Part shown: piece after piece, positions 1 through 54,057 of the stretch | How positions within the stretch are numbered: position 1 is the stretch's first letter | Layout: every line of letters begins with the position of its first letter | From: a virus | DNA length: 54,057 bases | Direction: 5' to 3' (one strand) | Virus record (IMG/VR): IMGVR_UViG_3300048588_000062 | Made by a program: the position numbers and the translations under genes | The notes under the pieces: model-generated | What the model was told of the DNA's origin: nothing | What the model saw: the letters and a program-made list of their open reading frames with translations, nothing else | The model's database searches: none

Positions 1-3000
1 TCCACCGCGATGGCCGGTGACCTGTACATGACGGTGGACAGTGAGAACCGGGTGCTCATCAACCGCATCGGGTTCTCCATGCCGGACGAGACCCAGCGCA
101 CGGAACTGCTGACCGCCTGGGCGGAGCCGGCCGGCGGCAACGCGGTCATTGATCTGCGGATCGCGTTCGGCCCGAGCACACCGGAGAATCTGCAGACCGT
201 TCCTCCCCCGTTCTTCATCGACAGCCAGGAGTACACCCGTGACGGGCTGACGGTGCAGGGCACGTACAACCTGTTCCGCAACATGAAGATCACCTACGAG
301 GGGCAGGGCGGTAAGACCACCACGTCTCCGGTGCAGGACGGGCTGCGCGTGTCGCACGCGCTGTCCGACAACGGGGTGGGTGTGTCGTCGATGGTGTCGA
401 CCAACACCAGCGGGGACAAGAGTGTCGTCAAGGGTCTGGTGACGAACTTCGCGGACCTGTTCATGATGACCGGCGTGGACTTCCGTCACCTGATGGTCGA
501 TTACTTCTACGGCCCGAGCAAGAACGGCCCGCTGACCAACCGGCCCGAGGACGACTTCGAGGCCAAGTGGACCACCGTGCAGGTGTTCCTCGATCGCTGG
601 TCGAAGCTCGAGTCGGACATGACGGCCACTCAGGTCGCCAAGATGTTGGACTTCCAGAACGAGACGGTGGCCGCGTTGCAGCAGTCCAACGAGATCGGTG
701 CGGCCCTGTACACCACGGACTGGCTGCCGCGGATCGCGCAGCAGGGGTCGACGGTCACCCCGCAGGACCGGGTCGCGCACATCCTGCTGATGACACTGCT
801 GATCCCCGGCATCACCCCGAACATGGTGATGAGCAACCCCGGTCTGCTGTCCGTAAAGGATCCGAAGGACAAGACGTTGCAGATCCGCCGGCTGCCACCG
901 GTCATGACGCAGGCCTTCAACGATGTGTCCATGCCGGAGATGCGGCAAATGCTGATCGACTGGGCAAACGAGTCGATGTCGACGCACGTCGACAGCAACG
1001 GCGACACGTACCGCAGTGCCTGGTTCGATTCGACATTCCGCTTCAACGTGGTGATGGAGCAGGTCGATCCGAACGGGGACATCCAGCAGATGGTGCGGCG
1101 GGGCTACGCGCAGCTCGAGACGCTGGTGGCCTCGGACGAGAACCCGGTGACATTGGCCTTCGCGCACAAGAACTCCCGCTCGATGTCGATGCACAACGCC
1201 CGTGTCGCCGCGGCTCAGGGTGGCTCGGTGGTGATCGAGTCCAAGCCGTTGACCAAGGACAACACCCCGATCCCGACGGTGATCGACGAGGTGTACGGCG
1301 ACAACACGGTGATCCGGTTCGACGAGGACCAGACCGTGCTGTGGGATCTGGTGACCCGGATCATGCCGGACACCGGCCCGGTCAGCCCTGCCAAGTACAT
1401 GACGCCGATGGAGGGTGTCCACTACAAGGAGTCGGTCAAGGAACAGATCGTCTACCAGCAGCCGGTGGACAAGGACGGCTGGGACGGGACTGCGGTCGTC
1501 GAGGCGATCAAGTTCCTGAAGTACCTGAACATGGACTCCCGCAGGGATCTGATCGAGGTGGACTATCTGGTGCGCCAGTGGTACGGAGCGCCTGGTCCTC
1601 GGGAGGATCAGAAGTCCGACTGGATCGAACAGATCACGGAGAAGGACTACCTCGAAGCGGTCACCGCGATGATGACCAACGTGGAGAAGAAGATGCACCC
1701 GCTGCACAACGGGATGGTCCCGTTGGAGCATTCGGCGTTTTGGACGAAGCTGTACAAGGCGCAGCAGGGTGCGAGGAAGCCGTGGGCGCCGCTACGCAAG
1801 AACGGCCGGCGCAAGCGGATCGCGGCCTACACGCTGGACGAGTGGACGACCACCCTGCTGGGTCAGGTCTTCGACTCGTACAACGAGTTCCAGGCCATCT
1901 ACCGCACCGCACTGGACGGGTTCTGGCGCACGTACCAGGGCATCACGCCGACGTTCGCCGAGACGCTTGTCTCACTGGACAAGTCGCTGTCGCTGAAACT
2001 GCTCGACCCCGACACGAACCGGCAGTACCTGTCGATCGACCCGAGCGTCCGTGCGCTGATGCACGACCCGCCGATCTACGAGTCGATGAAACTGAACTGG
2101 CGGACCCTGTCCGGCCATGACCCGGTGGTGGACCGGGACGCGATGGACGGGGTGACCGAGTCCAGCTGGCGTCACTACGACGAGAAGCGCAAGGCGTGGA
2201 TACGCAAGAACGGTGTGACCAAGCAGCAGAAGACGTCGATGATCGACTATGCGCGGCAGGGTGCCACGTACCAGGAGTCGGTCAAGACGACCAACTCGTT
2301 CTTCCGCAACGTGTACCACGTCTCGATCGTGAACCGGCTGTTCAACCCGGCACTGTGGACCAGCGCCATGTTCGAGGTGTTCTTCTACAACCAGCTCGAG
2401 AAGGTCACCGATGTCGTGGCCGGGACCGACACCGGTTGGCGCGGCAAGATGATGGCGGCGGCCAGTGAGACCCCGCTGGGCAAACTGATGGGTCTGACTC
2501 CTCGGTACACCGTGGCGGACTACGACCCGTTGGAGCGGATCATCAAGCGGCTGGGTTCCTCGGTGGAGTGGGCCGGTGAGGTGTTCGGCGAGATCACGTT
2601 CTCCACGATGGTCGAACCGGGGGCGCACATCGACGAGGAGGGTCAGCTCGTCTACGGCGCGTCCGGTCGCTTCGGCCGGCTGTTGGAACGCATGGCCACG
2701 GGCACGGCCCGGACGATGAACGACCCGCGGCTGGGTATGCGGCAGACCTCGGCGGCACGACGGTACATCGGGGCTGCCCTCGAGTACCTGGAGATGACGA
2801 ACAACCTGATTCCGCTGGAGACGCTGGCCACGCTGATCGAGCAGGATCCCCTGTGGCTGCAGAAGAACTTCCCCGAGACAGGACCAGGCCCTCACCGTAT
2901 GGGCCTGAACGCTGTGGCGCATATCCGGTCGACGAAGAACTCCGCACTGGCGAAGGGGATCATGTCACCGATCGACACGTTGACGAACGCGGAGAACGTG

Positions 3001-5181
3001 ATCGTCAACGGCATCGGCTACGCCTTGAAGATCCCCTTCGCGTTCACCCGGTTCAACGCCACCACGTTCATGAACCTGACCGGTCTGTCCGGTATGGACC
3101 AGGCGGTGGCGATGATGCTGGGCGGCCGGCAGAAACCGGCGTTCATGCGCAAGGTCGGCGCGTTCTCCCGAGGCGAGAACTACAAGCCTGACACGGTGGA
3201 CACCATCAACATGGATGACGTCATTGAAACCCTGGACCTGTCGCGACTGTTCCTGCGCGGACTGGTGACCCAGACCGGTCTGATGGCGATGGGGTTCCTC
3301 GGCGCCAACCTGTTCAGCTTGGGAGGGGAGACGGACGAGGAACGGCGGCGGCGTAAGATCGCGCAGTTCCTGGATCTCCCCCAGGTCTACGATCCGCGGG
3401 AACTGCAGAACGACTTCCGTCAGGCCGACGCGATCTTCGTGGACAACATCCCGGTGCTCAACCGCATCTTCTACAACGAGGACACCGGGCGCTCAACGAT
3501 CGTGCCGCACTGGATGATCCAGCAGTTCACCTCCCCGATCATGGGCATGACACGGTTCTTCGAGACCGGTGACGTGCGCAACATCGCGTGGGGGTTCCTC
3601 GATGCGATCTCGGTGCTGCCCACTTCGGCGATCCGGTTGTGGCACGACGCCGACCTGACAGCCACCTTGCTGATGCAGGACGCGCAGGCGCTCGCCGGGG
3701 AGAACGCCGATGTCGCCAGGGATCGCGCGATGTGGACGGTCATCAACGTGGTCGGGTTGTACGAGCGGGCCCTGGTGGAGAACCAGTTCATCAACGCGCT
3801 GCGCAATGCCGGCGACCCGCTCGACCGCAACCCGTACGCGGTTCCCGACACCACCAAGTTGGGGCAGGTCATCAAGATCGACGGTGAGCCGGTCAGCACC
3901 GATGCGCTCAAGGCTTACGTCTCCGATCGCAACGGCCAGCCGCAGGCCGGTGTCGGATACGACACCCGCACCGGGTGGAACGCGGCGCTCCACCAGTACG
4001 CCGAGAACAACCTGATGGCCGCTCTGGGGCTGTCGCTGCTCTCCGGTCAGCCCAACAGCGACAGCACCTTCTTCCGGGAGAACATGGTTCCCCGTGGGCG
4101 CGAAGTCCCGGTCGAGCGGACTGTCCGCAAAGATGCGGAGGCCATTCTGCTCGCCCGGTGGAAGGGTGCCGGCGGTATGCCCTTCATGACCAAAGAGGAG
4201 ATCATCCGGGTCATCAAGGCGCGGGAGGAGGGGGCCGGCCGCTGGTGGAAGCAGGACCAGGTCGAGGCCGAGGCCGACGCGGTGTGGAAGGCGATGAAGA
4301 ACGACAACGCCACGCCGACCTTCATCGACAAGAACTCCCGCGAGATCCTGAACGACCCTGGTGCCACCGGCATCATCAAGTCGTTGATGGCCGGAGTCGT
4401 GGACTTCAGTGACCCGGCGTTGCAGGGCATCTACATCACCCAGGAGATGCGCGACCGGATCGGTCAGCAGTGGCTGGAAGAGCTGGTGCAGGAAGGTGTC
4501 GACTACGGGTTGTCGTACGAGTCGGCGCAGTACCGGGCACGACGGTTCTGGTACGGCGACCCCACTCGACCGGAGACTCCGGGGCTGCGGGAGTTGCTGT
4601 ACTCCAAGCAGATCCCCGACAGGCCGACGGCGAACTACACCCAGCTCAACGTGCGGTACACGATCGGCCCGGACGGAAAGCCGTGGGCCACACCGTACGC
4701 CCGTAACTCGTTCCTCGGGACGATCCTTCCGGTCCCCACCGGCATCAAGCCGGCGGCACCGGGGATGCGCCTGGACGAGCGTGGCAACTCGGTGGACGAG
4801 GTGCGCGGCATCAACACCGGCCTGGCCGCGCTGAAACCCAACCTGGTCGAGAGCCAGGTCGAGGCCAATGACAAGCCGTTGGAGCGGGCGCTGGCGAAAC
4901 GGTACACACCGTCGCAGGCCGAACGCGGCAACTCCTATGGCGGGTTCCGCCGAGGCTACTACCGCAGCGGCGGCTGGGGTGGCGGTGGCGGCTGGGGTGG
5001 CTACAGCAGTAGCGGCGGTGGCGGTGCGTACTTCACCCGCACGAACCCCTACCCGCGCAGGTACGGCCCGAACCCCAACGGGATTCCGGCGATCAACTCC
5101 AACACGCCGTACGTGCGGCGTGCCAGCATTCGGCGAGAACGGTTCTCGTCTGAACGAGGAAGGCTGAAGCAATGGCAGTAG
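1..5181 (+). CDS. Giant virion-type protein, C-terminal part. It continues 44568..54057 through the contig junction; the full ORF is 14,544 nt / 4,847 aa.
   Basis: The frame is open from base 1 (TCC ACC GCG ATG ...). Bases 1-127 equal 53931-54057, and base 1 and base 53931 are both first codon positions of the frame opened by ATG 44568. Stop TAG is at 5179-5181. GC3 is uniformly high. A Gly/Tyr/Arg-rich tail lies at 4936-5033. Confidence 0.85.
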   Translation, partial: STAMAGDLYMTVDSENRVLINRIGFSMPDETQRTELLTAWAEPAGGNAVIDLRIAFGPSTPENLQTVPPPFFIDSQEYTRDGLTVQGTYNLFRNMKITYEGQGGKTTTSPVQDGLRVSHALSDNGVGVSSMVSTNTSGDKSVVKGLVTNFADLFMMTGVDFRHLMVDYFYGPSKNGPLTNRPEDDFEAKWTTVQVFLDRWSKLESDMTATQVAKMLDFQNETVAALQQSNEIGAALYTTDWLPRIAQQGSTVTPQDRVAHILLMTLLIPGITPNMVMSNPGLLSVKDPKDKTLQIRRLPPVMTQAFNDVSMPEMRQMLIDWANESMSTHVDSNGDTYRSAWFDSTFRFNVVMEQVDPNGDIQQMVRRGYAQLETLVASDENPVTLAFAHKNSRSMSMHNARVAAAQGGSVVIESKPLTKDNTPIPTVIDEVYGDNTVIRFDEDQTVLWDLVTRIMPDTGPVSPAKYMTPMEGVHYKESVKEQIVYQQPVDKDGWDGTAVVEAIKFLKYLNMDSRRDLIEVDYLVRQWYGAPGPREDQKSDWIEQITEKDYLEAVTAMMTNVEKKMHPLHNGMVPLEHSAFWTKLYKAQQGARKPWAPLRKNGRRKRIAAYTLDEWTTTLLGQVFDSYNEFQAIYRTALDGFWRTYQGITPTFAETLVSLDKSLSLKLLDPDTNRQYLSIDPSVRALMHDPPIYESMKLNWRTLSGHDPVVDRDAMDGVTESSWRHYDEKRKAWIRKNGVTKQQKTSMIDYARQGATYQESVKTTNSFFRNVYHVSIVNRLFNPALWTSAMFEVFFYNQLEKVTDVVAGTDTGWRGKMMAAASETPLGKLMGLTPRYTVADYDPLERIIKRLGSSVEWAGEVFGEITFSTMVEPGAHIDEEGQLVYGASGRFGRLLERMATGTARTMNDPRLGMRQTSAARRYIGAALEYLEMTNNLIPLETLATLIEQDPLWLQKNFPETGPGPHRMGLNAVAHIRSTKNSALAKGIMSPIDTLTNAENVIVNGIGYALKIPFAFTRFNATTFMNLTGLSGMDQAVAMMLGGRQKPAFMRKVGAFSRGENYKPDTVDTINMDDVIETLDLSRLFLRGLVTQTGLMAMGFLGANLFSLGGETDEERRRRKIAQFLDLPQVYDPRELQNDFRQADAIFVDNIPVLNRIFYNEDTGRSTIVPHWMIQQFTSPIMGMTRFFETGDVRNIAWGFLDAISVLPTSAIRLWHDADLTATLLMQDAQALAGENADVARDRAMWTVINVVGLYERALVENQFINALRNAGDPLDRNPYAVPDTTKLGQVIKIDGEPVSTDALKAYVSDRNGQPQAGVGYDTRTGWNAALHQYAENNLMAALGLSLLSGQPNSDSTFFRENMVPRGREVPVERTVRKDAEAILLARWKGAGGMPFMTKEEIIRVIKAREEGAGRWWKQDQVEAEADAVWKAMKNDNATPTFIDKNSREILNDPGATGIIKSLMAGVVDFSDPALQGIYITQEMRDRIGQQWLEELVQEGVDYGLSYESAQYRARRFWYGDPTRPETPGLRELLYSKQIPDRPTANYTQLNVRYTIGPDGKPWATPYARNSFLGTILPVPTGIKPAAPGMRLDERGNSVDEVRGINTGLAALKPNLVESQVEANDKPLERALAKRYTPSQAERGNSYGGFRRGYYRSGGWGGGGGWGGYSSSGGGGAYFTRTNPYPRRYGPNPNGIPAINSNTPYVRRASIRRERFSSERGRLKQWQ

Positions 5182-7157
5182 ACGTGGATTACGCTCCGGT
5201 CGCCTCATTCGAGGACTGGTACGAGGAGTATCGGATTGATCCCCGCAACGGATGTCTCGATGTGCGAGGCATCGGCCCGAAGGGCCAGCGGCTCCATCAG
5301 ATGTTCCAGCGATACAAGTCGGAGATGGACGCCCGTGTATCCACGTACGACAAGTTGGAGAAGCTGGCCGACGGTGCGGTGATCAGTCCGAAACCGGATC
5401 TGCCCAACATCTCCTCGGGGGAGACGGCCGGGCTGATCCGGCGGATCGCGCGCAACCTGGTGCAGAACACCCCGAACGTGGAGGTGCTGTCCCGGTTCGA
5501 CGACGATTCGATCCAGGGGATCTTCGCCCGGCACATTCTCACCACCAAGGTGATCGGCTCCGACGAGTACAGCAACGACATGCAGCAGAACCTGTTCGCG
5601 TCGGTGAAGTCGGCACTGACCCTCGGGTTCGACACGGTGATCCCGGTGCTGTTGCAGGACGCCGCGGGCGGCTGGTACATGAAGTACGACGCCATCCACT
5701 ACCGGGACGTGTTCCCCGACCCGGGTGCCAAGGATGTGCGCCAGGCGCAGAACGTGTTCGTGCGCAGGTATCTGACCAAGGCCGAGGTCCACGCCATGAT
5801 TCAGGACACCCCGGTCGGTTGGGATGTCAACGCGCTGCGGTCGCTGTTGGTCAGCGCACCGTACGGCCGCTCCCGCGAGTCGGTGGATTACCAGTCCAAG
5901 AAGTTCGGGATCATCCCCGAGGGCTACGAGATCATCACCTGGTACTCGTCGTCCGGCCAGCCGTTCCTCACGTTCTCCCCACACACGAAGCACCTGCTGC
6001 GCATCGAGCGGAACAAGCACCCGCTGAAGTTGCACCCGGTTCACTTCCTGGTGTTGGAGAAGGACAGCCAGCAGCCGCTGGGCAAGTCACAGGTGGAGCT
6101 GCTGATCGGCCGGCAGGACTTTCAGGATCTGATGCTCAACGGTGCGATGAAGCTGTGGTACCGCAACATCAACCCGAGCATCCTGGGCTACGGCGCGGTC
6201 AACGCGATCCCGAACCTCAGCCCCGGCAAGTACACCCAGATCTCCAACCCGAACGCGAAGATCGAAGCGTTCGAGGTGAACACCCAGACACTGATGCAGT
6301 ACGGCCAGATCAGCCAGCAGAACCTGGGCAGCATGGTGAACCTGATCGGGTCCGCCGACCAGCAGATGGCGACCCAGGCCGGTAACGGGATGTCGGCCAC
6401 ACCACAGGGTGTCGAGGCCCAGCAGGCGATGGTGGACATCACCACGAACAACTACCAGAAGGCGATCGAGTCGTTCTTCAGTCACTACTGCTCGTACGCG
6501 CTGACGGTGTACTTCGCCGAGTTGCGGGCTGTGAAGAAGGTGGAGCCGACAGCCGACGCCCGAGTGAAACTGCTCAGGGCCGGGCTGCCGACCGAGACAC
6601 TGAACGAGGACGGCACGCTCGACATCGACTTCAACGATCTCTCCGTCGAATACTGGGTACGTGCGGTGCCCGGCTCCCTGGTGGAGATGGAGGACGAGAA
6701 GCAGCTGCGCATCCTCAACCAACTGTTCGTCCCGCTGTCACAGGCGATGCCGGCGCTGGCCGCTGCACAGGACCAACAGATGCTGACACAGGCCGCCAAG
6801 GCGATGCAGTACATCATCGCCAAGCAGATAGAACTGTCCGGCTCCGCGTCCGCGAAGGACATCGGGTTGATGTGGAAAGGCGATGTCGAGGCTGTCGACG
6901 AACGTGACCGCCGTATCGAGATGGTCGAGAGTGAACTCACATCCTTGGAGACAGGGATGGGTGATCTGGTGTTGATGCAGGGTAACGCGCTGAGCCAACT
7001 GCAGGATCAGATGAGCATGATGCGGGAGGCACAGCAACTCCTGATGGAGAAGCTAGGTGTGTTGGAGACACCAACTGGTGTCGAGGAGCCGCAAGATCAG
7101 ATGGGGTCTTCGACACCATTGATGAACCCCTCTAGCGTTATCACTGCCAGCGCCTGA
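5172..7157 (+). CDS. Portal protein (putative, positional)
   Basis: 661-aa ORF whose ATG overlaps the giant-ORF stop (ATGGCAGTAG). It sits directly upstream of the capsid-like gene. Size and position fit a podovirus portal, but I recognise no diagnostic motif. Confidence 0.5.
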   Translation: MAVDVDYAPVASFEDWYEEYRIDPRNGCLDVRGIGPKGQRLHQMFQRYKSEMDARVSTYDKLEKLADGAVISPKPDLPNISSGETAGLIRRIARNLVQNTPNVEVLSRFDDDSIQGIFARHILTTKVIGSDEYSNDMQQNLFASVKSALTLGFDTVIPVLLQDAAGGWYMKYDAIHYRDVFPDPGAKDVRQAQNVFVRRYLTKAEVHAMIQDTPVGWDVNALRSLLVSAPYGRSRESVDYQSKKFGIIPEGYEIITWYSSSGQPFLTFSPHTKHLLRIERNKHPLKLHPVHFLVLEKDSQQPLGKSQVELLIGRQDFQDLMLNGAMKLWYRNINPSILGYGAVNAIPNLSPGKYTQISNPNAKIEAFEVNTQTLMQYGQISQQNLGSMVNLIGSADQQMATQAGNGMSATPQGVEAQQAMVDITTNNYQKAIESFFSHYCSYALTVYFAELRAVKKVEPTADARVKLLRAGLPTETLNEDGTLDIDFNDLSVEYWVRAVPGSLVEMEDEKQLRILNQLFVPLSQAMPALAAAQDQQMLTQAAKAMQYIIAKQIELSGSASAKDIGLMWKGDVEAVDERDRRIEMVESELTSLETGMGDLVLMQGNALSQLQDQMSMMREAQQLLMEKLGVLETPTGVEEPQDQMGSSTPLMNPSSVITASA

Positions 7158-7191
7158 TCTTCAGGCCTAACCACACAAAGGAGTACGCGAC

Positions 7192-8556
7192 ATGGTCGCA
7201 CCAGTCCAGAAGGACAGCCTGACCGACTATCAGGTCGCTCTGGCCACATACCTTCGCATCACCAGTCCCGTGGCCGGGATGTTCACTGGGTCGGAGATCA
7301 AGCCGAACCCGAACGCCCGCAGCATCCGCGTCCCCGACATCCGTGTCGATGACTACATCGTGGACGCCGACATCAGCCGTATCGGGGCCGACCACTACTC
7401 CGGCAGTGAGTACACCGCCGAGTGGAAGAACGGCATCCCGCCGATCGAGTGGCGCACCTACTCGATGAGCCGGCACCGTTCCTTCGGCTTCACCGTGTTC
7501 GACGAGCAGCTGCGCTACAGCCCGATCAAGAACATCGTGCAGGAGTACACCGGCCGCAAGATGCAGACCACCGTGCTGCGCGACCACGACAAATACTGTC
7601 TGCTCGCAGCGGTCCAGGGCCACATGACCGGCAAGCTGGTTCCCCGCCTGTCCACTGAGACACCGGCACCGCAGACCACGGGTGCCGAGCGCATCGCCTG
7701 CACCGGCAACGCCGCGGACTACCGCTGGATCGCCGAACCCGGTGAGGACAGCGACAACCAGATCCAGCCGTCGTTCGCCACCATCAAGGGCATGTACCTC
7801 GATGACACCGATCCGCTGTCGACGCTGGATGCCCTGTCGCTGCTGTTCAGCGACAACTGGTTCGACAGCAACTTCGGCAACAACGAGCGGTTCCTGCTCA
7901 TCACCAGCGCCCTCGAGCTCGTGTTCATCAACGCGCTCATCGACAAGGGTGCCGGAACCGAGTCGGCGTTCAAGCTGTACAAGGACGGCGACATCTCAGG
8001 GGCGAATGCTTCCGGCTACCTCGGCACCCTGAAGGGGTCGTGGAAGCTGGTCAAGATCCACCCCGAGTTCCTGCCGAAGGTGTTCACCGACACCAACCTC
8101 GTTGTCGATCCTGTCGCCTCGACGGCCACCGCCGGCCGTACGCTGCGTCAGGTCGTGGCGCTGGCCGCGTACAAGAACGCGATCCAGACCTACGAGCACT
8201 TCAGCGAGCGTCGGGAGCAGGACGGCGGCACCCGGTTCAAGGGAACCGAGTACGTGCAGGACTTCTCCTACGACTGCTGGGTGATCGACCAGCTCTCCGA
8301 AGGAGTGGTCCCGTTGTTCCTGCCCGCCTCCACCACCAACCTGCAGGTCGTCGGTGACTCGTTCACCTTCGTGGCGAACAAGGTGGCCGCGGCCCGTGCG
8401 CAGATGGGTGTCTCCCCCGAGACCTACCCGCTGTCCGGACCGAACACGCTCAAGTCCACGCCGGAGTGGTTCCACTCGCCGTACAACGCGACGAGCAACC
8501 TCGACACCGGCCTGCCGGTTCAGTCGGCCGGCGACGTCGCACACAACCAGCGATAG
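7192..8556 (+). CDS. Major capsid protein (putative, positional)
   Basis: 454-aa ORF with a strong SD (AAAGGAG) upstream of the ATG. It follows the portal-like gene and is followed, after a small ORF, by a strong stem-loop at 8755-8787. Confidence 0.5.
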   Translation: MVAPVQKDSLTDYQVALATYLRITSPVAGMFTGSEIKPNPNARSIRVPDIRVDDYIVDADISRIGADHYSGSEYTAEWKNGIPPIEWRTYSMSRHRSFGFTVFDEQLRYSPIKNIVQEYTGRKMQTTVLRDHDKYCLLAAVQGHMTGKLVPRLSTETPAPQTTGAERIACTGNAADYRWIAEPGEDSDNQIQPSFATIKGMYLDDTDPLSTLDALSLLFSDNWFDSNFGNNERFLLITSALELVFINALIDKGAGTESAFKLYKDGDISGANASGYLGTLKGSWKLVKIHPEFLPKVFTDTNLVVDPVASTATAGRTLRQVVALAAYKNAIQTYEHFSERREQDGGTRFKGTEYVQDFSYDCWVIDQLSEGVVPLFLPASTTNLQVVGDSFTFVANKVAAARAQMGVSPETYPLSGPNTLKSTPEWFHSPYNATSNLDTGLPVQSAGDVAHNQR

Positions 8557-8565
8557 GTTGCAGAC

Positions 8566-8745
8566 ATGGAACAGCTCATCGAACTGCTCAAGCAGATTCA
8601 GGAACTGGCCGGTGTTGCGATCGACGCGCTGGAAGGTGCGGCCGGTGGCGGCGAAGGTGGTCCCGAGGGCGGCGGCGAAGCCCCAGCACCGCAAGGTGAA
8701 GGCGGCGGCGGCGAAGCTCCCGAGGAGATGCCTCCAGGCCAGTAG
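8566..8745 (+). CDS. Small acidic Gly/Glu-rich protein (59 aa, below the track cutoff)
   Basis: ATG 8566 to TAG 8743-8745 encodes MEQLIELLKQIQELAGVAIDALEGAAGGGEGGPEGGGEAPAPQGEGGGGEAPEEMPPGQ. Codon bias is acceptable and the SD is weak. Confidence 0.4.
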   Translation: MEQLIELLKQIQELAGVAIDALEGAAGGGEGGPEGGGEAPAPQGEGGGGEAPEEMPPGQ

Positions 8746-8754
8746 GAGTGAGGA

Positions 8755-8787
8755 GGAACCGGCCCGAATTGAGGGCGGGCCGGTTCC
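8755..8787 (+). terminator. Stem-loop after the capsid region (12-bp perfect stem)
   Basis: GGAACCGGCCCG (8755-8766), a 9-nt loop, then CGGGCCGGTTCC (8776-8787). A pyrimidine-rich stretch follows, but there is no clean U-tract. Confidence 0.45.
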
Positions 8788-8811
8788 TCTCTCCTGGGAA
8801 AGGGACCACGC

Positions 8812-9504
8812 ATGGCCATCGGTAACACCCCCCGACGTGAGACCAACATCGCTGTCGAAGCGAACAAGTCGTTCACCTTCGGCGTCTACTTCAAGGCGTC
8901 GGACGGAACCCCTGTCGATCTCACCGGCAGCACGCTGCGATTCGTCGCGGCCGAACTCGGGCATCGCGGCGGCACCGAGGTACTGTCAGCGATCGCCGTC
9001 TCTGACGCCGACAACAAGGCGATGCAGCACTTCGAGTTCCAGGCCGACGACCTGGCGCTCCCGCCCAACACCTACGTCTACGACATCACCTTGATCCCAC
9101 AGTCCGGCTATTCGATCCCCGTGTTGAAGGGGAACTTCGAGATAGGCCGGAACACCGACGACTACATCGGCAACGTGTACAGCGGTGTCGCCACCGGTAC
9201 GGATGTGACGGTCCTGCTCGGTGAACGGGATGTTGTCGAGGTGACAGTGGAACGGGTCGACGGCCTGTTCATGCTGGTCACCGAACTCATCAAGGACTTC
9301 CGCGATGAGATCGCAGCAGCCACCATCACCCTGGAAGAACTGGTCAACCAGTCCCAAGGTTCCGCGGACCTGGCCGCCAGTTACGCCAACGAACTGCGGG
9401 AGTGGTTCAACTCGGTCGGCTTCCCGTTCTGGAAGGGGACGCAGGCCGAGTACGACGCGCTGCCGGAGAAGAACCCACTGGCCCTGTATCTGATCGTCGC
9501 CTGA
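8812..9504 (+). CDS. Tail fibre or appendage protein with an N-terminal Ig-like domain
   Basis: 230 aa. The N-terminal beta-rich domain (FTFGVYFKASDGTPVDLTGSTLRF ... YVYDITL ... LKGNFEIGRN) resembles domains in actinophage minor tail proteins. The C-terminal WKGTQAEYDALPEKNPLALYLIV motif is common at fibre termini. Assigned from memory. Confidence 0.45.
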   Translation: MAIGNTPRRETNIAVEANKSFTFGVYFKASDGTPVDLTGSTLRFVAAELGHRGGTEVLSAIAVSDADNKAMQHFEFQADDLALPPNTYVYDITLIPQSGYSIPVLKGNFEIGRNTDDYIGNVYSGVATGTDVTVLLGERDVVEVTVERVDGLFMLVTELIKDFRDEIAAATITLEELVNQSQGSADLAASYANELREWFNSVGFPFWKGTQAEYDALPEKNPLALYLIVA

Positions 9505-9512
9505 GGAGGATC

Positions 9513-9866
9513 ATGCCGAACATTGATGCCAGACCTCAGATCGTCGACATCGACCACTACGCAGGGGACACCCTTACCATCCATGTGAAGATCGCCCCCG
9601 AGCTGATCGGAGATCGGACGTTCTTCGCGCAGGTGCGGTCCAAGCGAGACAGCCAACGCCTGGACGCCTCGTTCCAGGTGCGCGTGGAATCCTGGGGCGC
9701 GGACCTGATCCTGCTGCACGAGGACTGTCAACGTCTGGCACGACGCGGGAAGTATGTCGGCTTCTGGGATGTGCAACTGTCCGAGGCCGACGGGTCGGAC
9801 CCGGTGGTGACCCTCGCCAACGGTGAACTGCGTATCCACCCCGATGTGACGAGGTTGCCCTCATGA
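9513..9866 (+). CDS. Small Ig-like tail-associated protein
   Basis: I prefer the start at ATG 9513, preceded by GAGGAGGA, over the longer track start at 9402. The sequence [12 protein letters not shown] ... YVGFWDVQL ... [10 protein letters not shown] resembles the same Ig-like fold as the preceding gene. Confidence 0.45.
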
Positions 9867-12250
9867 GCGAAGATCCGCTGCTCGTTCAGTCCGATGCGAC
9901 GATGAACGTCACCCCGCCGCCGGAAATCACCATCACCGTCAACGAGATGGGACCGCGCGGTCCGAAGGGCGACCCCGGCCCGAAGGGTGACCCCGGCACG
10001 GACGGCGACCCCGGCCCGAAGGGTGACCCCGGCCCGAAGGGGAATCCCGGTGATCCCGGTGAGGACGGCGCGCCCGGCCCGGCCGGTGAACGCGGGCCCC
10101 GCGGCTACACCGGGCCTCCGTCGTATCCGGCCACCTACCCCGATGACCTGATGGTCGGCGGCAACATCAGCGCCTGGGCTGCGGCCAACGGTGAAGACCT
10201 CGGCATCCAGAAGATCCTGGCCGACATCGACCGGCTCAACCTGAACACGGTCACGCTGCCCATCCAGATCGACGCGAACTCCGTGACCTCCTCTGTGGCC
10301 CTGGTGGACGAGGCCTCGCTGGCGTACGCCAAACGGATCAGGGCCGCACTGCCTGACCATGTAAAGGTCATCGTCGAGCCGTACCCGTTCATCGACGACG
10401 GCAACCAGTCGGAGACGTTGTGGAACCCCGACGACATGGATGTCTGGTTCTCCTACTGGCGGGAGGCGTGTGTCCGACTGGCCCGGGAGTTTCCCGGCGA
10501 GTACGCCATGTACCTGTCCTCGAACATGCCGTTCATGGAGACGGAGTGGGAACGCTGGGCCACACTGATCCAGGCGGTGCGCGGCTGGTGGACCGGGCTG
10601 CTCGCGTTCCGCACCAACTGGTGGTATACCGCACACTTCGATCCGCCATCGCAGCAGGCGTTCGCCGACCGCATCAACAACCCGCTGTGGCAGTACGTGG
10701 ACGTGCTGGTGGTCAGCGGCTACTTTGAGCTGACCGACTCTCTTGACCCCGGTGTCGACGAGCTGCGGGCCTGCCTGCATTCGACCACCATCTACGACCG
10801 GCAGCAGGACATCTACGACGAGGTGCTGCAGTTCAGTGAACGCTGGCAGAAACCGCTGTGGTTCGGGGAGCTGGCGGTGTCGCACTGGACGAACGGTGCC
10901 ACCGCGCCGTGGGATCCCGACACCGGGGACGTCTACTCGCAGATGTTGCAGCGCAACTTCTACCTGGCGTACGTCTCCGAGTTCATCAACATGGACCGGT
11001 GGCTGGGCTTCAGCATCTTCAACATCGGCCACCCGTGGTCCGACTCCGGCTACATCCTGGCGTCGGCCGCAGCCGACTACATCGCCGGGATCGCACCGGG
11101 CGAGGTGTTCGGGGTGGCCGGGCCTCGAGGTCCGGAAGGGCCGTCGGCGTACGCCGTGGCGCTGGCCAACGGTTTCGTCGGTACTGAGGCGCAGTGGCTT
11201 GAGTCACTGAAAGCCTCGGGAATGCGTATTGATGTGACCGCTTACGGGGCCAAAGGCGACGGTGTCAGCGACGACACCGCTGCCATTCAGGCTGTGCTGG
11301 ATTCCGCCCCAGCTGGATCCACGGTGTACTTCCCGGCTGGCGTTTATCTGACCACTTCCCGGCTGACGATCAAGCAGAGCGGCACCACGTTGCGCGGGGC
11401 CGGGGGCGGGTCGGTGATCCGGTTGAAAGCCGGCCGCACCGCCAACACCGACATGCTGTACGCGAAAGACCTCAGCCGGATCACGGTGGCCGACCTGACC
11501 ATCGACGCTGATCGGGTCGGCAATCCTGGCCCTGCCGTCTACACCACTTGCATTCAGTTCTCCGGTGGCACCGATCATCGGTTGACGAACCTCACCGTGA
11601 CTGGCGGGAACATCGAGGGCGTCTACGTGCACAACGCCGGGGAGGTGCTGATCGACAATGTGATCGCCACCCAGAACGGCATCTGGCGTGAGGACGCATC
11701 CGGCATCCACCTGGACACCTGCTGGAACGCGGTGCTGTCGAACATCGTGGCCGATGCCAACGGGTTCCACGGGATCATCCTCACCGCCTGTAACAACGTG
11801 GCGGTCAACAACGCGGTGCTCAGCGACAACGGGTGGAACGGGCTGATGTACCAGTTCGCCTGCACCTACTGCACCGCCGCGAACATCCACGCCAACGGCA
11901 ACTTCCGTGGCGTGTATCTGCGGGACTGGTCGAACCTGTGCCAGTTCACCAACATCAGTGGCAAGAGCAACCATGTCGGGGCTGTGGTGCTGGACAACGC
12001 CCAAGACATTTCCGTCAGAGGTTTGATCGCCACAGACAGCATGGAGTACGGGGTGAGTCTGAAAGGCGAGTGGGACACGCTGCGTCTGTCTGAGGCACTG
12101 TTCAAGAACAACGCCCTGGGAGAGATGGAGATTGTTCACTCGACCGCAGGGCTGACTCTTGGGGATTCGGCACAGAAGGCGCAGTTGAAGGCACTGGTCG
12201 CATCAGCAACAGACTTCACGGACTTCAAAGCAAAGGTGGCAGCATGGTGA
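9863..12250 (+). CDS. Tailspike or fibre: collagen-like repeats, a TIM-barrel glycoside-hydrolase-like domain and a pectate-lyase-type beta-helix
   Basis: ATGA overlap with the upstream gene. Gly-X-Y run [52 protein letters not shown]. The central region has VIVEPYP and PLWFGELAV, resembling GH5-type acid/base and nucleophile Glu contexts. A second short collagen run is GPRGPEGP. The C-terminal [40 protein letters not shown] is a classic Pectate_lyase_3 start. Confidence 0.75.
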
Positions 12251-12492
12251 GGAAAGCATGGAGCGGTGATCTGAACGCAGGATTCATCCTGGTGTTGCAG
12301 ATCGTGTCGGGATCGTTGTTCATCTTCTTCGCAATGGTCGGCTGTGTGCTGATCTACGACGCTTGGGACACCACGGTGGACGGCCCGGAGATCAGTGCCA
12401 ACGCGCAGAACCTGATCCTCACTTTGTCCGGCGGTGTGCTGGCGCTGCTGTCGTCGATCGTCGGGCGCTACTTCGGAAAGAGGACGTTATGA
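12244..12492 (+). CDS. Two-TM membrane protein (holin candidate)
   Basis: 82 aa with two hydrophobic spans ([26 protein letters not shown] and [18 protein letters not shown]). It lies upstream of the endolysin. Confidence 0.55.
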
Positions 12493-12773
12493 GAGATCCG
12501 CACCCCGGCATGGTTCGAGTTGTCATCATGCTGACCGGGGCGATCTGCGTGCTGTTCCTGCTGGTGTCGGTCGCCGTGCTGATGGGCGCGCTGGGCGCCA
12601 ACCGGCAACTCTCTGACGGGGAGGCAGGTTTGCTCTTGGTACTCGGTACCGGGATGATCGGACTTGTGTCAGCAGGACTTGGCGCCTACTTCGGCATCGA
12701 GGAGCCGCTGGCGCCGGAGAACCAACCGTTTGCAGTTCACAAGGAGGCACACCATGCCAGCAGTGATGGATGA
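12489..12773 (+). CDS. Two-TM membrane protein, paralogue of the preceding gene (holin or antiholin candidate)
   Basis: ATGA overlap start at 12489; the track's longer 12363 start is unlikely. TM spans are VVIMLTGAICVLFLLVSVAVLMGALGA and LLLVLGTGMIGLVSAGLGAYFG. It shares the G-x-YFG C-terminal motif with 12244..12492. Confidence 0.55.
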   Translation: MRDPHPGMVRVVIMLTGAICVLFLLVSVAVLMGALGANRQLSDGEAGLLLVLGTGMIGLVSAGLGAYFGIEEPLAPENQPFAVHKEAHHASSDG

Positions 12774-12936
12774 GTTCGGCGATGAGCAGGACGTGGACGC
12801 CGATCTCAACGCAGAGGACGCCGAAGTCGAGACGGCCGAGGAGTACGCCTACGTGGAGCCGAGCACGGATGTGCCGGCACCCGGGGACGACGTGCCCGAC
12901 CAGAACCCCGGCTTCATCGAAGGAGCACACTCATGA
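12754..12936 (+). CDS. Small acidic protein (60 aa)
   Basis: ATG 12754 is preceded by AAGGAGG (12741-12747). Sequence MPAVMDEFGDEQDVDADLNAEDAEVETAEEYAY... The stop overlaps the endolysin start. Confidence 0.5.
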   Translation: MPAVMDEFGDEQDVDADLNAEDAEVETAEEYAYVEPSTDVPAPGDDVPDQNPGFIEGAHS

Positions 12937-13577
12937 GGAACGGTCGTGAAGCGGCGAAGGCCTTCAAGGCGAAGCAGACCAACAAGGTCAACATGTGCCT
13001 GTGGGAGTGCCAGGAGATCTACCCGACGAACCACTGGTACCCGTCGGCGATCAGCCAGTGGCACAACGCCAAGAAGAAGCACACCAGCAAGAAGAACATC
13101 CCGATCGGTGCACCGATCTACTACTCGGGCGGGAAGTACGGCCATGTCGTTCTGTACGTCGGTGATGGGATGGTGCGTTCTACCGATGCAGGTGGCCGTG
13201 GCCGGATGGCGACTGTGCCGATCGAATGGTTCCAGCGCGCCTGGGGTTACAAGTACGAGGGCTGGAGCGAGGATCTTGGCGGCAAGGACATCGACTTCGA
13301 CACCACCATCACGGTCTACGTGAACCGGCTCAAGCCCGGCGTGGACGACAGCGACAGCGTGAAGCAGCTGCGTTACCGGCTGATCCGTCGCGGCTTCCTC
13401 AAGGTGTCCGAACCGTTGAGCCTGGAACGGCCCGGCAACAAGTACACCCCGGCGGTCGAGCGTGCTGTCAAGAAGTGGCAGAAGAAGAAGGGCTACCGCC
13501 AGACCGGCGTGCTGAACAACAAGCAGGCCAAGCACTTCTTCGAGCCGAACCCGAAGGTGAAGGTCGTAGCCGAATGA
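12933..13577 (+). CDS. Endolysin: NlpC/P60-like cysteine peptidase plus a PG_binding_1 domain
   Basis: The Cys context (NMCLWECQE) and His context (GKYGHVVLYVGDG) fit a papain-like peptidase. The C-terminal VKQLRYRLIRRGFL ... YTPAVERAVKKWQKKKGYRQTGVL matches the peptidoglycan-binding repeat pattern. Confidence 0.8.
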   Translation: MRNGREAAKAFKAKQTNKVNMCLWECQEIYPTNHWYPSAISQWHNAKKKHTSKKNIPIGAPIYYSGGKYGHVVLYVGDGMVRSTDAGGRGRMATVPIEWFQRAWGYKYEGWSEDLGGKDIDFDTTITVYVNRLKPGVDDSDSVKQLRYRLIRRGFLKVSEPLSLERPGNKYTPAVERAVKKWQKKKGYRQTGVLNNKQAKHFFEPNPKVKVVAE

Positions 13578-13786
13578 GTATGGAGATTGCCACCCGATTC
13601 CAGTTTCATCCCGCGGATACGACGGACAAGCAGGATCGTCACGAGGCAGTGCGGTTGATGCACGGTGACCTCGCGCACTGGATTGAGACGGCGGTGCCGG
13701 ACAGCCGGGAGCGTTCACTCGCATTGACCGCACTGCAGGAGTCGATGATGTGGTGCAACGCTGCGGTGGCGTACCGGAGGGACTGA
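13574..13786 (+). CDS. Small conserved helical phage protein (70 aa)
   Basis: ATGA overlap start at 13574. The pattern FQFHP...RHEAVR...SRERSLALTALQESMMWCNAAVA recurs in many actinophage small proteins of unknown function, as I recall. Confidence 0.5.
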   Translation: MSMEIATRFQFHPADTTDKQDRHEAVRLMHGDLAHWIETAVPDSRERSLALTALQESMMWCNAAVAYRRD

Positions 13787-14052
13787 TGACTGTGGAGCCG
13801 AACATGGTGACTGTCGTGCCGACCGCTGCGGACGACACCGGCATCACCATGTTCGGCGTCCATCGCATGGTCAACGGCGAGGACGAGATCGTGGCCATGT
13901 ACTGCGGCACCGATTTCATCTGGCCGGACCCGTGGACCGACATCTGGGACGAAGGTGTTCCGGTCATCTGGGAGAACGTGTGGAGAGATAAATGGTCGGC
14001 GCAGTTCGCACCGCCCTCCGGAGAAAGGATCGCCACTGATGGGAGCGAGTAG
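13786..14052 (+). CDS. Hypothetical protein (88 aa)
   Basis: TGATG junction start at 13786 with GGAGGG upstream. Trp/Asp-rich with good GC3. Confidence 0.5.
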   Translation: MTVEPNMVTVVPTAADDTGITMFGVHRMVNGEDEIVAMYCGTDFIWPDPWTDIWDEGVPVIWENVWRDKWSAQFAPPSGERIATDGSE

Positions 14053-14554
14053 CGCACCCGAGTTCCCGTTCCCCAACGGGCAGCCCGGAAAGGAACCGGC
14101 CGATCCGGTGGCCGGCAAACCAGGGCACTTCGCCTGGTCGAGGTGGATCAAGGAGTTCATCAAGCGCCTCGACCGCGAGGCCGTGAAGATCTCCGGTGAC
14201 ACGATGACCGGGCCGCTGGTGCTGAAGAACGGTGCCACCCAGGTCGAGCTGCGCAACAACGGCACGGCGTTAAAGGTGTCCGGGCCGGTGGAGACGGTGA
14301 CCCCCGCAGCGAACAATCACGCGGCCACGAAGCAGTATGTGGACACCCGCATCCCTCCGTACTTCGAGGGGACGTTCACCGCGGGCCTGACCGGGTGGGC
14401 GCCGCTGACCGGGTTGAAAGCCGGTGCGCTGGTGCAGTCCCTGCTGGACGTGTCCTCCACACCCACCACGATCTCCCTGCTACTCAACCCGTCCAACAAC
14501 AACGTGTACCTGGGTCCGAACACCACGCGGACCCTGCGCATCTGGTACGTGTAG
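14039..14554 (+). CDS. Tail fibre protein
   Basis: Start ATG 14039 with GGAGAAAGGA upstream. It has the SGDTMTGPL motif typical of phage fibre N-termini, and its N-terminal segment is shared with the next gene. Confidence 0.65.
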   Translation: MGASSAPEFPFPNGQPGKEPADPVAGKPGHFAWSRWIKEFIKRLDREAVKISGDTMTGPLVLKNGATQVELRNNGTALKVSGPVETVTPAANNHAATKQYVDTRIPPYFEGTFTAGLTGWAPLTGLKAGALVQSLLDVSSTPTTISLLLNPSNNNVYLGPNTTRTLRIWYV

Positions 14555-14563
14555 GAGCCCGCC

Positions 14564-15421
14564 ATGTCGTCACTGCTGCCCACCCCGGAACCGGCTGATC
14601 CGGTCGAGGGCGAACCCGGCCACTTCGAGCACACCAACTGGGTGAAGGCCGCGCTGAAGGCACTCGACCGTGGACTGCTGCGCAAACCCGCTGGCAGCAC
14701 CCCGGCCGGCAAACTGCTGGGCACCACCTCGGAGAACACCTGGGAGCCGGTGGACCCGGCTGCGATCGGCAGCGTCCCGCGCGGTGTGATCGTGGCGTAC
14801 AACGGCGACACCTCACCGACCGGCTGGGCGATCTGCAACGGGTCGAACGGCACACCCGATCTGCGCGACCGGTTCATCGTCGGGGTCTCCGCGACCAAGG
14901 CCCGCGGCACCCGTGCCGGGGTGGAGTCGGTGAAGCTGACCTCCGCACAGTCAGGATCCCCGGCGCACACCCACACCACGGACAGCAAGGACGCCGCGCA
15001 CAGCCACGAGGTCAACACGATCAAGTTGGACCACGGCCACACCGGTTACACCTATCACCCGTCCGGCCCCGCGCATGACGGCTGGCACTCTCATGGTGGA
15101 GGTGGGCACTCCCACCCGTTGTGGGCGTTGCAGGATGTGGCGCTGGGCAGCCCGAACGCCCGGCGTATCACAGGTGGCAGTCAAGGGTCTGCCGGCGGAT
15201 CGTGGGACGGCACAGGAGGCGGTGACCACTCGCACGACAACGGGGCGCACGGCCACCACATCGGGATCAACGGGTATGTGGGATCGCTGACCGGGATCAC
15301 CACCAAGCCCGCGAACGCCACACATTCCCACGGGGTGAACGCGAACGCCGCGGCCGACGCCTCGCAGGCCCACGACAACATGCCGCCGTACTACGCCCTC
15401 GTCTACATCATGAAGCTCTAG
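14564..15421 (+). CDS. Tail fibre with a phage tail-collar domain and an HxH-rich segment
   Basis: Tail-collar signature GVIVAYNGDTSPTGWAICNGSNGTPDLRDRFIVG, ending in NMPPYYALVYIMKL. It carries nine HxH triplets by my count (HTH, HSH x5, HGH x2, HDG-type neighbours). Confidence 0.8.
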   Translation: MSSLLPTPEPADPVEGEPGHFEHTNWVKAALKALDRGLLRKPAGSTPAGKLLGTTSENTWEPVDPAAIGSVPRGVIVAYNGDTSPTGWAICNGSNGTPDLRDRFIVGVSATKARGTRAGVESVKLTSAQSGSPAHTHTTDSKDAAHSHEVNTIKLDHGHTGYTYHPSGPAHDGWHSHGGGGHSHPLWALQDVALGSPNARRITGGSQGSAGGSWDGTGGGDHSHDNGAHGHHIGINGYVGSLTGITTKPANATHSHGVNANAAADASQAHDNMPPYYALVYIMKL

Positions 15422-15434
15422 GAGGTGCTGCTCT

Positions 15435-16973
15435 ATGGGACTGACACCGTGGGACCGTCCTCAGGGCCGTCCCAGCTGGCAGCCTGAGGACCGCAAGGAA
15501 CCGCGCACCCCGGCGAAGAAACAACAATCCACCGCCCCGGACATGAGCAAGGGCGGTATGCCCGAGACTGTCTGGAGTTCCCTGCCGATGCAGTGGAAGT
15601 CCCCGGAGACAGTGGCGAAGGACGCGATGGACGCGGCGACCCGCGCTCTTTCACCTGCTCCTCCGCAGACGTTCAAGGCGCTGGACCTGGCCACCGAAGC
15701 GGTGCAGAACGCGCAACGCTCGTTGCAGCCGCAGCCGTCCCAGGCCGAGCTGGACTGGATGAACGCCAACAACTGGGAGGTCGTGGACCTTGAGGCGACC
15801 CAGGCCGAGCGGAACAAGTACCGGCTGAAGAACGTCCGCGATCTGAAGCCGTACTCCTATCTGCCGTCCGATGCGCAGATCAAAGAACTGCAACGGCTGT
15901 ACCAGACCGAGCAGCCCAAGGAGGGTGAGGAGAAGGTCGCACCGTCCGGGGCGCTCGAGGTCGACGACATGCAGGTCGGACGGATGACCTGGGAGGAGTA
16001 CGACGCGCTGACCGACGAGCAGCGCATGGCGGTCGAGTTCAACACGCAACTGTTCAGGGCCCGGCGCAAGGACCTGAAGCAGAGGATCGACCCGTACGAG
16101 GCCCGGGCCATGAAGGACGAGTACGAGCAGAAGGTGGAGGAGATGTTCGGGGCCGACGGCGGTTCCTCCATCTTCGCCCCGAACGTGGTGAAACTGCTCG
16201 ACGAGGTGGACTTCAAGGCTGTCGGCCAGGACCTGGACCAGTTCCTGTCGATGGAGCGGGCGATCGACGCCGACGAACTGGCGCAGTTCACCATGAAGCG
16301 GATGCCGATTGAACAGGGCGAAGTGGTGGAGAAGCACACCGCCGGGCAGAACGCCAGCCTCGTCCCCCGCGGAGTTGTCCCCGTTCCCGGTGGAGGGGTG
16401 CTGCCGGCACCCCGCACCGACAGCGAGATCACCCCGGAGGAAACCTATCTGGAGTACACCAACTACGACTCGATCATGACGCCGGCCAACCAGCGGGCGA
16501 TCGACGCGGCAATGGTGTCCGGGTTCGACCAGGCGCTGCGGGAGAAGATGCGCACCGCCAGCCTGGTGAAGTGGGATGTGGCCTCCACCTGGCAGGGCAT
16601 CAACCCGGCCAGCTTCGAGGGCCGCCCGAAGAAACTCGACGAGATCCCGTTCGGGTTCACCCTCGTCAACGATGCGTTCAACGGGCAGACCCGCAGCCTG
16701 CGCCAGGACAAGAACGACCAGGAGTGGGACGCCTGGTTGTGGATGGTCAAGCGGGAACTGGAGAACCCCGAGGCCTCGGACTTCTCTGTCGAACTGGAGA
16801 TGGACCACTACGACTTCGATGCCGCAGACCGAGCGAAGTTCTACAACTGGATCAACGAGCAGACGATGAAGGAGATCCAGTTTGGCTACCCTGATCAGGG
16901 GCGGCGTAGAAGCCCGGAAGAGATCCGCAAGATCGTAGGACTGGAAGGGCCCGCTGATGGCAAAGAAGAATGA
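15435..16973 (+). CDS. Hypothetical structural or internal virion protein (512 aa, acidic)
   Basis: Strong SD (AGGAGG). High GC3 checked by hand across the ORF. No recognisable motif. Confidence 0.6.
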   Translation: MGLTPWDRPQGRPSWQPEDRKEPRTPAKKQQSTAPDMSKGGMPETVWSSLPMQWKSPETVAKDAMDAATRALSPAPPQTFKALDLATEAVQNAQRSLQPQPSQAELDWMNANNWEVVDLEATQAERNKYRLKNVRDLKPYSYLPSDAQIKELQRLYQTEQPKEGEEKVAPSGALEVDDMQVGRMTWEEYDALTDEQRMAVEFNTQLFRARRKDLKQRIDPYEARAMKDEYEQKVEEMFGADGGSSIFAPNVVKLLDEVDFKAVGQDLDQFLSMERAIDADELAQFTMKRMPIEQGEVVEKHTAGQNASLVPRGVVPVPGGGVLPAPRTDSEITPEETYLEYTNYDSIMTPANQRAIDAAMVSGFDQALREKMRTASLVKWDVASTWQGINPASFEGRPKKLDEIPFGFTLVNDAFNGQTRSLRQDKNDQEWDAWLWMVKRELENPEASDFSVELEMDHYDFDAADRAKFYNWINEQTMKEIQFGYPDQGRRRSPEEIRKIVGLEGPADGKEE

Positions 16974-18225
16974 CGGCAAGAAGACGGTTCCGCTCGCCCC
17001 GAAAGGCCCGCGACCCAGTGCCAAGCCCACAGGCTCCCCGAAGACGACACCGAAGTCGGCACCGTCCGGTTCGCGTCCCGGTGGCTCCTCGAAGAAATCG
17101 GGCAGCACCGGCAGCGGGGCGAAGGGTTACGAGAAGCGGCAGGTAGCCCGCGAGAACGAGGCCAAGGACAAGGCCAGGGACAGATACCTGCGCCAGGCCA
17201 AGACCCTCGGCATTCAGATCGACGCCAAGCGGGAAGGCCTCAAGCAGCTGAAGCTGTCCCGCGACCAGAACCTGACCGACATCGGGCAGCTCATCGACGC
17301 CCAGCTCGGACAGTTGAAGGAGGGTGCGGCCAAGCGGGGTGCGGGATTCCTGACCGCGGCCGACAACAACGCCAAGGCCACCGACTCCTCCCAGCAGCAG
17401 AACACCTCCAACCTGGTGCGCGAGCAGAGCGAGGCCACCGAGCAGATCCTGACGCAAGGTGCCGGCGAGACGGACATGATGAAGGCGTTGCTGATGGGCG
17501 CCCGGAACTGGCAGGCCAACACCTCCGAGGCGAACCGGGCCTACTTCGACACCCAGGCCTCGGTCAACCAGGGCATCACCGACCTGAACCTCGACACGCA
17601 GACCGCACTGTCCAACACCTGGACACAAGGTGAAGCGGACAAGGAGAAGATCTGGCAGGAGTTCCGCGACTCCCGCTCGGAGATCTGGAACGAGATCGCC
17701 AACCTGGAAGGCCAGCAGGCCGAGTCCTACTCCTACGCCAAGGAGATGGAGACCGGCAGTGACGACAAGGGCGGCGACGACAAGAAGGTGCTCGGCAAGA
17801 AGAAGGACGACGGCAAGGGCAAGGGCAAGGGCAAAGGCAAGAAGAAGGACGACGGCAAGGATGAGCCGCGTAAGGCGAGCGCCCTGGCGATGACCACTTC
17901 AGCAGTGCCGGACAAGAAGAAGAAGAAGTCCGGGCTGCCCACGGCCCGTGGCAGGGCCACCGGGATGGCCAAGAAGATCCCCGATCAGAAGGTCGGCAAG
18001 GACTCGATGAAGCGCAGCCGCCGGCAGATGCGCACCGCACTGGAGAAGTCGGCGGAGGAACAGGGCGAGTCGTACGAGCAGAAGCCCCTGCCGAACTGGA
18101 TCGAGAACTACGAAGGCACTGCGCAGCAGGAAGCCAGCCAGGGCAACAGCAACCTGGGGGCGGCGATGACGATGGGCCCGGTCGGCAAGGCTGAGGGTGC
18201 CTCGTTGAGGAGATGGTCGGCATGA
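16957..18225 (+). CDS. Lys-rich, low-complexity, coiled-coil protein (internal or core protein candidate)
   Basis: 422 aa, with GKGKGKGKGKKKDDGK encoded by (GGCAAG)n and a 25-nt direct repeat (17794-17818 and 17836-17860). Confidence 0.6.
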   Translation: MAKKNDGKKTVPLAPKGPRPSAKPTGSPKTTPKSAPSGSRPGGSSKKSGSTGSGAKGYEKRQVARENEAKDKARDRYLRQAKTLGIQIDAKREGLKQLKLSRDQNLTDIGQLIDAQLGQLKEGAAKRGAGFLTAADNNAKATDSSQQQNTSNLVREQSEATEQILTQGAGETDMMKALLMGARNWQANTSEANRAYFDTQASVNQGITDLNLDTQTALSNTWTQGEADKEKIWQEFRDSRSEIWNEIANLEGQQAESYSYAKEMETGSDDKGGDDKKVLGKKKDDGKGKGKGKGKKKDDGKDEPRKASALAMTTSAVPDKKKKKSGLPTARGRATGMAKKIPDQKVGKDSMKRSRRQMRTALEKSAEEQGESYEQKPLPNWIENYEGTAQQEASQGNSNLGAAMTMGPVGKAEGASLRRWSA

Positions 18226-18974
18226 ACATCGACATCGAGATGACCCTCGACGACGCGGTCAACGAAGTGCTCGGACTGCTCACCGGCCTGGACCTGGCCT
18301 ATGAACCGGAGCAGGACCGCTACCGCACCATCACCCGGCAACTGAACCGGGCGCTGCGGGCCAACGCCCTGGAACAGGAGTGGGGCTACTACGCCTCCGA
18401 ACTCGAGGTCGGCAAAGCGGTGAAAGGGCAACGCGACCTGCTGCTACCGAACTCGGTGCGACCCCGGATCATCAACGACGACTCGGTGCGGTTCAAGAAG
18501 GACGGACGCACCGTGATCTGGGCGTACTTCCTGCCACGGGAATCGCTGTCCAAGTACGAGGGGCGGCCCGGGCTGTGGTGCGCGGTGACCCGGCAGAACT
18601 TGGAGTTCTCCCGGCCGTTCACCTTGCGCGAGGACGGGCTGACGGTGTTCCTGCCGGTGATGCGGGAGCCGCGGATGTTCCGGCTGCCCCCGACCGGAGA
18701 GGAAGTGTCGGACATCGTGCGCAACCAGCGCATCGACTTCGACTACCCGGACGTGGTGATCACCCGCGCCGCGTTCTACTACGTGCAGACCGATCCGGTG
18801 ATGCAGCCCAGGACACAGACGTTGGAAGCCGCGTACAAGGATCTGATGTACCAGATCATGGAACGTGACAAGCGGAACACGGACATGCCGTACTCCAACG
18901 AGTTCGAGCTGGGCATCCAGAACGGGCTGGTCGGGGACGGCATGAGCCACTGGCACCCTCACGCGGAGAAGTAG
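18222..18974 (+). CDS. Hypothetical tail or adaptor protein
   Basis: I prefer ATG 18222 (ATGA overlap with the upstream stop, GAGGAG 9 nt upstream) over the track start at 18213. It lies directly upstream of the 1,192-aa tail protein. Confidence 0.55.
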   Translation: MNIDIEMTLDDAVNEVLGLLTGLDLAYEPEQDRYRTITRQLNRALRANALEQEWGYYASELEVGKAVKGQRDLLLPNSVRPRIINDDSVRFKKDGRTVIWAYFLPRESLSKYEGRPGLWCAVTRQNLEFSRPFTLREDGLTVFLPVMREPRMFRLPPTGEEVSDIVRNQRIDFDYPDVVITRAAFYYVQTDPVMQPRTQTLEAAYKDLMYQIMERDKRNTDMPYSNEFELGIQNGLVGDGMSHWHPHAEK

Positions 18975-21900
18975 ATGGCCGGCCCGAAGAAGTCCCTGCC
19001 CCCTCCGATCGACCGGCCACTGTCCAAGGCGTACCTGCGGCAGTTCACCGGGTGGTCCACCGCGCACCCGCCCGGACTGTCGGAGCCGACATCCTGCCGG
19101 GTGATGGAGAACGTGTACGTGCGGCGCAACGGGGAGATGGCGGTACGGCCAGGGCTGCGCTACATGACGTACTCGCAAACCCCCGACATGGACACCGAGA
19201 TCACCGGGGTTCCCGGCCGTGCCGTGGACCAGCCGGTGGTCGGGTCGTACGAACCGTTCTACACCTACGACGGGTCGATGGCGCTGCTGTTCGCCGTGCG
19301 GGAGCAGGACGAGACGGTGGGCTTCCGGGCGCTGCTGTTCTCCGGGGCGAAGAACTCTGTGTACAGGCTGAATGACCCGAAGATCGGGTTCTACATTCCC
19401 GGCGGGGATGACACCTACATGAACTTCAGCAGTGCCACGACTTACGTGAAGTACCTGCAGATCGACAACAAGATCATGGCGTTGTCGGATGCCGGGGAGT
19501 CGATGCGGCTGTTCCTGGTCGGCGGGCAGAAGGTGGCCAAACGGCTCAACCCGATCACCCAGCCGGAATGGGTGGACGGCCACAAGCTGACAGTTGTCCA
19601 CCCCGACGCCGCGTGGATCTTGAAGCAGGGCTACCAGCTGCGCCGCAACGAACTGCTGAACCCCTCGTTCGAGATCGGGTTCACCTACTGGGAACGGCTC
19701 GACGAGGATCTGTGCGCGTGGGAGATCGTCGACGGGTCGGCCGTGGCCGGGCAGCGGATGTTGCGCCTGCGTTCCAAGCCTGCCCGGGTGAACCTGCAGT
19801 ACGCCCCGCTGCACGATGTGGCGGCCACCGGCCTGGCCGGCTGGCATTCCCACCAGGAGCAGGGCAACCCCGATCTGCTGATCGACGGTTCGTGGATGAA
19901 GGTGTTCGACAAGAAGGGCACCGGGCGGTTCCTGGCCTACGGCGCGAAACTGGAAGGCGTGGTCCCGGGCCGCAAGTACAAGTTGGCGTTCGACTATGAG
20001 GCCAGCAGCGACACCCTGCTGACAGGGCGGCTCACGTTCTACGGGACCAACGGGTCACGCATCGGCAGCCACCACTACTTCACACCCGGTGAGCGTCAGC
20101 CGATGACCGGCCGGTACGAGACGCCCAGCGTGGAGGCCCCGCCAGGTGCGGTGACCGTGCGGGTCGCCGTGGGCGGTGACAGCTCGCAGCGCCGGGCGTC
20201 ATGGATCAAGGTGAAGAACGTCGTCGTGTGCCGCAAGAACGAGTCGTCGGCGATGTTCTCCGTCAACTCGGGAGCCGACTACTTCTGGGACGGCGAAGCC
20301 AACAAGTCCGCAACCGTCCACCATCCTCCGCAGACCCTGGTGGTGCGCAGCTCCCAGGCCGACATCCGTCCCGCGACGGCCCTGGCCGGCTCCATCTATG
20401 TCCGGGCCAGCGGGGGTGGGCCGACCGCCGAGATGCGGCTGCGCATGTTGAACAAGAACAAGGTGGAGGTGGATGCCGTCGCGGGGTCTCGGGCCACCAC
20501 CGGCACGTTCGAGCGGATCACCGCGCTGAACCCCGACACTCCCGCGTCGGCGGTCAAGGCCGACCTGACGGTGACGGTCCCTCTCGTCGCCCGCGGAGTG
20601 TCGGTGTTCCTCGACTGCGCGATGATCGAGCACTCGGCCACGGCGGACACCTACTTCGACGGCTCCACCCCGAACGTGTACGGCCCCGAAGGGCAACTGT
20701 CACTGTTCAACCGGTGGTCGGATGTGGAGGCACCGCACGCCAGTGTCAGCCTTCAGGACCGCTACGTGGACTCCACGGCGATCCCGCCGGTCGAGACACC
20801 GAACGCCGACACGCTGATCTCGACCGACCCGACGAAGAACACCTTCAAGGCCGGGTTCTTCTACATGTTCGAGAACGAGGTCGGGGAGTCGAGCGCGTCG
20901 AAGATCACCGAGGTGGTGATGCAACGCCCGGCGTCGAACTGGAAGTGGCTGATGCCCAAGAGCGCCAGCGACCCGACCCCCGACCCGACACAGCCGACAC
21001 AGACCGCGGACCTGTGCGCGGACCAGCTGGTGGCGTACATGCCCGAGGATGTGTACCGTAACGCGGTGGCGGCCGGGGCGGTGCGCTGGACCCTGTACGG
21101 GTTCTACTGGTCGAACCAGGATGTCGTACCGGTGGAGGGGATGCAGCTGGGGGTGCGCGAACTGTACCCCGATGTGTACGCCCAGGTGGACGGCCGGGCC
21201 CTGGCGTATAGCAAGGGCGGCTGGATCAACGTGACGCCGGCCAGGAAGATGACGCTGAACTCGGCGTTCCTGCCGACGAAGGAGAACCTGGTCAACTACT
21301 CGGTGCCGCCGAAGGCCCGCAACGGCCTGGTCGCCGCCGACCGCACGATCCTGGTCGGGGATCCGAACGCGGCGGCCACGATCAACTGGACGTCGGCCCG
21401 GCCCGGGGAGTACCTGAGTTTCACCGCGAACCGGGGCGGCGGCAAGAAGACGCTGTCGGCGGGCAACCTGCATCTGCCCGGAGCGGTGGCGCTGTGGCAG
21501 AACCCGCAGAGTGTGGACACCCTGACCGTGTTGTGCCTGGGCAGTGATGGGCTGTCGACGTGCTACTACATGACACCGGCCGCGGTGAACGCGCAGTCAT
21601 CCTCGACCACTGTGATGGGGTTCGAGGAGACGACGAACACTCCTGGGTCGATGGCGCCGTACGGCGTCGAAGTGGTCAACAACGCATTGTGGCGACCGAT
21701 CGACCGTGCGCTGCTGAAGTCCACCGCGCAGAACTACAACATCAACCACAAGCCGGTGACCGATGACATCGCCGACATGTGGACGGGGCTGAACTCGAAG
21801 AACTGGATCATCTCCTCGAACTTGGACAACCGGCTGTATTACGTAGTCAACAACCCGCTTGGCGCGTCCTTGGAGGACGACTGCAAGGGCAACGAGATCT

Positions 21901-22553
21901 GGGTGTACGACCTCAACGGCGGCAAGACGGGAACGTGGTCACGGTTCCTCATCCAGGCATCGTCGGTGAAGAAGATCGAGTTCGGTGGCCGGGTGTACAT
22001 GGGTGTGTCCAGGCCTGACGGTCTGTACTACCTGGATCCGGATGCACGCCTGGATGATGTGGTGACGGACTCCGGCATCGTGGAGCAGCGAGCCATCCCG
22101 TGGTACTTCGAGACGAACACCCAGGGCGCGAACCGGGCGCACGATGCGTGGGCACATCTCCAACAGGTGAGCGTGTCGTTCGGTGACTTCTACGGGACGG
22201 CCCGTTACGGCGTGAAGGGTGTGACCCTGAACGGCAACCGGCTGGACACCGAGAAGATCTTCGAGGATCTGACCACTGTCGATTCGACAGGGCTGTCCTG
22301 GGATGTGATCGACCATCTCCTCGTTCGCAGGGACGCGATGGAGTGGCGTTTCTTCGCCGGCAGTGTTGACGGGAAACCGAGTTCAGGGTCTGTCGGATGG
22401 GTGCAATACCGCTACACACCGATCTCGGTCAACGTCGGTTACGAGTACGGCAGTGTGGAGACGTTCGAGTACGGCAGGAATGTTGTAGATGGCGGGGATG
22501 TCTACTCGACCAACGGGATTCCAACGCCTATGCAGGACATGAGCAGGCCATAG
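18975..22553 (+). CDS. Large tail protein with two CBM-like or jelly-roll modules (nozzle or tail tubular B-like, positional)
   Basis: 1,192 aa. LLNPSFEIGFTYWE opens a CBM_4_9-like module. The second module ends VFLDCAMIEHSATADTYFDGSTP, a typical end of actinophage minor-tail jelly rolls. Confidence 0.55.
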   Translation: MAGPKKSLPPPIDRPLSKAYLRQFTGWSTAHPPGLSEPTSCRVMENVYVRRNGEMAVRPGLRYMTYSQTPDMDTEITGVPGRAVDQPVVGSYEPFYTYDGSMALLFAVREQDETVGFRALLFSGAKNSVYRLNDPKIGFYIPGGDDTYMNFSSATTYVKYLQIDNKIMALSDAGESMRLFLVGGQKVAKRLNPITQPEWVDGHKLTVVHPDAAWILKQGYQLRRNELLNPSFEIGFTYWERLDEDLCAWEIVDGSAVAGQRMLRLRSKPARVNLQYAPLHDVAATGLAGWHSHQEQGNPDLLIDGSWMKVFDKKGTGRFLAYGAKLEGVVPGRKYKLAFDYEASSDTLLTGRLTFYGTNGSRIGSHHYFTPGERQPMTGRYETPSVEAPPGAVTVRVAVGGDSSQRRASWIKVKNVVVCRKNESSAMFSVNSGADYFWDGEANKSATVHHPPQTLVVRSSQADIRPATALAGSIYVRASGGGPTAEMRLRMLNKNKVEVDAVAGSRATTGTFERITALNPDTPASAVKADLTVTVPLVARGVSVFLDCAMIEHSATADTYFDGSTPNVYGPEGQLSLFNRWSDVEAPHASVSLQDRYVDSTAIPPVETPNADTLISTDPTKNTFKAGFFYMFENEVGESSASKITEVVMQRPASNWKWLMPKSASDPTPDPTQPTQTADLCADQLVAYMPEDVYRNAVAAGAVRWTLYGFYWSNQDVVPVEGMQLGVRELYPDVYAQVDGRALAYSKGGWINVTPARKMTLNSAFLPTKENLVNYSVPPKARNGLVAADRTILVGDPNAAATINWTSARPGEYLSFTANRGGGKKTLSAGNLHLPGAVALWQNPQSVDTLTVLCLGSDGLSTCYYMTPAAVNAQSSSTTVMGFEETTNTPGSMAPYGVEVVNNALWRPIDRALLKSTAQNYNINHKPVTDDIADMWTGLNSKNWIISSNLDNRLYYVVNNPLGASLEDDCKGNEIWVYDLNGGKTGTWSRFLIQASSVKKIEFGGRVYMGVSRPDGLYYLDPDARLDDVVTDSGIVEQRAIPWYFETNTQGANRAHDAWAHLQQVSVSFGDFYGTARYGVKGVTLNGNRLDTEKIFEDLTTVDSTGLSWDVIDHLLVRRDAMEWRFFAGSVDGKPSSGSVGWVQYRYTPISVNVGYEYGSVETFEYGRNVVDGGDVYSTNGIPTPMQDMSRP

Positions 22554-22587
22554 GCGACGGAATACCCCGTAAAGGGGGAGACGTCGC
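22554..22587 (+). terminator. Interrupted stem-loop immediately after the last gene of the 44568-22553 block
   Basis: GCGACG (22554-22559) pairs with CGTCGC (22582-22587), enclosing CCCC-gtaaa-GGGG. There is no U-tract. Confidence 0.35.
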
Positions 22588-22648
22588 AGGGGCCTGGGTA
22601 CCTTACTTCTCACGATTGTCGAACGGGTGTTCGCTTGTGAGCCCCTTT

Positions 22649-22765
22649 GTAGTCAATGTAGTCAGTGTAGTCACCTCTTTTACCTTTGTAGAAAGGGGGA
22701 TAGATAAATAGAGTAGTAACTATAGGGGTCTTGAAAGGGGTGACTACAGGTGACTACATGACTAC
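22649..22765. promoter_or_regulatory. Regulatory module R1: 3x GTAGTCA, an AT-rich core, then 3x TGACTAC
   Basis: GTAGTCA is at 22649, 22658 and 22667 (9-bp phase). The core contains TTGAAA (22731-22736). TGACTAC is at 22741, 22751 and 22759. The module lies 140 nt upstream of ATG 22905. Confidence 0.7.
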
Positions 22766-22904
22766 ATATTGATCGGGGTCGATGGGTGGGTCCACATGCC
22801 CAGGCCCCCTGCGACACCGGGTGCTCCTGGGCGACACGGATGATCTTCACCCGTTGAACTGCTACAGTCCGTCGTAACGGCCTGTTAGCACACCTAGGAG
22901 ACAC

Positions 22905-23771
22905 ATGTCGGCGCAACGCAAGCCAGGGCTGTACCGCCAGCTCAGAGTCACAGGACGGCCTCTGACCCGCTCCTACAGCGACTACACGACAGAGGTGCTG
23001 GAGGCCGAACTCCAGGCGGCGATCAGCGAGGGGTTCGTCGACGCAATCCCGGAAGACCCCGGCGCGACCCAGCAGAGGCCCGCAGCGGCGCGAAAGATCG
23101 AACCCGAGCTTTCACCCCCGGCCGAGTTCTTCGGCCTTCCTGAGCCTGCTCCTGCCCCGGCACCGCAGCCTGTCGCGGCACAGGCCGACGTACCGCAGAC
23201 CCCGTGGGGGCCGGAGGACCAGCCCGCCCCTGCTCCCCGGCAGCAGCCCGCCACCGTTCCGGTGTCCTCGCAGCCCGATCCCGAGGAACTGCCCGGTCAA
23301 CGGCTCAACACCGCAGCCCCCGACGAGGTGATCCGCGTTGACGAGCTGGGCCGCAAGTGGCACCAGGAGGAAGTGCGTAAGCCCGCCTTCCCGAAACCCC
23401 GCGGCCGGCGCGTGCTGCAATACACCGAGACAGGTGTCGCCACTCAGACCGTGCAGAACGGTGAGTACGTGGAGACCTTCGAGGTCGCCGGCAACCAGCC
23501 GCAGCGTCCCGCCCAGGTGAAGATCACGTTGCCGTCCTACCAGGTCGGTATCTACACCGACCCGCGTTTCCCGTTCAAGATCCACTGCTATGACGGACGG
23601 GAAGGCTTCGACCTGCAGGATGTGCAGGCCTACTTCGGCGGGGCCGAGCTGGTGCCCGCCAGTGTCAAGCGCGTCTACATCGAGAACGCGCTGTGCTACG
23701 ACATCCGCTCTGTGATCCGCACGATCGAATCCGAATACCGCCAACTCCAACTGATGGGAAAGATCAAGTGA
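22905..23771 (+). CDS. Hypothetical Pro-rich protein (288 aa)
   Basis: SD (AGGAG) 5 nt upstream. GC3 checked by hand and is high throughout. Confidence 0.65.
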   Translation: MSAQRKPGLYRQLRVTGRPLTRSYSDYTTEVLEAELQAAISEGFVDAIPEDPGATQQRPAAARKIEPELSPPAEFFGLPEPAPAPAPQPVAAQADVPQTPWGPEDQPAPAPRQQPATVPVSSQPDPEELPGQRLNTAAPDEVIRVDELGRKWHQEEVRKPAFPKPRGRRVLQYTETGVATQTVQNGEYVETFEVAGNQPQRPAQVKITLPSYQVGIYTDPRFPFKIHCYDGREGFDLQDVQAYFGGAELVPASVKRVYIENALCYDIRSVIRTIESEYRQLQLMGKIK

Positions 23772-24334
23772 CCGACACCCCCGAGACCTCCAACCTGACT
23801 GTCGAGGACATCCTGGCCGAGGCCCAGGACGCGGCCTACCACAGTCTGCTGGAGACCTGGCAGCGGATTCTCCAGCCGTCAGGTGAGGTCCGCATGGAGC
23901 CGATCACCCCGCAGTGGTCGTTGCGGATCATCAACAAGTTCCCGCAGATCGGGTTCGCCGACATGCCGGAGTTCCGGGACGCCTTCTACGATCTGCTCGA
24001 GGAGATGTACGACGGTCTGGTCTCCGAGATCGACTCCGATGACGAGTGCTTCAACGTCGACAGCCCGGAGGAGGACGTCGAGCGCAACGGCCACCACTAC
24101 CTCAACGTGCTGTTCACCTGGCAGAAGATCATCCTCAGCCGGGAACTGGACTGGAACTGTGAGTCCACCACGGCCGCCATCGACGTCGCTGTGATGTCCG
24201 AGGTCCACCGCATGTTCTTCGACGGCACCGGGATCACTGCGCTGCTCGACCAGATCGGCTTCCAGTTCACCGAGGACAACCAGCAGCAGCTCACTGCCGA
24301 ACTGCAGGAGCTCAAGAACACCTGGGTGGGCTGA
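23768..24334 (+). CDS. Hypothetical acidic protein (188 aa)
   Basis: GTGA overlap start at 23768; the longer track start at 23693 overlaps the upstream gene. Strongly acidic sequence. Confidence 0.55.
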   Translation: MTDTPETSNLTVEDILAEAQDAAYHSLLETWQRILQPSGEVRMEPITPQWSLRIINKFPQIGFADMPEFRDAFYDLLEEMYDGLVSEIDSDDECFNVDSPEEDVERNGHHYLNVLFTWQKIILSRELDWNCESTTAAIDVAVMSEVHRMFFDGTGITALLDQIGFQFTEDNQQQLTAELQELKNTWVG

Positions 24335-24337
24335 TGA

Positions 24338-24748
24338 GTGTCACGCCTGATGACGAGCGTGAGGCGGTTGAACTCCCGAATCACGGAGATCTGGCTTTCA
24401 CTGCTCTTATGGATGCACTCGCGCCCGACGCGCAAGCAGAAACGCCAGCAGGAACAGGAGCGCCTGCTCCGGCTGGTGGAGGAGCAGAGCCTGCGCAACC
24501 AGCGAATCCTGCTGTGGGAGGCGCTGCAACCGGTGTCGCAGGCGATGCACCGGCTGGATCAGAACCAGCAGCAGAACAGCCGGCAACACCAGCAACAGCT
24601 GGAGCAGCTGGAGGAGATGCTGATGGAAGTGCTGAACAGTCTGCAGCCGTCAGCACAGGAGCAGATCTTCCCCCGGATTGGACCGCATCTGCCGACGATC
24701 TCGTCCCACGGTTCGGGGAACTCGGCAAGGCTCTCGAAACCAACCTGA
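24338..24748 (+). CDS. Basic coiled-coil protein in the frame supported by codon bias. It is either the N-terminal part of a -1 frameshift fusion or a separate gene.
   Basis: GTG 24338 (or ATG 24350). For 24422-24670, this frame has GC3 of 72/83 codons (87%) by hand count. The overlapping track frame (24334..) has 22/83 (27%). Confidence 0.6.
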   Translation: MSRLMTSVRRLNSRITEIWLSLLLWMHSRPTRKQKRQQEQERLLRLVEEQSLRNQRILLWEALQPVSQAMHRLDQNQQQNSRQHQQQLEQLEEMLMEVLNSLQPSAQEQIFPRIGPHLPTISSHGSGNSARLSKPT

Positions 24749-25374
24749 CGAAAGCCGTCCAGCAGGAGGCGTTCGACGAGACCCGCAACGACTACGAGCG
24801 GTACTTCCAGGCGTTGGAAACCCACCCGCGTCTGCTCGTCGGCACCGAGGTTCCCGCGATCGGCCGGGACGGGATGGAACGGCTGAAGGACTCCGCGGAC
24901 GCCAAGGAGTGGCAGGAGGCGGTACGCGCCCTGCTCGGCCAGGAGGTGGAGGCACGGGCCCAGGAGAAACTGGAAGCCGACCGCAGCACCCTGGACACCT
25001 TGCACAGTTCGATCGGGTTGTTCGCCAGTAACAAGGATCTGATCCCCGGCACCCGCGACTTCAACAAGACGTTGGCCGACGAGTTCGCCAGGACCGTGCA
25101 GCCGTACGAGATCCGCAGCGACGGCAAGCTCATCGGCTACAGCGTGCCGGTGCAGCCGATCATCGACGTGTTGCGCAAGCAGACACAGACCCCGACCACG
25201 GTAGCCTCGGGGAAGGAGCAAACCGCCAGTCCTGCTCCTGCACAGCCTGCGGCGGGCCAGACTCCTGCTGATCCGCCGCAGGCTGGTATCCCCACGAAAG
25301 CGGGCAGCAGTGCGGAGAAGGAGGATTACTCCGTGCTCTTCGGCACAATAGGATTGCCGAACCTGCAGATCTGA
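24673..25374 (+). CDS. C-terminal module of the scaffold-like protein. Its frame is that of track ORF 24334..25374, and it has no start codon of its own before 24814.
   Basis: This frame only gains genome-typical GC3 (37/45 codons for 24679-24813) from about 24670 onward. It contains no ATG, GTG or TTG between 24517 and 24813. The sequence is coiled-coil rich and sits close to the terminase, so a scaffold role is a guess. Confidence 0.5.
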   Translation, partial: PDWTASADDLVPRFGELGKALETNLTKAVQQEAFDETRNDYERYFQALETHPRLLVGTEVPAIGRDGMERLKDSADAKEWQEAVRALLGQEVEARAQEKLEADRSTLDTLHSSIGLFASNKDLIPGTRDFNKTLADEFARTVQPYEIRSDGKLIGYSVPVQPIIDVLRKQTQTPTTVASGKEQTASPAPAQPAAGQTPADPPQAGIPTKAGSSAEKEDYSVLFGTIGLPNLQI

Positions 25375-25387
25375 AGGGATCACCGCC

Positions 25388-26320
25388 ATGACCACTCCGC
25401 ACGCCGCCACGGGCTACAGCAATCCTGCCCGGAAATCACCGGCCGAGACCGTTGCGCAGAACTCCGCCGAGGTCGCCAGTGCCCGCACCGGGTATCACCG
25501 CAGTTTCCAGTCCAGCGTGCAGCAGTACGCAGAGCTGACCGGAAGCGCCGAACGTGTCACTGTGTACGACACGTTCGACACCAACCAGCTGTCCACGCTA
25601 TGGCCGAACTCCTATGGAGGGGTGACGGTCAGCAACGGCGCAGCCAGCGTCCCGGTGCTGGACGCCTACGGCGCAGCACTGTGGGCCGGAGACCTGCCGG
25701 CGTTCAGCGAGGTGGAGTTCGTGTTCGGCGACGTCGACCTGGTCGACTGGGACGGCGAGGTCGGCGTGACCTGCCGGGCCGCCGACAATAGCGCGCTGTT
25801 CGGGATTCGCGGCTGGGGCCCCGGCGGCGGCACGAACCTGGAAGCGAAGGTCAACGGCCTGGGGGTGTACACCACAGCTGTCCCCGGTGCGAACTGGAAG
25901 TGGGTGAGGATCGTGCACACCCTTACCGAGATCCAGTTCCTGATCTCCGCCGACGGGGATGTCTGGACCACCTTCCACGTCGAGGAGGAAGTGGTCGCCA
26001 AGGACGCCACCCAGTTCCTCGTGAACCCCGGACGCTGGGATGGTGCCGGCGGGATCGTGGAGATCGAGCAGGTCGGGTTCGTGGCCACCGCTACCCGTGC
26101 TGCCGTGCAGCAGGCCGGGTTCGCGGCCACTGCTGCCAGTGCTCCGGCGCCGCAGGACGACCCGCCTCCCACCATCAACGCCACCATCGCGCAGTTGATG
26201 GAGTGGGTCGGCGACAATCCGGCGCGCGCGCAGATCGTGCTGGACGCGGAGAACGCCAAGGACGCTCCGCGCTCCACCCTGGTCAGCCAGCTCGAAGATC
26301 TGATCAGCTCATCTGAATAG
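25388..26320 (+). CDS. Hypothetical protein with a jelly-roll-like core and a C-terminal HeH-like helix pair
   Basis: 310 aa with high GC3. The C-terminal TIAQLMEWVGDNPARAQIVLDAENAKDAPRSTLVSQLEDLI resembles the HeH motif often seen in actinophage head-associated proteins. Confidence 0.55.
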   Translation: MTTPHAATGYSNPARKSPAETVAQNSAEVASARTGYHRSFQSSVQQYAELTGSAERVTVYDTFDTNQLSTLWPNSYGGVTVSNGAASVPVLDAYGAALWAGDLPAFSEVEFVFGDVDLVDWDGEVGVTCRAADNSALFGIRGWGPGGGTNLEAKVNGLGVYTTAVPGANWKWVRIVHTLTEIQFLISADGDVWTTFHVEEEVVAKDATQFLVNPGRWDGAGGIVEIEQVGFVATATRAAVQQAGFAATAASAPAPQDDPPPTINATIAQLMEWVGDNPARAQIVLDAENAKDAPRSTLVSQLEDLISSSE

Positions 26321-26328
26321 GAGCCGCG

Positions 26329-27789
26329 GTGCCGACCTTCCCGGTCTACTACAAGCCGAGGCCGTATCAACAGGAACTCCACAAGATGTGGAGAACCAAG
26401 CGGTACGGGATCGCGGTGCTGCCCCGGCAGACCGGGAAGGATGTCGCCGCGTCGATGGAGCAGTGTGACGCACGGCTCAAGACGGCGAAGACGACGGGGG
26501 TGTACATCTCGCTGTCCAACCCGATGATCCGCGACATCCTGTGGGACAAGACGTACATCGACCCGGTGACGGGGGACTATGTGCGTGGCCTGCACGACAA
26601 CGTGCCGGCGGAGGTGGTGGCCTGGAAGGACACCGTGATGGAGGGCCGGTTCACCAACCACAGCCGGCTGAAGTTGCAGGGCTACTTCCAGTCCGGCCAG
26701 GACAAGGCCGGTGTCGGCACCTCGTTCCAGGACTACACGATCACCGAGCTGGCGCTGTTCAGCCGGGAGGATCCGATTCCACGGCTCATGCCGATCCTCG
26801 AGAACCGCGCCGAACAGAAGCGGCTGATGGTGGTCAGCACTCCGCGTGGCAAACGGCGCAACCCGCTGTGGCAGTTGATGGAGTCGATGAAGACCAACCC
26901 GGAGGCACAGGTCATCATCCGCGACATTGACGATCTCAACAGGATCATGAAGCGCGAAGGCCTCCCGCCGGTCCTCACCGAGGACGAACTCGAACGGATC
27001 AGGGACACCTACCTGAAACGGTTCGGCAACGACCGGATGTTCGAGCAGGAATACTACGTCTCCTTCGAGGAGATGGACGCGGCGGCCGTGTACGGCGAGG
27101 CGTACATGCAGCTCGAACGGGACAACCGGGTTCACGACTTCAACCTCGACCCCGGCCACCCGGTGTACGTGGCCTTCGACATCGGCTCCTCGGGGATCCA
27201 GTCGGACGCCACCAGTTGGGTCGCGTTCCAGTGGATCAACGGGCGGCTGTTCCTGTACGACTGCGGAGAGGGTCACGGCATGGCGCTGCCGGAGTACGTG
27301 GACGTGCTGCAGACCAAGCACTACTTCAACAAGATCGCCGCGATCATCCTGCCGTGGGACGGCGACCACCACGAGAAGGCGATCAACACCACGCCGGCCG
27401 ACATGATGCGCCAGCGGTTCGGCAACGTCGCGGTGCTCGCCAAGTCCAACAAGGTGTGGAAGATCCCCGGTTCCCGGCAAGGGGACTTCTCGATCATCAC
27501 CGACATCCAGCAGACCCGCATGACGCTGTACAACACGATCGTCCACAAGACGAACTGCGAGTGGTTGCTGGAGTGCCTGGAGAACTACAAGTACGAGTTC
27601 AACACCCGGTTGCAGATGTGGTCCCAGCAGCCGTTGCACGACAAGTACAGCCACATGATGGACGCCTTGCGTTACGCGGTGCAGTCCGTGAAGGAACTGG
27701 ACTTCTTCAGCGGAAAGTTTTTCGACCATTCCGGGGAGACCCAGAAGTCGGTTAGTTACGAAGAGGACTGGACAGGGGTGTGGGCATGA
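26329..27789 (+). CDS. terL: Terminase large subunit
   Basis: GTG start with AGGAG upstream. The N-terminal ATPase has a Walker A-like LPRQTGKD. The C-terminal nuclease-like region includes VYVAFDIGSSG. Size is 486 aa. Confidence 0.8.
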   Translation: MPTFPVYYKPRPYQQELHKMWRTKRYGIAVLPRQTGKDVAASMEQCDARLKTAKTTGVYISLSNPMIRDILWDKTYIDPVTGDYVRGLHDNVPAEVVAWKDTVMEGRFTNHSRLKLQGYFQSGQDKAGVGTSFQDYTITELALFSREDPIPRLMPILENRAEQKRLMVVSTPRGKRRNPLWQLMESMKTNPEAQVIIRDIDDLNRIMKREGLPPVLTEDELERIRDTYLKRFGNDRMFEQEYYVSFEEMDAAAVYGEAYMQLERDNRVHDFNLDPGHPVYVAFDIGSSGIQSDATSWVAFQWINGRLFLYDCGEGHGMALPEYVDVLQTKHYFNKIAAIILPWDGDHHEKAINTTPADMMRQRFGNVAVLAKSNKVWKIPGSRQGDFSIITDIQQTRMTLYNTIVHKTNCEWLLECLENYKYEFNTRLQMWSQQPLHDKYSHMMDALRYAVQSVKELDFFSGKFFDHSGETQKSVSYEEDWTGVWA

Positions 27790-28076
27790 AGATCGTCACC
27801 ATCAAGCAGGCGATGCAGCACGTCGCAGACAACCCGGAGATGGTCACCGACGAGATGCTGGCGGTGCCGACGCACGAGCTGGTGGTGCGCACCCTGTTCG
27901 AGATCGCCAACAGTCCGAACACCCGTGACCGGGGTGCGATGACCAGGGCCAACGTCGCCCGGACCATGATCTTCAACCGGCTGGTGGGCCGGCGGAAGTC
28001 CGGCTCTCACCCAGCCACCAACCGTCAGATCGAGGTCGAGTTCGTCGATCTCACAGGAGGTGCGATCGAATCATGA
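27786..28076 (+). CDS. Hypothetical protein (96 aa)
   Basis: ATGA overlap with the terminase stop. Good GC3. Confidence 0.5.
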   Translation: MKIVTIKQAMQHVADNPEMVTDEMLAVPTHELVVRTLFEIANSPNTRDRGAMTRANVARTMIFNRLVGRRKSGSHPATNRQIEVEFVDLTGGAIES

Positions 28077-28219
28077 TGGACACACCCAACCCGGGCAGCG
28101 CCGATGCGGTGACCCAGGGATGCCAGTGCCCACGGATGGACAACCATCACGGCCGCGGCCGGGGCGACGGCACGTTCGTGATGGTGCTCGACTGCCCGTT
28201 GCACGGGATCGGCACATGA
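28073..28219 (+). CDS. Cys-rich micro-protein (48 aa, below the track cutoff)
   Basis: ATGA overlaps at both ends. Sequence MMDTPNPGSADAVTQGCQCPRMDNHHGRGRGDGTFVMVLDCPLHGIGT. High GC3. The CxC ... CPxH spacing suggests metal binding. Confidence 0.5.
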   Translation: MMDTPNPGSADAVTQGCQCPRMDNHHGRGRGDGTFVMVLDCPLHGIGT

Positions 28220-28503
28220 GCGCCGAGCTGGTGCAGGTGCGCCACTGGCGCAACACCATCCCCGAGCAGCACCGGGCCAGCCTGGACACCCGGCTGCTGT
28301 GGCTGTGGCATCAACGGTTCGGCACCGTGCAGATGGTGTACCAGAAGTCACCGGACATCCTGGACAAGACCGCGGCCACGCTGATCCTGCAAGCGGTACT
28401 GGCCCGCGACCTCAACTCGATCAAGCAGTTGTTCCAACGGTTGGAGGGCGGCGCGATGTACGACGAGGAGGTCATCGCCCAGGCGCAGGCGGTACGAATC
28501 TGA
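28216..28503 (+). CDS. Hypothetical protein (95 aa)
   Basis: ATGA-coupled start at 28216; the track's 28060 start overlaps two genes. High GC3. Confidence 0.55.
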   Translation: MSAELVQVRHWRNTIPEQHRASLDTRLLWLWHQRFGTVQMVYQKSPDILDKTAATLILQAVLARDLNSIKQLFQRLEGGAMYDEEVIAQAQAVRI

Positions 28504-28816
28504 CGCCGCGTTCCTTCCACCACTTCTCCCGCCAGGCGTCCGCCTCCGGCCGGCCACACACATCACACCGGCAGCGGGGGTGACGGCCTGCGTGGTCGTA
28601 GGCGTCGGTGTCCGGTCGTGTCTCCGGCAGCACCCTGTCGATGTCGGCCAGGACTTGCAGCGGCAGGAACCACTCCTTGTTGTACATCACGGCACCGGGG
28701 ACGTCCGGCTTGCGCACCTTGTACTTGCGCTCCTCGGGGGGAATCGGGCGGTAACGGGTGTGGTTCGAGTACACCCGAGTGCCGTCCTTGAGGACGGTGA
28801 CCGGGTGGTGCGTCAC
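28472..28816 (-). CDS. Hypothetical protein (114 aa), last gene of the leftward block
   Basis: GTGA overlap start at 28816. Good GC3 except in the last ~30 nt, which overlap the convergent gene 28216..28503. Confidence 0.5.
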   Translation of the reverse strand: MTHHPVTVLKDGTRVYSNHTRYRPIPPEERKYKVRKPDVPGAVMYNKEWFLPLQVLADIDRVLPETRPDTDAYDHAGRHPRCRCDVCGRPEADAWREKWWKERGVRFVPPAPGR

Positions 28817-29373
28817 GGATTCAGCACACCCTCGGTGTACTCCGCCCACAACGTCAACGTCATGGGCCGGTGCCGGCGGATGTAGTAGCCGGGCCGGACA
28901 CGGTACGCCTTGTTCACCTTCTTGCCGCAGATGTAGGTCATGTACGGCTTGCCGAAGTAGAACTTCAGGATCTGGTTGATCTTGCGCAGGTCACTGCGCC
29001 ACGTCTGCTGGCCGGGCCACCGCTTGTCGATCTTGTGCTGCATGATGTCTGCGACACGGATACCGGTGGCCCACTCGTAGATCATGACGGCGGAGACACG
29101 GTGGCCGTGTTCGGGGGAGAGCTTGCGCAGGAACTTGCGCACCTCCCGCTCCCAGCTCACGAGGTGCGGGTTCTCCTTGACCAAGAACTTGTCCTTCGTC
29201 AAGGGCATCCTCGCCCTCATCTCATCAGGCAGGACCAACTGGTCGAGGCGGTCGGACGCCGCGGCGTCGGCTGCCGTTGACGGGAGCCGACGTCGATCTG
29301 CTTCGTCCTTATTGAACCTCCGTTTGAGACTTTCCTCCACCTCATCCAGATAGGTCGTGTCATCGCTGAACAT
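28813..29373 (-). CDS. Hypothetical basic protein (186 aa)
   Basis: Start ATG 29373 (MFSDDTTYLDEVEE...) has no obvious SD. GC3 checked by hand and is high. Confidence 0.5.
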   Translation of the reverse strand: MFSDDTTYLDEVEESLKRRFNKDEADRRRLPSTAADAAASDRLDQLVLPDEMRARMPLTKDKFLVKENPHLVSWEREVRKFLRKLSPEHGHRVSAVMIYEWATGIRVADIMQHKIDKRWPGQQTWRSDLRKINQILKFYFGKPYMTYICGKKVNKAYRVRPGYYIRRHRPMTLTLWAEYTEGVLNP

Positions 29374-29461
29374 GACGAAACTGTAGCACCCAAAAAAGAG
29401 AGGGATCGTGCGCACAGTTTCGTCACAGGCTCAGTAAAGAAGAGTCGAGCCTCGCACCCAC

Positions 29462-29482
29462 CACACCTGTTCAACAGGTGTG
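29462..29482. promoter_or_regulatory. 21-bp palindrome nested in an 8-bp outer inverted repeat
   Basis: CACACCTGTT-c-AACAGGTGTG, flanked by TCGAGCCT ... AGGCTCGA. It lies in the 137-nt gap between 29511..29825 and 28813..29373. Confidence 0.4.
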
Positions 29483-29510
29483 ACGGGTACAAGGCTCGAA
29501 TCCTCTGCGG

Positions 29511-29825
29511 CTACTTGCTGCACATGCAGCCCGTGGCCGCGGTCGTGTCCGGTTCGGGCGGCCGGACCTCGCCGGCCAGCGCCGAATACCCGGCCATGTC
29601 CACGAAGTTGTCCAGCTTGTACGGGCTCTCCGCGCAACGTGACACCTTCAGCAGGACCATCATGATCGGCACGTCATGGATGTCGAACTCGACACCCTTG
29701 TACGCCGACCACATGGCGGCCGTCCGAGCGAAGTCGTCGGACGGATCACCGTAGTCCTTGTTGCGGTCACCCGTGGTGAGCCGCACCGCTTCCACCAGGA
29801 TCTCCTGGCGCACCGGGCCGGTCAT
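29511..29825 (-). CDS. Conserved phage protein (104 aa; TGDRNKDYGDP family)
   Basis: ATGA overlap start at 29825. The motif TGDRNKDYGDP...F...AAMW...DV.IMMVLLKVSR recurs in phage replication or nucleotide-metabolism neighbourhoods, as I recall. Confidence 0.5.
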   Translation of the reverse strand: MTGPVRQEILVEAVRLTTGDRNKDYGDPSDDFARTAAMWSAYKGVEFDIHDVPIMMVLLKVSRCAESPYKLDNFVDMAGYSALAGEVRPPEPDTTAATGCMCSK

Positions 29826-30679
29826 GCCGTCGCCCCGTACTTCGTGATGTTGGTGACGAGCTTGTCGATCTCCTCGGGGTCCAGGCCCACCTCGTCGGCA
29901 CGGGTGCGCAGCAGCGTCTCCCATCCGATGATCTGGGCCGCGTACATCTGCGACCCGATGGCGAACAGAGTGTTGTTGCGCCGGCCATCCGGGATCGGCT
30001 TGTTGAGATCGGTGATGAGATTGTCGTGCATGAGTGCTACCTCCATGTCGTCTGCTGTCTGCAGATAGGCGATGATCCCCTCCACGGTTGTGGAGGGTGC
30101 GGCTGCTGCGGCGTGGAGCCGCTGCTTCAGGTGGTCGGGGAGTTCAGCGATCAGCTCCCCGTTCCACCTCTGTTGCGGGTAGTGGTACACACACCCGACT
30201 GCGCGAAAGTCCACGCCGGTCTCCAAGCCGATGCGGTCGGAGTACCCGGCGTACCCGGTGGCGTCGTCCCATTGATCGTCGCTGGTCGCGTAGAACAGGT
30301 GGAGTCCGTCACCACTCTTGCTGGTCTCTGCCAGTGTGCGTGGCAGCAGACCGAGCCTGCCGGCGTGCAACATGCCGCCGTTCTTCCCGTCGATGTCGAT
30401 GCACACCAGGCGCAACGACCTCATGACGAACGCGAAGTTCCAGCGTCCCGCCTCGAAACCGGCCAGCACAGGTGCTGCCCGGAACCCACCGGAACGGTAC
30501 TTCGGGATGAAGCCCGGTGACTTGTCGGTCGGCTTCAACCCCCAGCCTCGATCGGTCTTGCCGTTGTCCCAGGCTCGGACCAGGGCAGGCCCGGCCGGTC
30601 CCGAGAAACGATCGAACTCATTCGGCATCGGCGAGGAGTTCTGGTACTGCTCCATCGTTTTCCACCATTGCTGTGCCAT
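29822..30679 (-). CDS. AEP-type primase-polymerase (Prim-Pol)
   Basis: VCIDIDGKNGG (the DxD metal site) and SKSGDGLHLFY (sGxGxH) are hallmark AEP motifs. The start is uncertain (30679, 30655 or 30628). Confidence 0.75.
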   Translation of the reverse strand: MAQQWWKTMEQYQNSSPMPNEFDRFSGPAGPALVRAWDNGKTDRGWGLKPTDKSPGFIPKYRSGGFRAAPVLAGFEAGRWNFAFVMRSLRLVCIDIDGKNGGMLHAGRLGLLPRTLAETSKSGDGLHLFYATSDDQWDDATGYAGYSDRIGLETGVDFRAVGCVYHYPQQRWNGELIAELPDHLKQRLHAAAAAPSTTVEGIIAYLQTADDMEVALMHDNLITDLNKPIPDGRRNNTLFAIGSQMYAAQIIGWETLLRTRADEVGLDPEEIDKLVTNITKYGATA

Positions 30680-32039
30680 GTGCTACGTCATCTCCTTTCA
30701 GGGACTCGAGGAACGCAATCGCATCCGGCTTGAACCCCGTCAGGACTTTGACCTTGCGGGGCTTGTTGTTCACCCGTTTCGACTTGCGATCCACCAGGAC
30801 CACAGGCCGGAACAGCTCGAAGATGTCTGGCTCCGACCACGGATTCAGGTCACCTTCGTTGATCCGCCACGACTGGAACCGTGTAGCCACCTCGGAGAAG
30901 TTCAGACCGATCAGGCCGTCGGCTCCGAGAGGATCCTTGTCCTCGATGTGTGTGAGGAACTGGATGGCCAACGAGTTGGCGTGCATGTGTTCCAGCTGCA
31001 GTGACACCGATGTCGAGGTGGGCGCCAGCATCACCGCCTTGTGCTCCTTGCGCACGAAGTTGTCGATCATCAGAGCGAGCAGGGCGCCCACCATCCGATC
31101 GGACAACATGTGGTCCATGAACATGAGGTTGTCCTTGTAGACATTCGGGAACCAGAACCGGATGATCCTGGCCTGCAATGCCGTGGACTTGTCACTGGAC
31201 TTCGGCTCCTTGTTCAGACCTTCGATGAACAGGGCGTTGGTCTTGACCATCGTGGTCTGCGAGGAGTACAGCTTCCGGATGGACACCGGCTCCCCTGCGA
31301 TCAACGACTTCTCGTTGCCGGAGTCACGCAGGTACTCGGCCATCCCGTCGTAGATGATGTTGACGAGTTTGCCCTGCACCTCGGTCACCACAGGAGAGGC
31401 CTTGCTGATCTCCTGTCGTGTCACATGGGAACAGTTCTCCCATCCGAACAGACGCTGCACCATGCTCATCAGCACGGACTTGCCATTGCGTCCGTCACCC
31501 AGCAGCAGCACGTATTTCACTGCCGACCAGTCCGGTGCCAGGGCTGTGGCTAGGTGACGCAGCAACGCCACGGCCTCCTCCTCGGAACCCAGCCACTCGG
31601 TCAGTACCGACATCACCTCGGCCTTGTCGGCCTCGACGGAGTTGAGCATCACCGGCAGGCAGTTCGGAACGAACTCCCCGTTCGGCTCATGGAGCTGGCC
31701 GTTGCCGCGCAACTCCTTCAATCCGTCAGGTGTACGCACCAGCAAACCGGTTACATCCCCGGTGAACTGGCGTGCTGACTGGCACACCATGTAGTGGAAG
31801 TTCAGCTCTTCCATCGAGGATTGGAACAACGTGTCGAACTGTTGCAGAGCTCGACGTTGCACACCCTGTGGCGACAGTGGCAGCCAGATGGTGCGCAACG
31901 GATCGACGTTCACTTCCTCATAGCCGGTCTTGTAGTCGACAGGCAGGTACAGCACGTTGTCGTGCATCACGAGAGAGAAGGACTCAGCCAGCAGAACAGC
32001 TTCTTCGCTCATCTCCCTCTTGGTCTTGATTGTTGGCAT
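30618..32039 (-). CDS. D5/P4-family SF3 helicase (primase-associated)
   Basis: Walker A LLLGDGRNGKS with the typical downstream context. 473 aa. Adjacent to the Prim-Pol gene. Confidence 0.75.
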   Translation of the reverse strand: MPTIKTKREMSEEAVLLAESFSLVMHDNVLYLPVDYKTGYEEVNVDPLRTIWLPLSPQGVQRRALQQFDTLFQSSMEELNFHYMVCQSARQFTGDVTGLLVRTPDGLKELRGNGQLHEPNGEFVPNCLPVMLNSVEADKAEVMSVLTEWLGSEEEAVALLRHLATALAPDWSAVKYVLLLGDGRNGKSVLMSMVQRLFGWENCSHVTRQEISKASPVVTEVQGKLVNIIYDGMAEYLRDSGNEKSLIAGEPVSIRKLYSSQTTMVKTNALFIEGLNKEPKSSDKSTALQARIIRFWFPNVYKDNLMFMDHMLSDRMVGALLALMIDNFVRKEHKAVMLAPTSTSVSLQLEHMHANSLAIQFLTHIEDKDPLGADGLIGLNFSEVATRFQSWRINEGDLNPWSEPDIFELFRPVVLVDRKSKRVNNKPRKVKVLTGFKPDAIAFLESLKGDDVAHGTAMVENDGAVPELLADAE

Positions 32040-32059
32040 AGCTACCTCGTTCTTGACAG

Positions 32060-32096
32060 GCGGAGCCTGCCGCCACTAGGTGACGACAGGCTCCGC
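32060..32096 (-). terminator. Stem-loop (10-bp stem)
   Basis: GCGGAGCCTG (32060-32069) pairs with CAGGCTCCGC (32087-32096). It lies between the 36-aa ORF and the SF3 helicase start. Confidence 0.35.
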
Positions 32097-32102
32097 GATG
32101 GG

Positions 32103-32213
32103 TTATTGCAGCAGGGTGATCCGTCGTCGCACCTCGTTGAACTCACGAGGTGAGAGGTTCGGATCGAGCAACTTCTCGTACAGCTTGTTGAGCACATCTT
32201 CCTTAGATGTCAT
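32103..32213 (-). CDS. Micro-protein (36 aa, below the track cutoff)
   Basis: Very strong SD (AAGGAGGAAG) 3-4 nt upstream of ATG 32213. Sequence MTSKEDVLNKLYEKLLDPNLSPREFNEVRRRITLLQ. Stop is TAA. Confidence 0.55.
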   Translation of the reverse strand: MTSKEDVLNKLYEKLLDPNLSPREFNEVRRRITLLQ

Positions 32214-32263
32214 GAACTTCCTCCTTCTCGCCGGCGTGGTACCGGTCCCCAACCCCATGTCGA

Positions 32264-33457
32264 TCAGGAGGTGGGTGTCATGCGGAAGATGTGCTTCACC
32301 CGTGCGGCTGTTGCATTGCCACGCGGGAGGATTCGACCGATGAGTTGCCGGCGCAGCGCGTCGTCATCGGTGTCATCCAAGATCACCAGGGTGTCGCAGA
32401 CCTTGTCCATACCGTCGGTACCGGTGGCCAAGGTTGCGGTTCCGATCAGGACATGGTGTTGCCCAGCCCGGAACTCGTTGAGGATTCTGTCCTTCTCCTC
32501 TGGTGAGGTACTACCCGTGACCAGTGCGGCAGGCACACCGTCACGAACCAGCGCACGCTGTGCTGCCAGCGCGACTGTCGCATGGTTGGCGTACACCATG
32601 ACAGGAGCAGCACTGGGCTGGATCACAGCCAGCAGCTCCGCCATGACATGCGCGCGCAGATGGTCGTCCTCGTCGACCAGTCCCTGATAGCGCAGGGTGT
32701 GCCGCATCTCCATGATGCTGGCCACCACCTTGTGCCGGCGGCGGTTGTAGCACCACTGCCGCAACTCGTCCGGCACCTGCTCCTTGTACGGGATCTCGAT
32801 GATCGAGAACACCGCATCGTCAGGCAGGTAGTACACCTTGGGCAGTGAGGCCAGGAACTCCGCGGCGTTCGAGAACTTCTGGAACCCGGTGACGATCGGC
32901 TCCACCCCGAACGGATTCTGCTCGGTGGTGCAGTGGGTGTACACGAATTGCAGGTATCCACCCCGAGTGCCCATCGGATCCAGAATGTGCGACACGCAGT
33001 AACAGCGTTCCGCATCGTTGTAGTTCGGCGTGGCCGACGCCAGGATCAGCGGGGCCTGCAGATGCTGGGCCAACTTGTCCAGCTTGCGCCAGCCCTTGCC
33101 CCGCTGCCCACCGAACAGGTGGAACTCGTCGGCCACGATCGGCACAGTCCGCGACAACTTCGTCGTCTTCTGCCGGAACAACGCATGGGACAGCGGTGCG
33201 ACCCGGATGCCCAACGTCTCACCCAGTTCCAGCCAGTGCTGGTGAGTGGACGGAGGTGCGATCACTACGCACCGGTCGTAACCCAGTGCGGCGATCGCGG
33301 CCAGTGCGGTCAGGCTCTTACCCGCACCCGTCTTGTAGAACAGACAGGCACGCAACTGCTCCGGGTTGCCGGTGTCAAGGATGCTGTCCAGAAAGTTCTG
33401 CTGGTACGGGAACAGCGTCACACCTGCACGCCGTTCCACCTCGGCGATCGTGGTCAT
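32264..33457 (-). CDS. SF2 (DExH/SNF2-like) helicase
   Basis: Motif I FYKTGAGKS, motif II IVADEFH, motif III SATP and motif VI QLIGRILPRG. Confidence 0.8.
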   Translation of the reverse strand: MTTIAEVERRAGVTLFPYQQNFLDSILDTGNPEQLRACLFYKTGAGKSLTALAAIAALGYDRCVVIAPPSTHQHWLELGETLGIRVAPLSHALFRQKTTKLSRTVPIVADEFHLFGGQRGKGWRKLDKLAQHLQAPLILASATPNYNDAERCYCVSHILDPMGTRGGYLQFVYTHCTTEQNPFGVEPIVTGFQKFSNAAEFLASLPKVYYLPDDAVFSIIEIPYKEQVPDELRQWCYNRRRHKVVASIMEMRHTLRYQGLVDEDDHLRAHVMAELLAVIQPSAAPVMVYANHATVALAAQRALVRDGVPAALVTGSTSPEEKDRILNEFRAGQHHVLIGTATLATGTDGMDKVCDTLVILDDTDDDALRRQLIGRILPRGNATAARVKHIFRMTPTS

Positions 33458-33945
33458 GCGACCACCCAGCCCACACCGTCGAGCAGATCACGGATGAACT
33501 CGGCCAGCACCGTGTTGCCGGTGTCGTCCCGCATCATCCCGTAGATCCCGATGCGGGCAGCCGACCGGAGATCCTGGTGATGCGTGGCAGTGGGGAACTG
33601 GAACACCCCCAGCTCACGCATCAGGTCGACGGGCACCATCTGCTTGACCCCGGTGTTGCGGATCAGCATGGCGTTGGGCAGCGTCTTGATGAACGCCGCC
33701 TCACCCTTGACCATCCTCTCGTCGGAGTTCAGACGCAGACGAGGGACGTACTTCTCGATGAACACCTTGGGTCGGTGGCCCGGGTAGGTGGACTGCAACC
33801 AGGCCAGAACGTCGTCAGGGTCCATGCCGTCGGTGACATGGTGATCGACAGTCACGGTTCGTGACAGAGGATCGAACACCATCCCCACCGTGCCGGTGTG
33901 TACCAGACCTGGGTCCACTCCGACGATGTGTGAGAGAGTTAGCAC
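33454..33945 (-). CDS. RuvC-like Holliday junction resolvase
   Basis: GTG start with AAGGAGG upstream. Catalytic contexts are IVGVDPG, FIEKY and HHQDLRSAARIG. Confidence 0.7.
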   Translation of the reverse strand: MLTLSHIVGVDPGLVHTGTVGMVFDPLSRTVTVDHHVTDGMDPDDVLAWLQSTYPGHRPKVFIEKYVPRLRLNSDERMVKGEAAFIKTLPNAMLIRNTGVKQMVPVDLMRELGVFQFPTATHHQDLRSAARIGIYGMMRDDTGNTVLAEFIRDLLDGVGWVVA

Positions 33946-33967
33946 AGCTACCTCCTTTCGGTTGGGC

Positions 33968-34000
33968 GGGAGCGCCAGGCCTGTGCAACCTGGCGCTCCC
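33968..34000 (-). terminator. Stem-loop after the DNA polymerase gene (12-bp perfect stem)
   Basis: GGGAGCGCCAGG, a 9-nt loop, then CCTGGCGCTCCC. No U-tract. Confidence 0.4.
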
Positions 34001-34009
34001 GTTACAGCA

Positions 34010-36115
34010 TCACTTCGTGTAGCGGTAATCGCTCTTGATCTCCGCCGACAACGGAAACCCTTGCAGCACCGATGACGACATGAACCTGTCCATCATCTGC
34101 ATTGTTGTGTTCAACGGCACCGCGTGCGGGTCCGTGTCCGGTGACCAGTCCACCACGATCTCGTCGTGGAACTGGCCGACAACCTTGACGTTGGTCGTGC
34201 TTCGTGCCCAGTCCTGCACTCGGTACAGGCTGGCGAAGAACAACTCCCGGCACAACGACTGGGTCAGGATGCCGGACAGCTTGCCACCGTAGATCGTGTA
34301 GGCACGGCGCTGCTTGGTCTTCGGGTCGATGAACGAGTTGGCCCACAGGTCACCAGTCTTCAGCTCGCTCGGCTTGTAGTAACCGATGTTGCGGCCCTTG
34401 ATCTGCGCACCGTGGATCACACGGGTCAGCAGGTTCTGGCCGTCGAGCGTCAGCATCTCGAGTTGCAGGGATACGAGGTCGGGATCTCCGACCTGTTCCC
34501 GCAACGACTCAGGTGCGGTGAACGGGGTGAACACCACGACACAGTTGTCCTTGATCACCTCGGCCCCGAACCTCGGCGCACTCAGTGCATCGTGCAGCGC
34601 CTGGTCCAGCTGCTTCCAGTAGGTGACGACACCTTCGTTGGCGGCACGCCAGTCGATGACCAGCTTCGCCGCCTCCTGCACTGTCATCTCAACACCCATC
34701 TTCGCGGCGAACGAATGCACCGCATCGGCGCCGGCCCCGTACCCACAGGCCAACTCACCCACCTTGCCAATCTGGCGCTGAGGTTTGGTGACCTGTTCGT
34801 ACGGCACGCCGAAGATCTTGGATGCCTGCACCTTGTACAGGTCGTGGCCCTGGTGGTAGGCGTCGAGCTTCCACTGCTCTGCGGCCTGCCACGCCAGACC
34901 CCTGGACTCCACACTGCTGAAGTCCCCGACGACCAGCAGACCCTCAGGGTCCGTGGCCGTGAACACCTGCCGCAGGTTGGAGGCCAACTGGCCGTTGTCC
35001 CACTGCAGGTCAGGGTCTTCGAGCAGCAGCTCGACTTCATCCCCTTCACCGTTGAGCCGCTTCAGGTTCTGCATCTGCACACCACGCCCCGAGGTACGGA
35101 ACGTGGCACCAGCACCACAGTGCAGGTACTGGTCACGCAGCCGACCAGTGTGGTCGACCGTGTTCAGGATGGTGTCCAACTTCTTCAGGCTGGACCCACC
35201 CATGATCTGCTTCGTGTGCAACAGGTGCAGCACCTGCTCGTAGCCTTCACGCTTGACGCCCTCCAACGTGGTGCCGTTGGTCAGCTTGCGTTCGATCAAG
35301 GTGATCATCCGCTTCACCGCATCCTCGTCGAACGAGGATGCGTTGACCCCTCGCTGCTTGCACCACTGCTGCAGTTGAGGGAAGGACGCCAGGTTCAGGT
35401 CGTGCGAACCGGTGTCCGTGCGGAACTGTTCGATCGCCTTGTCCACGTTGTGCAGGTAGCGGCGTTGCATCTCCCGCACCAGCGGGGTGTCGACGTGCCA
35501 CCCGGTGCTGTTCATGTTCATGGTGACATGGGTGTACGCCAGTTCCCGTGACGTCGTGCGCGGCAGCAGCAACTCGGCCAGCCGGTAACTGAGTTCGGCG
35601 TCCACGTCGCAGTAGTAGATGAACTCCTGCCACTTGTCCGGGAACTCCTCGATGATCTCCGGCTGGAACTGCCCGGTGATCTTCTCCTGCTGGTACTTGC
35701 CAGGGATGGAGAACACCTTGATGAGGTGAACCCCTGACTCCACCTTGTTGATACCGAGCAGTTGAGGTGCTGCGGCTTCGAGCTTGCCGGCCGCGCCCGC
35801 GGCACGGGCCAGCACAGCGGTGTCGATGAACCGCTCCGCAGGGAAGTCGAGGCCCAGCTGTGCGAGCACAGCCTGCTCGAACCCTGCGTTGTGCGCCGCG
35901 ATCATCCACCCGGACAGGGCAGCGGCGAGCTTGTCCTGTGCATCCGGGTCGTTGATGAAATCGAAGCGGCGCTTCTGACCCGGCAGAGGTCCATGCACTG
36001 ATGCGATCAGTACCTGGAAGTCCGGGCAGTTCACGTACCTGCTCAACCCGTGGGTCCGCAGATCCGTCGAAGCATAGGTCTCAAAGTCCAGGCCTATGAA
36101 CTGGTTGTCGTGCAT
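34010..36115 (-). CDS. polA: Family A DNA polymerase with a 3'-5' exonuclease domain
   Basis: Exo I IGLDFETY, motif A DFSSVESRGLAW, motif B RQIGKVGELACGYGAG and motif C QFHDEIVV. Confidence 0.93.
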   Translation of the reverse strand: MHDNQFIGLDFETYASTDLRTHGLSRYVNCPDFQVLIASVHGPLPGQKRRFDFINDPDAQDKLAAALSGWMIAAHNAGFEQAVLAQLGLDFPAERFIDTAVLARAAGAAGKLEAAAPQLLGINKVESGVHLIKVFSIPGKYQQEKITGQFQPEIIEEFPDKWQEFIYYCDVDAELSYRLAELLLPRTTSRELAYTHVTMNMNSTGWHVDTPLVREMQRRYLHNVDKAIEQFRTDTGSHDLNLASFPQLQQWCKQRGVNASSFDEDAVKRMITLIERKLTNGTTLEGVKREGYEQVLHLLHTKQIMGGSSLKKLDTILNTVDHTGRLRDQYLHCGAGATFRTSGRGVQMQNLKRLNGEGDEVELLLEDPDLQWDNGQLASNLRQVFTATDPEGLLVVGDFSSVESRGLAWQAAEQWKLDAYHQGHDLYKVQASKIFGVPYEQVTKPQRQIGKVGELACGYGAGADAVHSFAAKMGVEMTVQEAAKLVIDWRAANEGVVTYWKQLDQALHDALSAPRFGAEVIKDNCVVVFTPFTAPESLREQVGDPDLVSLQLEMLTLDGQNLLTRVIHGAQIKGRNIGYYKPSELKTGDLWANSFIDPKTKQRRAYTIYGGKLSGILTQSLCRELFFASLYRVQDWARSTTNVKVVGQFHDEIVVDWSPDTDPHAVPLNTTMQMMDRFMSSSVLQGFPLSAEIKSDYRYTK

Positions 36116-36119
36116 GGTG

Positions 36120-36836
36120 CTAGTCCTCCTTCAGGATTTCCGCCTCGTCGAGGACAGGCGGATACAGAATCTGCATCATCGTCGGACACATGGGAGTTCC
36201 CTTGAGTCCTCGGCTGTGCGGATTGGCGGGACAGAACATGCACGAGTCACCAGGTGTGAACGTCGTGCTGCCCTGTTGGATCGCTGTCTCGGTGGCTTGT
36301 GCTTCACCCATGAACCGAGCCAGTGTTGCGGTGTCAGCGAACCAGGTGGCGGTGTTGTCCGCCCACGGTTGCACGATGTGCAGCCACGCCCCCTTCGCTT
36401 TGGGTGCGAAGTGGCCGTAGCTCACTGCGTAGTACATCAACTGCAGGTTGTTGACCACATCCACCGGGATGGTTCCCGTCTTCAGGTCGAAGATGTGGAG
36501 TTCGTCAGACAGGTACAGCACGAGGTCGGCTGTCGTGTGCGGCTTGGTGGCCAGCCATTCCACTGTCACCTCGTGTTCGATCAGCGTGGAGAATCGCCTC
36601 CGGCTGCGGATGTCCGCAACGTAGGAGAGGGCTTCCGAAAATTTCGCCGCTGATTTCGCGGGCAGCTCCATCACCTGTGCGAACAGGTCGTGCAGATGGG
36701 TGCCCCGGTTGGCAGCGTTGTCCTTGAGCGGGTCAACGACAGGTGGCTGCCAGCCTGGGATCGCCACGTCCAGTTGTGCGCTGGCGTGGCATTGCATGTG
36801 CCGTTCGGCCCGGCTTGCCGAGAACATCTCAGCCAT
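36120..36836 (-). CDS. Cas4-like PD-(D/E)xK exonuclease with 4-Cys cluster ligands (DUF2800-like)
   Basis: The N-terminal Cys (HMQCHAS) plus the C-terminal CMFC...C could ligate an Fe-S cluster. The nuclease core is ADLVL ... IFDLKTG. Confidence 0.7.
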   Translation of the reverse strand: MAEMFSASRAERHMQCHASAQLDVAIPGWQPPVVDPLKDNAANRGTHLHDLFAQVMELPAKSAAKFSEALSYVADIRSRRRFSTLIEHEVTVEWLATKPHTTADLVLYLSDELHIFDLKTGTIPVDVVNNLQLMYYAVSYGHFAPKAKGAWLHIVQPWADNTATWFADTATLARFMGEAQATETAIQQGSTTFTPGDSCMFCPANPHSRGLKGTPMCPTMMQILYPPVLDEAEILKED

Positions 36837-36916
36837 GTGCTTCTCCTTTCAGGGGAAGAGGCGGGCGCCCCGGAGAGGAAGCATCAGCTTCTTCTCCGAG
36901 GCACCCGCCATAGTGA

Positions 36917-37600
36917 TCAGTCGAGGAACATCTCGTCGGCGTCCATGTCGACGCCGCCGCCGAACCTCTCTGCATCAGCCTTGAACACAGCGGTGGTCAC
37001 GCCGGCCGAGAAGCCAGGCAGTTTGCCATTGTGATAGGCGTACAGATTGAGGGTCGCCACCACGATGCAGCCCGGGTACATCTCGAACTTCGTGTCGGAC
37101 AGCGGCAGGATGGTGCCCCGCTCCGGGATGATCAGATCCGGGTCCGGCACCAGCAGCTCGGACTCGTTGCGAACGATCGCCTTGAGTTCGATGTTGCCGC
37201 CCTTCGGTCCGATCGCCTTGATCGTGGCCACCGCTTCCGGTGCCAGTTCCGCGGACTTCTCGTGAACGGGCTTGGCCGGGCTGTTGTAGATCTGGTCGGC
37301 CAGATCACCACTGATCCCGTCGATCAACTGCTTGACCTCCTTGGGTTCGAGCGCATCGCGCTTCTCCCCCTTGGCGTGCTGCTCCTGGCAGTAGGGCAGG
37401 AAGTTATCCACGGCGTGGGTCAGGAACCGATCCCACTGACCCTGGGTGACCAGCATCAGGAAGTCGGGCGAGGCCGAGCCGATGTCCTTGGCCGGGTAGC
37501 TTCCCTTCTGGCTGCGCTCGTAGGCCTCGGCAGCGGTGAAGGTCGGGAACGACAGACGCCCGAAGACGGTGACGTTCTTGGGGTTGACTGGCTTACTCAC
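36917..37600 (-). CDS. ssDNA-binding protein, T7 gp2.5/DUF2815-like
   Basis: GTG 37600 with AAGGAGG upstream. It has an N-terminal VTVFGRLSFPTF and an acidic C-terminal tail ending DMDADEMFLD. It sits next to the Cas4-like nuclease and PolA, a known module. Confidence 0.6.
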   Translation of the reverse strand: MSKPVNPKNVTVFGRLSFPTFTAAEAYERSQKGSYPAKDIGSASPDFLMLVTQGQWDRFLTHAVDNFLPYCQEQHAKGEKRDALEPKEVKQLIDGISGDLADQIYNSPAKPVHEKSAELAPEAVATIKAIGPKGGNIELKAIVRNESELLVPDPDLIIPERGTILPLSDTKFEMYPGCIVVATLNLYAYHNGKLPGFSAGVTTAVFKADAERFGGGVDMDADEMFLD

Positions 37601-37658
37601 AGTTGTCCTCCTTGGACGGTTGATGGATGTGAGATGGTGCGTGTTACAGGTGGTGCGC

Positions 37659-37690
37659 TCATCGGCCACGGCGGATCCCGTGGCCGATGA
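37659..37690 (-). terminator. Stem-loop (12-bp stem)
   Basis: TCATCGGCCACG, loop gcggatcc, then CGTGGCCGATGA. It lies between the vWA stop and the SSB start. Confidence 0.4.
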
Positions 37691-37697
37691 GGTGGTG

Positions 37698-38627
37698 CTA
37701 GTAGGTGTAGGTCAACGAGGTCTGCGCCATGAGCAGCGGGCGTACCTCGTTGGCCAGCTGGCCCAGCACCTCACTGAGGTACGTGGGCCGATCCACCAGA
37801 CTGATGTCGAGCACCTGCTCGATGCTGCCGGTGCAATCACGCAACGCCGACTTGGCAGCCGGGCTGCTGTCGTAGTCGGCGATGCTCACGACAACGCCCC
37901 ACTCCGTGGAATCGAAGAGTGGTTTCAGCGTCTCGTAGTGTGTGCCGCCATACTCCGCGGCGTGCAGCACGGCCTGCTCGGAGAACTCACCCGGGTGCCA
38001 GTGCGTCGTGGTGTTACTGACGATGGCCAGGTGAGCGTCCGCCTCCCAGGACAGGGCGACAACGTCGCCGACCAGGGCACGGACTGTGTTCTCCGACATC
38101 GAACCCGACACGTCGAACACGATCAGGTTCGGCTTGGCCGGCGTGTGCTGGATGCGGGCCTTGTAGTCACCGATCGTGGCACGCTTCGCGTTCAGCGTGG
38201 CCAGCGTGGAGAACATCATCTGCCCGTGTTTACCGGGCAGTGTGCCCACCACGTTCTTCAACTTGTCGGCAACCTGTTGAATGGACGTGGCGATCTCCAC
38301 CTGCAACGACTGCCACAGTTCGGGAAGGATCTCCCCCTGCGGCCGGACGTCACGATCGAAGGCGATCAGACCGTCGAGCATCTCGGGCTGATAGCCCAGC
38401 TCCACGAGATAGTCCTGCAACTCGTGGCTGTGCGCACCACTGTCCTGGGTCAGTGCGTGCAGCACACTGTTCTCGCGGAACAGGGCGTACAGCAGGATGC
38501 CCAGTTCCTGTGCGTCGAACTTGAACAGCTTGGCGAAGAACAGTGCCGTCTCGATGTCGGGCAGCGTGCGCTTCAGGATCAGGCGAGGGAACACCAAGCC
38601 TGGTCGTATCGTGATGAGCTCATTCAT
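37698..38627 (-). CDS. von Willebrand factor A (vWA) domain protein
   Basis: MIDAS motif VFDVSGSMS, followed by the typical beta-alpha pattern. An 8-nt overlap couples it to the AAA+ gene. Confidence 0.75.
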   Translation of the reverse strand: MNELITIRPGLVFPRLILKRTLPDIETALFFAKLFKFDAQELGILLYALFRENSVLHALTQDSGAHSHELQDYLVELGYQPEMLDGLIAFDRDVRPQGEILPELWQSLQVEIATSIQQVADKLKNVVGTLPGKHGQMMFSTLATLNAKRATIGDYKARIQHTPAKPNLIVFDVSGSMSENTVRALVGDVVALSWEADAHLAIVSNTTTHWHPGEFSEQAVLHAAEYGGTHYETLKPLFDSTEWGVVVSIADYDSSPAAKSALRDCTGSIEQVLDISLVDRPTYLSEVLGQLANEVRPLLMAQTSLTYTY

Positions 38628-39552
38628 CTGGATCCTCCTCGGGATGGGTCATGGTTTCCTGCAGCTGGATGAGTTGCAGGTTCATCTTCAGGTTGAGCGC
38701 CTGAAGATGGTTGAGTTTCGGATTGCCGATCAGTCCTGTTGCCGCTGACTGATACCCGGCAGGGACGTTCTTGCCGTCGACCAGCAGCACGTACTGCGGC
38801 TTGGACTTGTGCATGGCCAGAGTGTTGTTGAGATCAATGACATCTCGCAGCATCCCTGGGTCCACCAACCGCATCTGCACCAGGCCGATCAGCTTGCGCA
38901 GACTCTGACCCTCGGGAGGATGAGGCTGCACTTTGACGCCCTTCTTGGTGAAGGCGTCGAGCACGGAGTACATCGGGAACACCTCAGTCTCGAGCAGTTC
39001 CAGAGTGTCCGGATGTGTCACCATCTCAGGCAGTAGGCCCAGTGATTCCACGAAGATCTTCAACAGCTTCTTCTGTTCGGCCTTCGACTTGCGAGGGTCG
39101 GGCACAGGCAGATGAATCAGCCTGTCCTCCAGTGCAGGGTCATAGGTGATGACACTGTTGGAGTTGCCCATGATGAACACCTTCGGCAGATGGAAGGCGC
39201 CAACCCTGCGAGAGGTGAAGATGTCCAACAGTGCGTTGTACACCTCGGGGAATCCCCGCAGGAACTCGTCCATCAACAGGATGTCGCCGTGTCTCAGGCT
39301 GGTCCAGAAGGTGGCCGGCAACATGCGAAGGACCATGTCCTCGCCGCTGCCGTGTGGCATCTGCACACCCTCGACCTCGAGAGGTGACAGCCGGCTGACG
39401 TTGAGGATGTGGAGATTCACGTCCAGCAAGTCGGCCAACTGTTCCGCACTGGTGGACTTACCACATCCAGGCGGGCCGACGACATGCGGCATAGGTGAGC
39501 GGACGTCGAACGCCATCGCCATCGTGTACAGTTTGAGCAGCTTCTCAAGCAT
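38620..39552 (-). CDS. MoxR-like AAA+ ATPase
   Basis: Walker A GPPGCGKST and Walker B ILLMDEF. 310 aa. SD AAGGAGAG. Confidence 0.8.
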   Translation of the reverse strand: MLEKLLKLYTMAMAFDVRSPMPHVVGPPGCGKSTSAEQLADLLDVNLHILNVSRLSPLEVEGVQMPHGSGEDMVLRMLPATFWTSLRHGDILLMDEFLRGFPEVYNALLDIFTSRRVGAFHLPKVFIMGNSNSVITYDPALEDRLIHLPVPDPRKSKAEQKKLLKIFVESLGLLPEMVTHPDTLELLETEVFPMYSVLDAFTKKGVKVQPHPPEGQSLRKLIGLVQMRLVDPGMLRDVIDLNNTLAMHKSKPQYVLLVDGKNVPAGYQSAATGLIGNPKLNHLQALNLKMNLQLIQLQETMTHPEEDPDE

Positions 39553-39576
39553 GACTCTCCTTGGGTGAGGTGAGAG

Positions 39577-39626
39577 GCAGCGACCCGAGACAGGTCATTG
39601 GTTGTGTCCCTGTCTCGGGTCGCTGC
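39577..39626 (-). promoter_or_regulatory. Conserved hairpin element E1 (18-bp perfect stem; loop contains GGTTGTGTCC)
   Basis: GCAGCGACCCGAGACAGG, a 14-nt loop, then CCTGTCTCGGGTCGCTGC. It is flanked by GGGTGAGGTGAGAG (39563-39576), immediately upstream of the AAA+ RBS. Confidence 0.55.
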
Positions 39627-39631
39627 ATGTC

Positions 39632-40021
39632 TCAGGACTTGATGGCGTCGAGCGTGGTCTCGTTGACCCAGATCAACATGCTGCCGTCCGTCTCTGCGAG
39701 CAGACGCAGCAGCACGCCGTCGTCATCGAGCGTGACACCCACGGTGGGTTCGCCCTCGGCACCCTCGTTGATGATGTAGGTACGCCAGTCGTTGCTGTCG
39801 TCCAGGTCCTCGGCGATCTCGTTGAGCACCTCGTTGAGCGGGGCCAGCATCTGTTCGATGACAGCGTCGACCTTCTCCGCCGCCTCCTGCTGACGCTTGG
39901 ACTGCTTGACCGCATCCCACACCGGAGACTTCAGGACCGTGCGGCCCTTGTCCCCGTTGATGTCGGTACCCGTGACGAGAACTCCACCGGACTGGAGTTC
40001 GGTTGTGGTGAATGATGGCAT
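39632..40021 (-). CDS. Hypothetical acidic protein (129 aa)
   Basis: ATG 40021 with AAGGAGG upstream; the longer track start at 40222 overlaps the upstream gene. Confidence 0.55.
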   Translation of the reverse strand: MPSFTTTELQSGGVLVTGTDINGDKGRTVLKSPVWDAVKQSKRQQEAAEKVDAVIEQMLAPLNEVLNEIAEDLDDSNDWRTYIINEGAEGEPTVGVTLDDDGVLLRLLAETDGSMLIWVNETTLDAIKS

Positions 40022-40040
40022 GTGATCCTCCTTGGATCGG

Positions 40041-40361
40041 TTAGGTGTACTGTCGCTGCGGTTTGATGAGGCCCCGCTGCCGGCCCTTGCGGTACAACTC
40101 AGCCAGCGACATCTCATGCCGGCTGTCGTTCTCCACCAGACGCACGTCGTCGTCGTCCGATGGACTTGTGGGGGTTCGCATCGAGTCCGCCAACTGTGCG
40201 AAGAGGTTGTCCTCGTAGTCACTGTGCAGTTGTTCGGGCGTCAACACCCGCGGCGGTTCCCTGTGCGAGGGATGCTTCGACATCGAGGCGGCCTGGCGAG
40301 CCAGGTCACTGAGTGTCAAAGCCTCGTGGAGTTGGCGGGGATGACGAGTGCTATCGGTCAT
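40041..40361 (-). CDS. Hypothetical protein (106 aa)
   Basis: ATG 40361 with GGAG upstream. Confidence 0.5.
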   Translation of the reverse strand: MTDSTRHPRQLHEALTLSDLARQAASMSKHPSHREPPRVLTPEQLHSDYEDNLFAQLADSMRTPTSPSDDDDVRLVENDSRHEMSLAELYRKGRQRGLIKPQRQYT

Positions 40362-40368
40362 CGTAGCC

Positions 40369-41175
40369 CTACTCCAACTTGCTCATGATCTCATCCAACG
40401 GGTCGTTGAAGTCGATCGAAGCGTACGCTGTGGCGAGCTCGTCGAACTGCGCACTCTCGATCAGATGAGCGATGCGCGTGTAGATCTCGCCAAGCAGTTG
40501 TTTGTCCGGGTCGAAGTGCCCGGTGTGGTAAAGCGCGGCCATGCGGTAACCCGTGATCAGGTCGTCGATGACTTCACTCATGTCGTACCCGTAGCCCTGG
40601 TACTTGGACAGGCGAGAGGCTTCCCGCAGTCCGTTGTACTGGCTGATGAAACCCTGCCGCCAGTTGCTGCGCTTGTTCGGCATCAGCGGCAGAGGGCCAT
40701 CGGGTTGCAGGTGCGGGAACAGATAGGGACGCATGTCCCTGCGTATCCCGGTCTCGATGTCGTAGCCGACACCGAGCAGGCCGAAGTCGAAGGACTCCAG
40801 CACCTGAGCCAGGCTGGTGGTCGGGTGTCCGTCCACCAGCTTGTAGACGATGTTCGTCTCCACGTTGTCCATCGAGTACATCCTCATCGAGTTGGTGTGC
40901 CAACCCTTGAGGCCGTACCGCTGCCACCTGAACCACACCCGATTGAAGCGGTCGTCCAGGTAGTAGCCCTGGTCGAGCAGTCGTTGGATGGTGATGAACA
41001 GGATGGGTTGCGACGGGACGAACACGTCGATGTCGTGGTACTGGTCGTGATCGTAGGCCTGGGCCGCCACACAGGAACCCGCGAGGAAGGCGGGTGTCCC
41101 GTGCAGCTGGCCCAGCACCTGGTCGATCGCGTCAGACGGTGTCGAGATCGGCAACTGCGTAGTCAGTGCTGTCAT
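40369..41175 (-). CDS. Pol-beta-superfamily nucleotidyltransferase (putative)
   Basis: I prefer the start at ATG 41175 (MTALTTQL...). LAGSCVAAQAYDHDQYHDIDVFV fits the hG[GS]-x(9-13)-D-h-D-h signature. A candidate third acidic residue lies in YSMDNVE. Confidence 0.55.
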   Translation of the reverse strand: MTALTTQLPISTPSDAIDQVLGQLHGTPAFLAGSCVAAQAYDHDQYHDIDVFVPSQPILFITIQRLLDQGYYLDDRFNRVWFRWQRYGLKGWHTNSMRMYSMDNVETNIVYKLVDGHPTTSLAQVLESFDFGLLGVGYDIETGIRRDMRPYLFPHLQPDGPLPLMPNKRSNWRQGFISQYNGLREASRLSKYQGYGYDMSEVIDDLITGYRMAALYHTGHFDPDKQLLGEIYTRIAHLIESAQFDELATAYASIDFNDPLDEIMSKLE

Positions 41176-41458
41176 CGGTCTGTTCCGTCTGTGCAGCCGA
41201 GGCCATGTCCGCCAGCTTCTCCTCGATCTCGAGGATCTGGGCGTCCAGCTTGGCCATCCGCTCGTTGTGCGCATCGTTGGCCGCGGCCATCCGAGTGGCG
41301 TGAGCGGAGTCCAGCTCCACCTGCTTGGCCTGCAGGTTGGTCAGCTTCTCACTGAGGGCGAGACGCTGCGCCTCCTGCTTCGCCGCGGCCTTGGCCTCGG
41401 CCTCGGCCAGTTGCGCCTTGAGCTTGGCGATGTACTCCATGTTGGTTGCGCGTGCCAT
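41132..41458 (-). CDS. Coiled-coil protein (108 aa)
   Basis: SD GAAAGGAAGG. The sequence is Ala/Lys/Glu-rich with heptad character. Confidence 0.55.
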   Translation of the reverse strand: MARATNMEYIAKLKAQLAEAEAKAAAKQEAQRLALSEKLTNLQAKQVELDSAHATRMAAANDAHNERMAKLDAQILEIEEKLADMASAAQTEQTDDSTDYAVADLDTV

Positions 41459-41500
41459 GCGGCACCTTCCTTTCTTGGATCCACCGGGTGAGGTGGGAGA

Positions 41501-41546
41501 GGCAGGCCAGGGTGGACACGGTTGTGTCCGGCTGCCCTGGCCTGCC
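41501..41546 (-). promoter_or_regulatory. Conserved hairpin element E2 (12-bp outer stem and 6-bp inner stem; contains GGTTGTGTCC)
   Basis: GGCAGGCCAGGG ... CCCTGGCCTGCC encloses GGACAC-ggtt-GTGTCC. It is flanked by GGGTGAGGTGGGAGA (41486-41500). Confidence 0.55.
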
Positions 41547-41585
41547 GACCGAGATGCAGGTGCATCCCGGCTACCTCGCTCATCA

Positions 41586-41694
41586 GGGCTGATTCAGCGA
41601 GGGTGTCAATGGGTCATGTCCCTGCATCGAGGGGCTGATTCAGCGAGGGTGTCAATGGGTCATGTCCCTGCATCGAGGGGCTGATTCAGCGAGG
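41586..41694. repeat. 46-bp tandem direct repeat, 2.4 copies, each with a CTGATTCAG palindrome
   Basis: Units 41586-41631 and 41632-41677 are identical, and 41678-41694 is a partial copy. The palindromes are at 41589, 41635 and 41681. Confidence 0.9.
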
Positions 41695-41859
41695 ACAACT
41701 AATGGCGCGACAAGGCTGTCTCGATTGACTCGTTGATGGTCGTGAGAATCAACCTTGCCGCATATGTGGGACGCACCTCTGTTGACGGGCTTGCCACTTC
41801 CCATCTCAACACGACTGGCGATCGTGTCCACTGTTCCATGACTGCACCCAGATGCAGAG

Positions 41860-42165
41860 TTAATCCGTGTGGATGTTGAACTCACGGATCGTTCTCAAGT
41901 TGGCCTTGACATAGTCCTTGTAGTGAGTGCGGCGAACTCTGTTGTATTCGTTCAGCCACTCTCGGTACACGGTGTCGAGGTTGAAAGCATGGTGCTCGCA
42001 ATATGTGATCGAACGGACAGTCTCGATACGTATTCCGACGATGCCAGGGTGATTGCAGTTGTCGAGGCTGCAGTCAGCCTTCCACTCAGGAACGTAGACC
42101 TCTGGTGGAGGAATGCTGACGAAGTGTTTGGCGACACTGTAGGGCGGAACTTCTGCGTACTTCAT
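41860..42165 (-). CDS. Small Cys/His-rich protein (101 aa)
   Basis: ATG 42165 with AGGAG 5 nt upstream. CSLDNCNH ... CEHH suggests metal binding. GC is lower than the genome average. Confidence 0.55.
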   Translation of the reverse strand: MKYAEVPPYSVAKHFVSIPPPEVYVPEWKADCSLDNCNHPGIVGIRIETVRSITYCEHHAFNLDTVYREWLNEYNRVRRTHYKDYVKANLRTIREFNIHTD

Positions 42166-42238
42166 GGCTTCTCCTGAGATGGGAGTGCCGCCGCTGCCGG
42201 CGGGGGAGCAAGCAGCAGCGGCGTCACGATTGTGGGTG

Positions 42239-42562
42239 TCAGGCATTCTGCCAGGTGATGCGGTCAGAGTCCGCGATCTGTTGTGACGAGTCGGTCAGCC
42301 AGTCAGCAGGTGAGGACGGGCGGTTGGCCCAGTACAGATCCTGTGTCAGGTCGGTGTCCTCGACAGGTGTGTCGGTGGACGGCACGACGATGAGGTCGAC
42401 GGAGTAGCCGGCCGCTTCGACAGTCTTGACGGCGCGGTCGAAACGACGGGACTTGTGCTTCATGTTCAGATCGCGGACGACGGAACGGATGACCGGGTGA
42501 AGGACCAGTCCGAGAGTGAAGGCGAGCAGCAGGGCTCCGATCGAGGTGAGGTTGAAAGTCAT
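42239..42562 (-). CDS. Membrane-anchored small protein (107 aa)
   Basis: ATG 42562 with AAGGAG 6 nt upstream. N-terminal TM span IGALLLAFTLGLVLHPVI. Confidence 0.55.
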   Translation of the reverse strand: MTFNLTSIGALLLAFTLGLVLHPVIRSVVRDLNMKHKSRRFDRAVKTVEAAGYSVDLIVVPSTDTPVEDTDLTQDLYWANRPSSPADWLTDSSQQIADSDRITWQNA

Positions 42563-42580
42563 TGCTTCTCCTTGAGTCAA

Positions 42581-42600
42581 GAGGAACGGTCACGTTCCTC
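42581..42600 (-). promoter_or_regulatory. Hairpin (8-bp stem, 4-nt loop)
   Basis: GAGGAACG-gtca-CGTTCCTC. Confidence 0.4.
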
Positions 42601-42638
42601 GCTTCTTAGCTTCAGCTTCTTAGCTTCAGCTTCTTACC
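42601..42638. repeat. 14-bp tandem repeat GCTTCTTAGCTTCA, 2.7 copies
   Basis: Direct reading: gcttcttagcttca gcttcttagcttca gcttcttacc. Confidence 0.9.
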
Positions 42639-42668
42639 CCTTATTGCAAACAGAGTTTGTATCTCAAG

Positions 42669-42704
42669 GTGTCCACGCATGGACACCCTGCCACGCATGG
42701 CAGG
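42669..42704. promoter_or_regulatory. Two abutting hairpins with an identical core CCACGCATGG and covarying lower stems
   Basis: GTGTCC-acgcat-GGACAC (42669-42686) and CCTGCC-acgcat-GGCAGG (42687-42704). A third hairpin, GTCTCA-cgct-TGAGAC, is at 42706-42721. Confidence 0.6.
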
Positions 42705-42806
42705 AGTCTCACGCTTGAGACAGGAGAGAGAGGTTGTAGAGGAGTTGATGTCTCAAGGAGATACGTGCTGTTGCAAGTGGGTTAGTAGCGGCTCACGTTG
42801 TGAGGG

Positions 42807-43136
42807 TTATCCGGTTGCCTGCTGTTGGAGTTGCTGCTCTGCCCAGTTGTTGATCCAGGTCTGGATGTGCCACGGAGAACCGGGCAGGAACAGAGGTCGT
42901 TCCCCTGTCTGTTGGGAGAAGTCGAGGACAGCGATGAGGAACAACTCGAAGGCGAACAGGTGATGGTCTCGACAGAGAGGAGTCTTCGCATCGAGTCGCC
43001 TTTCGCCGCAGATAGCGCAGCCGGTCTTCGCCTTGAAGCGTTGCCGTTGGTAGTGACGGACGCACTTGCCCAGCGCATAGTGACGCTCGTGACAACCCGC
43101 TTCTTCACAGGTCCGGGTACTGATGTGGTTAGCCAT
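42807..43136 (-). CDS. Zinc-finger-like Cys/His-rich protein, first gene after module R2 (DNA-binding candidate)
   Basis: CEEAGCHERHYALGKCVRHYQRQR resembles the C-x3-GC...G-x-C-x2-H-x2-R treble-clef unit seen in actinophage HNH or AP2-type DNA binders. A second unit is CAICGERRLDAKTPLCRDHH. SD is GAGGTAG. Confidence 0.55.
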   Translation of the reverse strand: MANHISTRTCEEAGCHERHYALGKCVRHYQRQRFKAKTGCAICGERRLDAKTPLCRDHHLFAFELFLIAVLDFSQQTGERPLFLPGSPWHIQTWINNWAEQQLQQQATG

Positions 43137-43213
43137 AGAACGATTCTACCTCGATAGTTCGAGGATGAATAGGACTATGAAGATGTCCACTATGTCCGAA
43201 TTGTCCCAGGTTT

Positions 43214-43332
43214 GTAGTCATGTAGTCACCTGTAGTCACCTGTTTCAAGACCCCTATACTAACTACTATATTCTTCCTTTCTTCTTCTATAAGGGAAGGA
43301 GAAAAAGGTGACTACGCTGACTACAGGACTAC
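43214..43332. promoter_or_regulatory. Regulatory module R2, an inverted copy of R1
   Basis: GTAGTCA is at 43214, 43222 and 43232. TGACTAC is at 43309 and 43318, with GGACTAC at 43326. Positions 43214-43266 match the reverse complement of 22713-22765 at about 51/56 positions. The module lies 78 nt upstream of the 43136 start on the minus strand. Confidence 0.7.
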
Positions 43333-43360
43333 AAATGTCCCTCTGACCAGGGGATTTGTT

Positions 43361-43411
43361 GTAGTCACCTGAAGTAGATTGCAGGTGACTACAGGTGACT
43401 ACACTGACTAC
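43361..43411. promoter_or_regulatory. Third heptamer cluster R2b: a 10-bp inverted repeat plus 3x TGACTAC
   Basis: GTAGTCACCT (43361-43370), a 12-nt spacer, then AGGTGACTAC (43383-43392). TGACTAC is at 43386, 43396 and 43405. This is a direct (same-strand) copy of 22738-22765. Confidence 0.65.
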
Positions 43412-43440
43412 GGCAAATCACTTCAGGTATTGGGAGAGAG

Positions 43441-43760
43441 GGTCTTCAGACCCAGGCCCATCTGCGACACCGTCTGACACTGGGGAGTGCAGAGGGCAAG
43501 GCGACGTAGGCGTCGAACACAACACCGTGTCCTGGTTGTTGAACGGATACGGGGTTCACGCCGTATAGCGCGTGAGCGTGTGGAAGGTAGGAAGCGTTCA
43601 CGCAAACACATACACACGCCTGTGACTCGTCTAGTTGGGCCGGTCGCTCAGTAGCCTGAGCGCAAGCGTCACGCGACTAGACGAGTAAGTGGTGTTGTCT
43701 GGTGTCGTTAGTCGTCAACACAGACGTGTGTAAAGAAAGCGTGAACGCAGTAAAGAAGAG
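43441..43760. other. Densely structured non-coding stretch (ncRNA or leader candidate; strand unresolved)
   Basis: No ORF here has credible codon bias. There are at least seven local stem-loops. Examples: CGACG-tagg-CGTCG (43502-43515); ATACGG-n8-CCGTAT (43547-43566); an 11-bp stem 43625-35 / 43676-86 enclosing CGCTCAG-tagc-CTGAGCG (43645-43662). A 10-nt long-range complement joins 43595-43604 to 43739-43748. Confidence 0.35.
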
Positions 43761-43799
43761 TGAGGACCGAAGCGTTGGCTTCGATCCCCACTCAGAGAG

Positions 43800-44093
43800 T
43801 TACGGCGTAACCGTAGGCGGAGTGATCTTGTAGGAGACCATGAGGTCTTTGATCTCCTGGGAATCCTCGGTGAACCCGAGATCCAGGAAGATGTTGACAG
43901 CAGTTGCGAATCCGGCAACGCGCTTGTTCATGTTGTCGATGTCGAGTGAGTCACCGACAGCGTTGAGCACTTGTGGCACAACGGTTGCGTAGGCTTCCTC
44001 GACAGGGTCAGGTGCAGAGGCTTCAGCAGGCGTGAGCTTGCTGATTACCATTGCAGTCATCGCTTGTTCGATGGATGTCTTGAAAGTGGACAT
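43800..44093 (-). CDS. Hypothetical small protein (97 aa), lower GC3, first leftward gene
   Basis: Strong SD (AAGGAGG) 5 nt upstream of ATG 44093. GC3 is only about 55% by eye, unlike the rest of the genome. Confidence 0.6.
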   Translation of the reverse strand: MSTFKTSIEQAMTAMVISKLTPAEASAPDPVEEAYATVVPQVLNAVGDSLDIDNMNKRVAGFATAVNIFLDLGFTEDSQEIKDLMVSYKITPPTVTP

Positions 44094-44120
44094 CAGTCCT
44101 CCTTGGTTGAATTGACATTG

Positions 44121-44156
44121 CAGATAGAGCAGATAGAGCAGGAAGAGCAGATAGAG
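44121..44156. repeat. 9-bp tandem repeat CAGATAGAG x4 (the third copy is CAGGAAGAG)
   Basis: Direct reading. It lies 28-63 nt upstream of the 44093 start codon. Confidence 0.85.
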
Positions 44157-44227
44157 CTAGGTGTGACAGGTGGTATAGTTGGAGAAACTGAATCAACTGA
44201 CACGATCCCCACCCCCTCCAGGTGCAG

Positions 44228-44266
44228 AAATACATATACATATATTCATATATACATATATGTATG
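44228..44266. other. AT-rich alternating purine-pyrimidine tract
   Basis: aaatacatatacatatattcatatatacatatatgtatg lies in an otherwise high-GC genome, in the middle of the divergent region between 44093 (-) and 44568 (+). It contains the palindrome TACATATATGTA. Confidence 0.8.
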
Positions 44267-44418
44267 AGGGGGTATAGGGTTGTGTTATTTGTGTTTGTTG
44301 TTTCTTTCCTACCTCCCACAAGAGTTTCTGGATTTCACCAGTTCCTCCACAGGAATCCCCTGACATACCGGCCAAGCCCCCTCAACTGCCGTGTCACCTG
44401 TGTCGCATCCCGAGTGGC

Positions 44419-44460
44419 CACCCGGTGGTGCCGGGTTCCCTTGGGGGTGACCACCGGGTG
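44419..44460 (+). promoter_or_regulatory. 11-bp-stem hairpin in the leader of the giant gene
   Basis: CACCCGGTGGT (44419-44429) pairs with ACCACCGGGTG (44450-44460), about 110 nt upstream of ATG 44568. Confidence 0.4.
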
Positions 44461-44567
44461 ACGTGTCTGTTGTGGTAGGTGCATGATCGGGTTGGAACAC
44501 CCTAGACTCGCGGGTAGACCCGGTGCCATGACGATGGTGCCGCAACGAGTGAAAGTGCGGTTCCTCA

Positions 44568-47500
44568 ATGGCTGACTTCTCGAAGGGCCCATCGGACTAC
44601 TGGAAGAACCAGGCGAGGAATCCGGCTGCTCCGATGGGGTTGCGGCAGGCGTCGGCGTCCACCGCGCAGGATCTTCAGGAGTGGGACGGTCAGGGTCCGA
44701 AGCCGTGGACCCCGGAGTCGATGCTGGATGTGGCGTCGTCGTGGTACACGGGGGCGAACTCCCAGGGCATGGAGAACGGGTGGAACACCGAGTTCATGCA
44801 GAAGGCGTTCGACCAGATGAACCGGTACTACGCGCTCGCCGCCGAGCAGCAGGACCAGTCGGTGTGGTTCACCCAGTTCGATCCGACGAAGAACCCGACC
44901 GCCACGGGTGTGGTGATGTGGGACGACCCGCAGCGGGGGCTGAACTTTGGTGACGTGTTCGTCGACGGGGTGAAGCAGGAGGGGCAGAACCTGTACCAGG
45001 CGTTCGACAAGCGCACCGCCGACGTGATGATGGCGGAGTTCATGTTGGACGGCCCGGAGAAGACCCGGCTGTTCGAGCAGATCCCGAGGGGCAACCCGGA
45101 CGCGGTGGGCAACCGGGTGCAGGAGTTGCGCACGCAGAACTCGGAGACCGCGGCCACGGCGATCACCAAGGGGGAGTTCAAGGCGCAGACCGACGCCAGG
45201 GAGCTGGAGTACCAGCAGGGCTGGCAGGATCCCGCGCTGATCGCGGGTGGCGCGGCCGGCGGTGCGTTGATGGGTGCCGGGATCGGTTCGTTCGGTGGCC
45301 CGGTCGGAACCCTGATCGGTGGCGCGGTGGGCGGCATCGTCGGCGGTGTGTCGTCGTGGTTGAACCAGGACGAGCTGCGTGACCTGGCCGCCCGGTCGGC
45401 GGTGGTGTCGCAGATGGCGAACGAGAGGTATCAGGGCACGGATCAGGTCGGCGCACTCGGTGTCACGATCAAGGAGTTCTCCGGGTTGGGGATGCGTCTG
45501 ATCTCCCCGATGTCGAACACGGTGCGCGGGATCGAGGATGCCCGGCGCGGTGACGTCGGTGACATGACCGCCGAGTGGTACGAGTTCACACCCGACGGTG
45601 ACCGGCAGCGGTCCAACTGGGTGACCGGGCTGGACCTGGCGGCCAGTGTCGCCGACTCGGCGTTGCAGTTCTCCGGCGGTGCCGGGCGTGCGGCGTACAT
45701 GGGGGTGATGGGTGCCACCACGGCCGGTGGGGTCGCAGGCATGATCCCCGGTGAGGGGTTCAACTACTCGACCGGTGAGTTCGATGCGTACGAGAATGCC
45801 GGCGAGTGGATGGCCGCGGCCGGCAGTGTGGCGATCGACGCGGTGCAGATGGGTGGCGCCGGGGCGTTCGTGCGGGCCGCACGCAACTCCCGGGTCGCCA
45901 ACGGGATGCCGAGCCGGGCCTCGGACGAACTGCTGGGTGTGGTGCCCCCGAACGCCCGTGGCCAGTTGCGGCAGTGGGCCGGGGACAAGGCCGCCGCCAT
46001 CACGAGCGCCACCGGGGATGCGGTGGAGAAGGTGGCGGGCAAACGGACGCGGGAGTTCCTGTCCAGCCGGTTCACCGACGAGGGTGAGGTGATCGCGGGC
46101 CGTAGGTACATCCGGGACGCCGACGGCAACATGATGAAGCCGCGGCTGGCGTTGGAGATGCTGGCCCCCAGCGAGATGCTGCGCGCGATCCCGGTCAGCT
46201 ACCGGGCGCGGACCCGCGCCGCCGATCCGATGAACGTCACCCCGGATGACATGTACAACGCGGCACTCGAGCTCACCCGCTACAACGGGCAGTTCCGCAA
46301 CGCGGTGATCATGGGGTACGCGGAAGGCACCGAGGAGTTGGTGCAGGGGATCCTGGATCCTCTGGCGTACAGCGAGAACATCAACCCCGGTCAGGTGTTG
46401 GAGTCGGCGATGTACGGGTTTGCCGGCGGGTTCGGCATGGGCATGGGGTCGATGAGCCGCACGGCGAACTACCAGCAGCAGGTGGACGCCAGGGCCCGTG
46501 TGAACTGGGCGATCCGCAGCGGCAAGTCGATGCCGAACGATGAGCAGTGGGCGCAGATCAAGGAGGGGATGCGCCCGGTGGACATCGAGAAGCTGGCGAT
46601 GCCGACTCCTGAGGAGGACGAGCAGCTGGCCGGGCTGCGCGAGGTGGCGACCGAGGCGATGCGCCAGTCCGGGTTCACCTCCCCGATTGCGATGGCGGTG
46701 TTCGATTCGCTGCGGGAGGGTGCCTGGGAGAAGTTCCTGGCCGGGAAGAACACGGTCGGCGGGCAGTCCCGCACCCTGTTCGGGTCCAGCGACAACAAGA
46801 CGATCAACGTGGGTGGCGCGGTCGAGGAGTTGGAGATGGCGCCGAACTCCGCGGTGATGTCGTTCGACACCACGATCGACACGCTGGTGCGCAACGCCGA
46901 GGGGCTGCGCACGAAGATGACTGCGGCGATGCAGGGCAAGGCGAAGTACGAGGCGATCCAGCAGAACGCCGCCTCGACCCAGGAGCAGAAGGACGAGGCG
47001 GCCCGGATGGTCGCCAAGTACGACGCGCAGATCCTCGACCTGGGGACCGGGGTGCAGGTCGCCGACATGATGGTGGGCACCCGGGACAACCCGGCGATCC
47101 TGCTGCAGATGTACCAGGACTTCCTCGACGACCCGGATGCGCAGTCGAAGATCCAGCGGATCAAGGACTTCAACGCCAAGGTCAAGTCGATGTACGAGGG
47201 CCAGTGGGAGAACAACGGCCAGCTGCTCCCCGGTGAGATGCAGGACGGCGCGAAGAAACTGGTCGAGACCCTGATGACCCGCCATCCGCTGATCGACACC
47301 GGTTCCTGGGGTGTGTTCGTCCCGATGGTGTCGGTGGAGTTGTCACGGGCCAACGCCCACGGTGCGGTGTTCATGCACCAGGCGACGTTGAAGGCGATGG
47401 GTGCCGACCACGACGGGGACAACGCGGTGCAGGCGCAGGAGCAGTATTTCACCCCGGAGCAGTTGCGGAACCTGCGCCGGGGCGTGCAGTACCTGCAGCA

Positions 47501-50500
47501 GGAGAACGAGCAGTTCACCTACGACCCGAAGAACCCGTCAGCGCCGAAGACGAAGTGGAAGGTGGTGGCCGACCCGCCGGACGCGGAGGCCACGTTCATC
47601 CGGAACTTCTCCGACCCGATGCTGACGACCAAGCAGAAGGACATCGTCACCCAGGGCCTGGTCCGGCTGATGAGTCGGCTGCGTGACCGGTACGCGACCA
47701 ACGGCCCGTTCGACTACTCCACGATGGACAACCTGTTGTCGGACTTCGAGGCGAACGTCCGGGCCGGTAACGTGAACGCTCGGGTGCGTCTGGTCGAGGC
47801 GATGTTCGAGGCGAAGGCCCAGGAGCTGTTCGCCATGTCGGACACCACGAACATCCCGGAGTTCTTGCAGATCTGGTCGATGGTGAACCTCGAGTGGGAT
47901 GCGATCCAGCAGAACTTCGCCTACGACTTCTTCCTCAACCGGGAGCAGATGACGACCACCCCGGATGTTCCGGCCCGGCCGGAGGACGACGCCGCGTTGG
48001 AGACCAGGGCCCGCCGGCAGGCGGTGGTGCATGGGCACGCGCTGGCGATGCTGGGCACCGCGGACCCGGTGCGCGCGGCACAGTACCTGCACTACTCGGC
48101 ACTGCTGAAGTCGGCGGTCAGCCTGTCGCACCTCGACCCGGAGACACTGTCCCGCTCGGATCAGCGTCTCGACGAGTTCACCCGTGCGTACGCCCAGATC
48201 GGAACCGGGGACTCCCGTTCCGACATGGACAAGTTCGTCGGGGTGAACGCGATCGAGAGTCGTGTCATCGCAATGCTGGAAGGGATGCTGGACTCCGCCG
48301 ACCTCGGGAACATGTACCCGGATCAGTCGGCTGATCTGAAGGATCTGCTGCGCACCGGGCGCAAGACCGAACTGATGCTGATGCTGGCGAATGTCCGGGT
48401 GCCCGACATGATCGTCGACGAGTCGAACGACATCACGTTCGGCAACCGGGACGTGACGCTGCTGCAGTTGCTGCTGCGCAAGTCGTTGGAGATCGAGAAG
48501 AACCTGAACCGGGACATGGATCAGGACAAGGATCTGATCCGCAAGATCCGCAAGTTGGAGCGGTTGACCCGCCCGGAGACGGATGGGCACAGCAGCACGG
48601 CGGCGCTGGCCACGATGGAGGTGTTCGGCAACACCCCGCTGGCCACGCTGGTCGGGGATGCGTCGATGTACGTCGGCCCGCAGATGACGTTGGCCCAGTA
48701 CCAGAAGAAACTGCTGGCGATGAGTTCGACGCGGCGGCGCGAGGAGCTGGCGCTGCTCAAGCGGGCGCCGCACTACTTCCTGCACAAGACCGTCGGCGAC
48801 CCGCCGTGGTACTTGGAGCAGTTGTACGCGCAGAACGTGGCCGGCCAGACCCGAGGTGCCGAGGTCAACGCCTTCACCATGCTGGTGGATGCGTTGCAGA
48901 CCGCGACCAGTGTGGAGAACGAGCAGCGTCGGCACCAGTCGAATCGCGACATCGAGGCGTTCGAGTCCGGCCTGTTGAAGTTGAGCGAGGTGTTGGACGC
49001 CTGGAACGCCACGCACGGTGCGGACATCCCCGGATCGGCCGACGGCAGTTCGGATCGGGTGGAGATCCTGCGGCACATGCTGCGGTACGAGCCGCGGGCC
49101 GCGCAGATCATCGCCGAGGTGATCCCGCAGGAGTCACGCCTGGGTGTGATCGAGGAGCGTGACGGCCAGGTCACGATGCAGAACTGGGTGGAGCAGGTGC
49201 TCACCGAGAAGGACGAGAAGAAGGCGGCCGTCCAGTTCTACGTGTACTCGAAGCTGGCCGAGTGGAACGTGCTACAGGGGACGCTGGATGTGACGGCGCT
49301 GCACGAGGAGGTGCGCCGCATCCAGGCCGAGGAGCGCGACGACAAGGGCAACCGGTTGTCCAGGGAGCAGGCCTACGCCCGCATCGACCTGGAACAGTTC
49401 CGGTCCCGTGTCCGGCTGGGCCAGGTGAAGTCCCGGTTCCTGCAGACCTTGTGGCACCTGAACATGATCCCCGACGGTGGCCGGGAGTTGCACCGGTTCC
49501 TGGCCACGATCCTCGACGCCGATGATCTGTCGTCGATGTTCGACAGGATCAACGAGGAGCCGATGTGGTTGCAGGGCCGGGCCAAGCTGTACGCCTTCAA
49601 CGACAGTGTCGAGGCGTTCGAGTTGAACCCGAACGACGTGTGGACCACCGATGCCACCGGTACCGAGTACCGGGAGGCGTTGGGTGAGTTCTCGGAGAGC
49701 ATGAGTTCGCTGGCCGACCGCACCGCCGAGCAGGCCGCGAACGCCGAGCAGAACCTGCGCGCCGTCAAGGCGATGCAGGAGGTGCTGCGCAAGCTCCTCA
49801 ACGGGGAGCCGCTGGGCGACGGCTTCGATCAGCAGGGCGCTCTATTGCTGCAGCAGTTGGAGAAGGCGATCCAGGTGGCCCGGGAGTTCCCGGATGCGAT
49901 CGGCCGGCGGGCCAGGGACCAGGCGATGGCCGCGTTCCAGACCATGTACATCCGGATGCACGACAAGGGCAAGGCCGATCCGCGTATCGCCCCGCTGGGG
50001 GCCGCTGCGATGACCGCGGACACCATCGGGTTCGGCGACCCGTTGCAGTTGGAGATGGGTGCGATCACCAGTTTCAGCTGGTCGGACGTTTCCTCGAACC
50101 TGTCGGCTCTGGCCAAGGGCCCGGTGCGCATCATGCTGGACAACGGCAAGGTGCTGGACATCGACATGTCCACCTTGGAGGGCGCGGTCGAGATGCTGGC
50201 CGACCCGTTGACGCAGCCGTTTGCGATGGCGGTGCTGTTCCCCACGGTGAGGGATGTGAACTCCCAGAACACTGTGTCCACGTACCAGAGCACGATGGCG
50301 CGGTCCAAGCCGGACCCGAACTCCCCGAAGGGGGAGGGCAACCTGGCTCAGATGTTGGCGGAGGTGAACTTCGCCAACCTGTTCAACCCGCCGAACCAGG
50401 AGTCGAGGGTCGATCAGGCGTACCGCTACATCGGGCATGTCGAGGCGTACATCCGTCGGGCGGCGTTGGACACGGCCACCACCGCACCGGACACGGACAT

Positions 50501-53500
50501 CGAACTCGAGGAGCTGGAGTTCGGGTACTATCCGATCCAGAACATGCTCAACTCGTTCCTCGTGGCGTACCAGACGACGGCCGGCCGCGGCCGGACCGAC
50601 GAGCAGAACGAGAAGATCCGCGACGAGCTGGTGGTCGCGGTGGCCGACATGCTGAAGATGTTGAGCACGAAGTCGGACTTCGCCCTGGACACGATCAAGC
50701 AGGAACTGGTGGCCGTATTGCAGGCCAGGTTCTGGCAGGACGACACGATGGTCCAGGTCGTGCTGGACCGTGAAGATCCGCTCAGTGATGCGGTGGCCGA
50801 CTACATGATGAAGGCCATCGAAGGGGTGTTCATCCGTGAGAAGAACGAGGCCACCGCACGGTTCCAGGCCGCACTGAACCAGGGTGTTCCGCAGGCGACC
50901 GCCGTGGCGCAGTACCAGCAGGAACTGGCCGACATCACGACCCGTGAGGACGAGTTCAACTCGTCGGGCTCGTTGCAGACGATGCCGTACCTGGCACGGG
51001 ATTTCAGCACCGTGGGCCAGATGTTCGCCATGACGCACGATCCTGCCGACGCGGTGCGCGACATGCAGGCCAAGGTGCTGCTCGTGTCATTCCTCGGCAA
51101 GCAGGATCGGATCAACAAACTCCAAGGGGTGAAGGCCGCCTTCACCATCGAGGACCATGCTGGTGCGGAGACCGATGAGTCGTTCGCCGCGCTGATCGAC
51201 AAGTTCCGCGAGACCGTGTACGACAAGGACTTCGACATCGCGGACATGGCGAACTCCGACCCGTTGCAGCCGAACGAGTGGAATCAGCTGCGGTTGTGGG
51301 CCACGCAGCAGTTCATCTCGGAACGGGTCGTCGCCTCCTCGGCGGACATGAGCATGGCGGCGATCATCCTCGGCAAGAACGAGGATGAGATCCGCCGGCT
51401 GTACGACACGTCGTGGAGTTATCTGGTCGACACCGCGTTCGACAAGCGAACACTGGCCGCTGCCCGCAGGCTCGCGGAACTGGCGCAGCACCGGGACTCG
51501 ATGGATTCGGCCCGGGTGCGGGACACGATCCTCAACCGGCTGTTCCCGGATCGGCTGCTCGGCACCTGGAACGACCGGGTTCCGATCGAGACGCTGAAGG
51601 CGAAGAAGGTTCTGGACGGCGCGGCCGTCAAGGAGTCCGTGGCCGCCGCCGGTATCGCCCCGAAGGAGATGGATGCGTGGATCGCCGGGGAGCAGACCAC
51701 GTTCCTGAAGCCGACCGCCGAACACTTCACGGAGGCGTCGTTGGTCGTGGCGGACGGTTCCGACATCCAGCAGGTGATGGACGTCCTCAACGATGCGATG
51801 CTCGGGTTGAAGACCCACAACCACTTCGTGCGGGCTGTCGAGCTGATCCCCACCGACACCGCGCTGCCGCCGGAGAACCTGTTCGGGATCGTCACCGAGG
51901 TCGACGACACCAACGACGAGACGGAGAACAGCGGGCTGCAGCTGTTCAAATTGGAGCAGTTGCTCGACCACATGATGCGCCGGGTGGAACAGGGCGAGGA
52001 TTCCTCGCAGACCGCCCCGAGTCTGGTTCAAGGGTTCACTCTGCGCATCGAGTACGTCGATGTGGACAAGCAGCCGGACGGTAGGGACTGGGCGAACAAC
52101 CGCTTCTTCGAGGGCCGGGGCCGCAACGCCACGGGCCGTAACGACCTCGGCCCGATCACCGCGCTGTACTTCGGCACCGGAGGCCTGTCGAAACTGTGGC
52201 AGCAGTCCCCGCTGGACTCGCTGACCAAGAAGGGCCAGGCGTTCCGGGCGTTCCTGCAGACCGCACTGGATCATGTGCGCAACTCGATGGAGAACAAGAC
52301 CACGGTCACCGAGGTGATGCAGGAGAAGACGCTGCACCTGATGGGCCGGCGCTTCGGTGGCGTGATGTTGCAGTGGGACGACATGCCGGCGATCTACAAG
52401 TACGTGAAGTCCCGGCATGTCATGGTCGGCCGCAACCGCAACACCGGCAAGAAGGAGGTGTGGCGGGTCGAGAAGTACATGGAGATGGAGGCCCGTGCCG
52501 CCACCGACCCCAACTTCGTGTTCGAGTTGGAAGCCCTTGACGGCAGCGGCGGCCCCGCGGAACTGGTGGCCCTGTCGCACAAGGTGGCGCAGACGTTGAA
52601 GGGCCGCCCCGGTGTCGGTGGTGTGGCGCAGGATACGCAGTATCCGTACACGAACGTCTCGGACGCCGACCCGTTCCCGTCGTACGACATGGGCCGGTTG
52701 GAGCAGCTGGGCCTCGCCGAGATCGGGGAGAAGGCGAAGGCGAAGGAGTCCCCGGCCGGACGGCACGGGTTGCTGACCAAGGCGTACGGGAAGGGCGGGC
52801 CGACCCGCAAGGGCGTGCGCTCCCTGTACCAGGCACGGATCGACAGGCTGATCACCGAGGAGCGCCTGCCCCAGCTCGAGGTGCGCAGCAACTACCGCAG
52901 TCAGGACCAGGGCAAGCTGGACATCGCGGAGACGCACAAGTGGGGGATGAAGGTCGTCGGCGAGATGCTGCGGCTGGAGGCTCTGGGTGAACGGCTGAAC
53001 AAGTTGGGCATCCCGAACATGCTGATGAAGGATTTGATGCAGCTCGAATCCTCGGAGCGGCTGTACCACCGGCTGTTCAAAGACCTCGACCCCAACTCGA
53101 TGGTGTGGCAGCACAAGCAGGACGAGACCAGCGGTGACCCGACACGCGGCCTGATCAGCCCGGTGGAGGTGCGGGAAGGATTCCCGAACACGATCCAGCC
53201 GGTGATCGGCGACATCGTGGTGCTGGACCTGACCTCGTTCATGAACAACACCGGGCAGAACGAGCAGGAGGCCATCGACCAGGCGAAGCAGGTCATCGAC
53301 GTCTACGTACGCAAGGGGGTGTCCATCGTCCTCGGTGGCACGACCAGCGTGAACGGTGTGCGCCAGGCGCTCGTCGAGCATCTGACGTTCGGCACGATGG
53401 GCTACAAGCGCAAGGGCATGTCCGGGCACATCTTCGAGCCGATCAGTGACGACTGGGATGTGGACCTCACCGAGCAGGCACTGGACTCCACACTGTCCGA

Positions 53501-54057
53501 GGTGACAGCGATGTCCGCGGCGAACACCGCTGTCACACTGGTGACCGACGAGTTCTCCGCGTTGAGCGAGGGGACGCGGCTGATCTGGATGGATCAGCCC
53601 AGCCCGTGGCAGCAGTTCGCCACCGTGCTGATCCCGACACAGTTCCTGCTGGGCGCCTCCGATGACCATGTGTTGTCGTTCGGGCTGCCGCAGCATGGCA
53701 CCGGTCAGGCCGACCAGTTCGGCAAGGTGGCCAAGAAGATCATCGACTACGCCGCCACGCAGGAAGGGTTCGACGATCTGCTGGACATGATGGGTCGCTA
53801 CGATCCGATGATCTCGCTGTACCAGCAAACGGCCGACGGCTATGTCGCGCCGGGCGTCCGGCCTCCTGAGGAGGCGCTGAAACTGTTCATCGCCGCCTTG
53901 AAGCAGGGCGGGCAGATGATCGACCCGGGTTCCACCGCGATGGCCGGTGACCTGTACATGACGGTGGACAGTGAGAACCGGGTGCTCATCAACCGCATCG
54001 GGTTCTCCATGCCGGACGAGACCCAGCGCACGGAACTGCTGACCGCCTGGGCGGAGC
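44568..54057 (+). CDS. Giant virion-type protein, N-terminal part. It is open to the window end and carries a beta-prime-like DPBB catalytic motif (putative virion RNA polymerase).
   Basis: ATG 44568 is the first start after the in-frame TGA at 44550. I translated 44568-54057 by hand and met no stop codon. The ORF is absent from the track because no stop occurs before the window end. The long minus-strand track ORFs here (44565..47285, 47538..49076, 49842..51038, 51087..53828) are antisense shadows. The DHDGD motif is at 47406-47420 and a glycine-zipper hydrophobic segment at 45231-45362. Confidence 0.85.
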   Translation, partial: MADFSKGPSDYWKNQARNPAAPMGLRQASASTAQDLQEWDGQGPKPWTPESMLDVASSWYTGANSQGMENGWNTEFMQKAFDQMNRYYALAAEQQDQSVWFTQFDPTKNPTATGVVMWDDPQRGLNFGDVFVDGVKQEGQNLYQAFDKRTADVMMAEFMLDGPEKTRLFEQIPRGNPDAVGNRVQELRTQNSETAATAITKGEFKAQTDARELEYQQGWQDPALIAGGAAGGALMGAGIGSFGGPVGTLIGGAVGGIVGGVSSWLNQDELRDLAARSAVVSQMANERYQGTDQVGALGVTIKEFSGLGMRLISPMSNTVRGIEDARRGDVGDMTAEWYEFTPDGDRQRSNWVTGLDLAASVADSALQFSGGAGRAAYMGVMGATTAGGVAGMIPGEGFNYSTGEFDAYENAGEWMAAAGSVAIDAVQMGGAGAFVRAARNSRVANGMPSRASDELLGVVPPNARGQLRQWAGDKAAAITSATGDAVEKVAGKRTREFLSSRFTDEGEVIAGRRYIRDADGNMMKPRLALEMLAPSEMLRAIPVSYRARTRAADPMNVTPDDMYNAALELTRYNGQFRNAVIMGYAEGTEELVQGILDPLAYSENINPGQVLESAMYGFAGGFGMGMGSMSRTANYQQQVDARARVNWAIRSGKSMPNDEQWAQIKEGMRPVDIEKLAMPTPEEDEQLAGLREVATEAMRQSGFTSPIAMAVFDSLREGAWEKFLAGKNTVGGQSRTLFGSSDNKTINVGGAVEELEMAPNSAVMSFDTTIDTLVRNAEGLRTKMTAAMQGKAKYEAIQQNAASTQEQKDEAARMVAKYDAQILDLGTGVQVADMMVGTRDNPAILLQMYQDFLDDPDAQSKIQRIKDFNAKVKSMYEGQWENNGQLLPGEMQDGAKKLVETLMTRHPLIDTGSWGVFVPMVSVELSRANAHGAVFMHQATLKAMGADHDGDNAVQAQEQYFTPEQLRNLRRGVQYLQQENEQFTYDPKNPSAPKTKWKVVADPPDAEATFIRNFSDPMLTTKQKDIVTQGLVRLMSRLRDRYATNGPFDYSTMDNLLSDFEANVRAGNVNARVRLVEAMFEAKAQELFAMSDTTNIPEFLQIWSMVNLEWDAIQQNFAYDFFLNREQMTTTPDVPARPEDDAALETRARRQAVVHGHALAMLGTADPVRAAQYLHYSALLKSAVSLSHLDPETLSRSDQRLDEFTRAYAQIGTGDSRSDMDKFVGVNAIESRVIAMLEGMLDSADLGNMYPDQSADLKDLLRTGRKTELMLMLANVRVPDMIVDESNDITFGNRDVTLLQLLLRKSLEIEKNLNRDMDQDKDLIRKIRKLERLTRPETDGHSSTAALATMEVFGNTPLATLVGDASMYVGPQMTLAQYQKKLLAMSSTRRREELALLKRAPHYFLHKTVGDPPWYLEQLYAQNVAGQTRGAEVNAFTMLVDALQTATSVENEQRRHQSNRDIEAFESGLLKLSEVLDAWNATHGADIPGSADGSSDRVEILRHMLRYEPRAAQIIAEVIPQESRLGVIEERDGQVTMQNWVEQVLTEKDEKKAAVQFYVYSKLAEWNVLQGTLDVTALHEEVRRIQAEERDDKGNRLSREQAYARIDLEQFRSRVRLGQVKSRFLQTLWHLNMIPDGGRELHRFLATILDADDLSSMFDRINEEPMWLQGRAKLYAFNDSVEAFELNPNDVWTTDATGTEYREALGEFSESMSSLADRTAEQAANAEQNLRAVKAMQEVLRKLLNGEPLGDGFDQQGALLLQQLEKAIQVAREFPDAIGRRARDQAMAAFQTMYIRMHDKGKADPRIAPLGAAAMTADTIGFGDPLQLEMGAITSFSWSDVSSNLSALAKGPVRIMLDNGKVLDIDMSTLEGAVEMLADPLTQPFAMAVLFPTVRDVNSQNTVSTYQSTMARSKPDPNSPKGEGNLAQMLAEVNFANLFNPPNQESRVDQAYRYIGHVEAYIRRAALDTATTAPDTDIELEELEFGYYPIQNMLNSFLVAYQTTAGRGRTDEQNEKIRDELVVAVADMLKMLSTKSDFALDTIKQELVAVLQARFWQDDTMVQVVLDREDPLSDAVADYMMKAIEGVFIREKNEATARFQAALNQGVPQATAVAQYQQELADITTREDEFNSSGSLQTMPYLARDFSTVGQMFAMTHDPADAVRDMQAKVLLVSFLGKQDRINKLQGVKAAFTIEDHAGAETDESFAALIDKFRETVYDKDFDIADMANSDPLQPNEWNQLRLWATQQFISERVVASSADMSMAAIILGKNEDEIRRLYDTSWSYLVDTAFDKRTLAAARRLAELAQHRDSMDSARVRDTILNRLFPDRLLGTWNDRVPIETLKAKKVLDGAAVKESVAAAGIAPKEMDAWIAGEQTTFLKPTAEHFTEASLVVADGSDIQQVMDVLNDAMLGLKTHNHFVRAVELIPTDTALPPENLFGIVTEVDDTNDETENSGLQLFKLEQLLDHMMRRVEQGEDSSQTAPSLVQGFTLRIEYVDVDKQPDGRDWANNRFFEGRGRNATGRNDLGPITALYFGTGGLSKLWQQSPLDSLTKKGQAFRAFLQTALDHVRNSMENKTTVTEVMQEKTLHLMGRRFGGVMLQWDDMPAIYKYVKSRHVMVGRNRNTGKKEVWRVEKYMEMEARAATDPNFVFELEALDGSGGPAELVALSHKVAQTLKGRPGVGGVAQDTQYPYTNVSDADPFPSYDMGRLEQLGLAEIGEKAKAKESPAGRHGLLTKAYGKGGPTRKGVRSLYQARIDRLITEERLPQLEVRSNYRSQDQGKLDIAETHKWGMKVVGEMLRLEALGERLNKLGIPNMLMKDLMQLESSERLYHRLFKDLDPNSMVWQHKQDETSGDPTRGLISPVEVREGFPNTIQPVIGDIVVLDLTSFMNNTGQNEQEAIDQAKQVIDVYVRKGVSIVLGGTTSVNGVRQALVEHLTFGTMGYKRKGMSGHIFEPISDDWDVDLTEQALDSTLSEVTAMSAANTAVTLVTDEFSALSEGTRLIWMDQPSPWQQFATVLIPTQFLLGASDDHVLSFGLPQHGTGQADQFGKVAKKIIDYAATQEGFDDLLDMMGRYDPMISLYQQTADGYVAPGVRPPEEALKLFIAALKQGGQMIDPGSTAMAGDLYMTVDSENRVLINRIGFSMPDETQRTELLTAWAE
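53931..54057. repeat. 127-bp exact duplicate of 1..127 (circular-contig overlap)
   Basis: Direct comparison shows tccaccgcgatggccggtgacctgtac...gcctgggcggagc identical at both ends. It lies inside coding sequence and keeps the reading frame. Confidence 0.95.

Follow-up and report, generated by a model that had tools for sequence, protein, structure and literature searches.

Genomic context of the repeats

The window, by which we mean the whole 54,057-nt stretch analyzed here, is a circular permutation of a near-complete genome of ~54 kb from a podophage related to the Microbacterium cluster EK/Burro phages; the permutation follows from a giant gene that leaves the window end at 54057 and resumes at 1..5181. 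The large terminase shares 73% identity with its counterpart in Arthrobacter phage MissAmericana and 61-70% with those of the Microbacterium Burro/cluster EK phages; for the DNA polymerase the respective values are 47% and 38-45%, and the gene order is the same as in MissAmericana and the Burro/cluster EK phages. Past the giant gene lie the structural genes, followed by the repeat module R1 and a rightward block that ends in the terminase. The replication genes form a leftward block (Table 1), beyond which a 1.4-kb non-coding divergent region, the site of a second repeat module, R2, leads to the giant gene. Phages of the cluster EK/Burro type have been described as lytic podoviruses with circularly permuted, headful-packaged genomes, and the main genomic survey gives repeats for other clusters and none for this group (PMC7302621).

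A nucleotide search of a phage collection with positions 21500-24500 and an exact search of IMG/VR with a 26-mer from the right arm of R1 both returned no match, so relatives were reached through their proteins. Rfam at gathering thresholds gave no match in the window, and ARAGORN reported only a doubtful tRNA-Asn inside the terminase gene.

Two inverted modules concentrate a heptameric repeat

Counting both strands, the window contains 20 copies of the heptamer GTAGTCA, against 3.41 ± 1.93 copies (maximum 9) in 100 dinucleotide-preserving shuffles of the same stretch. Fifteen of the 20 perfect copies, together with one near-perfect copy, fall inside two modules of 117 and 198 bp, R1 (22649-22765) and R2 (43214-43411), and the remaining five are single copies dispersed within genes. 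The presence of two inverted heptamer modules, first described in an initial annotation of this DNA, is confirmed and statistically sound. R2 is the reverse complement of R1, and the two align over ~120 bp, with 52/57 identity (51/56 in the initial annotation) in the half closest to the downstream gene and much less similarity in the other half of the core. The first start codons are ATG 22905 (+) beyond R1 and ATG 43136 (-) beyond R2, and both these starts and the orientation of the modules toward them agree with the earlier description.

Each module is built from two opposed sets of units around an AT-rich core (Table 1). R1 has a minimal form with 3+3 units and R2 an extended one; for R2, the layout originally given for 43214-43332 stands, and the additional sub-array at 43361-43411 had been under-described. 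The inter-unit spacers of the two arms are non-complementary (9/9 versus 10/8), which argues for selection on the units rather than on hairpin pairing. Binding of the repeats at the RNA level was rejected, as units lie on both strands. An inverted repeat of 16-17 nt brackets R1, with a related copy outside R2 at 43453-43470, and a CGACAC-type motif like the one in the R1 outer repeat also flanks the modules of relatives. Two open reading frames, 22680..22916(-) and 43123..43311(+), overlap the modules and are absent from the GC3-filtered gene list; since neither has coding-like GC3, the peptide that they have in common is a by-product of the DNA repeat, as had been proposed.

Table 1 Repeat modules, neighbouring elements and genes, with their positions in the window
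Feature	Position	Strand	Remarks
R1 outer inverted repeat, left copy	22583..22598	+	GTCGCAGGGGCCTGGG
R1 left arm, three direct GTAGTCA	22649..22673	+	units at 22649, 22658, 22667; 9/9 spacing
R1 AT-rich core	22674..22740	.	67 bp, 40% GC; inside third least stable 40/60-bp window of genome
R1 right arm, three inverted units (TGACTAC on +)	22741..22765	-	units at 22741, 22751, 22759; 10/8-bp spacing
R1 outer inverted repeat, right copy	22799..22815	-	CCCAGGCCCCCTGCGAC
Extended -10 promoter-like element	22860..22868	+	TGCTACAGT; 45 nt before ATG 22905, 95 nt after last heptamer
Large terminase	26329..27789		last gene of R1-headed operon
Leftward replication block	28813..43136	-	Prim-Pol, DUF5906 SF3 helicase, DEAD helicase, PolA, DUF2800 nuclease, SSB, AAA ATPase
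Prim-Pol primase	29822..30679	-	adjoins helicase gene
SF3 (DUF5906) helicase	30618..32039	-	proposed iteron-binding initiator
R2 arm nearest leftward operon	43214..43238	+	GTAGTCA at 43214, 43222, 43232; 8/10 spacing; equivalent of R1 right arm
R2 AT-rich core	43239..43308	.	70 bp, 37% GC; inside second least stable window of genome
R2 distal arm	43309..43332	-	perfect units at 43309, 43318; near-perfect GTAGTCC at 43326-43332
R2 spacer hairpin	43337..43355	.	GTCCCTCTGACCAGGGGAT; corresponds to the conserved GGTCAGAGG / CCTCTGACC spacer motif between the sub-arrays of relatives
Extra R2 sub-array	43361..43411	.	one + unit (43361) facing three - units (43386, 43396, 43405); matches sub-site A of relatives' three-part element

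The architecture is conserved and the unit is type-specific

Relatives in IMG/VR were gathered through the terminase, which gave 80 loci at 71-88% identity. At least 30 of these carry a module 3-4.6 kb upstream of the terminase, that is, at the R1 position, and many others are too short to reach it. The units at this position are GTAGTCA, GTAGACA, CTAGTCA, GCAGTCA, GTGACAC or GGTCACC; together with its flank, a unit spans ~9 bp and is (G)TAG(T/A)CACC-like or (G)TAGTCACC-like. Loci covering the R2 position, gathered via a conserved neighbouring element or the AAA ATPase, contain the same kind of module. In the two closest relatives found, whose helicases are 72% and 67% identical to that of the window, the R1 modules consist of GTAGTCA units.

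Two opposed sets of units flanking an AT-rich core are present in 34 modules. Most relatives have a ~250-bp dyad whose three sub-sites are arranged as 2-3 direct and 1 inverted unit, the GGTCAGAGG spacer, 2 direct units followed by the core and 2-3 inverted units, the mirrored spacer, and finally 1-2 direct and 1-3 inverted units. Such modules reach up to about 14 units, and some mix GTAGTCA with GTAGACA; the minimal 3+3 form is also found in R1 of one further locus (L110).

All five cultured relatives examined have short-repeat arrays at the R2 position, alternating in orientation around an AT-rich core and located in a conserved, unannotated gap of ~900 bp. Burro and Arete use the unit GGTAAC, Akoni uses GTAACC, Alex44 GAACCG and MissAmericana GTAACGA, and nearly all genomic copies of each phage's unit fall in its one R2-position cluster. 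Arete, Akoni and Alex44 have three different units despite infecting one host strain (M. foliorum), so the protein that binds them must come from the phage. None of the cultured relatives has a module at the R1 position, and the corresponding gap of MissAmericana measures 66 bp and holds no arrays.

Taken over the family, every relative examined except one contig (L106) has arrays in the divergent non-coding region at the R2 position, and a large metagenomic clade has them at the R1 position as well. R2, which nearly every member of the family has, is the ancestral site, and R1 is a second copy found in one large clade. Checked against these genomes, the elements initially described from a single sequence are conserved in position and architecture in all but that contig, and the exact heptamer recurs in many, including the two closest relatives.

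Both modules were seen in five genomes, the window included, and in all five they carry the same unit: GTAGTCA in the window, in 3300037193_001441 (L041 / L094) and in 3300045120_000224 (L083 / L095), GTAGACA in 3300030744_000163 (L061 / L101), and CTAGTCA in 3300012346_000327 (L048 / L089). Because the unit varies between phages yet is identical in the two modules of one genome, a single phage-encoded protein is expected to read both, in agreement with the one factor postulated by the initial annotation. A second part of that proposal, a GGGGTCTTGAAA box presented with fixed polarity to both operons, does not extend beyond the window. The box is peculiar to this genome, as is the half-module similarity on which the polarity argument rests, and the modules of relatives are dyad-symmetric, with cores that share only their AT-richness.

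The symmetry of the modules could also reflect a nucleic-acid structure (a cruciform, or a long RNA hairpin that acts as a terminator or an RNase III site), or the modules could be copies of a small mobile element bounded by terminal inverted repeats. The arms are indeed complementary, forming perfect or near-perfect inverted repeats of 11-15 nt, the whole element is a palindrome of ~250 bp in relatives, and R1 is bracketed by its 16-17-nt repeats. Pairing, however, needs no repeated units within an arm, the spacers do not complement each other, and all units in both modules change together between genomes. For a mobile element, the syntenic positions across very divergent genomes would be unexpected, and no recombinase or transposase was found. 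Explanations of this kind are highly improbable. An invertible segment or a pair of resolution sites was likewise rejected, as gene order is constant in all relatives and no recombinase was found.

Terminase recognition is another function for which repeated units are used: in phage P1, hexamer arrays flank the cleavage region of pac, a layout resembling the arrays around a core seen here. If the modules were pac sites for headful packaging of the P1 type, the placement of R1 at the head of the operon ending in the large terminase would be natural, and relatives have been reported to be circularly permuted and headful-packaged (PMC7302621). Nevertheless, the sole module of the cultured relatives adjoins the replication operon, far from the terminase, and none lies at their R1 position; no small terminase was recognized among the window proteins scanned; and two inverted pac sites would package in opposite directions. 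We regard a packaging role as very unlikely.

AT-rich cores and promoter elements

Core stability was measured as nearest-neighbour duplex stability in 40- and 60-bp windows. The R2 and R1 cores reach z = 5.3 and 4.9, respectively (ranks in Table 1), and the sole stretch less stable than the module cores is a conserved AT-rich palindrome at 44228-44290. Across the 34 distinct modules, the cores have a mean GC content of 43%, compared with ~63% for the window, and no common sequence. Core lengths fall into groups of 44-49, 52-56 and 67-70 bp; the steps between them are about one helical turn, suggesting that the two arms are kept in phase.

Outside the modules, an extended -10 element (TGnTAnnnT) begins 44-49 nt ahead of the first R1-operon gene in 13 of 30 distinct loci (background probability, 0.0045). 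Most of the other loci carry a TAnnnT hexamer there, and for the two patterns together the distance to the gene is 42-49 nt. Judged from this sequence conservation, the R1 operon has its own predicted host-type promoter outside the module. In most relatives, about 75-150 nt separate the arrays from the -10 element; in L023 the distance is zero, and the arrays reach the -10. Within the modules of the window, the sole sigma-70-like match per region is TAGTCA-N16-TATA(C/G)T, which sits in the better-conserved half and is directed inward, toward the core and away from the operon. A promoter inside the module as a family feature was rejected, with inward sites in 6 of 34 modules against 4.5 expected from shuffled cores.

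These observations bear on the suggestion, made in the initial annotation, that the modules could be a promoter class for a phage-encoded RNA polymerase. A giant virion protein without known function (>4,400 aa in relatives; PMC7302621) could hide a remote polymerase. The giant proteins of relatives are, however, reported to have no N4 vRNAP motifs (PMC7302621), and searches of all large proteins against Pfam and PHROGs detected no RNA polymerase domain. Moreover, there are only two sites per genome, internally repetitive and dyad-symmetric, and the R1 operon has its own conserved host-type -10 element. A special promoter class is, in our view, hardly credible.

Candidate binding proteins

We considered several window proteins as readers of the arrays. 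The zinc-finger protein encoded at 42807..43136, named as a candidate binder in the initial annotation, was rejected: none of ~100 related loci encodes a homologue, R2 loci with GTAGTCA arrays among them, and a sequence search of PDB gave no relative. Past R2, the first genes vary by genome, encoding ribbon-helix-helix proteins in two (L095, L098) and zinc-ribbon or membrane proteins in others, and C2H2 or other zinc-finger genes lie near R2 in some relatives. A synteny search beside R2 found no regulator conserved together with the arrays, and Pfam detected no ribbon-helix-helix or helix-turn-helix domain among the window proteins scanned, which comprised all but a few small ORFs. None stood out in an identity-drop screen of 16 window proteins across 35 loci sorted by heptamer class. 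The AAA ATPase (38620..39552) was dismissed as an Orc/Cdc6-like initiator, its matches being generic AAA+ proteins only (midasin, RuvB), and domain scans of the window proteins detected no initiator-like protein other than the helicase discussed below.

It is against this background that a purely regulatory role has to be weighed, in which the modules would be operators or upstream activating sites for a phage transcription factor other than the helicase, binding cooperatively along one DNA face and switching the leftward replication and rightward packaging operons. Comparable arrays are known from the omega-type heptad operators and the phi29 p4 sites. Both modules lie just upstream of operons, the -10 element follows 75-150 nt downstream of the arrays or, in L023, falls within them, and the unit spacing of 8-10 bp is close to one helical turn. 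The heptamer also resembles a -35 hexamer, as seen in the single sigma-70-like match of each region, and the ribbon-helix-helix genes adjoining R2 in L095 and L098, like the zinc-finger genes nearby in others, could encode such a factor. On the other hand, no candidate regulator is conserved with the arrays, given the zinc-finger protein without homologues and the varying first genes after R2; the core has no conserved promoter; the arrays are mostly centred ~100 nt or more upstream of the -10 element; and the three-part dyad at R1 has no divergent gene to serve. We therefore see control by such a factor as the main rival of the origin reading given below, possible but rather unlikely. By analogy with the SV40 origin, the origin and operator roles would not be exclusive.

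The candidate that we favour as binder is the SF3 helicase of the replication block. Its profile matched SaPI5 PriRep5 (7OLA) with E=4.5e-11, with a weak co-linear stretch across the C-terminal domains. The AlphaFold model of the helicase (pLDDT 89.6, pTM 0.86) was compared with PDB using Foldseek, and the top match was again 7OLA (E=5.6e-17, TM about 0.6, 424 columns of a 445-residue chain), followed by poxvirus D5 and the ASFV primase-helicases. At the C-terminus, the model contains helices at 381-394 and 403-410 and a long basic beta-hairpin at 414-436 (RKSKRVNNKPRKVKV). Judged from the overall fold match rather than from a separate superposition, the C-terminal domain (residues ~340-452) is predicted to be winged-helix-like.

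The helicase is near-universal in the family (42 of the 80 loci plus the five cultured phages), and 672 homologues were found at E<=1e-10. In an alignment of 22 helicases, residues of the C-terminal wing and helices form groups that track the repeat families, and the same groups are also clades; the association with repeat type is thus confounded by phylogeny and suggestive only. Closely related CTAGTCA and GGTCACC genomes differ by a helicase indel at the tip of the wing (hairpin), and between GTAGTCA and GTAGACA genomes the alignment showed no consistent C-terminal difference. Overall, the evidence supports the view of the initial annotation that one protein reads both modules; the annotation was probably wrong about the identity of that protein and about a special promoter class.

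Comparison with known iteron systems

The closest parallel to the modules is found in the Staphylococcus pathogenicity islands (SaPIs). SaPI Rep is a self-loading initiator whose winged-helix C-terminal domain binds 6-12 short iterons; half of these lie on each side of a central AT-rich region, with at least two per side in opposite directions, and both iterons and Rep are element-specific (PMC9371898). The phage modules resemble this origin in their opposed short units around an AT-rich core, and the best structural match of the window helicase is SaPI5 PriRep5. They differ in unit length (7-9 bp in the phage, 5-6 in SaPI) and in position, the SaPI origin lying immediately downstream of rep and the phage modules 8-11 kb from the helicase gene. 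The phage also has two modules, and in its relatives the element is a three-part dyad to which further inverted-repeat sub-sites and a conserved spacer motif belong. Finally, the element described here belongs to a lytic phage rather than a satellite, and its helicase is a predicted binder.

The alpha protein of P4 recognizes octamer iterons (TGTTCACC) located in ori and crr, two separate cis elements that lie several kb apart and provide a precedent for two iteron modules in one replicon. In alpha, a winged helix follows the SF3 helicase domain on its C-terminal side (PMC2777425). Unlike the phage modules, crr consists of direct 120-bp repeats, and the P4 iterons have no sequence similarity to the phage units; in addition, a DnaG-type primase is fused to the P4 helicase, whereas the Prim-Pol of the window is encoded by a separate adjoining gene.

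SV40 large T antigen, also an SF3 helicase, binds inverted sets of GAGGC in several sub-sites beside an AT-rich tract between divergent early and late genes, and its binding also regulates transcription. Here the differences are the eukaryotic nature of the virus, the pentamer repeats, and an origin-binding domain that has another fold and is N-terminal to the helicase. Among regulatory proteins, the small ribbon-helix-helix protein omega of pSM19035 binds cooperatively to arrays of 7-bp direct and inverted units upstream of several promoters. Its heptads are contiguous (7-bp period) and located at promoters, whereas the phage units have a period of 8-10 bp and form arms around a promoter-less core of 44-70 bp; moreover, no ribbon-helix-helix gene was recognized in the window. 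Lambdoid origins combine type-specific iterons and O proteins beside an AT-rich region, with specificities that diverge among related phages, but their iterons are 18-19 bp long and lie inside the O gene, and the initiator is not a helicase.

A model for the function of the modules

Since the modules have SaPI-type anatomy and the phage has a SaPI-type helicase, we consider an iteron origin the best explanation of the data. By analogy with these systems, we tentatively propose, at a confidence somewhat short of an even chance, that each module is an iteron-type replication origin, or a loading site resembling one, to which the phage's own SF3 helicase binds. In this model, the units of ~9 bp would be the sites for the winged-helix-like C-terminal domain of a self-loading helicase. 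Helicase assemblies would load onto both opposed arms and jointly open the low-stability core, where replication would begin in cooperation with the adjoining Prim-Pol primase. As the modules lie 75-150 nt upstream of predicted host-type promoters, their occupancy would probably also affect how the adjacent operons are transcribed, much like T antigen at the SV40 origin.

The analysis establishes the anatomy of the modules, their conservation, the type-specificity of the unit, the low stability of the cores and the helicase fold; binding by the helicase and initiation of replication at the modules we infer from several lines of evidence. Type-specific units, the same in both modules of a genome, are expected of matched initiator-iteron pairs, and arrays and helicase are both near-universal, in contrast to the small DNA-binding proteins beside R2, which are not conserved. 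Several observations speak against an origin. The modules lie 8-11 kb from the helicase gene (30618..32039; R1 ends at 22765 and R2 starts at 43214). A simple origin does not need two modules per genome, and the cultured relatives have one. Both modules are upstream of promoters, and the arrays of L023 that reach the -10 element fit transcription control, as do the ribbon-helix-helix genes directly beside R2 in two relatives. Lastly, the conserved and more AT-rich palindrome at 44228-44290 could be the true origin.

A further idea, which is speculative and which we consider improbable, is that heptamer type and helicase DNA-binding domain together define replicon specificity groups among strictly lytic phages. 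The two inverted modules, which bracket a 20.5-kb segment with all replication and packaging genes, would then act together, either as paired origins or as an origin and a promoter-switching enhancer. If this were true, the replication of every phage would be tied to its own type of iteron, and the diversity of units within one host would reflect co-infecting phages competing for the replication machinery.

Implications for the EK/Burro phages

The modules described here are iteron-like and have not been reported before for this phage group; their notable features are the presence of two copies per genome and of type-specific units. Neither a replication origin nor a regulatory repeat is on record for the cluster EK/Burro actinobacteriophage podoviruses, the survey of these phages giving none for this cluster (PMC7302621). 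For this group and its uncultured clade, the arrays offer a candidate origin, a candidate initiator, and a unit type that can serve as a marker within one host. If the helicase is confirmed as the binder, autonomous lytic phages of Actinobacteria would join the SaPI and P4 satellites in pairing a self-loading SF3 initiator with iterons around an AT-rich core, and the family would provide natural specificity variants for studying how SF3 helicases read DNA.

Conserved elements around the R2 heptamer arrays

Our comparison of the R2 region with its counterparts in related phages revealed a conserved structured element in the stretch that separates the R2 arrays from the small leftward gene. Allowing three degenerate positions, the 26-nt core of this element, GACGCTTGCGCTCAGGCTACTGAGCG, was found in 16 IMG/VR contigs, and it is discernible in all cultured relatives, a conservation far above that of any protein-coding DNA. 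The inner hairpin carries compensatory changes from A-U to G-C in three sequences, and co-variation is visible by eye in the outer stem, CGTCTAGT...ACTAGACG, as well. A search of the window against Rfam gave no match for the element. It is kept even in L106 (IMGVR_UViG_3300028603_000076), the only member of the family in which no heptamer arrays were seen at the R2 position; there only ~250 bp separate the element from the first gene, and this gap contains a small GTGATAT / TTGAT-ATCAA repeat. The element could function as a small RNA, as a leader structure or as a hairpin bound by a protein.

Features in and beyond the R2 region (L-numbers are loci of related phages)
Feature	Sequence	Window coordinates	Strand	Also in	Basis
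Conserved structured element	core GACGCTTGCGCTCAGGCTACTGAGCG	43616-43695	-	L092-L107, L001, L003-L006	
Four tandem 9-bp units	GCAGATAGA / GCAGGAAGA	44120-44155 (region 44113-44180)			
AT-rich palindrome	ATACATATACATATATTCATATATACATATATGTAT, then GGGGGTATAGGG	44225-44290			stability scan

Candidate regulatory sites upstream of the giant gene

The four tandem 9-bp units are located upstream of both the small leftward gene 43800..44093 and the giant gene, and are flanked by TTGACA (44113-44118) and an extended -10-like sequence, TGGTATAGT (44172-44180). These units may form a second operator array, unrelated to the heptamer arrays. Immediately upstream of the giant gene, the AT-rich palindrome is kept in all cultured relatives and constitutes the lowest-stability stretch of the genome in the duplex-stability scan (z = 6.6); this could be where the late promoter lies, or it could be the true origin. 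The same scan displayed a tandem repeat, CTTCTTAGCTTCAG, of ~2.5 copies of a ~14-bp unit at 42602-42640, within the intergenic stretch that separates 42239..42580 from 42807..43136.

The giant gene itself stays open between 44568 and the window end (54057) and again from base 1 to 5181, a total of ~14.7 kb versus 13.3-13.5 kb in relatives. Its reading frames fail to join across the window ends, so the circular-permutation junction either lacks a few bases or carries them twice. Elsewhere in the window, ARAGORN called a tRNA-Asn (GTT) at 26888-26976 on the minus strand, antisense inside the large terminase gene. Since tRNAs were reported absent from relatives (PMC7302621), this call is probably a false positive.

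Array units and spacer hairpins across relatives

Between the sub-arrays in the R2 regions of five relatives, namely Burro, Arete, Akoni, Alex44 and a GTAACGA-type contig (L003-L006 and L097), we identified one to six copies of a perfect hairpin, TTCCCATGTCTCGCATGGGAA. This hairpin is common to phages with differing array units and may be the site for a second, conserved factor; in the clade of the window it is replaced by the motif GGTCAGAGG and its mirror. The array units themselves are mixed in some modules, with GTAGTCA and GTAGACA occurring within one array (L065 at 1230-1650 and the R2 region of L093). The array binder probably accepts T or A at unit position 5, and the GTAGTCA and GTAGACA 'types' may thus not represent distinct specificities.

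Follow-up and report, generated by a model that had tools for sequence, protein, structure and literature searches.

The window analysed here is a 54,057-nucleotide stretch of viral DNA (IMG/VR virus record IMGVR_UViG_3300048588_000062), and all of the features described below lie on its plus strand. Two open reading frames share the region from 24334 to 24748. Gene X (24334..25374), which defines frame 0, runs from an ATG to a TGA and encodes 346 amino acids; more than 300 homologues, their alignment, an AlphaFold model and phage annotations document it. Gene Y (24338..24748) lies wholly within X in the +1 frame and runs from a GTG to a TGA, encoding 136 amino acids, or 132 if translation is counted from the ATG at 24350. 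The upstream gene (23693..24334), known from the list of open reading frames, the gene calls in near-identical contigs and the sequence itself, encodes 188-213 amino acids depending on the start chosen. This gene shares its frame with Y and ends in a TGA (24332-24334) that overlaps the ATG with which X begins. The starts of X and Y are both contained in the heptamer ATGAGTG (24334..24340), in which the ATG of X overlaps a TGA in the frame of Y that is followed directly by the GTG of Y, so that the two starts are 4 nt apart. A Shine-Dalgarno-like sequence, GGGTGGG (24324..24330), lies 3 nt before the ATG at 24334 and 7 nt before the GTG at 24338.

The X protein is organized into an N-terminal helix motif, an acidic disordered linker, a folded helical C-domain and a disordered tail with a conserved C-terminal motif. 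The N-terminal motif (residues 13-32, ELPNHGDLAFTALMDALAPD; 24370..24429) occupies a stretch that is read in Y as ...RITEIWLSLLLWMHS.... The linker (residues 33-110; 24430..24663), which is built from Ala, Gly, Pro, Thr, Glu and Asp and has 8 acidic and no basic residues, forms the core of the overlap and is the site of the low G/C content at third codon positions (GC3) discussed below. AlphaFold predicts the linker to be disordered (pLDDT 33-40), and its sequence and length vary among the aligned homologues. Arg accounts for 0.5% of linker residues compared with 7.5% expected, basic residues fall below expectation in 61 of 61 loci, hydrophobic residues are also avoided, and the linker is net acidic. 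The C-domain (residues 120-285; 24691..25188) is folded and mostly helical, with a pLDDT of 85-95 and a GC3 of ~0.9. In the tail (residues 313-346; 25270..25371), the columns of PQAGIPxKAGSSxEKEDFSxLFGTIGLPNLQI are nearly invariant in the alignment.

The Y protein has a strongly basic N-terminus and a long coiled-coil-type helix of ~100 residues. AlphaFold models it as a single helix spanning residues 3-102, with a pLDDT of 92-99 over residues 11-100; a high pLDDT for a lone long helix is weak evidence by itself. Two stretches are conserved in the +1 frame, residues 56-74 (RILLWEALQPVSQAMHRLD; 24503..24559) and residues 91-115 (LEEMLMEVLNSLQPSAQEQIFPRIG; 24608..24682), and the end of the second aligns with the ...LLGLP motif of most other family members. 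The first-pass annotation had taken the open reading frame at 24338 to be a real coding sequence for a basic coiled coil, and this is borne out.

Codon bias differs sharply between the two frames within the overlap. From 24422 to 24670, G or C occupies the third position of 72 of 83 codons in the frame of Y, exactly as counted earlier, and of 21 of 82 codons in the frame of X, where the earlier count was 22 of 83. Further downstream (24679-24813) the frame of X has G or C at the third position of 37 of its 45 codons, again reproducing the earlier figure. The anomaly is real. Among the ~30 main genes of this ~54-kb genome, in-frame GC3 drops below 0.5 in 50-codon windows only in codons 1-140 of X. 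The notion that low GC3 is the norm for Ala/Pro/Gly linkers in this genome is ruled out by in-genome controls, since the other Ala/Gly/Pro-rich low-complexity stretches of the window have a GC3 of 0.72-0.82. The anomaly is also family-wide, with a mean GC3 in X of 0.36 in the linker versus 0.91 in the C-domain over 58 distinct loci. The high GC3 of the 24338 frame arises in part because the Ala, Gly, Pro, Glu and Asp codons of frame 0 begin with G or C, and it is the low GC3 of frame 0, rather than the high GC3 of the 24338 frame, that is the genuine anomaly.

The arrangement of X and Y is found across a group of Microbacterium/Arthrobacter-type podophages. A megablast search of the region against cultured phages returned no match, and the relatives were reached by tblastn. 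X is 31-35% identical to its homologues in the Eekayvirinae, and the overlap is kept from the Eekayvirinae and Burrovirus to many uncultured relatives. A profile of Y matched 409 cluster representatives, the best-scoring 150 of which span 73-155 amino acids, and in MissAmericana, Burro, Araxxi, Fede and Alex44 it matched this open reading frame alone. These relatives bear on the possibility that a 1-nt homopolymer indel, a sequencing or assembly error, splits one true frame. Two homopolymers that had been pointed out earlier, C5 at 24670-24674 and G4 at 24715-24718, are indeed present and lie inside the switch region. Five independent near-identical assemblies from different samples, however, show no difference at either run, and 63 distinct related metagenomic loci have the arrangement too, as do the finished genomes of the five cultured phages just named. 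Frame 0 is continuous, and therefore no indel is required. The agreement of the assemblies and the recurrence in loci and cultured phages refute such an error, the probability of which is negligible.

Both frames are open far more often than chance would allow. Frame 0 is open in 61 of the 63 loci, compared with an expectation of 23% per locus. Y is open in all 58 distinct loci, with no stops in the linker compared with a mean of 3.3 in the +2 frame; from the X protein under normal codon usage, the expectation for an open Y is 27% per locus. Over 17 deep clusters, each frame has a joint probability of ~1e-12, a shuffling-based value that treats related sequences as partly independent. The maintenance of both open frames across divergent relatives indicates that X and Y are an overlapping protein-coding pair. 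One locus, L027, has a stop in the X linker and an intact Y, and therefore X is perhaps dispensable or split in some lineages.

Selection was assessed from close independent pairs and from motif columns; conservation profiles built from an all-against-all comparison of 60 divergent loci carried no useful information, as saturation and low-complexity alignment let composition dominate. Across the overlap core, NG86 estimates of dN/dS in 9 of 11 pairs lay at 0.02-0.66 for Y and at no less than 1.1 for X. The pattern of the two frames is reversed in the C-domain of X, where frame-0 dN/dS is 0.03-0.44 and codon bias and selection are normal. Substitutions sorted by frame-0 phase number 109/79/72 in the overlap versus 124/82/248 in the C-domain (chi-square p = 2.7e-11), and four-fold synonymous differences of X in the six closest pairs number 25/277 in the linker versus 87/363 in the C-domain (p = 6e-7). 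For the Y motif at residues 56-74, many columns keep the second +1-frame position unchanged over 22 loci while the third varies, and in the motif columns Arg is kept through CGN/AGR switches and Leu through CTG/TTG switches while the frame-0 residue varies. Taken together, these substitution patterns indicate that purifying selection acts on the Y protein. In a subgroup of loci the selection signal for Y is weak; there the middle part of Y is rich in Pro and Glu and shows little conservation, and the substitution phases resemble those of frame 0 or noise. The N-terminal motif of X behaves differently from the linker: its differences by codon position among close pairs (0.086/0.073/0.245) follow a coding pattern for frame 0, which points to frame-0 purifying selection on the motif. 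The linker appears to be constrained in composition and stop avoidance and free of sequence constraint (dN/dS of 1 or more).

The start region carries constraints of its own. Of the 63 distinct loci listed, most keep RTGAGTG, as do MissAmericana and Araxxi, and the loci that lack it have a +1-frame ATG or GTG a few codons away. Where the second residue of X is Ser, its codon is AGT in 55 of 56 cases, compared with a share of 5.5% among the other Ser codons of these genes. The Leu that precedes Met in the N-terminal motif of X is encoded by CTC or CTT in 56 of 56 loci; CTG and TTG, which would each introduce a TGA into the frame of Y, never occur there. Many related loci carry GGAGG-like motifs at the corresponding position, and the candidate Shine-Dalgarno sequence of the window, GGGTGGG, probably serves the starts of both X and Y. 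The conservation of these elements argues that X and Y each have their own initiation signal. Readthrough of the upstream TGA into Y was also considered and is unlikely, given that the window has two tandem TGAs and other loci have additional upstream stops.

Could X be the only gene, with the +1 open reading frame a mere by-product of an Ala/Gly/Pro-rich linker in a high-GC genome? It is true that a G or C in the first position of frame-0 codons automatically raises the GC3 of the +1 frame and that 74% of codon shuffles of the linker alone retain an open +1 frame. A single gene, however, would leave unexplained the low GC3 of frame 0 that is unique in this genome, the reduced synonymous change together with the low +1-frame dN/dS, the conservation of motifs through synonymous Arg and Leu switches, and the AGT and CTC/CTT codon choices, and we consider it extremely unlikely.

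A second alternative is that the locus contains two adjacent, non-overlapping genes, in which case Y would precede a short X with a start beyond the end of Y, and the upstream part of frame 0 would be an untranslated open frame. The gene callers predict such a pair in the near-identical contigs (a 132-aa Y and a C-terminal gene of 166-186 aa), GenBank annotates Araxxi gp45/gp46 in this way, and many database homologues of X are ~218 aa in length. The frame-0 dN/dS of 1 or more in the linker and the frame-0 stop in L027 would also be accommodated. What makes this arrangement unlikely is that selection on the N-terminal motif of frame 0 is of the kind typical of coding sequence, that frame 0 is open much more often than the 23% expected, that its composition is far from what the Y protein alone would yield, and that a conserved internal start for X was not found. 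In the window there is none for 300 nt, as a check of the sequence found the 24334 frame to be free of ATG, GTG and TTG between the GTG at 24514 and the TTG at 24814, in agreement with the first-pass annotation.

That same lack of internal starts had been part of the case for a programmed -1 frameshift, the reading preferred in the first-pass annotation, in which translation starts at GTG 24338 and ribosomes slip at the C5 run (24670..24674) to give a 136-aa product and a ~345-aa fusion. The C5 run would let tRNA-Pro re-pair perfectly one base back, and the stop of Y is just ~25 codons beyond it. Examination of 62 loci showed that the proposed slip site is not conserved: the C5 run, although identical in the five independent assemblies, is present only in the window and its near-identical relatives and is absent from that place in the other 61 loci, and no conserved X XXY YYZ heptamer was found in the +1 frame of any of the 62. 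The RNA from 24677 to 24770 folds no better than its shuffles (minimum free energy of -27.3 kcal/mol versus a shuffle mean of -29.1; z = +0.54). A single-frame fusion was not found among the best-scoring 150 of the 409 Y-family representatives, since none exceeds 155 amino acids. In addition, X has its own conserved start, a selected N-terminal motif and a stop-free, Arg-poor linker, none of which the frameshift model needs. A frameshift is thus very unlikely, and the C5 run is probably incidental. The first-pass annotation had left a frameshift, an indel and overlapping genes as its three options, and it is overlapping genes that two-frame conservation and selection support, at the expense of the other two.

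Positions 24334-24748 are therefore best read as two genes in two frames that are, with good probability, translated independently from one mRNA, the case for translation being an evolutionary one. X would be translated from ATG 24334 and Y from GTG 24338 of a single mRNA. The presence of both starts in RTGAGTG behind one Shine-Dalgarno-like element suggests that ribosomes choose between starts 4 nt apart. Under the dual-coding model, selection on Y would have left the codon-bias switch as its footprint. Each third codon position of X is a second codon position of Y, which is fixed by the amino acids of Y, and an A or T there (as in Gln, Glu and Leu codons) would override the preference of the genome for G or C at the third position of X. 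X would tolerate this constraint because it is here a flexible linker that is limited only in its composition and freedom from stops. The frame with atypical codon usage is also the disordered one. By the codon-usage criterion for the relative age of overlapping frames (Pavesi et al. 2013; PMC3744397), Y would be the older frame, in which case the N-terminal extension of X would have been overprinted on Y.

The overlap has been annotated unevenly. Sister records in GenBank disagree, with full-length X given in Burro, MissAmericana, Alex44 and Fede and Y plus a truncated X in Araxxi, and where X is full-length (MissAmericana gp48, Burro gp45, Alex44 gp50 and Fede gp49) it is listed as a 'hypothetical protein'. 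Metagenome gene callers systematically shorten X. A description of the overlap as such was not found in the literature searched, and the comparative evidence indicates that X/Y is a new, deeply conserved overlapping-gene pair, unannotated as such in this podophage group.

The gene order is nozzle, two genes, X/Y and terminase, which is that of a virion-assembly/packaging module. X/Y lies directly upstream of the large terminase gene in MissAmericana and Burro, and a 310-aa gene intervenes in the window. Searches of Pfam and PHROGs with X, Y and their neighbours matched the large terminase only, a sequence-profile search of the PDB with X and Y found no match, and neither X nor Y had a Pfam, PHROG or PDB match that would point to similarity with the small terminase (TerS). 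Foldseek found no match for Y in the PDB and nothing below E = 2.5 for X; against BFVD, X matched its own homologues and, weakly (E = 0.098, probability 0.25), a protein from an uncultured phage that is labelled 'scaffolding protein'. In MissAmericana, X is apart from the capsid gene and no scaffold is annotated in the genome. Genomic position suggests, with low confidence, that X and Y act in virion assembly or DNA packaging. A more elaborate scheme, which we offer tentatively and regard as rather doubtful, treats X and Y as functional partners made in a ratio that the competing out-of-frame starts on the upstream stop determine. During capsid assembly or DNA packaging, the basic coiled coil of Y would cooperate with, or act on, either the acidic linker of X or its 'GLP' tail. 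The overlap would then be a device for stoichiometry and co-inheritance, as in Rz/Rz1, rather than mere compaction, and the first 110 residues of X would have arisen de novo by overprinting of the older Y.

Both X and Y merit annotation, and the existence of cultured SEA-PHAGES isolates among the relatives makes the question readily testable. The locus may also serve as a natural example of overprinting, in which either a disordered linker hosts a second gene or a new N-terminal extension overprints an older one.

Several known systems resemble X/Y in part. In paramyxoviruses such as Sendai and measles, start-codon choice sets the ratio of the P and C products. As in X/Y, the +1 open reading frame starts a few nt after the main start and overlaps the disordered N-terminal part of the longer protein. 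P/C belongs to eukaryotic RNA viruses and depends on leaky scanning, whereas X/Y would use a prokaryotic Shine-Dalgarno sequence and termination-reinitiation, and there is no sequence relationship between the two. The embedded spanin genes Rz and Rz1 of lambda are the textbook overlap (see also PMC6139136). Like X/Y, they consist of a small gene wholly inside a larger one, in the +1 frame and on one mRNA of a tailed dsDNA phage. Rz1 differs in that it has a separate ribosome-binding site and begins midway through Rz, whereas the starts of X and Y are 4 nt apart at the 5' end; a further difference is that the cultured relatives infect Gram-positive Actinobacteria. A spanin identity was rejected on inspection by eye, as X begins MSVTPDDEREAVELPNHGD... 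and is without a hydrophobic stretch or transmembrane domain and Y is without a lipobox or Cys.

The programmed -1 frameshift of lambda G/GT (cited in PMC7302621) and that of T7 10A/10B are alike in layout, in that two products would share an N-terminus and the short upstream-frame open reading frame ends just past the junction. Unlike these systems, X/Y has no conserved slippery site or stimulatory structure, and its downstream frame encodes a conserved N-terminus behind a start of its own. The S105/S107 pair of lambda also has two starts a few nt apart behind one ribosome-binding region and yields its products in a set ratio, but those starts are in-frame and the proteins nearly identical, whereas the starts of X and Y are out of frame and the proteins unrelated. 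The D/E and A/B/K genes of phiX174 share with X/Y a same-strand, out-of-frame overlap held by selection on both products. The genome of phiX174 is a tiny ssDNA molecule under strong size constraint, whereas compaction is a weak argument in a 54-kb dsDNA phage. To our knowledge, long out-of-frame overlaps in which both products are selected are rare in tailed dsDNA phages, and it is against this rarity that an overlap of ~410 nt kept across the group is notable.

The 346-aa ORF at 24334..25374 (+ strand; frame 0, gene X) wholly contains a second ORF of 136 aa at 24338..24748 (+ strand; +1 frame, gene Y). The codon bias that the first-pass annotation described for these ORFs is reproducible. Across 24422-24670, G/C occupies 72 of 83 third positions in the 24338 frame and 21 of 82 in the 24334 frame, and beyond about 24700 the latter frame recovers a GC3 of about 0.9. 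Start codons are absent from that frame between 24514 and 24814, and the sequence does contain the C5 (24670-24674) and G4 (24715-24718) runs. The high GC3 of the 24338 frame results in part because the Ala, Gly, Pro, Glu and Asp codons of the 24334 frame begin with G or C; it is the low GC3 in the 24334 frame that is truly anomalous. Among about 30 main genes of the genome, no other has 50-codon windows with GC3 below 0.5, and in control stretches of low complexity that are likewise rich in Ala, Gly and Pro, namely collagen-like repeats (in 9863..12250) and a PAPAP region (in 22905..23771), GC3 is 0.72-0.82. GC3 is also reduced (about 0.5-0.7) in the second disordered linker of X at 25189-25290, but that linker, in which no alternative frame is open and substitutions follow a normal pattern (0.32/0.19/0.44), can be used as a control for the first one (24430..24663).

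The bias had been attributed preferentially to a programmed -1 frameshift at the C5 run, with a sequencing indel or overlapping genes as alternatives. An indel is contradicted by five assemblies made independently from different samples: they share about 97% identity with the window and show zero differences at C5 or G4. Programmed shifting is not supported: no slippery heptamer is conserved, and C5 occurs only in the window and its close relatives. RNA following the C5 run is no more folded than shuffled sequences, and no long single-frame fusions of Y occur among the best 150 of 409 cluster representatives of the Y family. Low-level slippage may take place in this phage, though no observation requires it. 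The two-frame arrangement itself is present across distinct related loci.

Conservation indicates that frame 0 is a real, continuous gene. The ORF has more than 300 homologues, and 80 related loci were fetched from IMG/VR, of which 63 are distinct; frame 0 is open in 61 of these 63. In the 24334 frame, full-length homologues (41-59% identity) have LPxxGDxAFxxLMDALAPE in common as an N-terminal motif. Downstream of it come a linker of Ala, Gly, Pro, Thr, Glu and Asp that is variable and contains indels, then a C-domain that is well conserved, and a C-terminal tail; the motifs at the two termini never differ in frame. Differences per codon position in the N-terminal motif of close pairs (0.086/0.073/0.245) follow the classic coding pattern. 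For X, AlphaFold predicts a short helix at residues 18-29 and, with confidence, a helical domain at 120-285, with disorder at 31-111 and in the tail. One locus, L027 (IMGVR_UViG_3300009455_000046, about 1424-2427), has a single in-frame stop in the linker of X with Y intact, which could mean that X is truly split there, that the genome is defective or that the assembly is wrong.

The evolution of the +1 frame indicates that it too is a real gene, which is probably translated. Across the linker this frame has no stops in 58 of 58 distinct loci, compared with a mean of 3.3 in the +2 frame, and its open stretch spans 114-221 codons, or 114-160 when one locus is set aside. Members of the Y family begin with a basic region (…RxRRSWTRWSLxR…RRLxRE), continue with coiled-coil motifs that differ between two subgroups (LLEALxPLAxALQRxD or QLLLLKELE…HR) and a variable segment, and carry …LLGLP at the C-terminus. 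In a subgroup of loci, the middle of Y is rich in Pro and Glu and its conservation is weak. In 22 loci, the two best motifs contain many columns with an invariant second position and a varying third position in the +1 frame; CGN/AGR exchanges preserve Arg and CTG/TTG exchanges preserve Leu, while the residue that the same bases encode in frame 0 can be Ala, Thr, Lys, Glu, Pro, Ser or Gly. The 409 representatives were recovered with the Y profile from 1.84 billion proteins, and the best 150 are all 73-155 aa in length. In five cultured phages the profile matches this unannotated ORF and nothing else (MissAmericana, 5e-19; Burro, 2e-15; Araxxi, 3e-15; Fede, 1e-7; Alex44, 8e-4). AlphaFold predicts Y to be a single helix (residues 3-102; pLDDT 92-99 over 11-100). 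An [IL]GLP-type motif is kept near the C-terminus in both families (FPRIG at 24668-24682 in Y, LLGLP in relatives; GTIGLPNLQI at 25345-25371 in X), which may be coincidental or may mark a docking motif common to the two proteins.

Substitution patterns point to selection on both frames. Substitutions at frame-0 codon positions 1/2/3 in eight independent close pairs number 109/79/72 in the overlap versus 124/82/248 in the X C-domain (p = 2.7e-11), and four-fold synonymous differences in X in the six closest pairs are 25/277 versus 87/363 (p = 6e-7). For the +1 frame, NG86 dN/dS in the overlap of 9 of 11 pairs is 0.02-0.66 (comparison of the window with the near-identical contig L086 gives 0.09) and about 0.7 or higher in the C-domain (undefined in one pair); for frame 0 it is 1.1 or more in the overlap of the same nine pairs and 0.03-0.44 in the C-domain. 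Given the protein of X and normal codon usage, the Y frame is expected to be open in 27% of resamplings, and given the protein of Y, the X frame in 23%; the joint probability over 17 deep clusters is about 1e-12 for each frame, a rough value because the lineages are related. The linker of X contains 0.5% Arg versus the 7.5% that the protein of Y alone would impose, its basic residues are below expectation in 61 of 61 loci, its hydrophobic residues are fewer than expected and its net charge is negative, indicating that it is selected for composition rather than sequence. Leu preceding Met-Asp in the X motif is encoded by CTC or CTT in 56 of 56 loci; outside this position, CTG and TTG together supply 66% of Leu codons in these genes, but each would create TGA in the Y frame. 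Ser-2 of X is AGT in 55 of 56 loci versus 5.5% of Ser codons elsewhere, and this codon yields the TGA-GTG of the Y frame.

In most loci the heptamer RTGAGTG, located a few bases downstream of a GGAGG-like element, combines the X start, a Y-frame TGA and, directly after it, the GTG of Y, 4 nt from the X start; loci with a different heptamer have a Y-frame ATG or GTG within a few codons. In the window, GGGTGGG (24324-24330) resembles a Shine-Dalgarno element, and the TGA of the upstream gene (24332-24334) overlaps the ATG of X and is followed by a second TGA. This layout suggests that the two starts would compete, possibly with coupling to upstream-gene termination.

The window represents a complete phage genome of 63% G+C that assembled as a circle. 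An exact 127-nt direct repeat at its ends (1-127 and 53931-54057) is typical of a circular contig from k=127 assembly; removal of the duplicate leaves 53,930 bp. A 4,847-aa ORF then spans the junction (44568-54057, then 128-5181) and is probably the counterpart of the >13-kb giant gene of cluster EK/Burro phages, annotated 'tape measure protein' in MissAmericana. The 795-aa protein at 9863-12250, with collagen-like Gly-X-Y repeats at residues 31-85 (GC3 0.80-0.82), is probably a tail fibre. Cultured relatives found by tblastn are Arthrobacter phage MissAmericana and 57 Microbacterium phages, including Burro, Araxxi and Eekayvirinae (cluster EK), all podoviruses of about 54 kb (PMC7302621). Gene order is nozzle protein, two unknown genes, X and, just downstream, the large terminase. 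In the window, a 310-aa gene at 25388-26320 without a family match sits between X and the large terminase; MissAmericana has no counterpart at this position, which in Burro, Alex44 and Fede is occupied by one or two small genes. The 79-nt overlap of listed ORFs 22905-23771 and 23693-24334 is probably a start-codon artefact, since gene callers start the latter later (188 aa) in near-identical contigs, giving a 4-nt overlap.

GenBank annotations of sister phages conflict, with full-length X only in Burro (locus L082, 2665-3744), MissAmericana, Alex44 and Fede. In Araxxi (MN062711; locus L091, 2213-3168), gp45 is an 86-aa part of Y and gp46 a truncated X of 229 aa, and metagenome gene callers likewise report Y plus a truncated X in five near-identical contigs (L086-L090). 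The overlap goes unmentioned both in the description of cluster EK/Burro (PMC7302621) and in the genome announcements, and a search of the literature for overlapping genes of actinobacteriophages gave no relevant result. If the codon-usage rule of Pavesi et al. (PMC3744397) is applied, the frame of Y would be ancestral and the N-terminal extension of X would have arisen de novo; no lineage without the overlap was found to confirm which frame is older. Neither protein has a family or fold match in Pfam, PHROGs, PDB profiles or Foldseek. Two observations are leads only: X has a weak Foldseek match to a 'scaffolding protein' (E = 0.098), and neither a scaffold nor a small terminase is annotated in MissAmericana. 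X and Y would be a new case within the known class of overprinted overlapping genes. In layout they come closest to the lambda Rz/Rz1 genes and the paramyxovirus P/C genes, which we take to be their nearest analogues.

Follow-up and report, generated by a model that had tools for sequence, protein, structure and literature searches.

At position 44568 of the window, by which we mean the whole 54,057-nt stretch of viral DNA that was analysed, an ATG opens a plus-strand reading frame that continues through 3,163 codons to the window end with no stop found, as the original prediction had stated. Bases 53931-54057 are an exact copy of bases 1-127, which is the longest terminal overlap (127 nt), so that the circular unit measures 53,930 bp; the overlap is the closure of a circular assembly and no biological element. 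Frame and overlap are arranged as follows.

44568 to 54057, plus strand: giant ORF, part 1, codons 1-3163 plus 1 nt, running off the window end, with a GC content at third codon positions (GC3) of 0.88-0.95
1 to 5181, plus strand: giant ORF, part 2, codons 3122-4847 and the stop codon TAG at 5179-5181, from the circularised translation and the alignment with locus L186
53931 to 54057, no strand: terminal overlap of 127 nt, identical to bases 1-127, through which L186 reads

Circularised translation confirmed that the codon phase is preserved across the end repeat, and joined both parts into the single ORF of 14,544 nt that had been proposed. It ends with TAG 5179-5181, encodes 4,847 aa (539 kDa) and takes up 26.97% of the 53,930 bp, i.e. 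about 27% of a 54-kb phage genome. The closest in-frame stop on its 5' side is the TGA at 44550-44552, and no start codon lies between this stop and ATG 44568. Because the ORF list omits ORFs running off an end, the giant ORF is missing from it, and the only entry in this frame is 10-5181 (1,723 aa, internal Met start), which corresponds to the C-terminal 36% of the giant ORF and was rightly taken for its C-terminal part only. The listing likewise bears out that the region seems empty or minus-stranded only through long antisense shadow ORFs over 44.5-53.8 kb (44565-47285, 47538-49076, 49842-51038, and 51087-53828). A quarter of a genome can go unnoticed when ORF callers drop frames off the ends of circular contigs.

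The giant ORF is one real, continuous gene. GC contents at its codon positions 1/2/3 are 0.61/0.42/0.91, with a GC3 of 0.88-0.95 in each 300-codon block, a pattern that matches the other genes and marks the frame as coding over its whole length; given this base composition, 4,847 codons would stay open by chance with a probability of ~5e-63. A database protein (P0001) of the same 4,847 aa differs from the circularised ORF at 42 residues (99.1% identical). Its independent contig, an 18.2-kb Logan assembly (SRR18474652_30902, locus L186), matches the rotated window over one unbroken 17.3-kb block (97.8% identity) that crosses the 53930/1 junction, which settles the doubt, raised along with the original prediction, that two unrelated ends had been misassembled. 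An artefact, be it such a misassembly, a frame open by chance or as a shadow in GC-rich sequence, or a fusion of several genes in reading, is refuted by the P0001 match, the coding statistics and the junction-spanning contig and has next to no probability, even though high-GC genomes do yield long spurious frames, four long antisense frames overlie the region and the window ends within the frame; more than 100 colinear homologues of like length, conserved from residue 1 through the final residue, argue against it as well.

Gene comparison places the phage, as a new relative, next to the podophages of Microbacterium cluster EK/Burro and Arthrobacter phage MissAmericana. Its capsid protein is 81-82% identical to those of the EK, Burro and MissAmericana phages, its terminase 61-73% identical to those of EK1, EK2, Burro and MissAmericana, and its portal protein 64% and 56% identical to the MissAmericana and Burro portals, respectively. 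These relatives have genomes of ~54 kb with the same layout, consisting of a leftward replication arm (here minus-strand genes at 28.8-42.6 kb), the giant gene, an overlapping portal gene, capsid, tail and terminase. The giant gene is the first of the rightward arm and is followed by homologues of portal, capsid, nozzle and terminase in the relatives' order. GC content is ~60% in EK phages versus 62.8% here. An ORF at 12933-13577 has a weak endolysin match in PHROG, and the relatives annotate an endolysin at that place. Burro, Arete and Akoni are cultured; the present phage is known from an uncultured assembly only, through its genes alone. The relatives are podoviruses by electron microscopy (PMC7302621; Akoni announcement), and EK genomes have been reported as circularly permuted (Akoni and Xitlalli genome announcements). 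The giant gene is flanked by the following features.

44094 to 44567, no strand: upstream region of the giant gene, divergent and AT-rich (GC 41% at 44.1-44.3 kb), with GCAGATAGA and CATATA repeats
5172 to 7157, plus strand: portal gene, whose ATG overlaps the giant gene end by 10 nt (ATGGCAGTAG)

The 10-nt overlap between giant and portal genes recurs in Burro, Arete and MissAmericana, and is 4 nt in Akoni. From its composition and repeats, the upstream region is probably the promoter region of the giant gene and structural operon. Clusters of TGTAGTCACC were also observed, which, together with the AT-rich region 5' of the giant gene, may be early-promoter sites.

The original prediction pointed to a ~13.5-kb gene in Microbacterium cluster EK, which turned out to be right and to name the correct family. 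The EK gene (>4,400 aa, function unknown) precedes the portal gene (Jacobs-Sera et al. 2020, PMC7302621; Akoni and Xitlalli announcements). BLASTP aligned the window protein colinearly, in N-terminal, middle and C-terminal parts, to Burro gp27, Arete gp27 and MissAmericana gp30 at 21-30% identity (E down to 3e-155), and the matches to Akoni gp31 end near aa 4732. These alignments make the giant protein a member, if a divergent one, of the EK/Burro giant virion protein family. The giant genes of EK, Burro and MissAmericana lie at the same position, overlap the portal start with their ends, and share a DxDGD loop and an ending of the form ...RRxxIRRERFSSxRGRLxxWQ. When parts of the giant gene were compared with GenBank phages by BLAST, neither nucleotide nor protein searches gave a match, and membership of the phage in the EK/Burro family was reached via the terminase only. 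A homologue search with aa 451-1450, or with a five-sequence profile, likewise returned no match, whereas exhaustive HMMER found relatives that cluster at 50% into 167 representatives, almost all of 4,370-4,898 aa. Of these, 118 exceed 4,000 aa, corresponding to at least 118 distinct full-length lineages, and each of the 19 IMG/VR loci in the 49-55 kb range encodes one giant protein. At 4,847 aa, the window protein is unusually long even inside the family range, and 350-410 aa longer than the Burro, Arete, Akoni and MissAmericana proteins (4,434-4,494 aa). Closer relatives (41-45% identity) were found in metagenomes only. In an alignment of 41 sequences, invariant columns span G62 to W4846.

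Compared with EK, Burro and MissAmericana, only 21-30% of giant protein residues are identical, while capsid, portal and terminase reach 56-82%; by this measure, the other parts of the virion evolve far more slowly than the giant protein family. Burro virions contain a ~250 kDa protein attributed to processed gp27 (PMC7302621), and virion association, which is taken from the literature and for Burro only, would extend to the window protein by analogy. The giant EK/Burro gene was flagged in 2020 among the largest viral genes without a function, and recent announcements still list it as "unknown".

Outside the putative catalytic region described below, four conserved segments stand out.

45234 to 45359, plus strand: glycine-zipper hydrophobic segment, aa 223-264 (ALIAGGAAGGALMGAGIGSFGGPVGTLIGGAVGGIVGGVSSW), a hydropathy peak with sub-threshold Gly-zipper matches in Pfam and PHROG
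46167 to 46439, plus strand: conserved block of helices, in which P534-S535-E536, E586, E589, E590, Q593, G617 and G621 are invariant
3250 to 3372, plus strand: second hydrophobic Gly-rich segment followed by GE(D/T)(D/E)Ex-RRRR, aa 4205-4245, with invariant G4230 and E4234
4933 to 5181, plus strand: C-terminal tail, poly-Gly/Tyr and then a strongly basic end (...RRASIRRERFSSERGRLKQWQ), with a pI of 11.3 for the last 100 aa

The first segment is a candidate membrane-inserting element; the glycine-zipper region of the family member P0040 matched the C-terminus of the P22 ejection protein gp7 with E 2.3e-5 and 24.8 bits, which is under the 28-bit cut-off. The helical block carries the motifs APSE...GEGxEExxQ...GxGMG, which are invariant in 41 diverse members and were modelled as helices with pLDDT ~70-80. 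The acidic/basic motif GE(D/T)(D/E)Ex-RRRR is nearly invariant, and aa 4205-4245 open the best-conserved region (mean 0.59 for aa 4201-4300). Of the whole protein, the tail is conserved best (invariant R4827, R4828, R4833, R4835, R4842, L4843 and W4846), its ending is common to Burro, Arete, Akoni and MissAmericana, and it is a candidate packaging, portal-docking or DNA-binding signal.

The family is large, with at least 118 full-length lineages of 4.4-4.9 thousand residues, and every member carries a loop that appears to be of the type found in the RNA polymerase beta-prime subunit. In the window protein, this region comprises three nested features.

46833 to 47927, plus strand: confidently modelled core, aa ~756-1120, pLDDT mostly 80-95, containing the beta-prime-like barrel
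47268 to 47480, plus strand: aa 901-971, predicted by hhalign and the model to form a beta-prime-like double-psi beta-barrel; R905-x-P907 is invariant
47406 to 47420, plus strand: catalytic-type loop D947-H-D949-G950-D951 (DxDGD), which aligns to beta-prime D460, D462 and D464

DxDGD occurs exactly once, and at the equivalent site, in all 118 representatives longer than 4,000 aa, and R-x-P precedes it in each of them (aa 905-951 in the window protein). The loop was also present in 17 related phage loci (the other two of the 19 were truncated or left out of the re-scan), and R905, P907, D947, D949, G950 and D951 are invariant in the 41 sequences, which are 21-45% identical to the window protein. 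Since R-x-P...D-x-D-G-D is retained in 118 of 118 proteins at otherwise ~25% identity, we think of chemistry rather than scaffolding. When the full-length family was compared with an RpoC profile by hhalign, the single best match paired family positions 901-971 with E. coli beta-prime 421-482 (P 0.0085), in register on RxP, P and DFDGD (NADFDGD in beta-prime). With 116 sequences, the match reached P 9e-4 and a score of 40.2, compared to 16-19 for the controls (reversed RpoC, RpoB and reversed RpoB).

Structure prediction pointed in the same direction. Two models were built on 17-sequence alignments and cover aa 497-1397 and 3122-4321 of the 4,847 residues. In the AlphaFold2 model of aa 497-1397 (mf868ce9f6a59), the order of strands and helices around the loop agrees with beta-prime, and Foldseek ranks 1-13 in the PDB were all bacterial RNA polymerase beta-prime chains, with weak individual matches (E 3.5e-3 to 6e-2, probability at most 0.77, global TM-scores 0.10-0.14). 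The equally large control model of aa 3122-4321 gave only scattered matches with E 0.15 or worse. Together, profiles and models argue, moderately and not decisively, for a beta-prime-type double-psi beta-barrel with a DxDxD loop in the giant protein.

To our knowledge, every known two-barrel RNA polymerase needs two barrels. Comparison of RpoB profiles with the family by hhalign yielded no match for a beta-type second barrel, which would face the first with conserved basic residues (best P 0.3), and a candidate second-barrel region at aa 3127-3290 had no polymerase match by Foldseek, its N-terminal strands being modelled with pLDDT 31-66. The model of aa 497-1397 has additional strands at aa 506-527 and 735-764. 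Behind the barrel follow long helices, with an invariant R1169-x2-Q1172 and a nearly invariant Y1176 in a low-confidence stretch; neither bridge helix, trigger loop nor clamp of beta-prime was recognised there, and profiles gave no match to them. Pfam, PHROG, NCBIfam and PDB sequence and profile searches detected no polymerase domain in the giant protein, only sub-threshold glycine-zipper matches. The single-chain viral two-barrel polymerases (6VR4, 2J7N, P23-45) were not among the best 50 Foldseek matches, and a search of BFVD viral structures with the aa 497-1397 model retrieved its own family and then, with similar E-values, non-specific helical tape-measure and minor-tail proteins. No other RNA polymerase gene was detectable among the long ORFs of the genome.

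Three candidate sites were not borne out as elements of a beta-type barrel. GEGxEExxQ (aa 585-593), considered as the beta 'GEME', was modelled as a long helix, with a nearby, non-significant RpoB match (P 0.4); 'GDxxPL...RxG' and 'K3217...G.K3226' (aa 3127-3226) lie in a low-confidence model without a Foldseek polymerase match; and 'HDKG' (aa 1798-1801), which resembles the beta 'RHGNKG' by eye, had no counterpart by hhalign.

The invariant RNA-polymerase-type catalytic loop suggests an injected RNA polymerase. On balance, and with modest confidence, we favour that the giant protein is a virion protein that is ejected and includes a virion RNA polymerase, as known from crAss-like phages and P23-45. 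We infer an ejection, a membrane insertion, a polymerase activity and a role in early transcription, which would take place in three steps. First, a few copies of the giant protein would be packaged in the capsid beside the portal, perhaps via the invariant basic C-terminal tail. At infection, the protein would then be ejected through the short tail, and the glycine-zipper and hydrophobic segments may help to bridge the Gram-positive envelope. Lastly, aa ~500-1400, with the putative beta-prime-type barrel and its presumed Mg-binding DxDGD loop, would be an RNA polymerase brought in by the virion and able to initiate phage transcription without the host enzyme. Counting against a polymerase, EK genomes are reportedly circularly permuted, so that no particular end would lead in a transcription-coupled entry of the N4 kind. 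If the proposal is true, virion-packaged two-barrel RNA polymerases exist in a third, unrelated phage group, and these would be the first such virion polymerases in phages of Actinobacteria. The label "unknown function" becomes a concrete hypothesis that is testable on the cultured phages Burro, Arete and Akoni.

The foremost alternative, serious if unlikely, takes the giant protein for an internal or ejection protein with a structural role only, i.e. a 'tape-measure-like' conduit or capsid cargo across the thick Gram-positive wall that lacks polymerase activity, in which DxDGD binds metal or is structural and the beta-prime likeness is remote or convergent. MissAmericana gp30 is annotated as 'tape measure protein' in its record, the models consist mainly of long helices, the BFVD matches outside the family are tape-measure or minor-tail proteins, and both the Gly-zipper segments with their sub-threshold P22 gp7 match and the failure to find a second barrel or a database polymerase domain would fit such a role. 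Fast divergence (21-30% versus 81-82% for the capsid protein) is likewise expected for a host-interface protein. Against it speak the absolute invariance of R-x-P...D-x-D-G-D, the profile match, which is in register with the active site of beta-prime while the controls stayed flat, and the best 13 PDB matches, which are all beta-prime for this model and none for the control model. An ejection role itself is compatible with both, as the polymerase proposal includes it too. A function as tail tape measure protein in the strict sense, which would set the length of a long tail and be encoded between tail-assembly chaperones and distal tail genes, was rejected: the relatives are short-tailed, the gene lies upstream of the portal and outside a tail-tube module, and the helical likeness is non-specific.

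We regard as improbable a polymerase of unprecedented build, whose barrel would be nearer to cellular beta-prime than to the known single-chain viral polymerases and would have no recognisable beta-type partner in the chain. Its active centre would be completed by a derived barrel elsewhere or by two copies pairing, and one polypeptide, widespread in actinobacterial podophages, would be both envelope-spanning conduit and transcription machine.

Still more doubtful is that the DxDGD barrel is a wall-degrading double-psi beta-barrel of the MltA '3D domain', RlpA or expansin type, which would cut peptidoglycan during ejection like the lytic domains of other ejection proteins. Lytic transglycosylases with conserved aspartates share the double-psi beta-barrel fold, wall cutting would be a sensible activity for a podophage of an actinobacterium, and no other wall hydrolase was recognised within the giant protein. 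However, Pfam 3D, DPBB_1 and SLT matched none of 10 family members even at E up to 1, the best 50 Foldseek matches contained no MltA, RlpA or expansin and had 13 beta-prime chains on top, a contiguous DxDGD after RxP at beta-prime spacing is a polymerase signature, and the lysis region of the genome lies apart (ORF 12933-13577). The original prediction had named the N4 virion RNA polymerase as the best-known analogue, which holds as an analogy of size and virion location; an actual T7-like single-subunit polymerase of the N4 type has practically no probability and is effectively refuted by sequence and predicted fold for aa 497-1397 and 3122-4321, as Pfam gave no T7-type match and the PDB no sequence match to N4 vRNAP in either half, Foldseek returned beta-prime and not T7/N4 polymerases for aa 497-1397 and no T7-like polymerase for aa 3122-4321, and the 2020 paper detected no shared motifs either (PMC7302621).

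Among known systems, bacterial RNA polymerase beta-prime has its RxP-(about 35-40 aa)-DxDGD in register with the giant protein. The sequence likeness is confined to ~70 residues, the Asn of the beta-prime NADFDGD is Gly in the giant protein family, and the barrel appears embedded in a 4,847-aa virion-type protein, unlike in a beta-prime subunit. The ejection proteins of N4, T7 and P22 follow an analogous logic, with a giant capsid-internal protein bridging the envelope. In N4, this protein is ejected, bridges the envelope and transcribes early genes (PMC13434306). N4 gp50 is T7-like, whereas the giant protein has no such similarity, and the glycine-zipper likeness to P22 gp7 is weak, below the Pfam cut-off and limited to ~70 residues of one family member.

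As the loop would be of the beta-prime, two-barrel class, the closer analogues are the polymerases that crAss-like phages and Thermus phage P23-45 carry in their virions. Phage phi14:2, which is crAss-like, packages the two-barrel polymerase gp66 in its virion, adjoining giant virion proteins (bioRxiv 10.1101/2020.03.07.982082). Like the giant protein, gp66 is a large virion-packaged podophage protein with a DxDxD loop that escapes ordinary domain searches and whose gene lies in the structural module, and gp65, gp66 and gp67 total ~5,400 aa, near the size of the single giant protein, from three genes there and one here. The gp66 motif is DFDID versus DxDGD in the giant protein, a 72-sequence crAss gp66 profile aligned with the family by hhalign at the motif alone, without reaching significance (P 0.35), a single gp66 sequence gave no significant match either, and 6VR4 is absent from the best 50 structural matches of the giant-protein model. 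P23-45 gp96, a two-barrel polymerase fused to a tape-measure protein (PMC10770324), was compared by description. P23-45 is a siphovirus whose protein measures a long tail, while the lineage of the window phage is short-tailed; its polymerase is N-terminal with both barrels solved, compared to a single predicted barrel in the giant protein. Likewise a giant virion protein (5,002 aa), gp96 joins its polymerase in one chain to a DNA-delivery protein containing membrane segments, and this polymerase was first noticed through a conserved DFDGD alone (PMC10770324).

Translation from ATG 44568 (plus strand), the first start codon past the closest upstream in-frame stop at 44550, gave 3,163 codons without a stop up to the end of the window. 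The first 127 bases are identical to the last 127, the longest overlap present, indicating that the record is a circular 53,930-bp unit written with a closing overlap. Base 1 and base 53931 each stand at the first position of a codon, so the frame runs on to TAG 5179-5181, resulting in a giant ORF of 14,544 nt (27.0% of the genome) encoding 4,847 aa (539 kDa, pI 5.1). The original prediction had claimed exactly this ORF over a 127-base terminal repeat with preserved codon phase: the repeat and phase proved exact, and the single ORF was confirmed by the circularised reading, a database homologue (P0001) and a 17.3-kb alignment. Also borne out was the view that the listed ORF 10..5181, the only listed piece of the giant frame and beginning at an internal Met, is part of a larger frame, and that four long antisense shadow frames are listed at 44.5-53.8 kb; the giant ORF is missing from the listing because frames running off an end are left out. 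GC at codon positions 1/2/3 (0.61/0.42/0.91, with GC3 0.88-0.95 in each 300-codon block) showed coding from end to end, and the probability that so long a frame stays open by chance is ~5e-63. P0001 likewise comprises 4,847 aa, 42 of which differ, and its 18.2-kb contig from another sequencing run (Logan assembly SRR18474652_30902) matched the rotated window over an unbroken 17.3-kb block (97.8% identity) that spans the junction. Two independent data sets confirm continuity, and an artefactual frame is effectively excluded.

By PHROG searches, the plus strand encodes a terminase (26329-27789) and tail fibre proteins, and the minus strand DNA polymerase I, primase, helicase and an ATPase. Terminase identity is 73% with Arthrobacter phage MissAmericana, 70% with Microbacterium phages of the Burrovirus type (Arete and relatives), 69% with Burro and 61% with EK2 phages; identity to isolated relatives is 56-64% for portal, 81-82% for capsid protein and ~50% for nozzle. 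Annotated relatives share a leftward replication arm, a ~1-2 kb gap, a 13.3-13.5 kb gene and a portal gene overlapping its end; capsid, tail, lysis, 'nozzle' and terminase genes come next, and the window has the same order. These similarities, together with the matching order, indicate at sequence level that the window is a complete genome and that its phage is a new, uncultured relative of these actinobacterial podophages. Its nozzle homologue (18975-22553; cf. MissAmericana, Burro gp41) has 1,192 aa versus 794-883 aa and aligns as two blocks, implying an insertion of ~300 aa.

The 10-mer TGTAGTCACC / GGTGACTACA occurs 17 times within one mismatch (2.8 expected; 17 reached in 0/100 shuffles), and its copies cluster at two intergenic sites, 43211-43412 (1.15-1.35 kb upstream of the giant gene) and 22647-22765. 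At both sites an AT-rich spacer of ~55 nt separates three direct copies from three inverted ones. Clusters of the exact 10-mer were found in five related IMG/VR contigs at the position equivalent to 43211-43412; the element may represent an operator, origin or phage-specific promoter element:

L006, 5174-5382, 10-mer cluster
L007, 7238-7332, 10-mer cluster
L015, 7206-7395, 10-mer cluster
L016, 7247-7453, 10-mer cluster
L017, 7041-7277, 10-mer cluster

A perfect 46-nt tandem repeat (41586-41694, 2.4 copies, GGGCTGATTCAGCGAGGGTGTCAATGGGTCATGTCCCTGCATCGAG) lies near the end of the leftward arm. A 41%-GC island ~300 nt upstream of the giant ATG contains three to four copies of GCAGATAGA at 44120-44155, to which a copy at 43008 is related, as well as palindromic, AT-rich CATATA(C/T)ATAT repeats at 44225-44265. 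A small leftward ORF (43800-44093, minus strand, 97 aa), followed by a very strong terminator-like hairpin with a 16-bp stem (43793-43758), occupies the position of the small gene directly upstream of the giant gene in relatives (Burro gp26, Arete gp26, Akoni gp30, MissAmericana gp29), and BLASTP of its product against Burro gp26 and MissAmericana gp29 showed no similarity.

In BLASTP the giant protein aligns colinearly with Burro gp27, Arete gp27, MissAmericana gp30 and Akoni gp31, with identity of only 21-30%, versus 81-82% for capsid (7192-8556), 56-64% for portal (5172-7157) and 69-73% for terminase. It thus diverges much faster than adjacent virion genes and, by sequence identity, is by far the fastest-evolving virion gene. 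Among the features of EK phages and Burro, this gene, with >4,400 residues, stood out most for Jacobs-Sera et al. 2020 (PMC7302621), who noted few informative domains and left its role unknown while describing a ~250 kDa band in Burro virions that suggests processing. A ~13.5-kb cluster EK gene without known function, mentioned in the original prediction, matches this report and the colinearity. Later genome announcements still label the gene 'unknown function'. The MissAmericana homologue (PQ184795.1 gene 30, 14977-28281) is annotated 'tape measure protein', probably a misannotation because it lies upstream of the portal gene in a genome without a long-tail module. An exhaustive HMMER search (query aa 301-1500) returned 167 representatives at 50% clustering, nearly all of 4,370-4,898 aa, and an IMG/VR scan yielded 19 loci on contigs of 49-55 kb, all 19 carrying the giant frame. 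The family is large, diverse and strikingly constant in length; gene and family were already known, and the window contributes a divergent, unusually long member.

Conservation peaks at both ends (aa ~200-400 and ~4,200-4,847), with these features along the protein:

aa 223-264, N-terminal glycine-zipper hydrophobic segment (only sub-threshold Gly-zipper matches)
aa 534-624, invariant block APSE...GEGxEExxQ...GxGMG, no recognisable match
aa 1798-1801, invariant block HDKG, no recognisable match
R3143/K3217/K3226/K3261, invariant residues, no recognisable match
aa 4205-4245, second hydrophobic Gly-rich stretch, then nearly invariant GE(D/T)(D/E)Ex-RRRR
last 80 residues, C-terminal tail with a poly-Gly/Tyr run, then an invariant, strongly basic end

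In one family member the glycine-zipper region resembles the C-terminus of P22 ejection protein gp7 (E 2.3e-5, under the Pfam cut-off). A beta-rich conserved block, aa 2861-3300 (nt ~53148-54057 and 1-537), holds invariant R3143, G3145, K3217, K3226 and K3261 and the motifs GD(I)(I)PL...LYRHGxKxP and SKxAxxGxVxNFRxAF; its low-confidence model had no structural match.

In the translation, aa 904-955 (...TRHPLIDTGSWGVFVPMV...MGADHDGDNAV...) resemble the beta-prime active-site barrel (NRAPTLHRLGIQAFEPV...NADFDGDQMAV). R905, P907, D947, D949, G950 and D951 were invariant in 41/41 sequences 21-45% identical to the window protein, and exactly one DxDGD stood at the equivalent site in 118/118 representatives >4,000 aa (DFDGD 54, DYDGD 30, DHDGD 26, others 6 among 116 sequences with intact N-terminus), as well as in 17 related phage loci, a count leaving out L016 (truncated before the site) and L017. 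RpoB and RpoC profiles were built from 56 proteobacterial operons. Compared with RpoC by hhalign, the full-length family profile (4,847 columns) gave a single best match, family 901-971 to beta-prime 421-482 (P 0.0085), in register on R425/P427, P438 and D460/D462/D464. A 116-sequence core profile reached P 9e-4 with a score of 40.2, and the controls (reversed RpoC, RpoB and reversed RpoB) scored 16-19. AlphaFold2 modelling of aa 497-1397 from a 17-sequence alignment (mean pLDDT 71, core aa ~756-1120 mostly 80-95) set the strands and helix near the loop in the same order as in the beta-prime barrel. In Foldseek against 350,542 PDB chains, the 13 top-ranked hits were all bacterial RNA polymerase beta-prime chains (E from 3.5e-3 to 6e-2, highest probability 0.77), with modest E-values and low global TM-scores, whereas a 1,200-residue internal control model (aa 3122-4321) matched only scattered unrelated proteins (E 0.15 or worse). 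This is probably a true beta-prime-type catalytic barrel. No literature linking the giant protein to a polymerase was found (subscription journals lay outside the search); the invariant signature, the large and uniform family, and the contrast of its fast divergence with the conserved virion module appear to be new in the searchable literature.

All enzymes of the two-barrel class need a second, beta-type barrel. This was not located with RpoB profiles against the family or with Foldseek of the two modelled segments (aa 497-1397 and 3122-4321); aa 3127-3290 is unsupported as a candidate, the aa 3122-4321 model having no polymerase match. Two small unassigned strand clusters (aa 506-527 and 735-764) flank a helical insert in the aa 497-1397 model. 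Solved single-chain viral or RNAi two-barrel enzymes were absent from its Foldseek top 50, and a 72-sequence crAss gp66 profile matched the family at the loop only, not significantly. As a putative polymerase of the two-barrel type, carried in the virion as part of a giant delivery protein, it would still be an incomplete member of the enzyme class.

In the full mechanism, which we favour with modest confidence, the giant protein would be ejected at infection, its hydrophobic segments would help it cross the envelope, and aa ~500-1400 would act as a virion-delivered RNA polymerase making the first phage transcripts. A possible but less probable explanation is a protein with a structural role alone, in ejection or as an 'internal tape measure', whose loop has another role: in a viral structure library the aa 497-1397 model retrieved Burro and Truong, members of its own family, followed by helical tape-measure proteins of no specific resemblance (E ~1e-2). 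A wall-cutting double-psi barrel is very unlikely, as neither sequence nor fold matched 3D, RlpA or SLT, and an N4-type enzyme is effectively excluded by sequence and predicted fold over aa 497-1397 and 3122-4321; Jacobs-Sera et al. likewise saw no motifs shared with N4 virion RNA polymerase (PMC7302621).

The beta-prime-type signature and the family features make function testable in cultured relatives. Delivery of an RNA polymerase by the giant protein is the best-supported reading because the genome's long ORFs show no second recognisable RNA polymerase, the Burro giant protein is present in virions (PMC7302621), and DxDxD polymerases have precedents in giant virion proteins: P23-45 gp96, a 5,002-aa protein with the polymerase fused to a tape measure (PMC10770324), and crAss-like phi14:2 gp66 (bioRxiv 10.1101/2020.03.07.982082), which adjoins two other giant virion proteins.

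Follow-up and report, generated by a model that had tools for sequence, protein, structure and literature searches.

The giant gene in the 54,057-nt stretch of viral DNA analysed here (hereafter the window) appears to encode a virion-packaged ejection protein in which residues ~745-2700 form a diverged two-barrel (beta/beta-prime) RNA-polymerase (RNAP) module, a reading to which we assign a probability of roughly 0.7. We judge the giant proteins to form a new and strongly diverged family among the two-barrel RNA polymerases associated with virions, and the member encoded here probably starts viral gene expression from the virus particle.

ORF analysis identified a + strand reading frame that stays open from an ATG at 44568 to the end of the window. 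The window ends overlap by 127 nt, which indicates a circular assembly of 53,930 bp, and since the phage genome is circular the giant ORF wraps around the window ends. When joined, it encodes 4,847 aa and ends at 5181, overlapping the start of the portal gene by 10 nt (Table 1). On the 54,057-bp JGI contig the second-part piece had been called P0101, a 1,723-aa 'hypothetical protein'. The original prediction that the giant gene leads the structural block is borne out, as it is the first gene of a rightward block in which portal and capsid genes (5172..8556, +) follow immediately, and its placement upstream of the portal and capsid genes is retained in distant family members. Other RNAP genes were sought in the genome and, as anticipated, none was recognisable, nor was a second DxDxD protein. 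A 1,192-aa ORF was weighed as a candidate for a second polymerase and dropped, being a tail nozzle homologue. The divergent intergenic region contains lineage-specific repeated motifs (TGTAGTCACCTG in this genome).

Table 1. Features of the giant gene and its neighbours, with positions in the window.
Feature	Position	Strand	Evidence or remark
Giant gene, first part, aa 1-3163	44568..54057	+	Final 127 nt duplicate window 1-127
Giant gene, second part, aa 3122-4847 plus stop	1..5181	+	ORF/overlap analysis
Glycine-zipper, membrane-like segment, aa 223-262	45234..45353	+	Weak similarity to SlyB and to families of glycine-zipper proteins
Candidate partner barrel 2, aa 575-670	46290..46577	+	EGxEE..Q..LxP.S...YG.A.G.GM
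Modelled beta-prime-like module, aa 745-1944	46800..50399	+	AF2 mean pLDDT 79
Second half of beta-prime-like double-psi beta-barrel (DPBB-A), aa 904-954	47277..47429	+	Translation, profile match, hhalign
R905-H-P907, counterpart of beta-prime N-R-A-P	47280..47288	+	R905 and P907 invariant in 76/76
D947-H-D949-G950-D951, putative Mg2+-binding Asp triad	47406..47420	+	Invariant in 76/76
Second modelled block, compact helical and beta unit, aa 1730-2720	49755..52727	+	AF2
Candidate partner barrel 1, aa 3195-3290	220..507	+	K3217...G3224-x-K3226...K3261
Conserved basic C-terminal tail ...RRERFSSERGRLKQWQ	5116..5178	+	Nearly invariant across family
Portal gene	5172-7157	+	64% identity to Arthrobacter phage MissAmericana portal
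Major capsid gene	7192-8556	+	82% identity to Arthrobacter phage MissAmericana MCP

The motif on which the assignment turns was confirmed by exact translation of its coding segment, which yields TRHPLIDTGSWGVFVPMVSVELSRANAHGAVFMHQATLKAMGADHDGDNAV and reads TRHP...ADHDGD, and the E. coli beta-prime sequence with which it had been compared was likewise correct, with NADFDGD at residue 458. As D.DGD occurs in 12% of shuffles of the giant protein and R.P-x(30-50)-D.DGD in 0.76%, a match in a single sequence is by itself only suggestive. Conservation across homologues settles that the resemblance is real. A full HMMER scan recovered 100 cluster representatives (50% identity), nearly all of 4,400-4,900 aa, and motif counts were made on 76 full-length members of the family. 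All 76, which share 20-40% identity, carry R-x-P...D-x-DGD at the same position, and the middle residue is F (27 members), H (25) or Y (21) in 73/76. In the family alignment N869, R905, P907, D947, D949, G950, D951 and G972 show little or no variation, and 7 of the 13 invariant residues of aa 745-1944 fall within aa 869-972.

Three independent tests, two with profiles and one with a predicted structure, link this segment to the catalytic barrel of beta-prime. When the family profile was compared with 177,635 PDB sequences, the best relevant match was phiKZ gp55 (7ogp_A, E=8.4e-4), the beta-prime-like subunit of the phiKZ non-virion RNAP, with an alignment that spans exactly R-x-P to DxDGD; for AR9 beta-prime, aligned at this site too, E is about 1, and the gp55 match recurs with another family alignment (E=0.027). 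In sliding hhalign comparisons with an RpoC profile, only windows containing aa 905-951 stood out (score 38, P=1.1e-4, against 21 for the next best), making the motif segment unique among 47 windows. Searches with the family profile did return RNAP matches, and the proposal of a beta-prime-type DPBB metal-binding motif, with the giant protein as a candidate virion RNA polymerase, is supported by profile, profile-profile and structure-prediction tests.

Searches with single sequences were negative. For the giant protein, Pfam returned no RNAP match and no palm or T7-like RNA_pol, NCBIfam no RNAP match, PHROGs a glycine-zipper only, and phmmer against the PDB no match, while a Pfam scan of 10 diverse family members at E<=10 found no RNAP family. 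With the window segment as query, neither megablast nor tblastn retrieved anything from phages, a search of IMG/VR for related loci with the single protein found none, and a first homologue search with aa 701-1400 was empty where the exhaustive representative scan later gave 100. The right-hand palm motifs A, B, C and T/DxxGR (Pfam RNA_pol) were absent in the Pfam and PDB searches, and Jacobs-Sera et al. likewise report none (PMC7302621). A weak RAD23-like match at aa ~3740-3820 (E=0.008-0.02) was judged uninformative.

Structures were predicted from mixed alignments of full-length and naturally short family members. In the AF2 model of aa 745-1944, residues 745-1125 are predicted at pLDDT above 90, motif region included, and aa 904-954 adopt the predicted order strand-strand-short strand-helix-loop-strand, as in beta-prime. 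Most of the 50 matches listed by Foldseek against the PDB were beta-prime chains, from Thermus, E. coli, Mycobacterium, Vibrio and tobacco plastid, over alignments of 520-700 columns whose length suggests that the modelled fold shares more than the barrel with beta-prime. The best of these had a weak E-value of 0.016 (probability 0.89), none reached E<1e-3, and TM-scores were low, about 0.1-0.2; beta-prime dominates the list, but at weak E-values. QDE-1, gp66 and gp96 were absent from the top 50, in which cellular beta-prime came first. In BFVD, the matches that followed the family's own members were RNAP subunits of Solivirus, cowpox, mimivirus and pithovirus, that is, NCLDV and poxvirus RNAP largest subunits. 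Neither a bridge helix nor a trigger loop was assigned with confidence, by-eye resemblances being all that was seen. The model of aa 1730-2720 (pLDDT 77.7, pTM 0.74), which includes the invariant K1800-G1801, again had a beta-prime as its top, weak Foldseek match (E=0.12), and aa 2490-2640 showed a weak likeness to the beta C-terminus (hhalign P about 0.045).

The original prediction also called for a partner DPBB with conserved basic residues. Two segments rise above the shuffled background, the barrel itself is not established, and both remain candidates on sequence comparison. At the first, aa 3195-3290, the hhalign alignment pairs K3217, K3226 and K3261 with beta K1065, K1073 and R1106, and the targeted score of 15.4 was reached by 1/150 column shuffles. 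Of the 76 members, 26 have G[DN]K-x5-7-G-x-K here, compared with an expectation of 0.018 per protein, and many members read GDK-x6-G-x-K; K3217, G3224, K3226 and K3261 are invariant, and the 'GD' of GDK is lost in the window's own subclade. The second, aa 575-670, is rich in invariant residues, lies upstream of the DxDGD barrel by about 300 aa and is the best-scoring family window against a beta profile (score 25.8; targeted P=6.7e-4; reached by 0/150 shuffles), with 10/27 ungapped identities to E. coli beta by a hand count of residues. It is without conserved basic residues. Correction for about 47 windows leaves similarity to beta in sequence only marginal. No beta chains appeared in either Foldseek list for the two modelled blocks, and full-length family profiles found no beta subunit in the PDB.

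Three other resemblances to beta, noticed by eye, were set aside. 'HDKG...PLG' (aa 1798-1811), taken as beta 'HGNKG...NPLG', was not supported by hhalign and was modelled in a loop between helices; 'GD...(Y)RHG(F/N)K' (aa 3127-3147), taken as beta 'GDKMAGRHGNKG', loses its K in the window's subclade; and 'QQxPL...' (aa 2545-2549), taken as beta 'QQPLGGK', reached only P about 0.045-0.2. In distant members the aa 3127-3147 segment resembles beta strikingly, and aa 2545-2549 is the top hhalign match to a proteobacterial RpoB profile.

Which candidate is the partner decides the domain order, and the two would give opposite ones. With aa 575-670 as partner, the protein would fit the order DPBB-B, connector, DPBB-A (within about 500 residues) of the QDE-1/gp66/P23-45 clade, whereas aa 3195-3290 would give A-then-B, unlike QDE-1, gp66 and P23-45 gp96/gp64. 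A tentative extension of the latter, which we consider possible but rather doubtful, is that the family represents a third, independent single-chain two-barrel lineage, with the multisubunit beta-prime/beta enzymes, and not the QDE-1/crAss clade, as its ancestors or sister group. A beta-prime-like module of ~2,000 aa would then be followed about 2,270 residues on by a beta-like barrel (GDK-x6-G-x-K...S-K, aa 3217-3261), all in a single ejected protein of 0.5 MDa and in an order opposite to that of the single-chain two-barrel polymerases described so far.

The cultured relatives comprise Microbacterium cluster EK phages, Burro phages and an Arthrobacter phage, all of which carry the motif. We regard the giant genes of cluster EK, Burrovirus and MissAmericana as true homologues given their shared synteny, size, motif and C-terminal tail; the terminase, portal and capsid proteins of these phages are 60-82% identical to those of the window, whereas their giant proteins are only 19-22% identical. 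The relatives are podoviruses (PMC7302621), and a 2020 description of the gene, then of no known role, ranked it as the largest in actinobacteriophages; it occupies 13-14.5 kb or a quarter of the genome in Microbacterium cluster EK and Burro phages. In Burro virions a ~250-kDa protein was attributed to the homologue gp27, for which N-terminal transmembrane segments are also reported (PMC7302621); the evidence for virion association is a single SDS-PAGE band, from one relative with 22% identity. The gene is annotated in the relatives only as 'hypothetical' or 'tape measure', as it still is in 58/58 public phage records matching the Arete segment. We reject the 'tail tape measure protein' annotation, given the podovirus relatives, the position upstream of the portal gene and the lack of TMP-family matches.

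Comparison with known polymerases places the protein closest to beta-prime at the catalytic site. RpoC, phiKZ gp55 and AR9 beta-prime share an R-x-P strand followed by [NG][AG]-D-[FHY]-D-G-D on the double-psi barrel; gp55 is the best sequence-profile match, and the best fold matches are Thermus and E. coli beta-prime. The motif spacing differs from that of bacterial beta-prime by 7 residues only, yet similarity to beta-prime is undetectable at the sequence level outside about 50 residues, and a single 4.8-kaa chain without Pfam RNA_pol_Rpb1 domains stands in place of separate subunits. The crAss phi14:2 protein gp66 (PDB 6VR4) is likewise a large virion-packaged protein of a podovirus-like phage with an embedded two-barrel polymerase, found via DxDxD, mostly without recognisable homologues and encoded in the structural block. 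Unlike gp66 (2,180 aa, DFDID, order DPBB-B, connector, DPBB-A, closest to QDE-1), the giant protein has a canonical DxDGD and finds cellular beta-prime, not QDE-1 or gp66, as its top fold matches; the hosts are actinobacterial here and Bacteroidota for phi14:2. Gp96 of Thermus phage P23-45, discovered by scanning virion proteins for DxDxD, is an about 5,000-aa virion protein with DFDGD and a remainder unrelated to RNAPs. Its RNAP makes up the N-terminal 1,200 aa of the tape measure in a siphovirus, whereas the module here starts about 750 aa into the chain, and P23-45 encodes a second, non-virion RNAP, of which this podovirus shows none. Coliphage N4 gp50 (Schitoviridae) offers a functional analogy, being a giant (~3,500 aa) encapsidated and ejected podovirus polymerase flanked by N-terminal ejection and C-terminal encapsidation regions, but it is a T7-like single-subunit (right-hand) enzyme, the motifs of which the giant protein lacks. 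The original claim of novelty goes too far, since the embedding of a two-barrel RNAP in a giant virion protein is known from gp66 and P23-45, and the giant-gene family was described in 2020 without a function; what is new is a very divergent family.

If the preferred reading of a virion-packaged polymerase is right, D947, D949 and D951 would lie on the loop that follows the second psi-half in a double-psi barrel of the beta-prime kind and, with R905-x-P907 on the preceding strand, would coordinate the catalytic Mg2+. The basic residues that bind the incoming NTP and the 3' end of the RNA would come from a beta-like segment in another part of the chain; for this putative partner K3217/K3226/K3261 is the best functional candidate, with the aa 575-670 block as the alternative. 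We further infer RNA synthesis, DNA dependence, ejection and an early-gene role. The protein would be made late, alongside the structural genes, probably be cut by proteases before it is packaged beside the portal inside the capsid, and be ejected together with the DNA, whereupon it would transcribe the first phage genes with no need for the host polymerase.

It is improbable that the protein is instead a genuine two-barrel nucleotidyl transferase with a task other than early transcription, whether primer-synthesising, RNA-dependent or DNA-synthesising (PolD-like), that serves ejection or replication. The same fold does build QDE-1 RdRPs and archaeal PolD, and the intergenic lineage-specific repeats could be an origin as well as promoters; the motif, however, is RNAP-type (R-x-P...[NG][AG]-D-[FHY]-D-G-D) and not PolD-type, the best sequence and fold matches are beta-prime subunits of DNA-dependent RNAP, DNA polymerase I, a primase-polymerase and a helicase are already encoded in the genome, and known virion-packaged two-barrel enzymes are all transcriptases. 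We give equally little credence to a mainly structural ejection protein, 'tape-measure'-like or envelope-penetrating, in which the DPBB is an inactive relic scaffold. Relics lose catalytic residues, whereas 76/76 members keep all three Asp, the Gly and R-x-P in proteins that are otherwise ~20% identical, and podoviruses have no tail length to measure. The 'tape measure protein' or hypothetical label of the public records, the glycine-zipper N-terminal segment, the mostly unassignable 4.8 kaa and the unproven partner barrel are in keeping with a structural role, which is compatible with an enzymatic one, as in P23-45. That so long a protein contains a short motif of this kind merely by chance, as suggested by the 12% shuffle frequency of D.DGD and by single-sequence searches that yield no RNAP, is effectively refuted by invariance across 76 divergent homologues, by profile (E=8e-4, to an RNAP subunit) and hhalign (P=1e-4) matches exactly at the motif, and by Foldseek lists dominated by beta-prime.

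Collectively, the assignment gives a testable function to a giant gene of no known role whose protein is covered by no Pfam, PHROG or NCBIfam model. With it, a widespread lineage (at least 100 clusters at 50% identity) would join the short list of virion-packaged two-barrel polymerases and provide a very divergent enzyme for study of the minimal RNAP core. If the protein is an RNAP, host-independent, rifampicin-resistant early transcription is predicted in phages of Actinobacteria, and as cultured isolates and hosts exist in number, the function is testable now.

The reading frame that carries the motif is open from an ATG at position 44568 to the end of the window and, once a 127-nt duplicate is removed, continues in frame from position 1 to a stop at 5181, yielding a joined ORF of 4,847 aa. 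As the first and last 127 nt (1-127 and 53931-54057) are identical, the window is a circular assembly (53,930 bp, G+C 62.8%). Its arbitrary start splits the giant gene, and in the JGI/IMG source its C-terminal part (1,723 aa) is called on its own as a 'hypothetical protein'. A 906-aa ORF antisense to the giant gene, like the other long antisense ORFs throughout the window, is a by-product of high G+C rather than a gene.

The assembly is a phage genome whose genes lie in two divergent arms. On the rightward arm are portal, capsid, tail fibres, nozzle and terminase, and on the leftward arm DNA polymerase I, a primase-polymerase, helicases, an exonuclease and SSB. Among cultured phages it is closest to Arthrobacter phage MissAmericana, to Burro and Arete (Microbacterium Burrovirus phages) and to cluster EK (Akoni), all podoviruses of ~54 kb (PMC7302621). 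Terminase identity to Burrovirus and cluster EK is 60-70%. Capsid, terminase and portal are 82%, 73% and 64% identical to those of MissAmericana, whereas the giant protein is only 21% identical to its counterpart. Evolutionary rates of the giant gene and the portal-capsid block are thus extremely uneven.

The original prediction read aa 904-954 as the catalytic double-psi beta-barrel (DPBB) motif of a beta-prime-like RNA polymerase (RNAP). The residues it gave match the translation exactly, and the E. coli beta-prime sequence it quoted is correct. A single-sequence match of this kind is weak evidence alone, because D.DGD occurs in 12%, and R.P-x(30-50)-D.DGD in 0.76%, of shuffles of the giant protein. 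Family conservation carries more weight. A HMMER search run exhaustively with aa 601-1800 and clustered at 50% produced 100 representatives, nearly all of 4,400-4,900 aa and in some cases only about 20% identical overall to the window protein. Homologues bearing the R-x-P...D-x-D-G-D motif include the giants of MissAmericana, Arete, Burro and Akoni (19-22% identical). R-x-P, ~40 residues and D-x-D-G-D occur at the same place in 76/76 full-length members, in which the middle residue is F (27), H (25) or Y (21) and many read NADFDGD or GDFDGDK. Alignments of 41 and 76 sequences show N869, R905, P907, D947, D949, G950, D951 and G972 to be invariant or nearly so. Conservation of the giant protein is confined to scattered invariant residues and is densest in the C-terminal ~650 aa, not in the polymerase motif region. 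Another conserved element, an 'L-x-N-P-A-L-x-x-S-A-x-x-E' helix block, matched RAD23 weakly but recurrently in PDB profile searches (E=0.008-0.02).

When a 33-row family profile was compared with all PDB sequences, the best match was phiKZ non-virion RNAP gp55 (7ogp_A, E=8.4e-4), a homologue of the beta-prime N-terminus, in an alignment running from R-x-P to DxDGD; AR9 beta-prime aligned there too, at E about 1. A separate 10-row alignment again matched gp55 (E=0.027). Alignment diversity matters, since a 19-row alignment of close relatives reached just E=2.8. In a profile-profile test, 220-aa windows of the 76-member alignment (47 windows) were slid across an RpoC(1-470) profile built from 66 proteobacterial loci; both windows containing aa 905-951 scored 38 (P=1.1e-4) on the RpoC RAP...NADFDGD columns, and the next best scored 21.

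Structure prediction pointed the same way. The AlphaFold2 model of aa 745-1944 has a mean pLDDT of 79, with aa 745-1125 above 90, and its predicted order of a strand (901-906), a strand (914-921), a short strand, a helix (938-943), the DxDGD loop and a strand (952-955) corresponds to that of the second psi-half in the beta-prime barrel. Foldseek against the PDB returned no match below E=1e-3; beta-prime chains (Thermus, E. coli, Mycobacterium, Vibrio and tobacco plastid rpoC1) make up most of the 50 matches listed, over 520-700 aligned columns, but the best reaches only E=0.016 (probability 0.89). In BFVD the 'uncharacterized' Burro and Truong giants came first, followed by the largest RNAP subunits of Solivirus (probability 0.94), cowpox (0.80), mimivirus and pithovirus. 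For aa 1730-2720, a second model (pLDDT 78, pTM 0.74) again matched Thermus beta-prime best, weakly (E=0.12). The beta-prime reading is supported by the PDB profile and RpoC tests, and the AlphaFold2/Foldseek results are consistent with it: a beta-prime-like catalytic barrel is established at the level of homology, and a wider module similar to beta-prime is probable.

To our knowledge, all known enzymes of the two-barrel class need a second, beta-like barrel. Against a beta profile of 12 jumbo-phage beta-like subunits and 11 bacterial RpoB C-termini, two family segments rose above background. The first, aa 575-670, is the top-scoring window (25.8; targeted P=6.7e-4; reached by 0/150 column shuffles), and after correction for about 47 windows it alone is borderline significant. 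This invariant-rich block (E586, E589, E590, Q593, G617, G621, G623) aligns with beta 'D-I-V-L-N-P-x-G-V-x-S-R-M-N-x-G-Q-L-x-E' and lies ~300 aa upstream of the DxDGD barrel, a position consistent with the B-connector-A order seen in QDE-1, gp66 and P23-45 gp96; it contains no conserved basic residue. The second, aa 3195-3290, has a lower score of 15.4 (P=0.021), which 1/150 shuffles reached, and hhalign places its invariant K3217, G3224, K3226 and K3261 exactly on beta K1065 (GDK), HG, K1073 (NKG) and R1106 (SRMN). G[DN]K-x5-7-G-x-K is found at this site in 26/76 members, with only 2 other occurrences across all 76 proteins (0.018 expected per protein by chance), and once in E. coli beta (GDKMAGRHGNK). 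On functional grounds we lean towards this lysine-bearing segment as the candidate partner.

Features of the window discussed in the text
Feature	Window position	Strand	Residues of giant protein
R-x-P...ADHDGD motif	47277-47429	+	904-954
Candidate partner barrel (beta-profile match)	46290-46577	+	575-670
Candidate partner barrel (beta-profile match, lysines)	220-507	+	3195-3290
Conserved helix block	~1855-2097	+	~3740-3820
Antisense ORF, 906 aa (rejected)	44565-47285	−	
Portal-capsid block	5172-8556		
TGTAGTCACCTG clusters (tandem and inverted copies, intergenic)	43221-43403 and 22666-22758		
46-bp tandem repeat	41586-41694		
9-bp tandem repeat and AT-rich stretch	44120-44155 and 44228-44265		
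Tail nozzle ORF	18975-22553		
tRNA-Asn call	26888-26976	−	
Inverted repeat	29438-29506		

As originally described, the giant gene opens the structural block; portal comes next. This synteny is shared by two metagenomic members, the nearest (P0002) and one very distant (P0090), in which small leftward genes are followed by a non-coding gap, the giant gene and a portal gene overlapping its stop. The original statement that no other RNAP gene is recognisable also stands: no other polymerase-like or DxDxD protein was found in the genome. Jacobs-Sera et al. detected a ~250-kDa protein in Burro virions, above any other predicted product, concluded that the giant homologue gp27 is associated with the virion, probably in processed form, and reported no similarity of gp27 to N4 vRNAP (PMC7302621). 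The window protein has a glycine-zipper, membrane-like segment at its N-terminus and a basic tail, nearly invariant in the family, at its C-terminus. In N4 gp50 the polymerase is flanked by ejection and encapsidation regions, a layout that these termini may recall.

The 12-mer TGTAGTCACCTG occurs 14 times (<=2 mismatches) versus 4 expected, with clusters in the divergent region ahead of the giant gene, which is richer in AT, and in the gap that follows the nozzle gene. A related contig (L005) has 5 copies of the same core (GGTGACTACA) upstream of its giant gene, and in the corresponding position Arete/Burro and Akoni carry other repeated 10-mers; such repeats are candidate phage-polymerase promoters, operators or origin iterons. 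A perfect 46-bp tandem repeat, GGGCTGATTCAGCGAGGGTGTCAATGGGTCATGTCCCTGCATCGAG (~2.4 copies), lies among the small leftward genes. About 300-450 nt before the start of the giant gene come a 9-bp repeat, GCAGATAGA (3-4 copies), and a low-complexity, AT-rich stretch of the TATACATATA type. Elsewhere, the 1,192-aa nozzle homologue (50% identical to MissAmericana gp45) contains a ~390-aa insertion (residues ~215 to ~603) with no family match. An 89-nt tRNA-Asn called by ARAGORN opposite the terminase coding region is probably a false positive, and an inverted repeat (34-nt arms, 82% complementary, 1-nt loop) falls in the region corresponding to the physical genome ends of cultured relatives.

A two-barrel RNAP within a 4.8-kaa virion protein of an actinobacterial podovirus had been proposed as new; giant virion proteins with such an enzyme inside are known from crAss-like phi14:2 (gp66) and from the P23-45 tape-measure fusion, so this general kind of protein is not. 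The family itself is unannotated: its gene is called hypothetical or tape measure in 58/58 phage records matching the Arete segment, UniProt and BFVD label it uncharacterized, it has no match among Pfam, PHROG and NCBIfam models, and we found no link to an RNA polymerase in literature outside subscription journals. Compared with the known cases, the window giant differs in host phylum and size, has a canonical DxDGD, has cellular-type beta-prime rather than QDE-1 as nearest neighbours, and possibly has an unusual barrel order. We predict, with a probability of about 0.7, that the giant protein is a functional virion RNA polymerase.
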